Shown here piece by piece: positions 1 to 63,901 of a stretch of DNA of 63,901 nucleotides. Each line of letters starts with the position of its first letter. The stretch's first letter is position 1. The notes beneath the pieces are model-generated. The model saw only the letters and a list, made by a program, of their open reading frames with translations, made no database searches and had not been told where the DNA came from. This DNA comes from a bacterium (GTDB lineage: Bacteria; Myxococcota_A; UBA9042), in the NCBI GenBank assembly GCA_030425545.1, contig JAUIAC010000004.1:1-63901 (forward strand), given 5' to 3'. The position numbers were made by a program, and so were the translations under genes.

Positions 1-84
1 GACAGCGCGCCCCGAGACAGCGCCTGTCGCGACGAGCGGGGACGGTCGTCGTCGTGCACGACGCTCCGCGGAGCGAGAGCGCGG

Positions 85-1140
85 CTACTCGGCCGGGCCC
101 TCGGGGCCGCCGGCGCCGCCAGCGATGGGGGCGGGACCTGGCGGTGGCGCGACCGGCGGTGGCGTCGTCGGTGGTGGGGCGCTCGGCGGCGGGGCGCTCG
201 GCGGTGGGCCGGGGGGCGGCCCGGCGGACGGCGCCGGCTCCTGCTGCGCGTCGGCCAGGCTCGCTGGCTTCTTCATCATCTCCGGCTGCTCGGCGTCGGG
301 GTCGAAGGGCGCGAGCTCCAACATCAGCACGGTGATGTTGTCGTGACCGCCGGCCTCTTTGGCCAGCTCGACCAGCGACGCTGTCGCCTCGTCCGGGTCC
401 TCGACCTCGCCGAGCACGCGCGCGATGACGTCGTCCTTGATGAGATCGGTCAGCCCGTCGCTGCACAGCAAGATGCGATCGCCCTGCTTGACCGTCGTCC
501 AGGTGATGTCGACCGTCACGCGCTCGTGCAGGCCGACGGCGCGCACGATGACGTTCTTGTACGGGAAGGTCTCCACATCCTCCGGTCGGAGCATGTTCAT
601 CTTCACGTACTCGTTGACCAGGCTGTGGTCCTCGGTCAGCTGCACCAGCTCGCCGCGCCGCATCCGGTAGACCCGGCTGTCGCCGACGTTGGCGACGTAG
701 AGCCGTGAGCCGGCAAAGGCGCAGGCCACCACGGTCGTGCCCATGTCGCGGAGCGCTTCGTGCTGCTGCGACAGGCGGTACACCGAGATGTTGGCGCTCT
801 CCGCCGCCTTGCGCAGCCGCAGGGCGTGAAAGCTGGGGTCGCGAGAGCTCTTGGGCAGCTGCTTCACGGCCTGCTTGTGGGCCGCCTTGACGCGCTTGGT
901 GATGTCGTCCGAGTCGTAGAAGGCCATCATGGCCTCTACGGCGAACTGCGACGCAACCTCACCACAGTTGTGGCCCCCCATGCCGTCCGCGACGACGTAG
1001 AGGCCCGCCTCTGGGTGCGCGAGCAGACTGTCCTCGTTCCCTTCGCGCACCAAGCCGACGTCCGTCGCTCCGCTGAAGCGGATCGAGAACGGCTCTTTCT
1101 TCGAGCGCTTGGTGCTGTTGGATGAACGCTCAGCGGGCAT
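85..1140 (-). CDS. PP2C-family Ser/Thr protein phosphatase with Pro-rich C-terminal tail
   Basis: ORF 85..1176(-). It has the PPM motifs GATDVGLVREGNEDS, VADGMGGH, LLCSDGL and GGHDNITV. The ATG at 1140 is preceded by AGGTGG; the GTG at 1176 is an alternative start. The tail reads PPPGPPPSAPPPSAPPPTTPPPVAPPP. Confidence 0.9.
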   Translation of the reverse strand: MPAERSSNSTKRSKKEPFSIRFSGATDVGLVREGNEDSLLAHPEAGLYVVADGMGGHNCGEVASQFAVEAMMAFYDSDDITKRVKAAHKQAVKQLPKSSRDPSFHALRLRKAAESANISVYRLSQQHEALRDMGTTVVACAFAGSRLYVANVGDSRVYRMRRGELVQLTEDHSLVNEYVKMNMLRPEDVETFPYKNVIVRAVGLHERVTVDITWTTVKQGDRILLCSDGLTDLIKDDVIARVLGEVEDPDEATASLVELAKEAGGHDNITVLMLELAPFDPDAEQPEMMKKPASLADAQQEPAPSAGPPPGPPPSAPPPSAPPPTTPPPVAPPPGPAPIAGGAGGPEGPAE

Positions 1141-1271
1141 GTGACCACCTGTCGACCGCGTCCGCGGTACGGGCACGATGCCGCACAGGTGAGGGGCACG
1201 CCCTCGACTGCAGCGGTCGCCGTGAAGGAACGGGCGGAAGGCTATCCACCGACGGGGTAAAGATGCCCCAA

Positions 1272-1288
1272 AGCGGACAGAGTGCCAA
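1272..1288 (-). promoter_or_regulatory. sigma-54-like -24/-12 element upstream of the PP2C gene
   Basis: The minus strand reads TTGGCACTCTGTCCGCTT. The -24 box TGGCAC is perfect and GG-N10-GC spacing is kept. The -12 box is CCGC rather than TTGC. It sits about 100-135 nt upstream of the PP2C start. Confidence 0.3.
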
Positions 1289-1357
1289 GAACAGGGCAGG
1301 CGACGGCAGGTTTACTGCGTTCTCAGCCCCATGGCGTCCGCGGTTTCGGCGGCGCGT

Positions 1358-1636
1358 TTACTCGCCGTTGACACGCCGCTTGAGCTCGAGGCCGACCTTG
1401 AAGAAGGGCATGCGCTTCGAAGCCACGTTCACCGGCTCGCCCGTCTTGGGGTTGCGGCCCGTGTACGCGTCGTAGTCCCGCACCGTGAAGTTACCGAAGT
1501 TACGGATCTCGATGCGCTCGCCACGCTTCATGGCTTCGACCATTTGGTCGAAGATTTCGTTGACGACGATGCTGGCCTTGTCTTTGGTCAGCCCCGCGTT
1601 CTGAGCGATGGCTTCGATCAGGTCCGACTTGGTCAT
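1358..1636 (-). CDS. ihfB: integration host factor beta subunit (HU/IHF family DNA-bending protein)
   Basis: The 92-aa product starts MTKSDLIEAIA. It contains GERIEIRNFGNFTVR and GRNPKTGEPV, then FFKVGLELKRRVN. This closely parallels E. coli IhfB (MTKSELIE, GERIEIRGFGSF, GRNPKTGDKV). Confidence 0.9.
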   Translation of the reverse strand: MTKSDLIEAIAQNAGLTKDKASIVVNEIFDQMVEAMKRGERIEIRNFGNFTVRDYDAYTGRNPKTGEPVNVASKRMPFFKVGLELKRRVNGE

Positions 1637-1696
1637 TGGAAGTCTCCGGACGGTTTAGGGTTCTGCCCCGTGCAAGCGGGCTCGCTCGGGAGGGGC

Positions 1697-1725
1697 GGTT
1701 TACACGGCAGGCCTAGACGCGTCAA
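1697..1725 (-). promoter_or_regulatory. candidate sigma-70-type promoter for ihfB
   Basis: The minus strand reads TTGACG-N17-TAAACC, about 60 nt upstream of the ihfB ATG. The -10 box is weak. Confidence 0.3.
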
Positions 1726-1809
1726 GGGTGCCGGACGAAAAAAACCGCATAGTTATCGGTCATGTCCCGCCGCCCGAGCGCTTCGCGCCGCGACGCGTCA
1801 CGGGCGCTT

Positions 1810-1866
1810 CTAGCAGACTGCGGCGAAATTGATTGTCGCCGCAATCTGCTAGATTTTCTGTTTCTT
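1810..1866 (+). terminator. strong hairpin followed by a T-rich tract (orphan intrinsic-terminator-like structure or palindromic operator)
   Basis: The arms are CTAGCAGACTGCGGCG (1810-1825) and CGCCGCAATCTGCTAG (1837-1852), giving 16 bp with one mismatch. The loop is 11 nt. The plus strand continues ATTTTCTGTTTCTT. No plus-strand CDS lies upstream. Read on the minus strand it is about 270 nt downstream of the 2119..4326 gene but has no U-tail. Confidence 0.4.
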
Positions 1867-2118
1867 GGGGGAGCAAGCCCCCTGAGGCGCAGCCGAAGGA
1901 GACGGGCGCGCTAGATGCTGAATTGCCTGGTCGCGACAGCGAACTGGCACGACACCTACGAGCGCCCCCAGCCACCGCAAGCCTTGGCTTCCCCTACCCA
2001 GCAGACTGACCGGCGTGGCCGCAAGAACGGAGAAAAGGCGCAGTCTGCTAGGCCCATAGAGCCGGCAATCCGCAAGGGGCGCCAGCCCGCGAGGTCGGGG
2101 CGTGGCTCAGGGCCCCGT

Positions 2119-4326
2119 TCAGGAGCACTTCAGGTTTTTGGTGGGGCTGACCGGCGGGTACTTGGGCGTCACCAGGTTGCCCTTGTTGTCGGCGCCTTTG
2201 CACGGCTTGAACAGCTTCTGCTTGGCCGCGGTCGTCGTGGCCTTGGGATCGTAGCTGATCTGACCGACGCACCACATGTCGCGCTCGTTCAGGGCCGGGC
2301 CGACCTGGTCGATGACGAGCTGCTTGTCGACATAGATGCGGATCCGCGGCGTCGACGCGCCGAGGTTCGCGTCGTCCCACGCGTAGACGCTGATGGTGTA
2401 GTCCACGCCGGTCTCCGGGATCGGGATCGCGATGTTCTCCGGCCCCCAGCCGTCTTGGTCGTCGAGCTCCACCTTCGGGTTGTCCGCGAGGTCGAAGGGA
2501 TCGCCCCACTCCGGCGCGGGGTTGAGCCAGAAGCAGTCGAAACAGGGCGCCCACCACCAGTCCGGCTCCTTGTTGCCGTCGAGATCGGGCTGGCCGCTCA
2601 CGCTGGTGGCGTCCGGGTGCGCCAGGTGCAGATCGAGATCGGCGCCCTTGCCGTCGGTCTTGTCCTTGTCGTTGGGCGTGTCCCAGGTCAGCTCGATGTG
2701 CAGCTTGTTGTTCGGCACCACGGTCAACACCGACACGGCGGGCTTGCAGCTCGGCGTCCCGACGTCGTCGTTGACCTGCAGCTCGAGCGTGTACTCCCCA
2801 GCCACGTTCGGCGTGAAGTTGACGCACTGCACCTTGTTGTTGGGGGTCAGCGCGGCCTGCGAGGCGTCGGGCTGTTTGAGCGACCAGGTGTAGTTGGCGA
2901 TGACGTGGCCCGCGCCGGCCGTGCTGCACTTGCTGCAGATCTTCACCGGCGTCTGCGGCACCACCTCGTTGCTCGGCTGGACGCTGTCGACACACGCCAC
3001 GGGGCACTTCAGCTCCGCGGCCTTGCAGGTGATGTCGAGCACCCGATCGTCGAGGTCCTTGGACTGAATCACCACCGTGCCCTTGATCTCCGATCCCAGC
3101 GACGAGGGCGTGCACACCACGCGAAAGCTCTCCTGCGCGTTGGGCTGCACCACCAGCGGCTTCTCGCTGGTCGGGCCGACGCTGCCCTCGAAGCTGCCCG
3201 TGGAGAAGTCGAGCTTGATGTCGGCGCTCGTCCCCTCGCCGAGGGCGATGGACTGCACCGTGACCTCCTCGGTCCCGCAGCCGTCGAGCAGCACCTCGAT
3301 CGGCTTGGGTTGCCCGACGCCCACCTCACCGAACGCGAGCGCACCCGGGCTGGGCTTGAGGCAAGGGCCCGACGAGTTGGCGTTGACGAAGATCTTGTCG
3401 ACCCCGGCGTTGCTGGTGCTGTTGCTGGTGATCTGCAGGGTCGCGCCGATCTGCTCCTCGACCTCGAGCTTGCCGAGGGTGATCACGAAGCCCACCGACT
3501 TGCCTGGCGTGACCGTGACCACCGGCGTGCCGGTGTAGGGCTCCGTCAGCGAGACCGTCGCCGCGGCGGTGCCGGGCACGCTCTCGATGCCTACCGTCAC
3601 GGGCGGCTGCGTCGTGCTGAAGAGCTCGACCTTCTTCAGGGTCACGGGCGCGGTGCCGACGTTGGTGCACTTCACCGTGTTGGTCTGCGGCTCGCCCTTG
3701 GCCTTGACGGTGCCAAAGTTGACCACCGACGCGGCGCAGGTCAGCCGTGGCACGCCGAGCGTGGTCTCGAAGTTCACCGTGACCGAGGGCGTCTCCGGAT
3801 CGCCCTCGAGCTCGAGCGTGAGCGTCGCCTTGCGCGCGCCCGCGCTGGCCGTGTGGGTGTAGACGATCTCGAAGCCGACGCCGGTCTTGGCGCCGCTCGG
3901 CTTGCAGGCGTCGTCGTTGTAGCCGCTGGGGATGACCGCGGCGAAGTCGGCCGCCGCGCAGGGCTTCCCGCTCGGGCCCACACACGTGAAGGTGGGCGCC
4001 GACACCGGCTTGCCGGCCCCGTCGGTCTCGCTCAGGGTCACAGACTTGACCGTCAGGGGCGCGGCCGTCACCGCGCTGGCGATGTTCGTGACCTGGAAGG
4101 GGAAGCGTCGCTCGCCGCCGCTCGCCGTGTTGGCGTCGAAGGTGTAGCTGGCCTTGGCCGTGCCGAGCTGGTCGTTGAGCGCGACCACCGCCTTCTTGTC
4201 GATGCCCGACGAGGTGGACTCAGAGCAGGTGCCGGGCTGGCCGTCGCTGCCACAGCCCGCCAGTGACACGGTCGCCGTGACGAGGAGTGCGACAGCCGCG
4301 AGGTGGAGACGAGAGACGCGAGACAT
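2119..4326 (-). CDS. Ig-repeat lipoprotein, paralog A of a 4-member family (Ig-like/PKD-like repeats plus conserved C-terminal DLDLH...DDxDGxGPEN module)
   Basis: This is the internal start of ORF 2119..4773. MSRVSRLHLAAVALLVTATVSLAGC gives a lipobox signal. The Arg-rich N-terminal extension of the ORF is discarded. Repeats of the type VNFGTVKAKGEPQTNTVKCTNVGTAPVTLKKVEL are present. The C-terminus reads LHIELTWDTPNDKD...ADLDLHLAHP...ELDDQDGWGPENI...RIRIYV. Confidence 0.85.
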   Translation of the reverse strand: MSRVSRLHLAAVALLVTATVSLAGCGSDGQPGTCSESTSSGIDKKAVVALNDQLGTAKASYTFDANTASGGERRFPFQVTNIASAVTAAPLTVKSVTLSETDGAGKPVSAPTFTCVGPSGKPCAAADFAAVIPSGYNDDACKPSGAKTGVGFEIVYTHTASAGARKATLTLELEGDPETPSVTVNFETTLGVPRLTCAASVVNFGTVKAKGEPQTNTVKCTNVGTAPVTLKKVELFSTTQPPVTVGIESVPGTAAATVSLTEPYTGTPVVTVTPGKSVGFVITLGKLEVEEQIGATLQITSNSTSNAGVDKIFVNANSSGPCLKPSPGALAFGEVGVGQPKPIEVLLDGCGTEEVTVQSIALGEGTSADIKLDFSTGSFEGSVGPTSEKPLVVQPNAQESFRVVCTPSSLGSEIKGTVVIQSKDLDDRVLDITCKAAELKCPVACVDSVQPSNEVVPQTPVKICSKCSTAGAGHVIANYTWSLKQPDASQAALTPNNKVQCVNFTPNVAGEYTLELQVNDDVGTPSCKPAVSVLTVVPNNKLHIELTWDTPNDKDKTDGKGADLDLHLAHPDATSVSGQPDLDGNKEPDWWWAPCFDCFWLNPAPEWGDPFDLADNPKVELDDQDGWGPENIAIPIPETGVDYTISVYAWDDANLGASTPRIRIYVDKQLVIDQVGPALNERDMWCVGQISYDPKATTTAAKQKLFKPCKGADNKGNLVTPKYPPVSPTKNLKCS

Positions 4327-4358
4327 GGAGCCTCCTGGGCGGGGCCACAGGGGGGCCG

Positions 4359-6746
4359 TCACTTGCACTTGCCGCCGAGACTCTTGGCGAACTTGGGCGA
4401 GTAGCCCTTGGTGATCTTGCCGTTGGCGGTGCCGCCGCTCACGTCGAGCAGCTTGCCCGAGGGCCACTCGATGTCCTTGACCCACCAGAAGTCGCACTCG
4501 GACATGACCGTGGAGGTCATGTCGGCCTTGAGCACGCCCAAGATGTAGATGCGCACGTTGGCCGTCGAGTCGCCGTAGTCGTGGTTGTCCCAGTAGTGCA
4601 CGCCCACCCGGTAGACCTTGTTGTTCTCGGGCTCCTTCAGGTTGAGGTTCTCGGGCCCCCAGCCGTCGGTGTCGTCGAGATCCAGCGTCGGGTTGTCCTG
4701 CACGGTGGGGTCCTGGCTGCCCCAGTTGGGCGCGGCGTTGAACCAGAACACATCGTACAGGCCGTGGAACCACGGGTCAGCCTTGCCGTCCTTGTCGAGG
4801 TCGTCCTGACACTTGCAGGGGTTGACGCCGCACATCTCCGCGGGGGTCTTGCAGATCTTGCTCGCCGCCGCGCTGGGGTGGGCGAAGTGCAGGTCCATGT
4901 CGCTGCCGTTGCCGAGCCCGGAGTCGAGCTTGTCGAGGTCGCCGGGCGTGTCCCACAGCAGCTCCACGTGAATCGCCTGGTCGGGGATCACCAAGATGGT
5001 CTGCTTGGCCGCGACGCAGCCCTCGTTGCCGGCGTCGTCCCACACCTCGAGCTGGAACACGTACTCGCCCGCGATGTTGACGGTGATGTAGTCCGTGCCG
5101 TCCTTGCTCGTCTTGGCGCCGAACTTCACGTCGGGCGCGCCCGCGTTGGGCCAGAACTTGTGGTCGCCAGAGCCCTTGGGCTGCTTGAGCACCGTCCACT
5201 TCCACTTGTCGACCTTCTGGTTGGGGCCCGCGAAGCTCTGCGCGCCGACGAGGTTCAGCTCCTGCTGCGGGATGATCTCCTCGCCCTCCTGGCTGACGAT
5301 GACCGGCGTCGGGCAGTTGGTCTTGGTGCCCCAGCACGAGAGCGCGATCTTCTTGTCCTGCTGAATCGTGTTGTCCGCCACGCCGATGCTCGCCGTGTAG
5401 GCAGCTGGCTTGCCGTCCTTGTCCTTCTTCTCCTCCTCGGGGGAGCAGAGCACCTCGACCGTCACCTGCTCGTTGGTCTTGAGCACGATGGCGTTGTCCT
5501 CCGACACCGGCTTGCCACCGAGGCCCTTCACGTCGGCCGTGTTGAGCTTGAAGATGTCGTCCTTGTCGTCGCCGAGATCCAGCCCGGTCACCCGCACGTC
5601 GGCGTCACCACAGCTCTGCAAGATGACCTTGCGCGAGCCCTCGGTGCCGATCGGCACGAAGCCGAAGTTCACCTGCGTCGCGGGGATGATCTTCAGGCAG
5701 GGGACCTTCTGGTTCGCGAGCACGCTCACCGAGTGTCGGCCGTCCTTCTTGGTGCCGCCCTTGTCGTTGGTCCACACGTGGATCACGTCCTGGTAGGGCG
5801 CGGGCGACGTGGCGGTGTAGGTGACGATGACCGGCTCGGACTTCTGCGGATCCACCGAGATGGGCGGCTCGAAGACCGCGACCGAGCCGCCCTTGTAGGT
5901 CTTGCCGCCGATCTCGACCTCGATTGGTTTGCCGTTGTTGGGCGTGATGTCGAGCTTGCTGACCAGCAGCGGCGCCTCGCCAGCGTTGGTGATGTTGAAC
6001 TTCTTGGGGGTCGCCTCGCCGAGCTTGGCCGTGCCCAGCTCCACCAGGTTCGGCACCACGGCCTTGGGGGCGCCGACCTTGGTGCTGAAGGTCACGCGGT
6101 AGGGCTTGCCGTCGAACTCCTCGTCGTTCTGAACGAAGACCGAGAGCACCACACGGCGGACGATCTCGTCGTCCTGCTTCTTGAAGCGCACGACCACGTC
6201 GAGGCTCTTGCGCGCCGTGCCCGTGGTGCAGAAGCTCGCGTCGGCTCCGGGCGGGGTGACCGAGCCGAGGTCGGCGTCGGCGCAGTCCACCAGCGTGCCG
6301 GTGCCGTCGTCGACGAGGCACTCGAAGGGCTTGCCGTTGTCGCTGGCGCCCTCCGGCTTGGTGTAGCTGATCGAGACGCCGGTGACCTTGAGCTCGAGCG
6401 CCAGGTCGGCCTGCTTCACGTTCTGAATCGACAGGGTCGTGTCCACCGCGGTGCCGGCGTCGATGCCGCCAGCGGCGACGTTGATGGTGCTGCCGCTCTT
6501 GACCGACTGGCCGGCGTTGAACACCTGCATGTCCGCGCGGAGGTCGATGCCCGTGCCGGCGCCCTGCTTGTCACATGCCGACCCGCCCCCGCTGGCGCCG
6601 CCGCTGCTGCTACCGCCGCCGTCCCCCTCGCCGCTGTCGGTGCCACAGCCGGAGGCCAGGGCTGCGCACAGCGCCAGGACGAGGCAAGAGGTCCAGGTCG
6701 AGGTCCGAGGTGCCGGGAGCCAGGGCTGGGTCGGGAGTCGCTGCAT
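4359..6746 (-). CDS. Ig-repeat lipoprotein, paralog B
   Basis: The start MQRLPTQPW...LCAALASGC provides a lipobox. It lies 32 nt upstream of paralog A. A PKD-like segment (YVFQLEVWDDAGNEG) is present. The C-terminus reads IHVELLWDTPGD...SDMDLHFAHP...DLDDTDGWGPENLNL...VGVHYWDNHDYG...VRIYILG. Confidence 0.85.
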   Translation of the reverse strand: MQRLPTQPWLPAPRTSTWTSCLVLALCAALASGCGTDSGEGDGGGSSSGGASGGGSACDKQGAGTGIDLRADMQVFNAGQSVKSGSTINVAAGGIDAGTAVDTTLSIQNVKQADLALELKVTGVSISYTKPEGASDNGKPFECLVDDGTGTLVDCADADLGSVTPPGADASFCTTGTARKSLDVVVRFKKQDDEIVRRVVLSVFVQNDEEFDGKPYRVTFSTKVGAPKAVVPNLVELGTAKLGEATPKKFNITNAGEAPLLVSKLDITPNNGKPIEVEIGGKTYKGGSVAVFEPPISVDPQKSEPVIVTYTATSPAPYQDVIHVWTNDKGGTKKDGRHSVSVLANQKVPCLKIIPATQVNFGFVPIGTEGSRKVILQSCGDADVRVTGLDLGDDKDDIFKLNTADVKGLGGKPVSEDNAIVLKTNEQVTVEVLCSPEEEKKDKDGKPAAYTASIGVADNTIQQDKKIALSCWGTKTNCPTPVIVSQEGEEIIPQQELNLVGAQSFAGPNQKVDKWKWTVLKQPKGSGDHKFWPNAGAPDVKFGAKTSKDGTDYITVNIAGEYVFQLEVWDDAGNEGCVAAKQTILVIPDQAIHVELLWDTPGDLDKLDSGLGNGSDMDLHFAHPSAAASKICKTPAEMCGVNPCKCQDDLDKDGKADPWFHGLYDVFWFNAAPNWGSQDPTVQDNPTLDLDDTDGWGPENLNLKEPENNKVYRVGVHYWDNHDYGDSTANVRIYILGVLKADMTSTVMSECDFWWVKDIEWPSGKLLDVSGGTANGKITKGYSPKFAKSLGGKCK

Positions 6747-6908
6747 GGTGGGTTCTCCAGTGGGCGTCGCGCCCCGCGTCTTGGAGCGTTTCGCGCGCGG
6801 AAAGGTAGCAGAGCCGCCAGGGCGTCGCACGGCCGGAGCCGAAATGCGACGCGGGCGCCAGGGAGCGATCCCTGACGCCCGCGCGCTGACAGGTAGTCGG
6901 CGGCAGGC

Positions 6909-9287
6909 TCAGGGAGCCTTGCACGCGCTCGCCGAAGCACCGGACTGCGTCGCGGTGAAGGCGGGGTTGATGTAGCACTTGGTGATGCACCAGGCGCCCT
7001 TGGGCTGCCACAGCTTGCCCGGCTTGGTCTTGTCGCAGGGGTCGCCGCTCTGGTAGCAGATCTGGAAGGGATCCACCGTAATGCCCTTGGTGCTCATGGA
7101 GTTGGGCCAGTTGATCTTGCCCACGTACCACATGTCGAGCACGTCCATCTCGACCTTGTCGATCTGCAGCGCCAGCACACCCATGATGTAGATGTTGACC
7201 GTGGCGTACGAGGTGCCGAAGCCGTGGTCGTTCCAGTAGTGAACACCCACGTGGTAGTACTTCGGCGCGCCGACCTTGCCCTCGGGCTCGTCGAGGTTGA
7301 GGTTCTCGGGGCCTGCGCCGTCGGTGTCGTCGAGGTCGAGCGAGGGGTCGTCGTTGACGGCCGGGTTCACGCTGCCCCAGTTCGGGTTCGGGTTGAACCA
7401 GAAGGTGTCGAAGGGGTTGCTGAACCAGGGGTCCGGCTTGCTGTCGCAGTCGATGTCCGGGCCGCTCGCGAGCGGGTGCGCGAAGTGGAGGTCCATGTCG
7501 GCGCCGGCGGCCGGTCCGGTGTCGGTCTCGTCCGGGTCGGCGGGCGTCTTCCACAGCAGCTCGACGTGAATCGCCTCCTCGGGCAGCACCAGCACGGTGA
7601 CACACGCCGGCGCGCAGGACTTCACGTCGCCCTGGTCGGTGACCTCGAGGCAGAACTCGTACTCACCCGCGGCGTTGGCCGTGAAGGTGGGGTTGGGGAA
7701 GCTGGTCGAGGGCACGAAGACCTGGTTCGAGCCGCCGGGCTGCTTCACCGACCACTTGTAGGTCTTGATGCTGCCGCCGCCGGTGGGCTGGCTCTGGTCA
7801 CCCTTGAGGTGGAGCATGGTCTGCGGGATGACCTCCTCGCCCTCCTTGATGATGATCTTGGCGGTCGGGCAGGTCTGCACCACCCCGATGCCCTCGCAGA
7901 GCACCGAGTTCTTCGAGTCGAAGGCGTTGGTGGTCAGCTTGACCTCAGCGATGTCCGGCTTGGGCTTGCCCGTGTTGGGGTCGACCTTGCTCTCGTCCTC
8001 GGGCGTGTAGATGACCTCGAACTCGGCCTCGCTGTTGACGCCGATCTTCAGGGGCTTGTCCTTGGTCGGGCCGGTCTTCGGGTCGACGCCGGTCATCTTC
8101 TTGAAGTCGAAGGTGAACTCGTCGCTGTTGCCCGCGTCGCCGAACTCGATCTTGTCGACCACCAGCTCGGCGCCGCCGCAGCTCTTCACGCGAATCACGC
8201 GCGGGGTCGGGGTCCCGAGCTTCACGCCGCCGAAGTTCAGCGTGCCGGCGGGCTCCAGCTGCATGCAGGGCACCTTGGCGTTGGCCAGAATGGGCAGCTC
8301 GCCGCCCTTGGGGGTCGGGTCGTTGGTGATGACCGTGATGGTCCCCTGCTTCTTGTGGGGATCCTTGGGCTCGAAGCGGATCTTGAAGTCCTGCTTCTCG
8401 TTCGGCTTGACCGAGAGCGGCGGGTCGAAGAGCACGAGGTCGCCGGGCTTGAACTCCTTGCCGTCCGCCAGGAGCGTGAACACCTTGTCGGCCGAGAACT
8501 CGATCTTCGAGATCTCGAGGATGGCGTCACCGCTGTTGACGACGCTGAAGTCCTTCTCCGCCTTGGTGTCGGGCGAGACCTGGTCGAAGGAGACCAGCTG
8601 GGGCGACATGGTGATCTTCGGCGAGCCGGCCTTGGTGTCGAAGCGCAGCAGGAACTCGCTGCTGAAGAAGTCCGGGTCGCCGGCGAGCTTGATGAAGACG
8701 TTGGCCTTGCGCGCGTTGTCGTCGTAGCGCTTGTAGCGGATGATGAAGGTCTCTTCGTTGCTCCACGAGGCGCCGTTGCTCACGCCGCCGGGCGCGATGG
8801 GCAGAAAGGCCGGGGTCGGCGCGTCGCAGGGGGTCACCCCGTCGCCCTTGAAGCACTGGAAGGCGAGGCCGTCGGCCTCGGCCGGGCTGGCCGCGTTGTA
8901 CTCGACGCGGATGCCGCGGATCTCGAGCAGCGCCGCCGTGGCGATGTTGGCGTTGTTGCGGACCTTGAACTTCAGGTCGATGGTGCCGCCGGTCGCGACG
9001 TTGCCCACCGGCACGCTGATGATGCCGCCGTTCTTGACGCCGCCGCCGGTCGCCGCCTCGAGCAGCTCGACATCGGCGATGCAGTTCACCGCGCCGCCAC
9101 CGCCGGCGATGCACGCCGTCTCGCCACCACCGCTGTTGCTGCCGTTGGGCCCTGTGCCGTCGGGATCTGTCCCGCAGGCCGCGAGCGCCACCAGGGCGAA
9201 CGCGAGCGTGACCCGCCCGCTGAGCGTGCCGATGGGGCCGCCCGTGCGCCGTGCACGGGGGAAGTTTGAGCTGAGTGCACCAAACAT
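6909..9287 (-). CDS. Ig-repeat lipoprotein, paralog C
   Basis: The start MFGALSSNFPRARR...LVALAAC provides a lipobox. The C-terminus reads IHVELLWKTPADPDETD...ADMDLHFAHP...DLDDTDGAGPENLNL...VGVHYWNDHGFG...VNIYIMG. Confidence 0.85.
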   Translation of the reverse strand: MFGALSSNFPRARRTGGPIGTLSGRVTLAFALVALAACGTDPDGTGPNGSNSGGGETACIAGGGGAVNCIADVELLEAATGGGVKNGGIISVPVGNVATGGTIDLKFKVRNNANIATAALLEIRGIRVEYNAASPAEADGLAFQCFKGDGVTPCDAPTPAFLPIAPGGVSNGASWSNEETFIIRYKRYDDNARKANVFIKLAGDPDFFSSEFLLRFDTKAGSPKITMSPQLVSFDQVSPDTKAEKDFSVVNSGDAILEISKIEFSADKVFTLLADGKEFKPGDLVLFDPPLSVKPNEKQDFKIRFEPKDPHKKQGTITVITNDPTPKGGELPILANAKVPCMQLEPAGTLNFGGVKLGTPTPRVIRVKSCGGAELVVDKIEFGDAGNSDEFTFDFKKMTGVDPKTGPTKDKPLKIGVNSEAEFEVIYTPEDESKVDPNTGKPKPDIAEVKLTTNAFDSKNSVLCEGIGVVQTCPTAKIIIKEGEEVIPQTMLHLKGDQSQPTGGGSIKTYKWSVKQPGGSNQVFVPSTSFPNPTFTANAAGEYEFCLEVTDQGDVKSCAPACVTVLVLPEEAIHVELLWKTPADPDETDTGPAAGADMDLHFAHPLASGPDIDCDSKPDPWFSNPFDTFWFNPNPNWGSVNPAVNDDPSLDLDDTDGAGPENLNLDEPEGKVGAPKYYHVGVHYWNDHGFGTSYATVNIYIMGVLALQIDKVEMDVLDMWYVGKINWPNSMSTKGITVDPFQICYQSGDPCDKTKPGKLWQPKGAWCITKCYINPAFTATQSGASASACKAP

Positions 9288-9429
9288 AGAAGTTCCTCTC
9301 TTCGCGTCGGGACCGCGGGGGGCCGTCTGGCCGTCGCAACAAGCGCTGTGCCTACCTGCGACGCGGACCGTGCGTACCTGAGTTCGCGTACAAGACCCGG
9401 GCTGTCCCCGAGACCTGCGAGACCCACCC

Positions 9430-9469
9430 GACCTGGACCAACGCTGACCTGGACCAACAGTTGACCTGG
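9430..9469. repeat. three direct repeats of GACCTGG (two extended to GACCTGGACCAAC) at 16-17 nt spacing
   Basis: Copies lie at 9430-9442, 9446-9458 and 9463-9469, within the 1 kb divergent intergenic region. They sit about 145-180 nt upstream of the paralog C start. Confidence 0.8.
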
Positions 9470-10282
9470 TAGAGCTCGGTGAGAATCCGCCCGATGGGCG
9501 CACGCGAGCGCCGAACGGTAGCCAATACCCCTGTGAGCGTCAACAGAACAACAGGGTCACCCGACCCCGTCTCTGCCCCCCCACTTGCGGCGTGTGGGCG
9601 GCATCCGTCACACAAATCTCGACCGCTGCCCCGCGGGGCCAACACGCGCGCGCGGCGGTCCCAGAGGCGCTGGGGGCGCCACGCCAGCACCGGCAGCGCG
9701 CCGCCGCTGGCGACCGGCAAGCGACCGGGCGGTCCCCAGCGCCTACACGTATCTACACATCTGCCCCTGACATCCGGCCGCTTCGCCGACGCCAGGTGCT
9801 CCGCCGCGACCAGAGGGCGTGCCCGGGGACGTCACTGCTGGCGCGTCCGCGCGTTCGTCGGTGCGCCACGCGCGCGGGCGCCATGACGGGAACGTCCATG
9901 GCGACGCAATTGGGGAGGTGACAGGGGCCGCGACGCCGCGTCCGGGAATCGCTCCCCGTACGCGGGTCGGCAGGGTTGACTTTGACAAAGCGGCCCCCTG
10001 AGAATCAGCGCCCTTTGTGCGGCTTCGTCTGTCCAGACGCGTCGCTCGAGGCACCTCTGGTCTCTCCATCGCAGTGCCGCCAAGGCACCGAGAACAAAGC
10101 GGTCGTGAGGGAGCGGTGAGGCAACTCACCCCTCGCAAGCCCCGCGCGGAGAGCCGACGTGAAGCGAGGCCCGGCACCGGGTCTCAAGTGGGATCGCGCC
10201 GCAGCGGATGCGGCCGGACCATGGCGAGTCGCACCTCGCCTCCCTGCCGATGGTTCACCCGTGGCGACATCAGGAGCTCCCC

Positions 10283-12103
10283 GTGACCAAGCGCAACCTT
10301 GCGTCTTTCTTTCCCTCCACCCTCCTTCAGCGGCCTCGTCTGAGCTTGGGCGTGGGGCTGGCGATCGCCGGCACCCTGCTCGCTGGACTCCCGTCGTGTG
10401 ACTCCACCGCGAAGTTCAGCTTGCCCGACCGCAAGTTCAACGACGTGCAGGTGGTCTCTGGCTTCCCGGCGCACATCGACGACACCGGCACGATCGTCCG
10501 TGTCTGCGGCGCGCCGCTCGACGACAGCGATGTGCAGCTGTCGCCCAACGGGGTGGAGTTCAACCTGAACTTCGTCTCCACGGAGCTGAAGAGCCCGCTC
10601 TGCGACGGCGATCGCGACCAGAGCATCAAGGAAGGTGAGCTCATCGAGCTGACCCGCGTTCGGGCCTCCGGGTCCAACAGCACCGTCGGTCCGAACAACT
10701 TCCAGATCAGCCTCAACTGCATCGAGCCCCGTGGCGTGCCCGGCGCTGCGTGCACCACCGGCATCGCCGGGCAGGCGCTGACGCCGGCCGCGGTCAACTA
10801 CGTCAGCCTGGCGGGACGCTGCGACCCCTCGCGCGAAGACACCCGCCTCAACGTGGCGCTGGTGCTCGACCACTCCGGCTCGGTCTCCGGCTTCATTGAC
10901 GGCAAGACCAACAAGGAAGACAACCCGGCCAAGCGCATCCCGCCCGAGACGCTGAAGCCCTCGGACCCGAGCAACTCGCGCATCCCCGCCGCCGAGTTCT
11001 TCGTCGAGAGCCTCAACGCGCGCGACCGCCTCATCGGCTACTACTTCAACGAGAAGGTGAACGTGCAGGTCGCGGGCAGCGACAACATCACGTGCGTCGG
11101 CGGCTCCAAGGACGGCAAGAAGTGCGTCCAGGACTCGGACTGCCCTGGCGGCAGCGGCTGCTTCTCGGGCGGCGCGTCCGACGGCGACAGCTTCGAGGTG
11201 CTCAGCCTCAGCGACCAGCAGAAGAAGGCCTTCGGCTCCAACGCCGCGAGCCGCAAGTACCTGCTGGCCGCGCTCGACGACAAGGTGAAGTACGGCGGCG
11301 AGGGCCGGTCCAACGTGTGGGACGCCATCGACACCTCGTACGCGCACCTCAAGGACAACATCCCCACCGGCGTGCGCCACGTGGTGGTGCTCACCGACGG
11401 GCCCGAGACCTGCAGCCACGGCGAGGACTTCACCTACGTGGGCAGCGACGGCAAGTGCCGGTCGCCGTGCCTCAACGCGCAGCAGTCCTACGAGGCCCTG
11501 CGCAAGCGCATGTACGAGGACGGCTACCCGGTGGTCGTGCACATCGTGCAGTTCCAGGCCCAGGGCTACCGCGAGCCCGACGCCAAGCTGCAGGAGCTCG
11601 CGTGCCGCACCGGCGGCACCTACCAGTTCATCAACACCCAGGAGATGAACCTGAGCGACGGTCAGGTGATCTCGAGCGCGCTGCGCCGCGCCATGGCCCG
11701 TGTCCGCTACGCCCTCTCCGGTTCGTGGCGCGTCGGCCTGCGCCTCGGCAAGAAGGACGAGGCCATGCCTGAGGTCAAGACCGGCCTGATGCACGCGGCC
11801 GACGGCTTCATCAAGGTGCAGAACGAGAACTTCCCGAGCCTCGAGCAGGTCTACGCCACGCTCACGTCGTGGAAGTTCGGCCCCGAGAGCGGCAACGAGG
11901 ACCGGCGCGTCCTCTTCCGCAAGGGCTGCAAGACCCACGCAGACTGCGGCGGCACCGACGAGTGCGGCGCCAACCACTGCAGCGTCGACGGCACCTGCGT
12001 CGCCGGCGCCGCGCCGGACAAGCTGCCCTGCGGCCCGGCTGGCCAGGGTCAGGTCTGCTGCAGCGGCGTCTGCAGCGCTGACTGCGCGTCCGCCTGCAAC
12101 TGA
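10283..12103 (+). CDS. von Willebrand factor A (vWA) domain lipoprotein with Cys-rich C-terminus
   Basis: The GTG at 10283 follows AGGAG by 6 nt; ATG 10250 and ATG 10208 are alternatives. The signal ends LLAGLPSC (lipobox). MIDAS-like residues are LVLDHSGSVSG and VVVLTDG. The C-terminus is CKTHADCGGTDECGANHCSVDGTCV...CCSGVCSADCASACN. Confidence 0.85.
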   Translation: MTKRNLASFFPSTLLQRPRLSLGVGLAIAGTLLAGLPSCDSTAKFSLPDRKFNDVQVVSGFPAHIDDTGTIVRVCGAPLDDSDVQLSPNGVEFNLNFVSTELKSPLCDGDRDQSIKEGELIELTRVRASGSNSTVGPNNFQISLNCIEPRGVPGAACTTGIAGQALTPAAVNYVSLAGRCDPSREDTRLNVALVLDHSGSVSGFIDGKTNKEDNPAKRIPPETLKPSDPSNSRIPAAEFFVESLNARDRLIGYYFNEKVNVQVAGSDNITCVGGSKDGKKCVQDSDCPGGSGCFSGGASDGDSFEVLSLSDQQKKAFGSNAASRKYLLAALDDKVKYGGEGRSNVWDAIDTSYAHLKDNIPTGVRHVVVLTDGPETCSHGEDFTYVGSDGKCRSPCLNAQQSYEALRKRMYEDGYPVVVHIVQFQAQGYREPDAKLQELACRTGGTYQFINTQEMNLSDGQVISSALRRAMARVRYALSGSWRVGLRLGKKDEAMPEVKTGLMHAADGFIKVQNENFPSLEQVYATLTSWKFGPESGNEDRRVLFRKGCKTHADCGGTDECGANHCSVDGTCVAGAAPDKLPCGPAGQGQVCCSGVCSADCASACN

Positions 12104-12198
12104 GCGAGCGCTCCACCGGGCCGCGCGTGGCGCGGCCCGGTGCGGTGCGCACCCCGTCGCGGCGAGAGCGCCCGACACTGCTGAGGAGAACTCACCCG

Positions 12199-12960
12199 AT
12201 GCATCACTCCAGGATCGCACGCCGCCGTAGGGCGACGCCCCTGACGACCACGATCGCCACCGCGTTGGCCCTCGTGTTCGCGGTCAGCGCCACGGCCGCC
12301 ACCGCGCAGGCCAAAGAGAAGGACTTCCGTCAGCCCATCGACCATGAGCTGGAGAAGTACTGGAACGTCGAGCTCGCCGTGCCCACGCTGACCAACCCGG
12401 CGTACACGCACAAGGGCGCGCTCGAGGGCACCATCGGCATCGGCCTCGTCCCCAACGACTCGTACTACCTGCCGCTGCCCATCACGCTGCGCGGCACGTA
12501 CCACATGACCGAGTCGCTGGCGCTGGAGCTCTCCGGCAGCTACCTGGGGCTCGGCGCCAACAGCGACCTGCACGCGTTCTTGCTCGACGCCAACGGCATC
12601 AACCTGCTCGACGGCGCGCGCAACCCCGCCCAGATGTGGATGTCGGCCGCCATCGACCTGATGTACAGCCCCTTCCACGGCAAGCTCGGTGTGTTCGACC
12701 AGAAGATCTCGAGCTTCGACATCGCCCTGGTCGCGGGCGCAGGCATGATCGCCGCGAACATCGACGAGACCCCGGAGAACGCGAAGGACGAGCTCACGAG
12801 CACCTTCCTGCCGGCGGGTCACTGGGGCGTCACGCTCCGCTTCTTCCTGAAGGAGTGGCTGACCGTGCGGGCCGACTACCGTCAGTTCGTCTACAAGCCC
12901 TACGACTCCGCGCTCTTCCCCGTCGAGATGACGGTGGGAGTCTCGTTCTTCTCGAAGTGA
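12199..12960 (+). CDS. small outer-membrane beta-barrel protein (GltA/B-NfsA/B-like, myxobacterial OMP type)
   Basis: The ATG at 12199 follows GAGGAG. The signal peptide ends ATAQA. Alternating hydrophobic strands are visible, and the C-terminus is MTVGVSFFSK. It is paralogous to the next gene (shared motifs GxVPND, HGKxGxFD, DYRQFxY). Confidence 0.8.
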   Translation: MHHSRIARRRRATPLTTTIATALALVFAVSATAATAQAKEKDFRQPIDHELEKYWNVELAVPTLTNPAYTHKGALEGTIGIGLVPNDSYYLPLPITLRGTYHMTESLALELSGSYLGLGANSDLHAFLLDANGINLLDGARNPAQMWMSAAIDLMYSPFHGKLGVFDQKISSFDIALVAGAGMIAANIDETPENAKDELTSTFLPAGHWGVTLRFFLKEWLTVRADYRQFVYKPYDSALFPVEMTVGVSFFSK

Positions 12961-13055
12961 GTCACGCCCCGCGGCGCGCCTTCGGACCCCAGGTCCTCGG
13001 GCCCCGCACCGCGCCCGACTACGCCACGCTCTCAAGCCAACTTGAGGTTCTGCAG

Positions 13056-13934
13056 ATGACCAGCCATCGCCTCCTCGCCGCCTTCGCAGCGGTCGCGCTC
13101 CTCGCCAGCCCGGCAGCCGCGCAGCAGCCCCCCGCCGACGGGGGAGCCGCCCCTGAGGCCGCCGCCCAGCCCGCCGCGCCTGCGGCAGCTCCGGCCGCCG
13201 CCCCAGCCGCCGCTCCGGCAGCAGCGCCCGCCGCCGACAAGCCCGCGCCCGCCGAGGCCGCCCCGGCGGTCGGTGGTGGCATGCAGGCCTACGGCGTCAC
13301 CGACGAGGCCGTGCCGGTCGGCGCGCGCCTCGAGTGGGCCAAGCGCCGCAAGCTCAAGGTCATCCAGAAGCGCGACGTGCTGAAGCAGGGGCGCCACGCC
13401 TTCTCGCTCATCGGCGGCGTCGTCCCCAACGACGACTTCTTCGCCTACATCAACACGGGCCTCGCCTACTCCTACTACTTCTCCGAGGACATCAACCTCG
13501 AGGTCCGCGGCGCCTACACCGTGCCGCAGAAGACCAGCCTCGAGGGCAGCCTGAGCGCGCCGCGCCCCGAAGGCCCTGGCCTCGACGTGCGGCTGCCCCA
13601 GACCCTCAACGCGCACTTCTCCGTGGCCGCGATGTGGAACCTGGTGCACGGCAAGATCGGCTTCTTCGACACCAAGCTGACCGAGTTCGACCTCGGCCTC
13701 AGCTTCGGCATCGGCGCGCTGATGACGGAGATCCAGGGCAAGGCCAAGGAGCAGAACGAGAAGAAGTTCGACGCGCAGGGCAACATCGGCCTCACGTGGC
13801 ACTTCTACCTCTCGCAGCGCTGGGCGTTCCGCGTGGACTACCGGCAGTTCTTCTACCCGAAGGAGGGGGGCGGCGTGTCCTTCCCCATCGCGGCCTCCGC
13901 AGGCCTGACCTTCTTCACCGCGCCGTTGGACTAG
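13056..13934 (+). CDS. small outer-membrane beta-barrel protein, paralog of the preceding gene, with Ala/Pro-rich linker
   Basis: The start MTSHRLLAAFAAVALLASPAAAQ is a signal peptide. A PAAPAAAPAAAPAAAPAAAP linker follows. Then come GGVVPNDDFF, VHGKIGFFDTKLTEFDL and RVDYRQFFYP, ending AGLTFFTAPLD. Confidence 0.8.
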   Translation: MTSHRLLAAFAAVALLASPAAAQQPPADGGAAPEAAAQPAAPAAAPAAAPAAAPAAAPAADKPAPAEAAPAVGGGMQAYGVTDEAVPVGARLEWAKRRKLKVIQKRDVLKQGRHAFSLIGGVVPNDDFFAYINTGLAYSYYFSEDINLEVRGAYTVPQKTSLEGSLSAPRPEGPGLDVRLPQTLNAHFSVAAMWNLVHGKIGFFDTKLTEFDLGLSFGIGALMTEIQGKAKEQNEKKFDAQGNIGLTWHFYLSQRWAFRVDYRQFFYPKEGGGVSFPIAASAGLTFFTAPLD

Positions 13935-14018
13935 CGGGCGACACCGCGCCGCATCGTCGGCGCGGGCCGCCGACCGCACCCCACGACCGCACACGACATC
14001 CGCCCTTCGGAGCGACCC

Positions 14019-15947
14019 ATGAAGACCTGGTCCACCCCTACTCTCTGCCTCCGCACGCTGCGCGGCGCCGCCCTGGCGCTGGCGCTCGGCGTCACGCTGC
14101 TGGCCGCTCCCGACGCGAGCGCGCTGACGGTCGACGAGGTCATCACGCTGGTGAAGCTCGAGATCCCGGACGCGCAGATCATCAAGAAGATCGACAAGGA
14201 CGGCTCGACCTTCAAGCTGAAGCCCTCCGAGATCCTCAAGCTCAAGAAGCAGGGCGTCAGCGACAAGCTGATCCGCTACATGCTCGCCACCGCCAGCCGC
14301 AAGCCGGGCGCCACGGGCGGGACGGTCACCGCCAAGCCCGCCGCCGAGAAGCCGAAGCGCGAGCTCACCGCCGCCGAGAAGGCCGCGGAAGAGGCGCGGA
14401 TGAAGGAAGAGGCGCTCCGCCTCGCCGAGGAGCAGCGCTCCCGCGAGGAGGGCCAGCGCAAGGCCTTCGCCGGCAAGGTGCTCAAGCGGGGCCAGACCCT
14501 CGCCAAGTCGGGCCGCTGGGTCGAGGCCGTGCAGGTCTTCACCAAGTTCGTCAACGACGGCGTCGGCGGCGTGCCCTTCGCGCCGGACTCCAACGAGGCC
14601 TACATCGCGACCTACGGCATCGCCAACGCCCTCGCCCGTGCCGGTCTGCTGCAGTCCGCCGCCAACAAGCTGCTCGAGGTGGTGCGCGCCGGTCCGGAGA
14701 AGCTCTTCTTCCAGGAGGCCTTCGAGCAGCTGCGCCAGCTCCGCCGCAAGATCAACTACCGGCCGCCGGAGCTCGAGGACCTGACCCGCTTCTCGGTCGT
14801 CGGCAAGCCCAAGCCCTTCCAGGACTCGTTCCACTACTTCGTCGGTGAGTTCCTGCACGACTTCGGTCTGAGCACCGAGGCCATCCCCTACCTCGAGAAG
14901 GTCTCCACCAAGGGCAAGGACTACCCCCGCGCCCAGTACCTGCTCGGCCTCGTCGCCTTCCAGGACGAGTCGCTGGGGGTCGCGGACAAGGTCCGCCGCG
15001 CTGCCACCGCCTTCCAGAACGCGGTCGTCGCCGGCGAAGAGACCAAGAACCAGGGCATGGTCGACCTGAGCTACCTGGCCCTGGCGCGCCTGGCCTACAC
15101 CTACCGTCAGTACGACGCCGCCATCTTCTACTACCGCAAGATCTCCAAGAACTCGCCGAAGATCGCGCGCGCCTTCTACGAGAGCGGCTGGTCCTACTTC
15201 CTCAAGAACGACATCAGCCGCGCGCTGGGCATCTTCCACGCCCTGCACAGCCCCTACTTCAAGCACCACTTCTACCCGGAGCTGTGGATCCTCGAGGCGA
15301 CGATCTACGTCAACACCTGCAACATCACCGAGGCGACTGAGGCCATCAAGCGCTTCCAGAGCGACGTGCTCGTGCTCGGTCCGCCGCTGCGCGACTTCCT
15401 CAAGCGCAACCGCCGCCCCGAGCAGTTCTTCCAGGGCGTCGTCGCCGCGGTGAACACGCCCAAGACCGCGACCCTGCCGCGCAAGCTCGTGAGCCCGGTC
15501 CTACAGAACGTCGAGTTCTACAACCTCTACAAGACGGTCAAGCAGATCGAGCGCGAGGAGCGCAAGATCAAAGGTCGTCTGCAGCGTCTCGGTGGCTTCG
15601 GCCAGGAGCTGCTCGCCAAGCTCGGCCAGCTCAAGGGCGAGCGCATCGCCGAGGCGGGCGTGGTGGTGCAGCGCACCCTGCGTCAGGTCCAGAAGGAGAT
15701 CGGCGAGTACCAGGACCGGCTGGACGAGCTCAAGATCGACCTCGAAGAGAAGAAGCTGCAGGCCCTCGACGACAAGATCGCGCAGACCGAGAACAAGAAG
15801 AAGCTCGGCAAGACCGTCGAGCAGCAGGGCGCCGTGGCCATCGCCGGCTCCGACAGCATGGTGTGGCCCTTCGAGGGCGAGTTCTGGAAGGACGAGATCG
15901 GCTCGTACCGGTCCTTCCTCAAGAGCAAGTGCACGGAGGACCGCTAG
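14019..15947 (+). CDS. secreted TPR-like helical-repeat protein with C-terminal coiled coil (GltC/NfsC position)
   Basis: GGAG lies 6 nt upstream of the ATG. The signal peptide ends PDASA. TPR-like segments include YLALARLAYTYRQYDAAIFYYRKI and AFYESGWSYFLKND. Confidence 0.85.
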   Translation: MKTWSTPTLCLRTLRGAALALALGVTLLAAPDASALTVDEVITLVKLEIPDAQIIKKIDKDGSTFKLKPSEILKLKKQGVSDKLIRYMLATASRKPGATGGTVTAKPAAEKPKRELTAAEKAAEEARMKEEALRLAEEQRSREEGQRKAFAGKVLKRGQTLAKSGRWVEAVQVFTKFVNDGVGGVPFAPDSNEAYIATYGIANALARAGLLQSAANKLLEVVRAGPEKLFFQEAFEQLRQLRRKINYRPPELEDLTRFSVVGKPKPFQDSFHYFVGEFLHDFGLSTEAIPYLEKVSTKGKDYPRAQYLLGLVAFQDESLGVADKVRRAATAFQNAVVAGEETKNQGMVDLSYLALARLAYTYRQYDAAIFYYRKISKNSPKIARAFYESGWSYFLKNDISRALGIFHALHSPYFKHHFYPELWILEATIYVNTCNITEATEAIKRFQSDVLVLGPPLRDFLKRNRRPEQFFQGVVAAVNTPKTATLPRKLVSPVLQNVEFYNLYKTVKQIEREERKIKGRLQRLGGFGQELLAKLGQLKGERIAEAGVVVQRTLRQVQKEIGEYQDRLDELKIDLEEKKLQALDDKIAQTENKKKLGKTVEQQGAVAIAGSDSMVWPFEGEFWKDEIGSYRSFLKSKCTEDR

Positions 15948-16091
15948 GCCTGGCCGGCTCCGCGGCGCGACCCTGTCGTGCTGTCCGAGTCCCAGTGAGC
16001 GTGTCCTGAATTGAATCGATGCCGTCCCCGCTCCGTCTACGCCTCTGAGGCGAGACCACGAGGGGGGAGGGCGAGCGAGAGGAAAAGCGAG

Positions 16092-19000
16092 ATGACCAGC
16101 CCCTTCATGGCGCGCTTGCACGCGACATCCCCGGCTTCAGCTCTGGCGACAGCGGCCTTCGTGGCCGCCGCCTGCCTCCCCGGAGTCGCGCTCCTGACGC
16201 CCGCCGACGCGGTCGCCCAGGCGCCAGTCGACGTTGGCGTCGGCGCAGCGAAGAAGAAGGCCGACAAGAAGAAGTCGCTCTTCAACGACACGCTGAAGAA
16301 GGAGAAGAAGAAGAAGCCCAAGGAGGACCCGAACGCGGTCAAGAAGGGCGGCTTCAACTACGAGAAGCTCGAGCAGCTCTCCTTTGACGCCCGCGCCCGC
16401 CAGCTGCAGGCCCGCAAGTCGCAGACGCGCCAGAACCTGATCAAGACCATGGAGCGCCTGATCCAGCGCAAGGGCGGCGGCGGCGCGCGCTACTCGCGCA
16501 TGGCCAGCATTTACTTCCGCCTGGCGGAGACCTACTGGGGCGAGACGCACTACCAGTACTTGCTCGCGCGCGACAAGTACAACAAGGAGATGGAGGCCTT
16601 CGAGAAGAAGATCCGCTCCACCAAGCCCACCGAGCCGGTCGAGAACTACCAGAAGTCCATCGAGTACTACGAGAAGGTCCTGCAGCAGTTCCCGAACTAC
16701 AAGCGCATCGACGAGGTGCTCTACCGCCTCGGTAAGGCCGCGCTGAGCCAGGGCAAGGCCCTCGGCGACAAGGTGCTGAGCAACAAGGGCGTGCAGTACC
16801 TCAACCAGCTCGTGCAGAAGCACCAGAGCAGCCGCTACATCGCCAACGCCCACCTGGCGCTCGCAGAGCACTTCTTCGACAGCAACAACCTCACGCTGGC
16901 GAAGATGAACTACGAGCAGATCGTCCAGAACTACAAGCGCTCGCCGATGTTCAACTACGCCCTCTACAAGCTGGGCTGGGTGTACTTCAACCTCCGCGAG
17001 TTCCGCCGCACGGTCGAGACCTTCCAGGCCGTGGTGCGCGAGATCTCCAAGCTCAAGGGCAAGGCGCTCAGCTTCAAGGAGCAGGCCCTCAAGGACCTGG
17101 TGCCCGCCTACGCCGAGCTCGAGCGCGGCTGGCCCGAGGCCAAGGCCTACTTCGCCAAGGTCGAGGGGGAGAAGCAGATGTGGGTGCGCCTCGAGCGCCT
17201 GGCCCGCATCTACGTCGCCAACGACAAGCAGGACCTCGCCATCGAGCTCCACAGCCACTTCATCGACAGCAAGCCGACGGACGCCCGCTGCGTCGAGTGG
17301 TGGGAGACCATCATCGACATCTACCTCAGCCTCGAGGAGTTCAAGGGCATCGAGGGGGCGATTCGCAAGTTCCTGGCCTTCACCGACGAGCGCACCAGCG
17401 CCTGGGTCGCGGCCAACAAGAACAACGAAGACGCCATGGAGAAGGCCCGCGAGTTGGGTGAGAAGTACCTGCTCTACATGAGCAACCACTTCCACCAGAA
17501 GGCGCAGAAGGTCGAGGACGAGACCAAGAGCCTCGACGCCGCCAAGCCCTTCTACGAGAAGGCCGCGTTCGACTACAAAGAGTTCGTCCGCCGCTACCCC
17601 AACAGCAAGAAGGCGTACATCGTCCAGTTCTACTACGCCGAGATCCTCTACCTGCAGCTCAAGCAGTTCGACGCTGCGCGCAAGCAGTACGTCCGCGTCA
17701 TCGAGCTCGACCGCAAGGGTGAGTTCCTCGAGGACGCGGCGCTGGGTGTCATCTACTCGGTGGAGCAGCTGCTGCACCAGACCCGCGCCCGCTACGACTA
17801 CGACAAGAAGGCCTGGATCCCCGACGCCACGGCGCCGCCGCTGCTCGCCATCGAGACCACGGACGGCAAGTCGTCGGTGAAGACCACGAAGAAGAAGAAG
17901 GACGACCTCGTCAGCGAGGAGGAGATCAAGCAGGCCCAGGTGCCGAAGAAGCGCCAGGAGCTGCATCCCCTCGAGAAGGACTACGTCAACGCCGCCGACA
18001 AGTACGTCGAGCTCATGGAGTCGCTCAAGAAAGAGAAGGGCGAGAAGTGGATGCGCAAGAAGAAGAAGGGCAAGGACGTGCCTGGCATCATGTACCTCGC
18101 CGCGGCGACCTACTACGAGCGGGGCCAGTACCCCGAGGCCATCCAGCGTCTGGAGATCGTCTACCGCTACGACGGCAAGCGCATCGAGTCCGAGATCGCG
18201 GTCAAGACCCTCATCGACATCTACGCCCGCCAGAAGAACTGGGTGAAGATCGAGGAGTGGGCCCGCAAGATGCTCGACCGCCGCAAGAACAAGCTCTTCA
18301 AGAAGAAGGATCTGCGGAAGTACGTCGCCATCAGCGTCGGCGAGCAGGCCCGCGAGCTGGCCGAGCGCAAGGACTTCGACGGTGCGCACGCCAAGTACGA
18401 CACCATCCTCCGCGAGTTCCGCCGCGACGAGCCCGAGCTGGCCGCCGTCTCGCTCTTCAACAAGGCCGCCATCTACGAGATCCAGAAGGAGGAGAAGAAG
18501 GCGATTCAGACCTACGAGCGCGTCGTGAAGGAGTTCAAGAAGTCCAAGGTCGCGCCGGAGGCCATGTTCAACATCGGCATGATCTACGAGGCCCAGACGC
18601 AGTTCCAGGAGGCCGCCGACTCGTTCCTGAAGATGGCCAAGATCCGCAAGAACGCGGACGCGGCCCAGGCGCTCATCAACGCCGGCTCCATCCTCAAGGC
18701 GCTTCGCCAACACGACCAGGCGGTCAAGGCCTTCACAGCCTTCGTCAAGCTCGCGCCGAAGATCGAAGACGGCCCCGACACCGCCCGTCTCAAGGCGCTC
18801 ATCCCTGACGCCAACCTGGAGATCGGGCGCGTCTGGGAGGCCGCCGGCAACATCAAGAAGGCGATGAAGGCCTACGGCACGGTGGCGAAGAAGTTCAAAG
18901 GACGTCCCGACCTGCAGGTCGAGGCCCTGGGCCGCATGCTCAAGCTCTACGTCGACGCCGACAAGGGCGCCAAGCGTCCGCGCAACAAGAAGAAGATCGT

Positions 19001-19721
19001 CAAGGCGATCACCAAGATCCAGGAGGCCTTCAAGCAGCCTGGCGCGCGCAAGGGCAACGCGGCGTACTACTTCGCCATGGGCCTCTTCCAGAGCGCTGAG
19101 TTCCTCTACAACGACTTCGCCAAGCTGACGCTGAAGAACGTGAAGAACGCCAAGGGCCTCAAGCCCATGCTCGAGAAGCAGGCCATCGCGCTCAAGGCGG
19201 CGGAGAAGTCGTACTTCGGGGTCATCGACGCCACCGCGGCGGGTCAGGGCAAGGACTTCGCTGCGTGCGCCGCCTTCAAGGTCGGCCTCATGTACTTCAA
19301 CTTCAAGGAAGACCTCTTCAACGCGCCGCTGCCCAAGCAGGTCGAGCGCGCCGTCGACGCGGGCTTCTACGAGGTCGAGGAGCGCTACCGTCAGGCCATC
19401 GAGCAGGTCGCCGCGCCCATCGAAGAGCAGTCCCTCGTCGCCCTCCGCGGCGCGATCCGGACCGCGCACAACCTCGGCGCCTACAACCGCTGCTCCCGCC
19501 AGGCGGGCGAGTACGCGGCCAAGGTCAACCCCGAGGAGTACCCGACGGTGGAGAAGGACCCGAACCTGCCCAAGGCGACCACGGCGCTGAACTCGAACAA
19601 GACGACGACCACGTCGACCTCGGCCGCGTTCATCACGCGTGTCCGTCGCGGCAAGTTCACCGTCGACTTCAAGCCCAGCAACATCCAGGTGAAGCAGAAG
19701 AAGGCGGCCAAGCGCCAGTAG
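16092..19721 (+). CDS. large (1,209 aa) secreted TPR-repeat protein with Lys-rich N-terminal region (GltD/NfsD size and position)
   Basis: The ATG at 16092 follows GAGAGGAAAAG. The signal ends PADAVAQA. A KKKADKKK...KKEKKKKPKED tract follows. Many TPR-like units are present (YYEKVLQQFPNYKRIDEVLYRLGKA, etc.). Confidence 0.85.
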   Translation: MTSPFMARLHATSPASALATAAFVAAACLPGVALLTPADAVAQAPVDVGVGAAKKKADKKKSLFNDTLKKEKKKKPKEDPNAVKKGGFNYEKLEQLSFDARARQLQARKSQTRQNLIKTMERLIQRKGGGGARYSRMASIYFRLAETYWGETHYQYLLARDKYNKEMEAFEKKIRSTKPTEPVENYQKSIEYYEKVLQQFPNYKRIDEVLYRLGKAALSQGKALGDKVLSNKGVQYLNQLVQKHQSSRYIANAHLALAEHFFDSNNLTLAKMNYEQIVQNYKRSPMFNYALYKLGWVYFNLREFRRTVETFQAVVREISKLKGKALSFKEQALKDLVPAYAELERGWPEAKAYFAKVEGEKQMWVRLERLARIYVANDKQDLAIELHSHFIDSKPTDARCVEWWETIIDIYLSLEEFKGIEGAIRKFLAFTDERTSAWVAANKNNEDAMEKARELGEKYLLYMSNHFHQKAQKVEDETKSLDAAKPFYEKAAFDYKEFVRRYPNSKKAYIVQFYYAEILYLQLKQFDAARKQYVRVIELDRKGEFLEDAALGVIYSVEQLLHQTRARYDYDKKAWIPDATAPPLLAIETTDGKSSVKTTKKKKDDLVSEEEIKQAQVPKKRQELHPLEKDYVNAADKYVELMESLKKEKGEKWMRKKKKGKDVPGIMYLAAATYYERGQYPEAIQRLEIVYRYDGKRIESEIAVKTLIDIYARQKNWVKIEEWARKMLDRRKNKLFKKKDLRKYVAISVGEQARELAERKDFDGAHAKYDTILREFRRDEPELAAVSLFNKAAIYEIQKEEKKAIQTYERVVKEFKKSKVAPEAMFNIGMIYEAQTQFQEAADSFLKMAKIRKNADAAQALINAGSILKALRQHDQAVKAFTAFVKLAPKIEDGPDTARLKALIPDANLEIGRVWEAAGNIKKAMKAYGTVAKKFKGRPDLQVEALGRMLKLYVDADKGAKRPRNKKKIVKAITKIQEAFKQPGARKGNAAYYFAMGLFQSAEFLYNDFAKLTLKNVKNAKGLKPMLEKQAIALKAAEKSYFGVIDATAAGQGKDFAACAAFKVGLMYFNFKEDLFNAPLPKQVERAVDAGFYEVEERYRQAIEQVAAPIEEQSLVALRGAIRTAHNLGAYNRCSRQAGEYAAKVNPEEYPTVEKDPNLPKATTALNSNKTTTTSTSAAFITRVRRGKFTVDFKPSNIQVKQKKAAKRQ

Positions 19722-19812
19722 TCCACTGCGAGGGCGGCGGGCTCACCCGCCGCTAAGGCCGCCGCTAGCGTCCGCACACCCAGCGCGACGACACAGTTTT
19801 CGAGGGATCATC

Positions 19813-21942
19813 ATGAAGCTTCGCATGCCCACACACAGCGCCCGACTCCAGCGTGCCAGACTCCAGCGTGCCCGACTCCAGCACGTCGGCCTCGTCCGCG
19901 CCGGCCTCCTGGCCACGGCGCTGCTCGTCGCCGCTCCGGCCATGGCCGCCGAGGGAGAGTACCTCCCCGAGCTGCAGGTCAAGGCGCAGGACGCGTACCG
20001 CAAGGGCCTCGAGGCGGCGCTGCGGCCGCTGCCCAAGTGCAACCCCTTCCGCATGGTCGACCGCACCGTCAAGGACAAGGACGGCAAGGAGACGAAGGTC
20101 AGCGGCTGCTGCCCGCTCGGCTTCGCCAGCCTGGGCTCGCGCTGCGTGCGCATCGCCCCGCCGACCTGCGCGCGCGTGGCCATCGAGAACCCTGCCGCCT
20201 GCCGCCTGACCCAGTGCGCCAAGTACGTCCGCGAGATCGAGGTCGACGCCGTCAGCAAGAAGGGCAAGAAGATCCCGAAGCTCGGCAAGGACGGCAAGCC
20301 GATCCCCGGGGAGTTCGAGAAGGCCAAGAAGGAGATCCCCTGTGAGCCCTGGAAGTCCACGGGCGAGCGCGACCTGACCTGCGAGCTCGACACCTACGAG
20401 TGCAAGAAAGAGGAGCTCGCGTCGGGCCCCGTGCGCTGGTGCACCGACTTCATGAAGAAGCTCTCGGTGCCGGCCGAGGCCAAGGAAGGCGAAGAGGCGC
20501 CCGCCGCCGGCAAGATGGTCGACAAGTTCTTCCAGTGCGCGCCCGGCTCCGCGGACTGCCAGATGGTCCTGCGGGAGTGCGCCGGCAAGGAGCTGACCAG
20601 CAACAAGACGCTTTACGGCGACCGCACCCCGTGCAAGATCGGCGAGTGGGTCGACCAGAACGACGGCGGCAAGTGCAAGCCCTACACCTGCCCCGCGCAG
20701 TGCCGCACCTCGGACAACCGCTGCGCGGCCTGCGGCCCCGACTACATCGGCGCTTCGCAGAACTTCAAGGCGGCGCACGACGCTGACGAGCACTTCTACG
20801 AGGCCTACTTCAACCACGGCATGGCGCTCGAGCGGCTCGGCAAGTACGCCGAGGCGGTGGCCGTGTACCAGAAGGCCCAGTCGGTGAACCCGCGCAACGA
20901 CCGTGAGCGCAAGCTGCGGCTCTCTGCGCAGGCCTTCATGGCGCGCGCCAAGCTGGCCGAGGGTGGTCGCTTCGCTGAGGCCGGCAACGTGTCCAAGGCC
21001 AAGCAGCTGCGCGACGCGGCTCGGTCCATCTGCGAGAGCATCCGCGGCCAGGATCCCGACAACACGGTCGCCAACAACGTGCTCGCCCAGTACTGGCTCG
21101 ACAACGGCAACCTCGAGCTGGCCGAGAACTTCGTCAAGCAGGTGCTGCGCGTGAACCGCGAGGACACGGTCGCCTTGAACATCCGTGGCCTGGTCAACCT
21201 GCGCCAGAAGAAGAACGAGATCGTCCGTTGGATCCTCGAGGAGAAGGTGCTCGCGCTCGACCCGGCCAACCCCGAGGGCTACGCCAACCTGGGCCTCGCC
21301 TTCGTCCGCCTCGGCGAGCTGCCCAAGGCCGTCGTCGCCTTCGAGCGCGCCGTGAAGCTCAAGCCCAACTCGGTGCCCGCCCGCCTCAACCTCGGCGCGA
21401 TCTACATCGAGTACCTCAACTACGAGCAGGCCGAGCGTCAGTACGCCCAGGCGCTCAAGCTCGAGCCCGAGAACCTCGAGGCCACCGTGGGCTACGCGCT
21501 CGCGCTCGAGGGCCGTCGGAACCCCAAGAAGGCGGCCGGGCTCTACGAGCGCGTGCTGGCGAAGGACCCAAAGCGCGCCGCGCTCATCACGCGGCTCGCC
21601 ATCATCTACGAGAAGGCGCCCTTCAACGACGGCAACAAGGCGATCACCTACTGGAAGCGCTACCGCAAGCTGGCGCAGCTGCCGAGCCAGGCCGAGGCCA
21701 AGGCCGCCAAGACCTCGCTGGAGGCCGAGTGGAAGAGCCACATGTCCAAGCGTGTGCCGCGGCGGGGGGCCAAGCGTGAGGCCCACCTGGCGCACCGCAA
21801 GGAGCTCAAGGAGAAGCTGTCCAAGGCGCAGCTGACCTGGAAGAACGTGCTCGCGATCGACTCCCGCATCCAGGCCATCGAGATGGGCATGAAGATGGCC
21901 AAAGAGGCCAAGCAGGAAGAGAAGAAGAAGCCGAACTCCTGA
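19813..21942 (+). CDS. secreted protein with Cys-rich N-terminal domain and canonical TPR repeats (GltE/NfsE position)
   Basis: A GAGGGA RBS precedes the start. The signal peptide ends APAMAAEG. A Cys-rich segment of about 300 aa follows. The TPRs include GYANLGLAFVRLGELPKAVVAFERAVKLKPNS. Confidence 0.85.
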   Translation: MKLRMPTHSARLQRARLQRARLQHVGLVRAGLLATALLVAAPAMAAEGEYLPELQVKAQDAYRKGLEAALRPLPKCNPFRMVDRTVKDKDGKETKVSGCCPLGFASLGSRCVRIAPPTCARVAIENPAACRLTQCAKYVREIEVDAVSKKGKKIPKLGKDGKPIPGEFEKAKKEIPCEPWKSTGERDLTCELDTYECKKEELASGPVRWCTDFMKKLSVPAEAKEGEEAPAAGKMVDKFFQCAPGSADCQMVLRECAGKELTSNKTLYGDRTPCKIGEWVDQNDGGKCKPYTCPAQCRTSDNRCAACGPDYIGASQNFKAAHDADEHFYEAYFNHGMALERLGKYAEAVAVYQKAQSVNPRNDRERKLRLSAQAFMARAKLAEGGRFAEAGNVSKAKQLRDAARSICESIRGQDPDNTVANNVLAQYWLDNGNLELAENFVKQVLRVNREDTVALNIRGLVNLRQKKNEIVRWILEEKVLALDPANPEGYANLGLAFVRLGELPKAVVAFERAVKLKPNSVPARLNLGAIYIEYLNYEQAERQYAQALKLEPENLEATVGYALALEGRRNPKKAAGLYERVLAKDPKRAALITRLAIIYEKAPFNDGNKAITYWKRYRKLAQLPSQAEAKAAKTSLEAEWKSHMSKRVPRRGAKREAHLAHRKELKEKLSKAQLTWKNVLAIDSRIQAIEMGMKMAKEAKQEEKKKPNS
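19841..19885 (+). repeat. three tandem 15-bp repeats inside the signal-peptide n-region (ARLQR ARLQR ARLQH)
   Basis: The DNA reads cccgactccagcgtg / ccagactccagcgtg / cccgactccagcacg. Confidence 0.9.
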
Positions 21943-21976
21943 ATCGCTGCGGGTGCGCCTGCGCCCACGCTCCGCA

Positions 21977-22021
21977 GAGAGGGCCGCGACCGAGCACCAT
22001 CGGCGCGGCCCTCTCGCGTTT
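21977..22021 (+). terminator. GC-rich hairpin terminator candidate after the TPR gene
   Basis: GAGAGGGCCGCG (21977-21988) pairs perfectly with CGCGGCCCTCTC (22004-22015). The loop is 15 nt. The tail GCGTTTGGG gives only a short T tract. Confidence 0.5.
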
Positions 22022-22185
22022 GGGCCCGCTGAACGGGGCGTGGCCACCCGCGTGCACACCGAACTTCAGGGCATAGTTCTTGCGACGCCAAGTCGCCATC
22101 CGGTACCCTCCCGCGCCTGTGCGTCCGTGCGCCTGCTGTCCACCCCGGCGGCGTCCACCCGGCCGCTCAATCTCAGGAGCTCTCC

Positions 22186-22446
22186 ATGAAACGCATCATC
22201 ACCCGCGCCGCCGTCGTCCTCGTCACGCTGTCCCTCGGGGCCGCAGTCGCCACCCCGGCGCTGGCGAAGGACAAGAAGGCTCGCTTCTACGACTTCTCCG
22301 ACCAGCTCATCGACGGTGACGTGAAGAAGCCGAGCACCATCTGGATGGAGTCCCGCACGCGCGCCAAGTTCGAGAAGCTGCTCAAGCTGAAGAAGTCGTT
22401 TCGCCAGGCGATGATCGACACCAGCAAAGAGCCGATCCTGAAGTAG
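22186..22446 (+). CDS. small secreted protein (86 aa), Lys-rich (GltF/NfsF position)
   Basis: AGGAG lies 7 nt upstream of the ATG. The signal peptide is MKRIITRAAVVLVTLSLGAAVATPALA. The mature part starts KDKKARFYDFSDQLIDGDVKKPS. Codon usage looks native. Confidence 0.6.
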   Translation: MKRIITRAAVVLVTLSLGAAVATPALAKDKKARFYDFSDQLIDGDVKKPSTIWMESRTRAKFEKLLKLKKSFRQAMIDTSKEPILK

Positions 22447-22597
22447 CCGACGAGGCTGGAGCGCTCCCCTATGCGGGGCGGCGCCCCCCCTGTCGCGCCG
22501 GTGTGACCGAGGGTCAGACCGGGCCCGCCCTGTCCAACCGGACCTGGGCTGGCGTGTGGGCACGCGCTCGCGCGCCTCGAGAATTCGGAGCACGTCC

Positions 22598-24790
22598 ATG
22601 TCCCTGTTCAGCTCATCTGCGCCCCTGCGGGCCCTCGCGGTCGCCGCGCTCTCCCTGGCGCTTGGCTCCGGCTGCACCACGACCGACAACGGTGGCCAGC
22701 CCGGCACGGCCGGCGGTGGCGGCGGCGGGGGTGGTGGCGGCGCCCAGTGCGCGACGTCAGGCTCCTTCGGGCTCGAGTGCGACGCGGTCATGGACCTGCG
22801 CGACGACGCGACCAAGCTCTCTGCCCAGAACACCTACGCCATCGACACCGGAGACCTCGGCGCCGACGGGCTGAAGAGCTGGACCCTGCAGGTCCGCAAC
22901 CAGGGCAACGGCAACCTCGTCATCTCCAAGGTCGAGCTGGTCTACACCGCGCCCTCGCCGGCCGAGGCGGCCAACCCGGCCTTCGGCTGCACCGACGCAG
23001 CGGGCACGCCCTGCGCTCAGGCGAAGTGGCCGACGGTCGCGCCGGGCGGCACCGCCGGGGTCAACGCGGCCGACATCAAGATCGCGTTCCGCAAGCAGGC
23101 CGACGAGCTCAAGCGCGACGCCATCCTGCGCATCCACTCCAACGCCAAGGGCAAGCCGGTGGTCCAGGTGCGCTTCTCCACGGCGTCGGGCACGGCCAAG
23201 GTGTCCGTCAAGCCCGAGTTCATGGACTTTGGCTTCGTTCAGATCGGCAGCGAGAAGATCCAGGAGATCCGCGTCTTCAACATCGGCAACTCGCCGCTGA
23301 AGGTGTCGAAGATGGACCTGACCAGCCTGAGCGGCGACCTCTTCACCTTCATCATCGACGGCAAGGAGCACCCCGGTGGGGCGCCCGTGGCCTTCGACCC
23401 GCCGCTCGAGGTGGCCAAGAACAACTACTTCTCCATCAAGGGCGTGTACCGCGGCAAGGACGACCTGCCGCACAACGGCACCATCTTGCTCGACACCAAC
23501 GACGCCAACCTCACCAACGAGGGCGGACCGGGCAAGAAGGCGATCAACGTCAAGGTCAACTCCACCGGCCCCTGCCTCGTGGCCAAGCCCGGCAACGTCG
23601 TCTTCGGCGGCGCGGCGGTCGGCAGCAAAGGCGTGCGCCCCCTCATCTTGGAGTCCTGCGGCGACATCGCCGTGGAGATCACCGACGCCGCCTGGGCCGC
23701 CCCCGGCGCAGGCGAGTTCTCGGTCGACTGGAGCTCGCTCCCTGGCGGCACGGGCAAGGCGCCGACGGCCGCGGCGCCGATCAAGATCGCCATCAACCAG
23801 AGCGTGACCCTGCAGCTGAACTACCAGCCCGAGGGCGCCAACCCGGTCAAGGACGGGCTCCCGGTGCCGGACACCGCGAAGCTCATCTTCACCAGCAACG
23901 CGGTGAAGAAGCTGACCGAGGTCACGGTCGAGGGGGTCGCCGCGAGCGCGGACTGCCCGACCGCCATCATCACGGTGCAGGAGGGCGACGCGGTGGTGCC
24001 GCAGACCCAGCTGCACATCGACGGGCTCCAGTCCTTCGCGCCGGGGCAGGGCGGCATCTCGAAGTACGCCTGGGAGGTCAGCCAGCCCAAGGGCTCCGTC
24101 GGGCTCTTCTCGCCCAACGCCACGGCCCCGTCGGTGCTCTTCCAGCCCAACGTCGCTGGCGACTACGTGTTCCGGCTGCGTGTGTGGGACAACGCTGGCA
24201 AGGAGAGCTGCTTCCCCGGCGTGAAGACGGTGAAGGTGCTCCCGGACGACGCGATCCACGTCGAGCTGCTGTGGGACACGCCCGCGGACAAGGACCAGTC
24301 CGACGAGGGCCCCGCTGCGGGCGCCGATCTCGATCTCCACTTCGCGCACAGCTACGCCAGCGTCCTCGACTTCGACGGCGACGGCGCCAACGACCCCTGG
24401 TTCGACGCCAAGTACGACTGCTTCTGGTTCAACAAGAGCCCGGAGTGGGGCAGCTACGACCCCAACGTCGACGACAACCCGAGCCTCGACCGCGACGACA
24501 CCGACGGCGCCGGTCCGGAGAACCTGAACCTCACCTTGCCCGAGGACGGCAAGGAGTACGCCGTGGGCGTGCACTACTTCAATGACAACGGCTGGGGACA
24601 GTCGATCGCCGAGGTGCGCATCTACATCTACGGCCAGCTTCAGTTCCAGGTGACGTCCAAGCCGCTCACGCACCAAGACATGTGGTACGTCGCTGACATC
24701 CAGTGGCCGAGCGGCGGCATCGCCAGCAAGCTCGACAAAGACTCGAAGCCCTTCTTCATCACGCCGAAGTACCCGGCGCCTGAGCTGTAG
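22598..24790 (+). CDS. Ig-repeat lipoprotein, paralog D of the A/B/C family
   Basis: The start MSLFSSSAPLRALAVAALSLALGSGC provides a lipobox. A poly-Gly linker and Ig-like repeats follow. A PKD-like segment (YVFRLRVWDNAGKES) is present. The C-terminus reads IHVELLWDTPADKDQSD...ADLDLHFAHS...DRDDTDGAGPENLNL...VGVHYFNDNGWG...VRIYIYG. Confidence 0.85.
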   Translation: MSLFSSSAPLRALAVAALSLALGSGCTTTDNGGQPGTAGGGGGGGGGGAQCATSGSFGLECDAVMDLRDDATKLSAQNTYAIDTGDLGADGLKSWTLQVRNQGNGNLVISKVELVYTAPSPAEAANPAFGCTDAAGTPCAQAKWPTVAPGGTAGVNAADIKIAFRKQADELKRDAILRIHSNAKGKPVVQVRFSTASGTAKVSVKPEFMDFGFVQIGSEKIQEIRVFNIGNSPLKVSKMDLTSLSGDLFTFIIDGKEHPGGAPVAFDPPLEVAKNNYFSIKGVYRGKDDLPHNGTILLDTNDANLTNEGGPGKKAINVKVNSTGPCLVAKPGNVVFGGAAVGSKGVRPLILESCGDIAVEITDAAWAAPGAGEFSVDWSSLPGGTGKAPTAAAPIKIAINQSVTLQLNYQPEGANPVKDGLPVPDTAKLIFTSNAVKKLTEVTVEGVAASADCPTAIITVQEGDAVVPQTQLHIDGLQSFAPGQGGISKYAWEVSQPKGSVGLFSPNATAPSVLFQPNVAGDYVFRLRVWDNAGKESCFPGVKTVKVLPDDAIHVELLWDTPADKDQSDEGPAAGADLDLHFAHSYASVLDFDGDGANDPWFDAKYDCFWFNKSPEWGSYDPNVDDNPSLDRDDTDGAGPENLNLTLPEDGKEYAVGVHYFNDNGWGQSIAEVRIYIYGQLQFQVTSKPLTHQDMWYVADIQWPSGGIASKLDKDSKPFFITPKYPAPEL

Positions 24791-24890
24791 CACCCCAGCG
24801 CTGCACGCGCCCGCTCGGCGGGGGGTGCAGCATGAGGCCACGCACGCCGCCCCGGCGGCACGCAACAGACAGCCCCTCTCGGAGTCCCCC

Positions 24891-27800
24891 ATGCTACGTC
24901 GCATCTCCACCTTGGCCCTCGTGTGCTTCTCGATCGTCGCCCTCGGCGCCTGCTCAGAGACACCCGAGGGCGGCAACGGCAGCAACGGCAGCAGCGGTGG
25001 CGGCACCAGCGGCGGTGGCACCAGCGGCGGCGGCTGCACGGGCGCGTTCTGCCTGGAGGACGACCTCCAGATCGCCGCAGAGCCGACGAAGCTTCAGTTC
25101 CTCGACATCCCGGTCGGCCAGAGCGCTGAGCAGACCGTGCGCCTCAAGCACGTCGGCAACCGCGGCGTCCTCAAGCTCACGGCCGCCAACTTTGCCCCGG
25201 CCAACGACCAGTTCGAGCTGCTCGACTTCGTCGCCAAGGACCTCGCGGTGGGCGAGTCGCTCACGGTCAAGGTGCGCTACACGCCGACCGCAACGGGCAC
25301 CAAGAAGCTCGACCTGGTCATCGCCAACAACGACAACGACTCGAGCGACAAGAGCTTCGAGGTGCCGATCGAGGTCAAGGCCGGCGCGGGCAGCCTCAAG
25401 GTCTCGCCCGACCCCATCGACTTCGGCGCGGTGGACTCGAACACCTGCAAGGACCTCACGGCCAAGGTGTTCAACAGCGGGCAGAAGCCGATCAAGATCA
25501 CGAGCGCCAGCCTCTCGGGCTCGGGCAGCCCGGACTTCAAGATCAAGACCGCCCCGGACGACAGCAAGGAGGTGCAGCCGCTCAGCTCGGTCGACATCAC
25601 CCTGACCTTCTGCCCGACGCCCGGCGAAGACAACGACACCACGGAGCTGTCCCTCGAGGACAGTGACGGCAAGCTGACCGTGGTGCAGGTCTTCGGCGCC
25701 GAGATCGCCCCGCGCATCACCGTCGTCCCGCCCGTGCTCAACTACGGCACGCTCGACCTCAACGCCAAGGCGACCCGCTCGTTCAAGATCTTCAACCAGG
25801 GCATCGCGCTGCTGAAGGTCGACAAGATCGAGATCTCGGTCCTGTCGAAGGTCAAGACGCTCAAGATCAGCGACGTCGGGCCCTTCGAGCTCAAGGCCAA
25901 GGAGCAGAAGCTCATCGACGTGGAGCTCGACGCCTCCATCGTGCTGCCCAACGACGGCGCGCCAGTGGCCTCGCTGGTCATCCACAGCAACGACGCCAAC
26001 AAGAAGCTGGTGAACATCCCGGTCTTCGCCAAGACCGACATCGGCAGCTTGAAGGTGACCCCGCCCGACGTGCTCGACTTCGCCATTGTCGGCAAGGGGC
26101 TCAGCGTCCAGCGCAAGGTCGAGCTCTTCAACGAGGGCACCGCCGACGTTGAGGTCAAGAGCGTCGAGATCACCGACAGCAGCAACGGCGAGTTCGAGCT
26201 GGTGCCGGGCACCTTCAAGCCGGTCAGCGCGAGCCCCTCGGCTCAGGTGATGAAGGCTGCGGAGTACCAGAGCTTCAAGGTCAAGTTCACCGCCACCGGC
26301 CCGGTCGGGGCGTCGGCCAAGGGGATGCTGGTCATCAAGAGCACCGACCCGGGCACGCCCGAGCGCAAGATCTCGTTGCTGGCCGACCGCGCCGAGGGCA
26401 GCAAGTGCAACATCAAGATCATCCCCGGCGTCATGAACTTCGGCGTGCTGAGCTACGGCCAGAGCAAGACCCTCGCCGTCACGGTGAAGAACGTGGGCTC
26501 CGGCTACTGCACCTTCGCCGACCAGAAGATCCTCGACTGCCCCAAGGGGCTGCTTGGTGGCAAGGAGACCTGCTCGCTCATCGGCGTGCCGAAGTTCCAG
26601 ACCTTCGCGCCCTCGACCAAGCTCTTCAACCTGGCCCCCGGCGACTCGGGCAAGCTCAACATCCTCTTCAACACGCCCAACGACGGCGGCCTCTTCGCTG
26701 ATCCCAAGTCGCTGCTGAAGTACTACGGCTACCTCGCCGTGAAGTTCAAGGACCAGGCCACCGGCCTCGCCGACTGGTACCCCAAGGACCCGGCCAAGGA
26801 CTCGGCCAAGCTCTCCGCCAACCTGGTCGCGAGCGTGGGCGAGGCCTCGGTCAACGTGCTGCCGGACTCCATCGACTTCGGCTTGGTCACGGTCGGCTGC
26901 AAGAGCAAGGTGGAGCACGTCAGCGTGTTCAACACGGGGATCACGCCGGTCTTCATCACCAAGCTCGAGTTCCAAGGCTGCGGCGTCGAGATGAAGAAGG
27001 TCTCGTGGCCGGGCGTGCCCAAGAAGGGCATCGAGGTGACGCAGTCCGTGCCGGTCAAGCTCGGCCTGCAGTACGCGCCGCAGAACGAAGGCAAGGACTC
27101 CTGCCAGATGATCGTCACCACGGGCAATGAGGGCCAGTGCGTCGACGCCACGGGCACGCCTACGGCCAGCGGGTCGTGCAAGGTGACGGGCGACTGCCAG
27201 GGCACCAACGACACGCTCTGCGCGGGGCAGACCTTCAGCGTCCCGATCAAGGGCGAGGGCACCCTGCTGACCGAGTTCACCGACGAGTTCGAGCAGGGCG
27301 CCGGCAAGAAGGTCGACGTGCTCTTCGTCATCGACAACTCGGGCTCCATGGGCGACGAGCAGAAGAACCTGGCCAACAACTTCGGCCAGTTCATCCAGTT
27401 CGCGACGCTGTGGCAGAACGACTACCACCTCGGGGTGGTCACCACAGACATGAAGAACGGCGGCGACAAGGGCCGGCTCCGCACCCAGAACGGCACCCGC
27501 ATCGTCACGCCCAAGACCTCGAACCCGACCGGGACCTTCCAGTCGCTCGCCAAGGTCGGGACCAGCGGCTCGGCCGACGAGCGCGGCCTGGCGGCGGCGA
27601 AGGCGGCGCTCACGCTGCCCCACGTCTTCGACTCCGGGAAGTCCTGCAAGGTCGACACCGACTGCACCGATGGCACCTGCGTCAAGGGCCCGGACGGCAA
27701 GCTCGGCTGTGGCGGCCACAACCGCGGCTTCCTGCGCAAGCAAGCCGGCCTGGAGATCGTCTTCGTCTCGGACGAAGAGGACAGCTCACCTAGCGACCTC

Positions 27801-28247
27801 GCCTACTACGTCAACTTCCTCTACTCGCTGAAGGGCGCCGCCAACAAGGGCCTCTTCCACGCCCACGCCATCGTCGGGCTGACCAAGAGCAGCGGCAGCG
27901 GCGGCGGCGGGTGCGGCGCAGCCAAGGGCAGCCGCTACATCGCGGTGGCCAAGGACACCGGTGGCCAGACCGCGTCGATCTGCGACGCGTCCTTCGCCAA
28001 GAGCCTCAAGAACATCGGCGAGGTCGCCTTCGGCCTGAGCCATCAGTTCTTCCTGACCATGAACGCCGAGCCTTCGACCGTGAAGGTGTGGATCAACGGC
28101 GTCGAGTGCGTCGGCGGGAACACTAGCTGGGCCTACGACCAGCCCAGCAACAGCGTGGTCTTCGTCTCGGCGACGGCCAACGGCACGTGCATGCCCAAGA
28201 AGGGCGACAAGGTGAAGATCTACTACAAGACCCTCTGCTTCCCGTAG
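24891..28247 (+). CDS. large lipoprotein: array of Ig-like (HYDIN/ASH or choice-of-anchor-D-like) domains plus C-terminal vWA-like domain
   Basis: The start MLRRISTLALVCFSIVALGAC provides a lipobox. A GGNGSNGSSGGGTSGGGTSGGG linker follows. Units of the type xxFGxVxxxxxxxxxxxxxNxGxxxLxIxxI recur. The C-terminus has VDVLFVIDNSGSMGDEQ (MIDAS DxSxS) and IVFVSDEED. Confidence 0.85.
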   Translation: MLRRISTLALVCFSIVALGACSETPEGGNGSNGSSGGGTSGGGTSGGGCTGAFCLEDDLQIAAEPTKLQFLDIPVGQSAEQTVRLKHVGNRGVLKLTAANFAPANDQFELLDFVAKDLAVGESLTVKVRYTPTATGTKKLDLVIANNDNDSSDKSFEVPIEVKAGAGSLKVSPDPIDFGAVDSNTCKDLTAKVFNSGQKPIKITSASLSGSGSPDFKIKTAPDDSKEVQPLSSVDITLTFCPTPGEDNDTTELSLEDSDGKLTVVQVFGAEIAPRITVVPPVLNYGTLDLNAKATRSFKIFNQGIALLKVDKIEISVLSKVKTLKISDVGPFELKAKEQKLIDVELDASIVLPNDGAPVASLVIHSNDANKKLVNIPVFAKTDIGSLKVTPPDVLDFAIVGKGLSVQRKVELFNEGTADVEVKSVEITDSSNGEFELVPGTFKPVSASPSAQVMKAAEYQSFKVKFTATGPVGASAKGMLVIKSTDPGTPERKISLLADRAEGSKCNIKIIPGVMNFGVLSYGQSKTLAVTVKNVGSGYCTFADQKILDCPKGLLGGKETCSLIGVPKFQTFAPSTKLFNLAPGDSGKLNILFNTPNDGGLFADPKSLLKYYGYLAVKFKDQATGLADWYPKDPAKDSAKLSANLVASVGEASVNVLPDSIDFGLVTVGCKSKVEHVSVFNTGITPVFITKLEFQGCGVEMKKVSWPGVPKKGIEVTQSVPVKLGLQYAPQNEGKDSCQMIVTTGNEGQCVDATGTPTASGSCKVTGDCQGTNDTLCAGQTFSVPIKGEGTLLTEFTDEFEQGAGKKVDVLFVIDNSGSMGDEQKNLANNFGQFIQFATLWQNDYHLGVVTTDMKNGGDKGRLRTQNGTRIVTPKTSNPTGTFQSLAKVGTSGSADERGLAAAKAALTLPHVFDSGKSCKVDTDCTDGTCVKGPDGKLGCGGHNRGFLRKQAGLEIVFVSDEEDSSPSDLAYYVNFLYSLKGAANKGLFHAHAIVGLTKSSGSGGGGCGAAKGSRYIAVAKDTGGQTASICDASFAKSLKNIGEVAFGLSHQFFLTMNAEPSTVKVWINGVECVGGNTSWAYDQPSNSVVFVSATANGTCMPKKGDKVKIYYKTLCFP

Positions 28248-28418
28248 CGGCCCTGGCGCCGACCGGCCGCGGCCACCGCGACGCGCGCTTCGCGTCCGGC
28301 CACGGGTTTCGGCACCCTGCGGGGGAGACAGGGGCGAAGCAGAAGCGTGCGTCAGGCCGAGCAGGCGACGCGCGACCATCGCGAAGCAGGCGCGTCGCCT
28401 GCCCAGAGAGGACCTAGC

Positions 28419-30401
28419 ATGTCGACCCTTTTCGCTCAGCCCGCATCCCGCCGCCTGCAGCGGCTGGCCCTCGTGGTCGGCCTCGCCACGCTCTGGACCC
28501 TCCCTGGCTGCGGCACCGACAACCAGCTCGAGACCTTTCCGCAGATCGACTTCACCGTCGAAGGTCAGCCCAACAAGGACAAGTGGGAGTTCGCCGCGGA
28601 CACCACCGGTGGTCAGCTCACCAAGCAGGCCAAGGTCCTGGTGACCAACTCCGGTCAGAACACGCTCTCCCTCAAGGAGATCAAGTTCGACACGCAGAAC
28701 CCCTACCTCAAGCTCGTCTACCCCAAGGGCAAGCCGAGCTTCCCCGTGAGCCTCGAGCCCAACGAGCGTCTGCAGCTCGAGGTCCGCTTCGCGCCCGACC
28801 CGAACATCGAGAACAACGAGCCGGCCACGCTGACCATCCAGCACAACGACGCTGAGAAGCCGGAGATCAAGGTCCTCTTCGAGATCCGCCTCAACGGCGC
28901 CACCGTCGAGCTCAAGCAGAAGACCCAGGAGTTCGTGAACCCTTCGGCCGCCAACCCGCCCACCGCGTGCATCGGCTTTACCAACAAGGGCAACGCGCCG
29001 CTGATCTTCAAGAAGGCGTACATGGAGACGGCGACCAAGTTCTACACGCTGACCAAGACGCCGGACCAGGGCTCGACCATCGCCGCGCGCGGGCAGGGCG
29101 ACAACCCGAAGAACAACCCCAAGTACCTCGACGTCTGCGTGCGTCTGACCCCCGGCGACAAGGGCGCGGACTACTCGGCCAAGCTCGTCATCGAGACCAA
29201 CGACAAGTCCAACCCCTTCGCCAAGGTCGTGTTCAACGCTCGGTGGGAAGAGGACAACGTCTTCAAGGTCACCTGCGCGACGCCGGACGGCAGCCTGAAG
29301 TACGACTTCACCACGACCAAGAGCGGCATCGAGGAGAAGTGCTGCAACATCTACAACGAGGGCCCCAGCGGCATGCTCATCAGCAAGGTCGGCGTGCAGG
29401 CCCTCAGCAGCGGCAACCAGGACCTGGCCGACAGCCTCTACGGCGTGAAGCTGAAGAAGAAGCTGCCCGACGGCTCGTTTGAGACCGTGAGTCTGCCGCG
29501 AAGCATCAACCCCTCGAAGTCGCTCTACTTCTGCGTCGAGTACATCTACCCGAACGACAACAAGACCACGAGCGGCGAGCTGGTCATCAACTACTCGCAG
29601 GCCAACATCCCGGCCGTGCTGCCCTTGCCGGTGGTCGCCGGCGCGTGCGACACGCCGGACCTGGTCGTCGGCCCCAGCAACACGCCCTTGTGGATGCAGA
29701 CCAAGCTCGGCGAGAAGGCGGTCAAGGAGCTCGTGGTGACCAACCAGAGCTGCGCGCCGATGCAGATCCTGCAGGTGTGCACCACGCAGGTCGCCGGCCA
29801 GGGCTCGGACTCGAACCCCTGCGGCAACGCCACGCTGCTCTCCGCCCACTTCGGCCTCGACAAGGAGGTCGGCCTGACCTCGGTGAAGCCCTGGGGCTCG
29901 CTGCCGATCGCGGTGAAGTTCGAGCCGCCGAACGAGAAGTACAAGACCATCAACCACTTCCTCAACGTGGTCTACTGCCCGGGGGCGTGGTCTGGCGACA
30001 AGTGCTCCGAGACCATCGTGTCCCGCACGGTCAACCTGACGGGCACGGTCGAGGCCGACGCGTCCAAGCTGCCGAAGCTGCCGACGGTCAAGGTCGCGGC
30101 CTTCAACGGCCAGACGCCCAAGGTCGGCCAGCCCTTCAAGCTCGAGGCCACGTCCACCGAGGGCGAGTGGCCCATCGGCCAGTACGGCGCCCACCTCTGG
30201 GTGCTGAAGTCGCGGCCGTCTGGGTCGAACCTCTGGATCAGCGACGAGTTCCAGAGCACCGACGACCCCTACCTGACCATCACGCCCGACGTGAAGGGCT
30301 CCTACGTGGTCGTCGCGCAGGTCCAGTCCGTCGACGACGGCAACCCGTCGAACCTCGCGTGGAGCGAGCAGTTCGAGTTCAAGTTCGACGTGACCGAGTA
30401 G
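28419..30401 (+). CDS. lipoprotein with Ig-like repeat array and C-terminal PKD-like domain
   Basis: The ATG at 28419 follows AGAGAGGA. The signal ends LWTLPGC (lipobox). Repeats such as VLVTNSGQNTLSLKEIKF are present. The C-terminus reads YVVVAQVQSVDDGNPS. Confidence 0.85.
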   Translation: MSTLFAQPASRRLQRLALVVGLATLWTLPGCGTDNQLETFPQIDFTVEGQPNKDKWEFAADTTGGQLTKQAKVLVTNSGQNTLSLKEIKFDTQNPYLKLVYPKGKPSFPVSLEPNERLQLEVRFAPDPNIENNEPATLTIQHNDAEKPEIKVLFEIRLNGATVELKQKTQEFVNPSAANPPTACIGFTNKGNAPLIFKKAYMETATKFYTLTKTPDQGSTIAARGQGDNPKNNPKYLDVCVRLTPGDKGADYSAKLVIETNDKSNPFAKVVFNARWEEDNVFKVTCATPDGSLKYDFTTTKSGIEEKCCNIYNEGPSGMLISKVGVQALSSGNQDLADSLYGVKLKKKLPDGSFETVSLPRSINPSKSLYFCVEYIYPNDNKTTSGELVINYSQANIPAVLPLPVVAGACDTPDLVVGPSNTPLWMQTKLGEKAVKELVVTNQSCAPMQILQVCTTQVAGQGSDSNPCGNATLLSAHFGLDKEVGLTSVKPWGSLPIAVKFEPPNEKYKTINHFLNVVYCPGAWSGDKCSETIVSRTVNLTGTVEADASKLPKLPTVKVAAFNGQTPKVGQPFKLEATSTEGEWPIGQYGAHLWVLKSRPSGSNLWISDEFQSTDDPYLTITPDVKGSYVVVAQVQSVDDGNPSNLAWSEQFEFKFDVTE

Positions 30402-30449
30402 CGGGGCCGCCGGCGCGAGGCGACGCCGTGTGTCGCGTGAGGTGACACC

Positions 30450-31787
30450 ATGTCCGCTCCTCCGACGCCCCCCTCCCAGCCGCATCCGAAGGTCCACGCC
30501 GGCGCCGAACCCGCGCCAGGGCGCCCCTCTGTCGCCAGTGAGACCGGCCGTCTCCGCGTGTGCGTCGGCTTCGCGCCGGGCGCAGAGTTCGACTTTGTCT
30601 TGCCGCGGCACATCGAGCCCGCTGTGCGTGGGTCCGACGGCGCGCTCCGCGACAACCCGGACTACCTGCTCTTCGACGACCTTGTGTTGCGCGAGGTGCT
30701 CACGCGCGAACACCGGCGCCTCTTCGACGTCGTCCGCGCCGTCGCCCACGTCCACGACCTGCGGGACCTGATCACCGACGTGCTCGAGGCGCCCAGCGTG
30801 CGGGCCGCTGTGGTCGACGAGGTGGCGCGCACAGAGGCCACGGCAGGGCGCCCGCTGAGCCAGACCGGACGAGACTGGCTGCTCGCCGCCTCCTCGCGCA
30901 GCTGCGTGGCCGCTCTGCTCTCAGGCGAGATCCCAGGCTCCCCTGGTCACCTGCCCATGCCGAACTGGCTCTTTGCCCGGGACTGTCTCGCCGTCGTGGG
31001 CGAGGCTGTGGTGACCATGCGTCCGCGGCACCCGGCGCGCTGGCGCGACGGTGTCCTCGCGCGGGCAGTGGTCGCGCATCACCCGCTCTTCGCCGGCGCG
31101 CGCGGCGTCGACGTGGCCGAAGAGGCGGCCGCGCTCGGGCTCAGCGGGCCCGCCTGCGTCGAGGGCGGCGACGTGCTGACCCTGAGCCCCTCGTTGGCCC
31201 TGGTCGGCGTCGGGCGCCGCACCACCGAAGCGGGCGCGCACGCGCTGGCGACCGCGCTGCGGCGCGAGACCGACACCGAGGTCCTGGCCGTCCGCCTGCC
31301 CGACAAGCGCGCCGCGATGCACCTCGACACGGTGTTCACGCTGCTCGACCGGGACCTGGCTGTCGCGTACGCGCCCCTGCTCCACGGCGACGCGGCGCTC
31401 CAGGTCTACGACCCGACCCAGCCGCCGGGCCGCAGCTCAGGCGGGCAGGACCTGCTCGCCGCCCTGGCCGAGCGAGGCCGCCCTCTGGAGGTGCTGCCGT
31501 GCGGCGACGGGGAGCCCCGCGCGGCCCTGCGGGAGCAGTGGACCGACGGGGCGAACGCGTTCTGTCTGGCGCCGGGGCGCGTGGTCCTCTACGGCCGCAA
31601 CCGCGCCACGCTGCGCGCCCTCAACCGGCGCGGGTTCCGCGTGGTCGCGCCCGCGGACTTCATCGCCAACGCGCCGCTGTGGATGTCCGGTGACGAGCGC
31701 GTGGTCGTGGCCATCGACGGCTTCGAGCTCTCCCGCGGGCGCGGCGGTCCGCGGTGTCTCACGCTGCCGGTTCAGCGCGACGCGTGA
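30450..31787 (+). CDS. arginine deiminase-family (guanidino-group modifying fold) enzyme
   Basis: Motifs seen are SETGRLRVCV, DYLLFDDLVL..REH, NWLFARD, VEGGDVL, MHLDTVFTLLD, EQWTDGANAF and RGRGGPRCLTLPVQR, the last carrying the catalytic-Cys context. The gene starts 48 nt after the preceding lipoprotein gene. Confidence 0.75.
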   Translation: MSAPPTPPSQPHPKVHAGAEPAPGRPSVASETGRLRVCVGFAPGAEFDFVLPRHIEPAVRGSDGALRDNPDYLLFDDLVLREVLTREHRRLFDVVRAVAHVHDLRDLITDVLEAPSVRAAVVDEVARTEATAGRPLSQTGRDWLLAASSRSCVAALLSGEIPGSPGHLPMPNWLFARDCLAVVGEAVVTMRPRHPARWRDGVLARAVVAHHPLFAGARGVDVAEEAAALGLSGPACVEGGDVLTLSPSLALVGVGRRTTEAGAHALATALRRETDTEVLAVRLPDKRAAMHLDTVFTLLDRDLAVAYAPLLHGDAALQVYDPTQPPGRSSGGQDLLAALAERGRPLEVLPCGDGEPRAALREQWTDGANAFCLAPGRVVLYGRNRATLRALNRRGFRVVAPADFIANAPLWMSGDERVVVAIDGFELSRGRGGPRCLTLPVQRDA

Positions 31788-32794
31788 CCCGGCGCCGGCG
31801 CCGCGCCCTGCTGCGCCGCGTGCCACGCCCGCCAGCCAGCGGCGTCGCGAATGTCGACCCGGCCGCTCAAGGTCTGCAGCGCCCGTCTCGCCCGCCGGGC
31901 GAGGTTCGGGTTGGGGTCGGCCGCGAGCACCACCAAGGCCGCCGCGTGTGCGCGCTGTGGGCGAGGCCCGATGGTGCGCAGCACCTCGCGCCGCACCACG
32001 TAGGCCGGATGTCGCGCCGAGAGCGCCAGCGCCGTGTCGCATCGCGGTCCCTTGGGGACCCGGCACAGCTCGAGCGCCCAGCGCAGCGTCACGCCGCCCA
32101 GCTGATGCACGGCCGCCTCGCGCAGCACCGCGTCGAAGCGCGCCGCCCCGCTCGCCTCGCCTTGATAAGCCAGCCCCCACGCCGCGGACACCCGGGTCAT
32201 CGCGCTGGCGATGATCCCCGGCGCCTCGGCGTAGCTGCGCATCATCTCCTGATCGCGCGGGTCGCCGAGCAGGGCCAGCCCGTACACCGCGTAGCCTCGG
32301 GCCTTGTCGCTGCCGTCCTGGAGGACGCTGCGGAGGAAGGGCCGCGACGCCGGGTCCTGCAGCTCCGCCACGATGCGTACGATGCGGCTGCGATAGGGCG
32401 CCTGTTGCGGCGCCGTGGGGAAGATGGCCTCCAGCGGGCGCCGGGCGCGATAGCCGAAGCCCACCAACACGTCGTGCGCCTTGCAGCCGGAGATGCTGTT
32501 GCAACGGAAGCGGTCCCGCAGGTCGCGCAGCGCCGCTCGCAGCGCCTCGTCCATGGCACCGGGGTCGACGTCCGTGGCTGTCACGGCCCGGGCGGCGCGC
32601 GCAGGGGGCGCCACCGGCCGTGCAGCTGGCGGCGCCGAGGTCTCTGCCCGCTCCCCGCTCGCCGGTGCGGTCGACGGCCCCTGACACGCGCTGAGCGCGA
32701 CCCAGACGCACCCCAGCAAGAGCCGCGCCGACACAGGGCGCCGCAGCGCGGTCCGCGGGGTCGGGGGCAGGGCCAGGCGCATGTGATTCGGCAT
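31772..32794 (-). CDS. HEAT/armadillo-like repeat lipoprotein
   Basis: The ATG at 32794 follows GGAG by 8 nt; 32782 and 32845 are alternatives. The lipobox is WVALSAC. HEAT-like units include YGLALLGDPRD and LAADPNPNLARRARRAL. The 3' end overlaps the convergent deiminase gene by 16 nt. Confidence 0.65.
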   Translation of the reverse strand: MPNHMRLALPPTPRTALRRPVSARLLLGCVWVALSACQGPSTAPASGERAETSAPPAARPVAPPARAARAVTATDVDPGAMDEALRAALRDLRDRFRCNSISGCKAHDVLVGFGYRARRPLEAIFPTAPQQAPYRSRIVRIVAELQDPASRPFLRSVLQDGSDKARGYAVYGLALLGDPRDQEMMRSYAEAPGIIASAMTRVSAAWGLAYQGEASGAARFDAVLREAAVHQLGGVTLRWALELCRVPKGPRCDTALALSARHPAYVVRREVLRTIGPRPQRAHAAALVVLAADPNPNLARRARRALQTLSGRVDIRDAAGWRAWHAAQQGAAPAPGHASR

Positions 32795-32952
32795 CGATGA
32801 GTCTCCGTCGCAGCCCTTGTAGCGCCGGCGTGGGGCTCGCAGCAACCGTCAACGCCGCTCGGGGCGGGGCCATACGCCTGCCGGCGGGGCTCACCAGGGT
32901 CGGCCTGTCGGCTCACCCCGGCGCGCGAGCGCGCTGGAAGCGCGCTGACGTG

Positions 32953-32981
32953 TTGCCGCGATCTGGCCCCGCTCCTATAAG
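32953..32981 (+). promoter_or_regulatory. candidate sigma-70-type promoter for the triple-DsbA gene
   Basis: The sequence is TTGCCG-N17-TATAAG, about 55 nt upstream of ATG 33036. This is the best -10 match I found in the window. Confidence 0.45.
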
Positions 32982-33035
32982 TTGACCGCAGCCTCGCCGA
33001 ACCGTCACGCGTGGCCACAGAGGAGCGCCCAGCCG

Positions 33036-35237
33036 ATGAGAAAGGAGCTGACCATCTTGCTGGTCGTCGCCGTGGCCGCGGTGGCGTTCTTCGTCGGCCG
33101 CTTGCAAGACCCTGCACCGAGCCCGTCGCCCACATCGGACGCCGCGAGCGTCGCAGCGCAAGCGGCGCCGGAGCCGGAGCCGCCCCCCCCCACGCCCGCC
33201 AAGGTCGCGGTCGCGCCCGTGGTTCGCCACCCCGCGCGGGGGCCCGCCAACGCGCGCGTGACCGTCGTCGAGATCAGCGACTTCGAGTGCCCCTTCTGCG
33301 CCCGCGGCAGAGCGACGCTCGAGGAGCTGCGCCAGGCCCACGCCGACGACGTCCGCGTCGTGTTCGTCCACCTGCCGCTCGCTTTTCACGAGCACGCGCG
33401 CCCCGCGGCCATCGCGTCGATGGCCGCGCATCGTCAGGGCAAGTTCTGGCAGCTCTATGAGCGCTTCTTCGATCACAAGGGCAGCCTCGCGCCGCCCGTC
33501 GTGCTCAAGTACGCCCGAGAGATCGGCCTGGACATGGCGCAGTTCGAGCGCGATCGCGCCGACCCCGCCGTGGCGGAGCAGGTCGCCGACGACACCGCCA
33601 TCGCCGCCAGCCTCGGTGTGTCCGGGACGCCGGCCTACTTCGTCAACGGGGTCCAGATCTCCGGCGCACAGCCCAAGGAGAAGGTGCAGGCCGTGCTCGA
33701 GTCGCAGCTCGCCAAGGCCGACCGCGCGCTGCAGAGCGGCGCGCCGCGCTCCAAGCTGCACGCCCGCATGTGGCGCGAGAACAACCCGGCCAAGGCCGAC
33801 GTCGCCATCGACTGGATCATCCGCGGCCGCAAGCCACCCAAGAGCGCGCGCCCAAAGCCGCAGAAGGGCCCGTCCAAAGAGGCGGAGAAGCCAAAGAAGA
33901 AGGCGGTCCATCCCGCCAAGGATCCGACGGTGTGGAAGGTCGCCCTCCGGGGAGACGAGCCGGCCCGCGGCGCCGACAAGGCGCTCGTCACCGCCGTGCT
34001 GTTCACGGACTTCGAGTGCCCCTTCTGTGCCCGCGTGCGTCCGGCCATCGCCCAGCTCGAAGCCAGCTTCAAGGGCAAGCTCCGACTGGTGTTCAAGAAT
34101 CAACCCCTGTCGTTCCACAAGCGCGCCCCGCTCGCTGCCGAGGCCGGGCTGTGCGCCCACAAGCAGGGCAAGTTCTGGCAGATGGAGGAGCACCTCTTCA
34201 CCCACCAGAAGGAGCTCGCCCCGGCGGACCTGGTGGCGCACGCCAAGGCCATCGGCCTGAAGGTGCCGGTCTTCCGCCGGTGCCTCGACAAGCACGAGAC
34301 CCACGAGCTCGTGCAGCAAGACCGACAGCTCGCGGCCTCGCTCGGCGTCACCGGCACGCCCACCCTCTTCATCAATGGGCGCAAGGTCAGCGGTGCGCAG
34401 CCCTTTGGCGTGTTCGCCCGGGTCGTGCGGCAGGAGCTCGACCGCGCGGCGAAGCTGCTGGCCGGCGGGGCGAAGCCCGACACCCTCTATGGACAGGCGA
34501 TCGCCCAGGGCAAGGCGCTGACCTTGCCGAAGGAGCTCTCAGACGTCGTGGTCAAGCTCGACCTCACGGGCTCCCCCCGCCTCGGCGCGGCGGACGCGCC
34601 GATTCAGATCGCGGTGTTCGAGGACCTGCAGTGTCCCTTCTGCGCCCGGCTGCACGACGTGCTGAGCGAGGTCCGGCGGACCTTGGGCGCCAAGGCGGCG
34701 GTGGTCTTCAAGCACCTGCCGCTCAGCAGTCAGTGCAACCCGACCATGGGGCGCGACATGCACCCGGCGGCCTGCCGCGCCGCGGCCTGGGCCATGGCGG
34801 CGGAAGAGCAGCAGGTCTTCTGGGCCTTCACCAAGCGCGTCTTTGCCGACATGCGCGGCCTCATGCCGAAGGACGGGACCCTCGAGGCCCGGCTGACCAA
34901 GCTGGACGAGAACCTGATGCGCCACGCGAAGCTCGCCGGCGTCGATCTGCAGAAGGCGGCTGCGTACCTGTCGTCGCGCCGCTACGAGACCACGATCCGT
35001 CGCGACATCGGCGAGGCCGCCCGTTTTCGGGTCCGCGGCACGCCCTCGGTGTATCTCAACGGACGGGCCTACAACGGGCCGCTCTCGGCAGAGCGCATCG
35101 CGGCTGCGGCACGACGCGCGCTCAAGCCGCCGCCCGCGCCCAAGGGGGCAGCGCCGCAGCCGACGCCGCGGCCGACATCGCAGCCAGCATCGCGGGGCAC
35201 GCCGCCCGCTTCCCCGGCCCCTGGCGGCGGACGCTGA
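33036..35237 (+). CDS. membrane-anchored protein with three tandem DsbA-like thioredoxin domains
   Basis: The N-terminal anchor is MRKELTILLVVAVAAVAFFVG. Three CPFC active-site motifs occur (ISDFECPFCARG, FTDFECPFCARV, FEDLQCPFCARL). Each is followed by a GKFW helix and a G(T/V)xGTPxxF(I/V)NG motif. The tail is Pro-rich. Confidence 0.85.
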   Translation: MRKELTILLVVAVAAVAFFVGRLQDPAPSPSPTSDAASVAAQAAPEPEPPPPTPAKVAVAPVVRHPARGPANARVTVVEISDFECPFCARGRATLEELRQAHADDVRVVFVHLPLAFHEHARPAAIASMAAHRQGKFWQLYERFFDHKGSLAPPVVLKYAREIGLDMAQFERDRADPAVAEQVADDTAIAASLGVSGTPAYFVNGVQISGAQPKEKVQAVLESQLAKADRALQSGAPRSKLHARMWRENNPAKADVAIDWIIRGRKPPKSARPKPQKGPSKEAEKPKKKAVHPAKDPTVWKVALRGDEPARGADKALVTAVLFTDFECPFCARVRPAIAQLEASFKGKLRLVFKNQPLSFHKRAPLAAEAGLCAHKQGKFWQMEEHLFTHQKELAPADLVAHAKAIGLKVPVFRRCLDKHETHELVQQDRQLAASLGVTGTPTLFINGRKVSGAQPFGVFARVVRQELDRAAKLLAGGAKPDTLYGQAIAQGKALTLPKELSDVVVKLDLTGSPRLGAADAPIQIAVFEDLQCPFCARLHDVLSEVRRTLGAKAAVVFKHLPLSSQCNPTMGRDMHPAACRAAAWAMAAEEQQVFWAFTKRVFADMRGLMPKDGTLEARLTKLDENLMRHAKLAGVDLQKAAAYLSSRRYETTIRRDIGEAARFRVRGTPSVYLNGRAYNGPLSAERIAAAARRALKPPPAPKGAAPQPTPRPTSQPASRGTPPASPAPGGGR

Positions 35238-35274
35238 GCTCGCCCTCGCTGCGAGCGGGGGGATGCCGCGCCGG

Positions 35275-36153
35275 TCAGCGGCGCTCTCCCTGGCTCAAGA
35301 ACGCAGACGCGCGGCTGAACAGTCGCAGCGGCGCCCCGACCTCACGGGCCACCTGCGCCAGGTGTGCGTGGCACGACGCGTCCTCGACGACCACGTCGGT
35401 CCACCCTGCTTCGCGCCACTGTGCTAGCAGCGCCGCGGCGGTCGCGCGCGCGGAGGCCGGATAGGCGCTGCGGAGCGGCTCTCCCGCACCGCAGCACGCG
35501 CGCGCCGCGCCGTCGTCGTCCGTGTCGGTGACCCGTCGCAGCCGGCAGCAAGCGAAGCGTTGGGCCCCCCGCGGGAGGGCGACACCAAAGCGCGCCAACC
35601 ACTGGTCGAAGACCGCCACCTGAGCGCCGCGGCGGCCCGCAGCCTCCAGATGCGCACCGATCGCGTCCCGACAGGCCCCAGTGGGGACCACCAGCGTCTG
35701 ACACCCGGCTGTGGCGATCGCCATGGCCCTGGCCGCTGGCATCGCAGGCGAGGCCACCGGGCCGCCGCAGGGCAGGGCAGGCAGCACCCTGGCCTCGGGC
35801 GCGACCTCGGCGAGCGCCGCTCGCAGGAGCGCAGGGGGCCAGGCGTCGTGGTGCGTCGTGCAGCCGCTCAGCACCACCGTCTCGGCCACCAGCGGCTCGA
35901 GCCCCGCCCAGGGCCCTGGCACCATGGTCGGGTCGGCCTGCGGCAGCAGACGCTCGCGGATGGCGACCTGGTGCGGACACACCACCTCACACGCGCCGCA
36001 CGCGGTGCAATGACGTGTGAGGGGGTGCGGGCCTGCCTCTGCCAGCCGAACCAGGGTCCCCGGCGAGACCGCGTCCACGCCCACAGCCAAGGCCGGAGCG
36101 CAGACGACCGCGCAGGGGGCGTGACACGCGTCACACGGGCGACTCACGGCCAC
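35275..36153 (-). CDS. GlcF/HdrD-like iron-sulfur (CCG-domain) oxidoreductase subunit
   Basis: The start is GTG. Ferredoxin-type clusters CDACHAPCAVVC and CTACGACEVVCP are present, and a later ACCGAG (CCG motif). The start overlaps the upstream gene's stop by 10 nt. Confidence 0.65.
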   Translation of the reverse strand: MAVSRPCDACHAPCAVVCAPALAVGVDAVSPGTLVRLAEAGPHPLTRHCTACGACEVVCPHQVAIRERLLPQADPTMVPGPWAGLEPLVAETVVLSGCTTHHDAWPPALLRAALAEVAPEARVLPALPCGGPVASPAMPAARAMAIATAGCQTLVVPTGACRDAIGAHLEAAGRRGAQVAVFDQWLARFGVALPRGAQRFACCRLRRVTDTDDDGAARACCGAGEPLRSAYPASARATAAALLAQWREAGWTDVVVEDASCHAHLAQVAREVGAPLRLFSRASAFLSQGERR

Positions 36154-38255
36154 AGGGTCACCACACTCGACGTCTTCGCCTGCCCGCGAGTGGACCCCGC
36201 GGTTGGCAGGTCTGAGCCCGGTTCACGCCGGCCGACGTCGTCTGTGGCCGGTGCCAGGTCCACTCGGAGGCCGGCCGCCCGACCACGGGAGAAGCGGCTG
36301 ACCCACAACGCCTGTCGGTCCCTGCTCAACGGCGGCGCGCGGACCGCCTCGATCGCTGCGGTCAGCGCGCCACGCGGGCACGGCCAGGGGGCTGCGGCCA
36401 CCTGCGTGGCGCCCGGGAGCAGCCGCCGGACGTGGTCCACAGCGCGCAGCGCCCCAGGATGGCTGTCTCCGGTGCGGACCCAGACCGTCGCGTGCCGGTC
36501 GCCTGCCGTCGTGGACGGCCCCGCCACCGCGAGCCGCAGCAGGTGGGGCGTGGCGACCGACAGTCGGTGCGCCAGCGCCAGGGCCTCGGCCCACGGCCCC
36601 ACCCAACGCCAGTCCGTGGCCGTCGGCACCAGCGGCCACCCACCGATCGTCGCGTGCGTCGGCACGCTGTCGAGCCCTGGCAGCGCGTCGGGCCGCAGCC
36701 AGCGGGTCAGGCGCCCCGCGCGCCCCTCGCTGTCGACCCCGAAGACGCCGTCGACCCCGCCCATGGCGTCAAACCGTGCGCCGTGGTTCGCCGTGGCCGC
36801 CGCGATCACGCGCCAGCGGGGTGTGTCGAGCAGCAGATCCAGCACGCGCGCGTCCGACTCCCAGCAGTCGGCCAGCCCCAGCGTGCGACCGACGCCGCGC
36901 AACCGCCGCTCGACGTCGCTCAACCTGCACCAGACCTCCGCGCGCACCACGTCGGGTCCCTGCCGTCGGAGCGCGGTCAGCGCGCTCAAGGAGACGTCGA
37001 GCGCGGCCGGAGCGCCGGCGCGACGCCAGCTCCGCACGGCGTGCACCGTGGCCGGAGCGCTGGTAGGGTTGGCCGACAGCCTCTCGCCCGCGGCGGGGCG
37101 GGTCCGCTGCAGCGCCGGGACGACGTCGCGACGAGCCGCGTGGCGGGTCGCGAAGCGGGTGGTGCGGACCAGCCATCGACCGTGACCGTCGAGGGTCGCG
37201 TGGGTGCAGCGCAGCGCCGCGCCAGCCCCGGGCTCTTCGAGGGCAGCTCGACAGTCGGCGCCGTCCATGGCGGACCATGTGTCGGCCGGCAGCAGCTGCC
37301 AGCCTTGCAGCGCGCGCGCCAGATCGCGTCGCCACCGTGCGCCCTCGAGCGCGCCGACCTTCGGCAGGTCGACCCCTTGGGCGAGCTGCGCCAGCCACAC
37401 CTCTGCAACGCCCGGCTCCGCGCGGACCTCGAGCTCCAGCACCACGCGCGGTGGCCGGGCGCGTCCACCGCCACCGAGCCGCGTCCGAGCCGCCGCGGCC
37501 GCGGCCAGCAAGACCGGGCGCAGGCGGCCGTCACCGAGGCCCAGCTCCACATGATGGCCACCCACGAGGGTCGCGCGCGTGTGCGGCCAGCCGGCACGAA
37601 CCGCCCGCTCCGCGAAGGTGATCAAGGTCGCGGCGCTCGCGCTGGTCCAACACTGCCGCACGCGTGTGCCGTGGGCCGGGCGCGCCCGCAGGGTCGCTTC
37701 GAGCACCACGCCTCGTCCGCGCGCGAGCGGCAGGGCGCGATCCGACCGCGGCCCTTCGCCCGTGTGGAGCGCGCTGGTGTCCCGTCGCTGAACGGTCCCG
37801 TTCGCCTGCAGCCAGACGACACGCATCAGCCGGCGCCGCAGCGGCGCGTCAAAGGGCGGCGTCGCCATGGCGTCCGCGACGCGCAGGCTCGCGGGCAACG
37901 CCAGGTCCAGCGTCCAGCCTTGCCGCGCGAGCGCGCCGTCGATGGCGGCCATGGACGCGCCTCCGCCAGCGGTCACGAGCCCCCTCTGCGGATCCACGTC
38001 GACCCCGTTGACGCCGGCGAGCGAGAGCACGACGTCGGCCGCATAGTCGTCCCGCCACACCGGCCCGCCCGCCGACCACGCGACCTCGCGCCCGTCGGCG
38101 TGGGCGTCGCGGACGATCGCGGCGCACGCTGCGATGTCGCCGGGCACCGTCAGCTCTTGATGCGCGCGCAGGCCCAGCGCTCGACGGACCCTCGGCGAGC
38201 TCAGCTCGGCCCCGAGGGCCACCTTGGCCGCTGTCGTGAGCGCGGCGTGGGTCAT
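36144..38255 (-). CDS. divergent FAD-binding (PCMH/GlcD-GlcE-like) domain protein, Ala/Arg-rich
   Basis: The segment VVLSLAGVNGVDVDPQRGLVTAGGGASMAAIDGALARQGWTL resembles the FAD_binding_4 core. The start MTHAAL forms an ATGA overlap with the upstream stop (38252-38255). The rest of the protein could not be assigned by eye. Confidence 0.5.
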   Translation of the reverse strand: MTHAALTTAAKVALGAELSSPRVRRALGLRAHQELTVPGDIAACAAIVRDAHADGREVAWSAGGPVWRDDYAADVVLSLAGVNGVDVDPQRGLVTAGGGASMAAIDGALARQGWTLDLALPASLRVADAMATPPFDAPLRRRLMRVVWLQANGTVQRRDTSALHTGEGPRSDRALPLARGRGVVLEATLRARPAHGTRVRQCWTSASAATLITFAERAVRAGWPHTRATLVGGHHVELGLGDGRLRPVLLAAAAAARTRLGGGGRARPPRVVLELEVRAEPGVAEVWLAQLAQGVDLPKVGALEGARWRRDLARALQGWQLLPADTWSAMDGADCRAALEEPGAGAALRCTHATLDGHGRWLVRTTRFATRHAARRDVVPALQRTRPAAGERLSANPTSAPATVHAVRSWRRAGAPAALDVSLSALTALRRQGPDVVRAEVWCRLSDVERRLRGVGRTLGLADCWESDARVLDLLLDTPRWRVIAAATANHGARFDAMGGVDGVFGVDSEGRAGRLTRWLRPDALPGLDSVPTHATIGGWPLVPTATDWRWVGPWAEALALAHRLSVATPHLLRLAVAGPSTTAGDRHATVWVRTGDSHPGALRAVDHVRRLLPGATQVAAAPWPCPRGALTAAIEAVRAPPLSRDRQALWVSRFSRGRAAGLRVDLAPATDDVGRREPGSDLPTAGSTRGQAKTSSVVTLWP

Positions 38256-40300
38256 CCCTCGCGTCGCCGGGCCACAAACCACAGCGGGAGCGCGGCCAGC
38301 ACCCACCAGGGCGGCGGGGCGGGGACCCGTCCTGCCGCGCAGCCATCGGAGGAGCCAGTCGCCTTCGACACGGTCCCGAACGCGTGCACGTCAGGCAGCG
38401 ACAGCGGCCGCGCGGCGAAGTTGCCCAGGCCGGTCGTCTCGCTCGCCGCGGGCTGCCACGTCAGCGGCGCGTCCCCCTCGCTGCACACGCGGGGCCCCGT
38501 CGCGCGGTTGCTCAGCGCGACGCAGGTGCCGCCGCCCGCGCACGTGTCGGTGCACACGGCGCGGCAGGTCGTGGCCCCTCCAACTGGGCCCGCGCAGACC
38601 AGGTCCACGCGGCAAGCCTGGTTCGAGCCGCAGGCCTCTCCCGCGAGCGCCCCCGGGCCGCTCGGCCGGCAGGCCCCTGCGCTCGCCGACGCGGGTCCGA
38701 CCCACACGCAGCGCTCGCCGCTCCCACAGGTCGCCGCGCCGCTGTAGGGGTCACACTCGGGCGCGCAACGCCCCACACCGGGCAGCGGATGGCTGTCGCA
38801 CACGTGGCCCGTGCCGCACGCACCCGGCGAGGCGCACGGGGCCCCAGGCGGCGGCGCGCCGAAGGGCAGGCAGAAGAGTCCGTCCGACGTCGGCGTGCAG
38901 CCCGTCCCGGCGGGGCAGTCCGACGCCCCGGCGCAGCTGGCCGCACAGACCTTGGCGAACGCCCCCCCATGGTCGACGCACAGCCCGCTGGCGCAGTCGA
39001 AGCCGCTCTTGCACGGCCACCCGATGGCGAGCTCCCCGGGCGTCACGCAGACCTGCGCGCTGGTGTCGCACGTCGCGCCGCTCGGGCAGCCGCTGGCGCA
39101 GGGGCGGCCGCAGCGACCTCCTCCGCCGATCGACGGCGAACACAGCAGCCCCACACAGTCGGTCGCCACCTCGCAGGGGGCGCCGAAGTCGCCGTCGCCC
39201 TGGACCAGACAGAGCCCCACGACCTGGTTGGCCAGCTGAACCTGGCGACACTGACCGAAGCCGGCGCAGAAGCCCGAGCAGCCTGCGGTACAGAAGCCGC
39301 CGCCCTCGGTGTCCAGGCAGAACAGGGGCTTGGGGCAGGCCAGGTCATTGGCGCAGGGTCCGCTCGCCCGAGACTCGGCGCGGTTGGGCGCGCAGTGCTT
39401 GCCGTTGGGCAGGCAGGCCTTGCCGCCGGACCACGTGCCGCACGAGTAGCCGACTGGACAGTCGTCGTGGCTGACGCAGTCCCGGCTGCAGTAGCTATAG
39501 CCGTCCGGCCAGGTCAGGCAGCGACCGTCACAGGCGTCCTTGTCGTCGCAGGGCTCGCACAGCTGCCCGGCCTCGCGTGGGCCTGTCGGGTAGAGCCACC
39601 GCGCGGCGCGCTTGTCGTCCGCCTCGAGCGAACGGTACTCGGGCGTGGCGGCGAAGAAGTACATCGTCGCCGCGCGCTCCTGCGAGAAGCCGATCCCCAG
39701 CGCGTGCCCGAGCTGATGGGTGAGCGCCGCGTCCAGGTCGGCGTTCAGCCGCCCGAAGACGAAGGTCGGCGCCGTGGTGAAGAGGAAGTTCTGGGCGTTC
39801 AAGTCCACCCGAGCTCGCTGTAGATCGCCGCCTTCCGCGTCGATGCGCAGCCGACCCGTCAGGTTCGCGCTTCGCTCGGTGAAGTTCTCGTCGGAGAAGC
39901 GCACGAAGATGTCGAAGCGCGGATCCGACGCGACGATGCCGCCCCACACCAGGCGCACCGCGGCCCCCTCCACGTCGTTCCACCGCTGGATCGAGCGCTT
40001 CACCGCCTTGGCCAGCTGCTGCGGGCTCATGTCTCCGTGGGGCCGATCTTCGAGGAACACGGCCACGCTGCGGCTCGGCCACCGCACCACGCGATGCGCG
40101 TCGTCCCGCCAGATGTCGAAGCCTGACGTGAGCCCGGCCAGCGCCAGCAGGCTCCCGACCGCCACGCACCGGCGCCACGAAGTCAGGCCAGCGCGAGCCG
40201 GCGCGGCGCGGTGACCGCACGTCGCACGCGCGGTCGCCGGACGCGTCGCGCTCCCGCTCCGCTCGCTCCCCTCGCGTGTCCTCGTCCGACCTGCCGTCAT
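38252..40300 (-). CDS. secreted metzincin-like (matrixin/serralysin-type) protein with degenerate zinc site, long Cys-rich repeat region and MYXO-CTERM-like tail
   Basis: THQLGHALGIGFS...ATMYFF occupies the place of HExxHxxGxxH plus the Met-turn. About 350 aa of Cys-rich repeats follow (e.g. GAPCEVATDCVGLLCSP, GWPCKSGFDCASGLCVD). The C-terminus is DGCAAGRVPAPPPWWVLAALPLWFVARRREG. Confidence 0.75.
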   Translation of the reverse strand: MTAGRTRTREGSERSGSATRPATARATCGHRAAPARAGLTSWRRCVAVGSLLALAGLTSGFDIWRDDAHRVVRWPSRSVAVFLEDRPHGDMSPQQLAKAVKRSIQRWNDVEGAAVRLVWGGIVASDPRFDIFVRFSDENFTERSANLTGRLRIDAEGGDLQRARVDLNAQNFLFTTAPTFVFGRLNADLDAALTHQLGHALGIGFSQERAATMYFFAATPEYRSLEADDKRAARWLYPTGPREAGQLCEPCDDKDACDGRCLTWPDGYSYCSRDCVSHDDCPVGYSCGTWSGGKACLPNGKHCAPNRAESRASGPCANDLACPKPLFCLDTEGGGFCTAGCSGFCAGFGQCRQVQLANQVVGLCLVQGDGDFGAPCEVATDCVGLLCSPSIGGGGRCGRPCASGCPSGATCDTSAQVCVTPGELAIGWPCKSGFDCASGLCVDHGGAFAKVCAASCAGASDCPAGTGCTPTSDGLFCLPFGAPPPGAPCASPGACGTGHVCDSHPLPGVGRCAPECDPYSGAATCGSGERCVWVGPASASAGACRPSGPGALAGEACGSNQACRVDLVCAGPVGGATTCRAVCTDTCAGGGTCVALSNRATGPRVCSEGDAPLTWQPAASETTGLGNFAARPLSLPDVHAFGTVSKATGSSDGCAAGRVPAPPPWWVLAALPLWFVARRREG

Positions 40301-40732
40301 GGCCCGAGGCTAGCCGCTGCCGCCCCTCTTGGCCACGCGCGGTGGACCTGCCCCCGAGCGGACATCGCGACCCATCGCGGGTGGGTTCGTCCCGCACCAG
40401 CGCCGAGCGAATCGCCTTGCAGCGCCGGCGCCTCGGGCCCCGCGGCCGGTCGAACGAGCGGTGAACATCGCAGTCAACACGCGGGAAACGTGAGCAAAGT
40501 AACGAAGTCCTTGACCGCCAATCGCCCTCGGCTAGAGTCCGCCCTCCGCCACGGCCGTTCAGCCCCGTCCACCGTCTCTGACGGCGACGGGCGTGCGCCG
40601 TGGCGTCGTCGCCCGCACACGCTACCTCAGGTGTGTGTTCGGGCACCTCCCGCGCCGGGGCTGCACCTCGCAGCCGCTCTGCCACAGGCTCTTCCAGGGC
40701 GCGGCCCAACCCTTCCAGTGAGGTCAAGCAGC

Positions 40733-41038
40733 ATGAATGCACCGACGAGCGCAGCAGTTCAGGGTGAGGTCGTAGGGCGTCCGCGCCGACTCTCCGACGT
40801 CTTCCACTGTGGTCACCGCAGTCGCCGCATGTACCTGGCCACCTGCCTTGACGACTACATGAACGCCAACGCGCTGCGCGTGAAGTCCATGGTGTGCCAT
40901 GACTGCACCCAGGGCGCGGACAACCGCGAGACCTTCGCGGCCGACGCCGACACCGAGGGCGCGCTCGACGCCGAGATCTGGGGCCGGCTCATCGCCGACC
41001 TCGGTGAGGGTGACGTCAAGCCACCGAAGAAGAAGTAG
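40733..41038 (+). CDS. small hypothetical Cys/His-containing protein (101 aa)
   Basis: This is the internal ATG of ORF 40211..41038, with GAGG 9 nt upstream. GC3-rich codon usage begins only from here. The sequence contains HCGH...C...CHDC and an acidic tail ending KPPKKK. Confidence 0.4.
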   Translation: MNAPTSAAVQGEVVGRPRRLSDVFHCGHRSRRMYLATCLDDYMNANALRVKSMVCHDCTQGADNRETFAADADTEGALDAEIWGRLIADLGEGDVKPPKKK

Positions 41039-41244
41039 GCGATTCGAGTCGACGCCACCGTGCCGAGCGGCGGCGCGATGTCACGCGACTCGGCGCCGCG
41101 CCCCCTCCGCTGGCGGGAGCGCGCGGACGCAGGACGAGACGCGCGACTGCACCGAGTTTCGGCCTCGACGTCGTGTTGATCTCCGCTGGTCCGCGTAGTA
41201 CACGCAGGACAGGCATCGCTCACAGCCACGCGCAGTCCCTCGGC

Positions 41245-41260
41245 TGGCCGACGGTTCGCA
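41245..41260 (+). promoter_or_regulatory. sigma-54-like -24/-12 element upstream of the kinase gene
   Basis: TGGCCGACGGTTCGCA compares with the consensus TGGCAC-N5-TTGCA and keeps GG-N10-GC spacing. It lies about 155 nt upstream of ATG 41413. Confidence 0.25.
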
Positions 41261-41412
41261 CGATGCCGGCTTGAAGCCCCTCGCGCAGTTCAACTCCAGA
41301 ACCCAGGCGAAGCGCACCCCGACTTGATCCGTCCCCGGCCTGATCCGCCGACGGATCCACCAACGTCCCGAGCGTCTCGACCCAGACGACAAGCTCGACG
41401 CAGAGAGAGAGC

Positions 41413-43455
41413 ATGGCGACCGGTATGCACGAGGACTACCCGCAGGGCTTTGGCCGGTATTACCTCACCCAGAAGATCGCCATGGGCGGCATGGCCGAGA
41501 TCTTTCGCGCCAAGTCCGTCGGCGCGGAAGGGTTCGAGAAGGTCGTGGTCATCAAGCGGATCCTCCCGCACTTCTGCGAGGACGAGTCCTTCGTCACCAT
41601 GTTTCAGGACGAGGCCCGCGTCGCGGCCCACCTGAACCACGCCAACGTGGTGCAGATCTTCGACTTCGACGAGGTCGAGGGGCTCTACTACATCGCCATG
41701 GAGTACGTGGAGGGCCAGGACCTCAAGCGCGTGCTCGACGTCGGCACGAAGGTGGGCAGCCCGCTCTCCATCGCGCAGGCCGTCTACATCATGATCGAGG
41801 CGGGGCAGGGGCTCGACTACGCCCACAAGCGCGAGGTCGACGGCAAGCCGCTGAACATCATCCACCGTGACATCTCACCCCACAACATGATGGTGAGCTA
41901 CAACGGCGAGGTGAAGATCATGGACTTCGGCATCGCCAAAGCGGCGAGCCGGTCCACCAAGACCCGCGTCGGCACGGTCAAGGGCAAGTGCGCCTACATG
42001 AGCCCCGAGCAGGCCCGCGGTAAGCCGCTCGACGGCCGCTCGGACCTCTTCGCCCTCGGCGTCTGCCTCTGGGAGATGCTCAGCGGCAAGCGGCTCTTCG
42101 TCGGCGACTCCGACTTCGAGACCCTGAACAACGTGCTCCGCGCCGAGGTCCCGTCGCTGACGGAGATGAACAGCGAGGTCCCGCCCGAGCTCGACGCCAT
42201 CGTGCTGAAGTCGCTGGCCAAGGACCGCGACGAGCGCCACAAGGACGTCGCGGACTTCGTCGGCGAGCTGCGCCGCTGGTTCTACACCGCCGTGCCCGAC
42301 CCCAGCGCGATCTCGCTGAAGGGCTACATGCACGAGCTCTTCGACGACCAGATCTCGAAGCTCAAGGCCGACGTCGCCGCCGAGGCGGAGGCGCTCAAGC
42401 ACATGCGCACCAACTCGGGGCTGCGCCGGCCGACGACCAGCAGCCGCCAGGTGGCCATGGCCGCCGACGACGAGGCCACGGTCGCGCTCGACACCAGCAA
42501 CCCCGGGCTGCTGAGCCCCGACGGCGAGGCCACGGTCGCGCTCGACGCGGCGGCGGCCATCGCCATGGCCAACCGATCGGGTCAGACCCTGGCCGGTCAG
42601 CCGGCGATGAAGAAGTCCAACACCGGCCTCTTCGTCGGCATCGGCGTGCTGCTCGTCGCGATCGCCGGCGGCGGCGCCGCGGTGGGCATGGGCGTGTTCG
42701 ACAAGCCCGCGCCCGTCGTCGTGGTGAAGAAGGAAGTCGAGAAGCCCAAACCCAAGCCCAAGCCCAAGTTCTTCGTCAACATCGAGGCCCCCGGCGCGAC
42801 TGAGATCAAGATTGACGGCGAGACCGAGGCCACCTCGTCCAAGCTCAAGTTCAAGGTAGAGCAGGGCAAGTCGATCAAGATCCTCGCCATCGGCAAGAAG
42901 GGCGTGAAGAAGCTGGTCCGCTACACCGCCGAGAAGGACGGCGCGTCGGTGAAGATCGAGCTGCCCGCACCGCCGAAGGAGGCGCCGAAGAAGCCGGTGG
43001 CCAAGGCGCCCGAGAACATCGTCATCCTGCAGGTCGAGCCCGACAGCGCTGTGGTCAAGGTCAACGGCGCGGCGGTGACGCTCGTCAGCGGCAACTACAA
43101 GGTGCCGAAGCTCAAGACCGGCGACTCGTTCAAGGTCGAGGCGACTGCGTCGGGCTACAAGACCTTCACCAAGGACTACTTCGTCAAAGAGAAGCTCGAG
43201 ACCTTCGAGATCAAGCTCGAGAAGGAGCGCCGCGCGCCGGTGGCGGCCCCCTGTAAGAAGGGCAAGGTCACGGTGAACGCGCGGCCCTGGGCCAAGGTGA
43301 GCCTCAAGGGCAAGAGCCTCGGCCTGACCCCGCGCTCCGTGAAGCTCAGCGCAGGGCGGCACACGTTTGTCCTCACCAAGGGCTCGGTGACCAAGAAGGT
43401 CGGCGTCACGTTGAAGTGCGGCGGCTCGGTCTCCAAGACCGTGGACATGAAGTAG
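41413..43455 (+). CDS. Hanks-type Ser/Thr protein kinase with one TM helix and extracytoplasmic PEGA-like domains
   Basis: Kinase motifs are MGGMAEIF, VVIKRI, HRDISPHNMM, IMDFGIAKA and YMSPEQ. The TM helix is LFVGIGVLLVAIAGGGAAVGMGVF. The C-terminal beta units include VNARPWAKVSLKGKSLGLTPRSVKLSAGRHTFVL. Confidence 0.92.
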   Translation: MATGMHEDYPQGFGRYYLTQKIAMGGMAEIFRAKSVGAEGFEKVVVIKRILPHFCEDESFVTMFQDEARVAAHLNHANVVQIFDFDEVEGLYYIAMEYVEGQDLKRVLDVGTKVGSPLSIAQAVYIMIEAGQGLDYAHKREVDGKPLNIIHRDISPHNMMVSYNGEVKIMDFGIAKAASRSTKTRVGTVKGKCAYMSPEQARGKPLDGRSDLFALGVCLWEMLSGKRLFVGDSDFETLNNVLRAEVPSLTEMNSEVPPELDAIVLKSLAKDRDERHKDVADFVGELRRWFYTAVPDPSAISLKGYMHELFDDQISKLKADVAAEAEALKHMRTNSGLRRPTTSSRQVAMAADDEATVALDTSNPGLLSPDGEATVALDAAAAIAMANRSGQTLAGQPAMKKSNTGLFVGIGVLLVAIAGGGAAVGMGVFDKPAPVVVVKKEVEKPKPKPKPKFFVNIEAPGATEIKIDGETEATSSKLKFKVEQGKSIKILAIGKKGVKKLVRYTAEKDGASVKIELPAPPKEAPKKPVAKAPENIVILQVEPDSAVVKVNGAAVTLVSGNYKVPKLKTGDSFKVEATASGYKTFTKDYFVKEKLETFEIKLEKERRAPVAAPCKKGKVTVNARPWAKVSLKGKSLGLTPRSVKLSAGRHTFVLTKGSVTKKVGVTLKCGGSVSKTVDMK

Positions 43456-43787
43456 CGCGGCGCACGCTCGCCCGCCCGCCCTCGACGCGCGCTGCGTGGG
43501 CGCCGCTCGGGCCGGGGCGACCGCAGTCCAATGCGCGGGCGCCCTGGAGACGTGAGCTGGCGGCCCAATCCCCTCAGTTGGCGACCCAGACCCCTCAGCA
43601 AGCCCGGCGACCGCGGGGGCTTCGAGCCCGATCGCGGCGCCTCTGCGACCTGGAGCGGCAGCCACGGAGCGCGGCCGGTCGATTTTGCCCGCCGACCCGG
43701 TTGACACGTCACAGTCGCGTGGGTACAACGCCGCTCGCTTCACTGCTCAGGGCCGTGGAGCGACGCAGAGTGGCGGTGCACATCACC

Positions 43788-43862
43788 GCGGGAATAGCTC
43801 AGTGGTAGAGCGCCACCTTGCCAAGGTGGATGTCGCGGGTTCAAATCCCGTTTCCCGCTCCA
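43788..43862 (+). tRNA. tRNA-Gly (anticodon GCC), copy 1
   Basis: A cloverleaf was drawn by hand. The acceptor stem is GCGGGAA/TTCCCGC. The anticodon stem-loop is CCACC-TTGCCAA-GGTGG and the T-loop is TTCAAAT. CCA is encoded. Confidence 0.95.
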
Positions 43863-43897
43863 CGCCGCAGCCTGGCTGCAGCAGGTGCGCACCCCTC

Positions 43898-43972
43898 GCG
43901 GGAATAGCTCAGTGGTAGAGCGCCACCTTGCCAAGGTGGATGTCGCGGGTTCAAATCCCGTTTCCCGCTCCA
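43898..43972 (+). tRNA. tRNA-Gly (anticodon GCC), copy 2 (identical tandem duplicate)
   Basis: The 75-nt sequence is identical to copy 1, 110 nt downstream. Confidence 0.95.
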
Positions 43973-44010
43973 GAAGGCCTCCATGGGACACCATGGGGGC
44001 CTTCTTGCGT
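43973..44010 (+). terminator. intrinsic terminator after the tRNA-Gly pair
   Basis: GAAGGCCTCCATGG pairs with CCATGGGGGCCTTC (14 bp including one G-U). The loop is GACA and the tail is TTGCGTTG. Confidence 0.6.
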
Positions 44011-44283
44011 TGAAGCCTGGGTCCGCCGCCCAACGGCCCGCCACCCGCAGGTCCGCCGTCCGCTCAGCCGCTCGCACGCCGCTGCGCCCCCCCCTCCAAG
44101 CTCGTAGACCCTGCGCTCAGATCGGCGAAGGTCTCGTTCCGCGGGCCGCCCCTCGGCGCGCGACGGCCGGTCCGCTCGCGGGCAACAGCATGGATCGATG
44201 GGGTTCGTCTCTGCCGAGAGAGGGCTCGGCTTCGCGCCTCGCCGCGGGCCGTGGGAAAACCCACTGACCCCGTCAGCGTACGC

Positions 44284-44312
44284 TTGCCTTCAAGCCCTTG
44301 CTTTGCTACGTT
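44284..44312 (+). promoter_or_regulatory. candidate sigma-70-type promoter for the giant gene
   Basis: TTGCCT-N17-TACGTT lies in a locally lower-GC patch. It would give a 5' leader of about 250 nt. Confidence 0.25.
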
Positions 44313-44565
44313 TTGTTACTGAGGGCCTTCTATCTCTGTCCCCCAATGGAGTAGAAGGCTGCAGGGTACCGCAAGCACCCCGGACCTCTGAAGAGCTGGA
44401 GGAGCGAGTCGACCTGGACTACGGAGAGCGCACCGACGCACCCCGCGTCTTGACGCCTTCGCCAGCGAGATCGTTTCACTTTTGGCTTGAGGTTGAGCCA
44501 GATCCCCCGACAAAGGTACGCGAAGGTCTGTCGATCTGCCGGGACCTGTCGTGAGGAGGATTGGA

Positions 44566-62739
<18,174 letters not shown>

Positions 62740-62903
62740 GACCCGACACAGCTCGCGACGCGACCGGCCGGCCCCACCGCGCCGGTCGCGCTCGTCTTGG
62801 CGCGGGGCCACCTGCGCCCCTCAGCTCAAGCGCGGGAGCGGCTCGGCCCACCGCCCTCACGTAGCTCGTTGACGCGGGAGGGCCCCTGGACCTCCGCCGA
62901 CCG

Positions 62904-62957
62904 GGGACCGAACCAGCGCGGTCCAAGCACGATCGCACTGGTCCGGTCCCTTTTTTT
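62904..62957 (+). terminator. intrinsic terminator of the giant gene
   Basis: GGGACCG (62904-62910) pairs with CGGTCCC (62944-62950), extended inward by ACCAG/CTGGT. A run of seven T (62951-62957) follows directly. Confidence 0.65.
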
Positions 62958-63169
62958 CATGTTGGGGGGACGGAGCGCGCGCCCCAGCCCGCCAAGTCGG
63001 GCTGCCCCTCCGCGTGGGGGCGCTGCCCGGTCTCCAACAGGATCGCCACGAAGCTGCACCGAGTTGGCCGGCCCTGGATCGGTCCCGGCGTCCTCGACGG
63101 GTGGCTGCGCCGCTGACAGAATGCCCGCGTGACCGCCCGAGGCGACCCATGTGCCGCCGACGGAACCCA

Positions 63170-63257
63170 GCCGGGATGGCGGAATCGGTAGACGCAAGGG
63201 ACTTAAACTCCCTCGAGGCCAGGCCTCGTGCCGGTTCGACCCCGGCTCCCGGCACCA
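63170..63257 (+). tRNA. tRNA-Leu (anticodon TAA, reads UUA)
   Basis: The acceptor stem is GCCGGGA/TCCCGGC. The anticodon stem-loop is AGGGA-CTTAAAC-TCCCT. A long variable arm (GAGGCC-A-GGCCTC) is typical of class II tRNA. The T-loop is TTCGACC and CCA is encoded. Confidence 0.93.
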
Positions 63258-63524
63258 CACAGCAGCCATGCTGGCCCCGCAGCCCCCCCACAGCCGCTAC
63301 CGGGCGGCCTCGGCGGGCCCTGCCATGACGACGCCCGCCCGGCGCACAGAGCGCCGTGTGCCGACCGCGTCTCGACGGTGACCGTCCCCGCGCGTCGCTC
63401 TACGACTGGGGTCGCAGGCATCCGCGCCCGATCGGCCTCCTGCGGCGAGGGCCTGTCGCTGGGGAACGCGCTGCCTGCCATCTCAGGGTCGCCGCCTGCA
63501 GACACGTCGCGCTGTACTCCAGCC

Positions 63525-63726
63525 GCGCCCGCCCTCCAGTTGGGCGCGCCCTGCAGCAGCGCCCGCCGTCCAGCTGCCGCCCCGCCCGCCGCGCCCGTCC
63601 TCCAGCTGGGCCCGCCCTCCAGTAGCGCCCGCCCTCCAGCAGCGCCCGCCCTCCAGCAGCGCCCGCCCTCCAGTAGCGCCCGCCCTCCAGTAGCGCCCGC
63701 CCTCCAGCTGCGCCCGCCCTTCACCT
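63525..63726. repeat. tandem array of about 12 copies of a 17-bp unit GCGCCCGCCCTCCAG(C/T)(A/T)
   Basis: Near-perfect copies (variable last two positions only) start at 63625, 63642, 63659, 63676 and 63693. Degenerate copies lie on both sides. A 17-bp period is not a multiple of 3. Confidence 0.9.
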
Positions 63727-63901
63727 GCCCCGCCAACCGCCCCTGAAACCTCCCCACAGACGCCCCCTGGTCCAGCCCTGGATCGACCCCGCTGCGGGCG
63801 CAAGCGCCCTGCCACAGGAAAGCCCAGTCAAAATCGCCAACGACATCAACCAGATCTGAAAAAGCGCCCATCACGCTGAAAAAAGATCCAAAAAGCGCTT
63901 G

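Follow-up and report, generated by a model that had tools for sequence, protein, structure and literature searches.

The region from 2.1 to 30.4 kb probably codes for two parts of a Glt-type trans-envelope machine of the Agl-Glt/Nfs superfamily, its outer-membrane platform and its periplasmic shaft, together with surface adhesins of its own, and represents a distinct lineage, a reading to which we assign a probability of about 0.6. The region lies in a 63.9-kb window, by which we mean the whole stretch of DNA analyzed here. Glt serves as the model system for focal adhesions in bacteria, and almost everything known about it comes from one species. What is new here is the neighborhood: genes for vWA and Ig-like lipoprotein adhesins lie within a Glt-like cluster.

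Six colinear genes homologous to gltA–F

Six colinear genes on the forward strand, called on the basis of GC3, form the A–F core. They encode proteins of 253, 292, 642, 1209, 709, and 86 aa, and an independent gene caller returned the same six sizes on a public Logan contig with an identical locus; the two callers thus agree on the order and sizes given in a preliminary description of this DNA. The intergenic gaps within A–F measure 85–244 bp, and all genes are intact, with a coding-type GC3 of 0.93–0.96.

Table 1 Genes of the Glt-like cluster, with the evidence for each assignment
Feature	Position	Strand	Evidence
Ig/PKD-like lipoprotein, about 735 aa	2119..4326	-	Pfam PKD + DUF1573; lipobox LAGC, ATG start
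Ig-like lipoprotein, about 795 aa	4359..6746	-	Pfam Cep192_D4 + ASH; lipobox ASGC
Ig/PKD-like lipoprotein, about 792 aa	6909..9287	-	Pfam K319L-like PKD, HYDIN/VesB Ig; lipobox LAAC
Cys-rich vWA lipoprotein, MIDAS intact, 606 aa	10283..12103	+	Pfam VWA, lipobox LPSC
GltA-like outer-membrane β-barrel, 253 aa	12199..12960	+	TIGR04565 88.2 bits, cutoff 60
GltB-like outer-membrane β-barrel, 292 aa	13056..13934	+	TIGR04565 81.3 bits, cutoff 60
GltC-family periplasmic TPR scaffold, 642 aa	14019..15947	+	NF033756 GltC E=1e-58
GltD-family TPR 'pillar' protein, 1209 aa	16092..19721	+	Alignment to verified GltD
GltE-family TPR protein, 709 aa	19813..21942	+	NF033758 GltE E=2e-22
GltF/CglF-family small secreted protein, 86 aa	22186..22446	+	NF033764 CglF E=1.8e-10
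Ig/PKD-like lipoprotein (Ig744), 730 aa	22598..24790	+	Choice-of-anchor D, K319L-like PKD; lipobox
Ig+vWA lipoprotein (Ig1140), 1118 aa	24891..28247	+	NF012200 136.8 bits, 4 stretches; lipobox LGAC
Ig-like lipoprotein closing the unit, 660 aa	28419..30401	+	Choice-of-anchor D, Cep192_D4; lipobox LPGC

The glt loci used for comparison were the best 80 gltC loci of a genome scan. The reference among them was the glt locus of Anaeromyxobacter oryzisoli, ordered barrel-barrel-C-D-E-F and verified by NCBIfam, with all scores above cutoff (GltC 713, GltE 291.9, CglF 129.7, GltG 782, and CglE 124 bits). All six core proteins of the window match their positional counterparts in this verified locus, and the resemblance to the Glt/Nfs class proposed in the preliminary description is therefore true homology to Glt.

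The 253-aa barrel is 26% identical to Anaeromyxobacter GltA (E=6e-17) and the 292-aa barrel, which has an N-terminal linker rich in Ala/Pro, is 27% identical to GltB (E=1e-13); both pairs are reciprocal best hits. The two barrels are paralogs, as had been suggested (31% identity over 175 aa, E=2e-21), and the proposed check with TIGR04565 placed both above its cutoff (Table 1). The paired TIGR04565 barrels adjoin a gltC-type gene, the arrangement that characterizes Glt.

TPR repeats occur in all three middle proteins. The C protein shares 22.5% identity with verified GltC (E=4e-32) and aligns with positions 60–621 of the 622 in the GltC model NF033756, scoring 199.6 bits, below the equivalog cutoff of 450; verified GltC proteins score 479–713 bits. 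Two C-terminal motifs, EGEYWxDE..G.Y...C and LHSP.F...(Y/F)PE, are common to the C protein and GltC. The D protein is a full-length homolog of the ~1200-aa periplasmic TPR protein GltD, with 22.5% identity in a 1144-aa alignment with verified GltD (E=1e-58); its matches in further glt loci of the Anaeromyxobacter type have E-values from 5e-56 to 2e-66. GltD has no dedicated NCBIfam model, and true GltD and the D protein give the same generic hits. Residues 310–580 of the E protein align with verified GltE (E=4e-8), preceded by an extra ~300-aa N-terminal region with 21 cysteines; E orthologs in other subclades are shorter (442–541 aa). The E protein scores 79.8 bits on NF033758, short of the GltE equivalog cutoff of 225, and also matches MamA, PilW, BcsC, and other models. 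The F protein, which begins with a signal-like sequence as read from its residues, shares 23% identity with verified GltF (E=6e-9) and scores 40.7 bits on NF033764 against a CglF equivalog cutoff of 90. As no core protein reaches any NCBIfam equivalog cutoff, function cannot be transferred by orthology.

A cysteine-rich vWA lipoprotein adjoins the barrels

Directly 5' of the barrels, and part of the same unit as A–F, lies a gene for a vWA lipoprotein that the preliminary description overlooked. The protein has 606 aa from a GTG start (longest ORF, 631 aa) and combines a lipobox, a MIDAS-vWA domain, and a high cysteine content, with 25 Cys, or 4.0%, compared with 4.1% in CglB; its match to Pfam VWA is borderline, falling just under the gathering score of 23.8 (23.1 bits, E=9.8e-5). 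Among 21 orthologs, the motifs DxSGS, GR[ST], and DGP are invariant or nearly so, about 17 cysteines are kept, and the lipobox is retained. No NCBIfam model matches the protein even at E≤1, solved structures in the PDB include no significant relative, and a single-sequence AlphaFold model (pLDDT 32) was unusable. The protein has the features of CglB, a likeness drawn from these common properties and not from demonstrated homology. M. xanthus has two vWA lipoprotein adhesins, CglB and CglD.

All close loci with DNA upstream have the gene (22/22; C protein at least 38% identical), as do nine of 13 more distant ones. Because a MIDAS-vWA gene adjoins the barrels in every close relative examined, there is genomic support for the idea of the barrels and a vWA adhesin forming one functional unit.

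Ig-like lipoproteins flank the core

Six genes for Ig-like lipoproteins flank A–F, three 3' of F and three upstream on the minus strand, where they are divergent. The first two of the divergent group encode paralogs of Ig744 (30% identity over 778 aa, and 36% with E=5e-133, respectively). The third is 39% identical to Ig744 (E=5e-139) and is transcribed away from the vWA-A-F genes, a divergent position that its orthologs occupy in relatives. Ig744 itself has a Gly-rich linker behind its lipobox, and subclades I and II have an ortholog of it in the locus; the 660-aa lipoprotein has an ortholog in the related locus L007.

Ig1140 has four Ig-like domains of the choice-of-anchor D type and, at its C terminus, a MIDAS-vWA domain with the motif DNSGS at residue 837 in longest-ORF numbering. 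Its C-terminal 348 aa match the Bdellovibrio MIDAS adhesin model NF052240 (E=8e-16) with 58.2 bits against an equivalog cutoff of 700, and its vWA region alone matches the CglD model NF033765 (E=1.1e-6) with 26.7 bits, short of the equivalog cutoff of 400. We describe the architecture as resembling that of the adhesin CglD, with the difference that the N-terminal half of Ig1140 is made of Ig-like repeats, whereas CglD has Ca-binding COMP-like repeats. The Bdellovibrio MIDAS lipoproteins Bd0875, which functions in prey invasion, and Bd1483, which by locus-tag numbering adjoins the Bd1474-81 gliding cluster, likewise combine a lipobox with a MIDAS-vWA domain, but the window proteins carry extra Ig-like or Cys-rich domains.

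Taken together, the lipoproteins of both kinds, Ig and vWA, resemble CglB/CglD-type surface adhesins, that is, cargo or output of the machine rather than a transducer; the Ig group probably serves as adhesin cargo and does not substitute for G and H.

The locus represents a separate Glt-like lineage

The C protein of the window falls in a clade separate from true GltC in 192/200 bootstraps (96%). Judged from its sequences, the locus is a separate Glt-like lineage and not a Glt ortholog. It is probably not Nfs either, a comparison made by published gene order and protein sizes. Both statements follow from the sub-equivalog scores and from the C protein having a clade of its own, about 23% identical to GltC. 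The lineage is common in uncultured Myxococcota: the neighborhood is kept in >40 loci, and the same layout extends down to 38% identity across dozens of independent assemblies. To our knowledge, no cultured organism has this cluster type. Relatives vary in having or lacking a GltJ/G gene and in having one or two barrels, a natural series in which to dissect which components require one another, and the subclade of the window gained many lipoproteins, namely the six Ig-like genes, in addition to the Cys-rich extension on E.

Compared with Agl-Glt of Myxococcus and Anaeromyxobacter, the window has homologs of GltA–F in the same order and of similar sizes and, like CglB and CglD, two vWA lipoproteins, one small and Cys-rich and the other of about 1100 aa with a C-terminal vWA domain. 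It differs in that its core is only 22–27% identical and below every equivalog cutoff, in that the locus lacks GltG, H, J, and AglRQS and shows no recognizable GltI or GltK, and in the addition of six Ig/PKD lipoproteins and the N-terminal extension on E. In M. xanthus, moreover, glt is divided into G1, G2, and M1 with cglB and cglD outside, whereas the adhesin genes lie inside the window cluster (PMC3169522). The Nfs locus (nfsA-H, MXAN_3371-3378) matches the window in its single colinear A–F order and in comparable sizes (NfsA 294, NfsC 512, NfsD 1219, and NfsE 499 aa; PMC3169522), but in the window F is followed by Ig lipoproteins and not by G or H, and a vWA lipoprotein is present.

That one genome can hold several Glt-like clusters of differing content was described by Luciano et al. 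in 2011 (PMC3169522). M. xanthus has G3 (nfs), G4 (MXAN_1919-23), and G5 (MXAN_1327-31); Haliangium has three to four, one of them C-D-E only, among Hoch_3957-64, which is ordered B-A-(one unassigned gene)-C-D-E-F-G, Hoch_2490-92, which lacks G, and Hoch_6494-98; and Bdellovibrio has four, Bd0828-38, Bd1474-81, Bd2369-77, and Bd3598-3601 (PMC3169522). In the broad sense of that study, the window holds the C, D, and E core together with A, B, and F, an expansion found in Myxococcales and Bdellovibrionales (PMC3169522). It follows the published pattern of diverged C/D/E(/F/A/B) copies with variable content and often unlinked motors; however, the published tables list no vWA/Ig lipoprotein partners, and most of those clusters keep G. 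The suggestion that this is a third, divergent member of the class is thus half right: the divergence stands, on the equivalog scores and the C-protein clade, and "third" is overstated, as several Glt-like paralog clusters had already been published. Nothing is overturned by the present locus, since multiple paralogs and modular gain and loss were described already in 2011 (PMC3169522).

A second Glt-like type occurs in uncultured Myxococcota, ordered C(543)-D(1400)-F(100)-G(FHA, 576)-E(288). The two types share homologs of C, D, E, and F and occur in the same kind of organisms and even in one MAG, FJ087, but the second has G and lacks barrels, vWA, and Ig genes, and its C protein groups with the GltC-containing cluster and not with the window clade.

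The inner-membrane link and motor

The preliminary description saw no G, H, or TolQR/ExbBD-like motor gene in the window, and tblastn, HMM, and Pfam searches were likewise all empty. Specifically, GltG and GltH of the verified glt locus have no tblastn match in the 63.9-kb window at E≤1, and a purpose-built HMM finds no TonB-like tail in it at E≤10. A GltG/GltJ protein with an AgmX/PglI C-terminal domain was found in the window neither by tblastn nor by the custom HMM nor by NCBIfam on 10 proteins, and the third barrel, GltH/CglE (NF033755), gave no tblastn match in the window and no NCBIfam match. Pfam detects no MotA/ExbB, ExbD/TolR, or TonB domain in the window's GC3-supported ORFs of at least about 90 aa other than the already classified A–F and Ig/vWA genes. 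Neither gltG nor any AglRQS-type motor gene, which are core parts in the broad-sense definition, is present in the window. Agl-Glt also comprises the lipoprotein GltK and cytoplasmic coupling through GltI, AglZ, and MglA. Upstream of the barrels, no small lipoprotein gene occupies the GltK position, where the vWA lipoprotein stands.

Directly 3' of F, a GltJ/G-type gene is present in eight of nine more distant loci of the same cluster type and in one of 14 close loci with enough downstream DNA (related loci with it are L103, L123, L125, L128, L130, L135, L139, L142, and L147). The product combines a Zn-finger with an AgmX/PglI tail (55–92 bits, cutoff 40). Its presence in the distant relatives indicates that G/J was lost from the locus, not replaced. 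Of the earlier proposal that Ig lipoproteins take the place of G and H, their presence after F is correct, and the replacement is not supported.

The coupling itself could have been lost, leaving a static, motor-independent scaffold in the outer membrane and periplasm. It would display or anchor vWA/Ig adhesins so that cells attach, aggregate, or contact prey but do not undergo directed movement. Consistent with this are the missing G/J gene in 13/14 close loci, the lack of G, H, and motor genes in the window, and the gain of Ig-like lipoproteins and the E extension in the subclade. We nevertheless consider such a platform unlikely. In the Glt model, D, E, and F serve the connection to G/J and the motor and would be expected to decay once coupling was lost, yet they are strongly conserved. 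Furthermore, other Myxococcota often encode their motors apart from the Glt components, as with the glt clusters of M. xanthus and the Glt-like clusters of Haliangium (PMC3169522), and in MAG FJ087 a window-type locus without G (L170) coexists with a separate C-D-F-G(FHA) cluster (L008/L009). A tentative proposal is that the locus is a Glt-type module without a transducer of its own, which might borrow the G/J link and TolQR motor of the second, barrel-less cluster in the same genome, giving a split machine of mixed parts, or might be a motorless, passive adhesin platform; either way, the barrels would have had the cluster's vWA adhesin as their partner from ancestral times. If so, this would suggest that CglB and GltAB of M. 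xanthus, now a pairing of unlinked genes, go back to genes that once lay together.

A proposed machine and its output

In the M. xanthus model, an outer-membrane complex of GltABHK-CglB-GltC sits above periplasmic GltD-E-F-G-J (PMC9946355, PMC11761067), and the Glt-type machine proposed here is drawn by analogy with it. The two barrels would hold or shield the Cys-rich vWA lipoprotein in the outer membrane, as GltA/B/K do with CglB, and the C protein would dock beneath them. D would form the periplasmic pillar, with E bound to it and F bridging D to C, and the Ig+vWA and Ig/PKD lipoproteins would be surface-exposed adhesins for substrate contact, like CglD. With no G/J, H, or motor gene in 63.9 kb, we infer the energy coupling: a proton motor of the TolQR type would power the machine by way of a GltG/GltJ-type protein whose C-terminal domain is TonB-like and which in this lineage would be encoded elsewhere in the genome. 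By the same analogy, the machine would most likely drive surface gliding coupled to adhesion, or else move adhesins directionally along the cell surface. Many uncultured aquatic Myxococcota may possess a device for surface adhesion or gliding.

A different output is conceivable, in which the machine moves or organizes a surface polymer, such as spore-coat or capsule polysaccharide, and does not glide. Nfs drives spore-coat assembly, proving that non-motility outputs are possible in this family, and the A-like, B-like, C order and single-operon A–F fit nfsA-F better than the split G1/G2 of M. xanthus glt. The M. xanthus paralogs G4 and G5 have no motility role (PMC3169522). Membership in the family therefore does not predict output. 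Still, we regard an Nfs-like function as improbable: there are no polysaccharide synthesis or export genes near the locus, its linked accessory genes encode lipoproteins with MIDAS-vWA or Ig-like domains, as is typical of adhesins, and the C protein appears to lie outside the GltC/Nfs-near cluster.

That the cluster is a decaying, non-functional remnant that lost its inner-membrane parts would account for the absence of G/J, H, and motor from the window, but is very improbable given the intact reading frames with coding-type GC3, the persistence of the layout in distant assemblies, and the invariance of the MIDAS, lipobox, cysteines, and GltC C-terminal motif. Finally, a chance likeness, in which an unrelated OMP/TPR cluster mimics nfs/glt sizes, could be imagined from the promiscuous matching of TPR proteins, of which E is an example, and is refuted by the six positional matches, among them the near full-length D, the C protein, and the small F.

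Gene organization of the Glt-like unit

Because the GC content of the window is high (64–76%), genes were called by third-position GC (GC3). On the plus strand, a vWA lipoprotein gene is followed by those for two β-barrels (A and B), the proteins C, D, E, and F, and three Ig lipoproteins, with intergenic gaps of 85–244 bp. A public Logan contig with the identical locus carries independent calls of 606, 253, 292, 642, 1209, 709, 86, 730, and 1118 aa; since these agree with the GC3 calls, the coordinates and sizes assigned to A–F in the preliminary description are correct.

Features of the window
Feature	Position	Strand	Basis or remark
PP2C-type phosphatase	85–1176	−	
Three large divergent genes	2119–9287	−	
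vWA lipoprotein	10208–12103 (631-aa ORF; 606 aa from GTG at 10283)	+	GC3
Barrel A, 253 aa	12199–12960	+	GC3
Barrel B, 292 aa	13056–13934	+	GC3
Linker in barrel B	13120–13260		low complexity
C, 642 aa	14019–15947	+	GC3
N-terminal ~195 aa of C	14019–14600		unaligned to true GltC
D, 1209 aa	16092–19721	+	GC3
E, 709 aa	19813–21942	+	GC3
N-terminal ~300 aa of E	19813–20740		unaligned to GltE
F, 86 aa	22186–22446	+	GC3
Three genes after F	last end 30401	+	GC3
High-GC block	30001–41000		
DsbA-like protein, 751 aa	32982–35237	+	
Ser/Thr protein kinase, 680 aa	41413–43455	+	
Two tandem tRNA-Gly(GCC)	43788–43972		36 bp apart
Giant ORF, 6062 aa	44551–62739	+	coding-type GC3 0.97
tRNA-Leu(TAA)	63170–63257		after giant ORF

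Proteins A–F are homologous to Glt components

The TIGR04565 model, suggested for the barrels in the preliminary description, matches A at 88.2 bits and B at 81.3 bits (NCBIfam, cutoff 60). C matches the GltC model NF033756 at 199.6 bits (E = 1e-58, model positions 60–621 of 622; cutoff 450), E the GltE model NF033758 at 79.8 bits (cutoff 225), and F the CglF/GltF model NF033764 at 40.7 bits (cutoff 90). We assembled Glt references by an exhaustive search with C, followed by NCBIfam labelling of exemplars, three of which scored above the GltC cutoff, and a genome-collection scan with an alignment of the GltC clade, which yielded the best 80 gltC loci. One of these, L069 from the cultured Anaeromyxobacter oryzisoli SG63, is a true glt locus by NCBIfam, with two TIGR04565 barrels and every component over its cutoff (GltC 713, GltE 292, CglF 130, GltG 782, and CglE/GltH 124 bits). 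D matches only generic TPR models in NCBIfam, as the A. oryzisoli GltD itself has no dedicated model.

In blastp against the L069 references, each window protein finds its positional counterpart as best match: A with GltA (26% identity, E = 6e-17), B with GltB (27%, E = 1e-13), C with GltC (22.5%, E = 4e-32), D with GltD (22.5% over 1144 aa, E = 1e-58), residues 310–580 of E with GltE (23%, E = 4e-8), and F with GltF (23%, E = 6e-9). The barrel-barrel-C-D-E-F order recurs in several Anaeromyxobacter-type loci, and the GltC signature motifs are kept in the window-type C clade. The blastp matches (6/6), the common gene order, and the GltC motifs thus establish the homology of A–F to the Glt families that had been proposed from gene order and size.

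Several segments are peculiar to these proteins. Alignments of C to true GltC begin at residue 197; the preceding region includes a short domain kept across the window-type clade, with consensus ITxEEIxTLxKLGxPxxxIIKxI...EILxLKKxGV, and next to it a charged stretch rich in E, R, and A. The N-terminal region of E contains 21 cysteines, and we saw this long form in no subclade other than that of the window (705, 709, and 662 aa); E measures 442–541 aa in subclade II and in the locus of the MAG FJ087, and some subclade III ORFs reach ~610–700 aa. Between its signal peptide and barrel domain, B has an Ala/Pro-rich linker, AAPAAAPAAAPAAAPAAAPAADKPAPAEAAPA, which may be a periplasm-spanning tether touching C, comparable to the N-terminus of GltB in the published Glt model (PMC11761067). 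In that model an N-terminal strand of B is inserted into C, and a helix of F occupies a crevice of C. A second small F-like gene directly follows F in two related loci (L007:16034–16282, 82 aa; L103:17886–18197, 103 aa), 34–49% identical to window F by tblastn and without a match to the CglF model.

The window locus belongs to a lineage distinct from Glt

When 125 family representatives were clustered, window C grouped with 40 at a mean identity of 38%; the GltC-containing cluster is only ~24% identical to it. A neighbour-joining tree recovered the window-type clade in 192 of 200 bootstraps and its inner core in 197, and the equivalog scores of the window proteins fall far under cutoff. All homologs of C and D belong to metagenomes and uncultured MAGs labelled "Myxococcales", "Myxococcota", or "Deltaproteobacteria", with GCA_942493285.1 (a 9.29-Mb single contig, chromosome OW818691.1) as a possible exception. 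Other carriers of the cluster with a complete or near-complete genome are GCA_020632695.1, the FJ087 MAG, and the bin to which ERR3428545_12740 belongs. Searches with D and C returned unnamed MAG proteins and no named Glt or Nfs protein, and the cluster members of ten representatives included no cultured organism. From the comparison with Glt references we conclude, with a probability of about 95%, that the window encodes an outer-membrane and periplasmic module from a separate lineage of the Glt family. The best 80 gltC loci of the genome-collection scan included no nfs locus. Luciano et al. (PMC3169522) found no closer homologs of glt than the nfs genes, which would therefore be expected near the GltC cluster, not in the window clade.

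One candidate NfsC-like protein, P0290, proved by homolog search to belong to another cluster type of uncultured Myxococcota. This type (L008, L009, and one relative) reads C(543–548 aa)-D(1387–1402)-F(~100)-G(FHA, 576)-E(288), has no barrels, and adjoins an aspartyl/asparaginyl-tRNA synthetase gene. In subclade II of the window type (L002, L005, L006), F is always followed by three functionally unrelated genes, encoding a DEAD/HRQ1-like helicase with an MZB domain, an RNase_H_2-like protein, and an LPG_synthase_TM protein, so that the locus keeps the same chromosomal surroundings even among distant relatives.

The earlier proposal of a third, divergent member of this class of machines is not a new idea, as Luciano et al. 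(2011, PMC3169522) list several extra Glt-like copies per genome, variable in content and of unknown function. Examples are M. xanthus G4 and G5, Haliangium Hoch_3957-64 (B-A-?-C-D-E-F-G) and Hoch_2490-92 (C-D-E only), and four Bdellovibrio sets. The same study defined a conserved core of gltC, D, E, and G with aglRQS, to which an expansion in Myxococcales and Bdellovibrionales added gltA, B, F, and others. That Glt-like clusters diversify by modules is established knowledge, and the window locus is one more lineage of a modular family. What is new is the conserved neighbourhood of the window-type cluster; our literature search found no prior description of this cluster type, nor of choice-of-anchor D proteins in Myxococcota.

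A conserved vWA lipoprotein and Ig-like lipoproteins flank the unit

We compared ~65 related loci, in which sensitive HMMs served to detect the vWA protein and the TonB-like tail.

Gene content of related loci by identity of their C to window C
Identity of C	vWA upstream of barrels	G/J-type after F	Ig-like genes
≥54%	5/5	0/2	3/3
38–54%	17/17	1/12	7/15
<38%	9/13	8/9	3/6

The vWA lipoprotein has a lipobox in nearly all orthologs, MIDAS residues (D-x-S-G-S, G-R-S/T, D-G-P) that vary little or not at all among 21 sequences, and ~17 conserved cysteines; the window protein contains 25 (4.0%). The gliding adhesin CglB is likewise defined as a lipoprotein with a MIDAS-vWA domain and 4.1% cysteine (PMC9946355), a likeness of shared features, with any homology to CglB putative. 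A profile of the vWA family had no significant relative among PDB sequences; the Plasmodium TRAP vWA, which came closest of the relevant matches (E = 0.058), is not counted as evidence, and a single-sequence structure model was too poor for use (pLDDT 32, pTM 0.18).

Downstream of F, the 1118-aa protein contains four choice-of-anchor D Ig-like domains and a C-terminal MIDAS-vWA, which scores 58 bits against a Bdellovibrio MIDAS adhesin model and aligns at E = 1e-6 with the vWA part of the CglD model. The protein recalls CglD, a 1130-aa protein with vWA in its C-terminal half, in size and layout. With 30–39% identity, the three minus-strand proteins are paralogs of the 730-aa protein, and all seven accessory proteins carry a lipobox. 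PDB sequence searches with the Ig proteins returned a PKD-domain match only. The 751-aa protein, with three DsbA/thioredoxin-like domains, is encoded near many Cys-rich exported proteins, namely the vWA lipoprotein, E, the Ig lipoproteins (10–26 cysteines), and the giant ORF; a role as a dedicated disulfide-forming enzyme is possible.

The inner-membrane link was probably lost from the locus

The window contains nothing similar to GltG or GltH, nor a TonB-like tail or a TolQR/ExbBD motor, as the preliminary description had observed. That description noted Ig-repeat lipoproteins where G and H would be expected. Relatives keep a G/J-type gene after F. In L123, L125, and L135, its product combines an MJ0042-type zinc finger of the kind found in GltJ with an AgmX/PglI C-terminal domain (71, 69.5, and 55 bits; cutoff 40); the closer relative L103 has a GltG-like gene there (tail model 92 bits, GltG model 110 bits). 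In the neighbour-joining tree, the window-type superclade takes in the relatives that have a J-like gene. Most simply, G/J was the ancestral gene after F and disappeared from this locus in the window's line of descent; the Ig lipoproteins now found there would not be its functional replacement. An FHA-domain match upstream in L109, considered as a possible G gene, is a histidine kinase.

The FJ087 MAG carries both a G-less window-type locus and a second, barrel-less cluster, C-D-F-G(FHA), of the L008/L009 type, which ends at the contig end and has its fuller form, C-D-F-G-E, in a relative. From this single example, a transducer could be supplied in trans.

A mechanistic model and its alternatives

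Following the experimentally grounded M. xanthus picture, we consider the following model reasonably probable. The barrels would form an outer-membrane platform retaining the vWA lipoprotein, with C docked beneath them; D would be a periplasmic pillar that binds E, and F would bridge D to C. A TolQR-type motor and a G/J-type protein, both with genes outside this locus, would deliver the force, and the Ig and vWA lipoproteins, presumably exposed at the surface, would touch the substrate, with gliding or adhesion as the output. The data show the homology of the parts, their colinearity and linkage, the lipoprotein signals, and the conservation of the MIDAS residues; from these the model infers interactions, surface exposure, energy coupling, and output. 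The main rival, a motor-independent adhesin platform, appears unlikely; motors are often unlinked from Glt-like clusters (PMC3169522). An Nfs-like role in polymer handling is less likely still, the locus having no polysaccharide genes nearby. Specialists can make use of a putative vWA adhesin encoded inside the cluster and of a series of naturally occurring variants that keep or lack G/J.

Other features of the window

GC content rises to 72–76% in the block directly after the last Ig lipoprotein gene; it is 63–70% in the Glt-like unit and 64–68% beyond 41 kb. The block contains genes for an arginine deiminase-like protein, a HEAT-repeat protein, the DsbA-like protein, an FAD-binding protein, and a matrixin-like protease. 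The lower-GC stretch at 2–30 kb was considered as a horizontally acquired island, an idea set aside as 41–63 kb is similar in GC. A phosphatase gene ~1 kb from the unit and a kinase gene ~11 kb away on its other side invite only speculation about a regulatory link. The giant ORF, 14 kb downstream of the unit, encodes a giant secreted or surface protein with ~26 MopE-type Cys-rich "putative metal-binding" repeats, two TLDc domains, a C-type lectin domain, and β-propeller (PQQ_2/BamB-like) segments.
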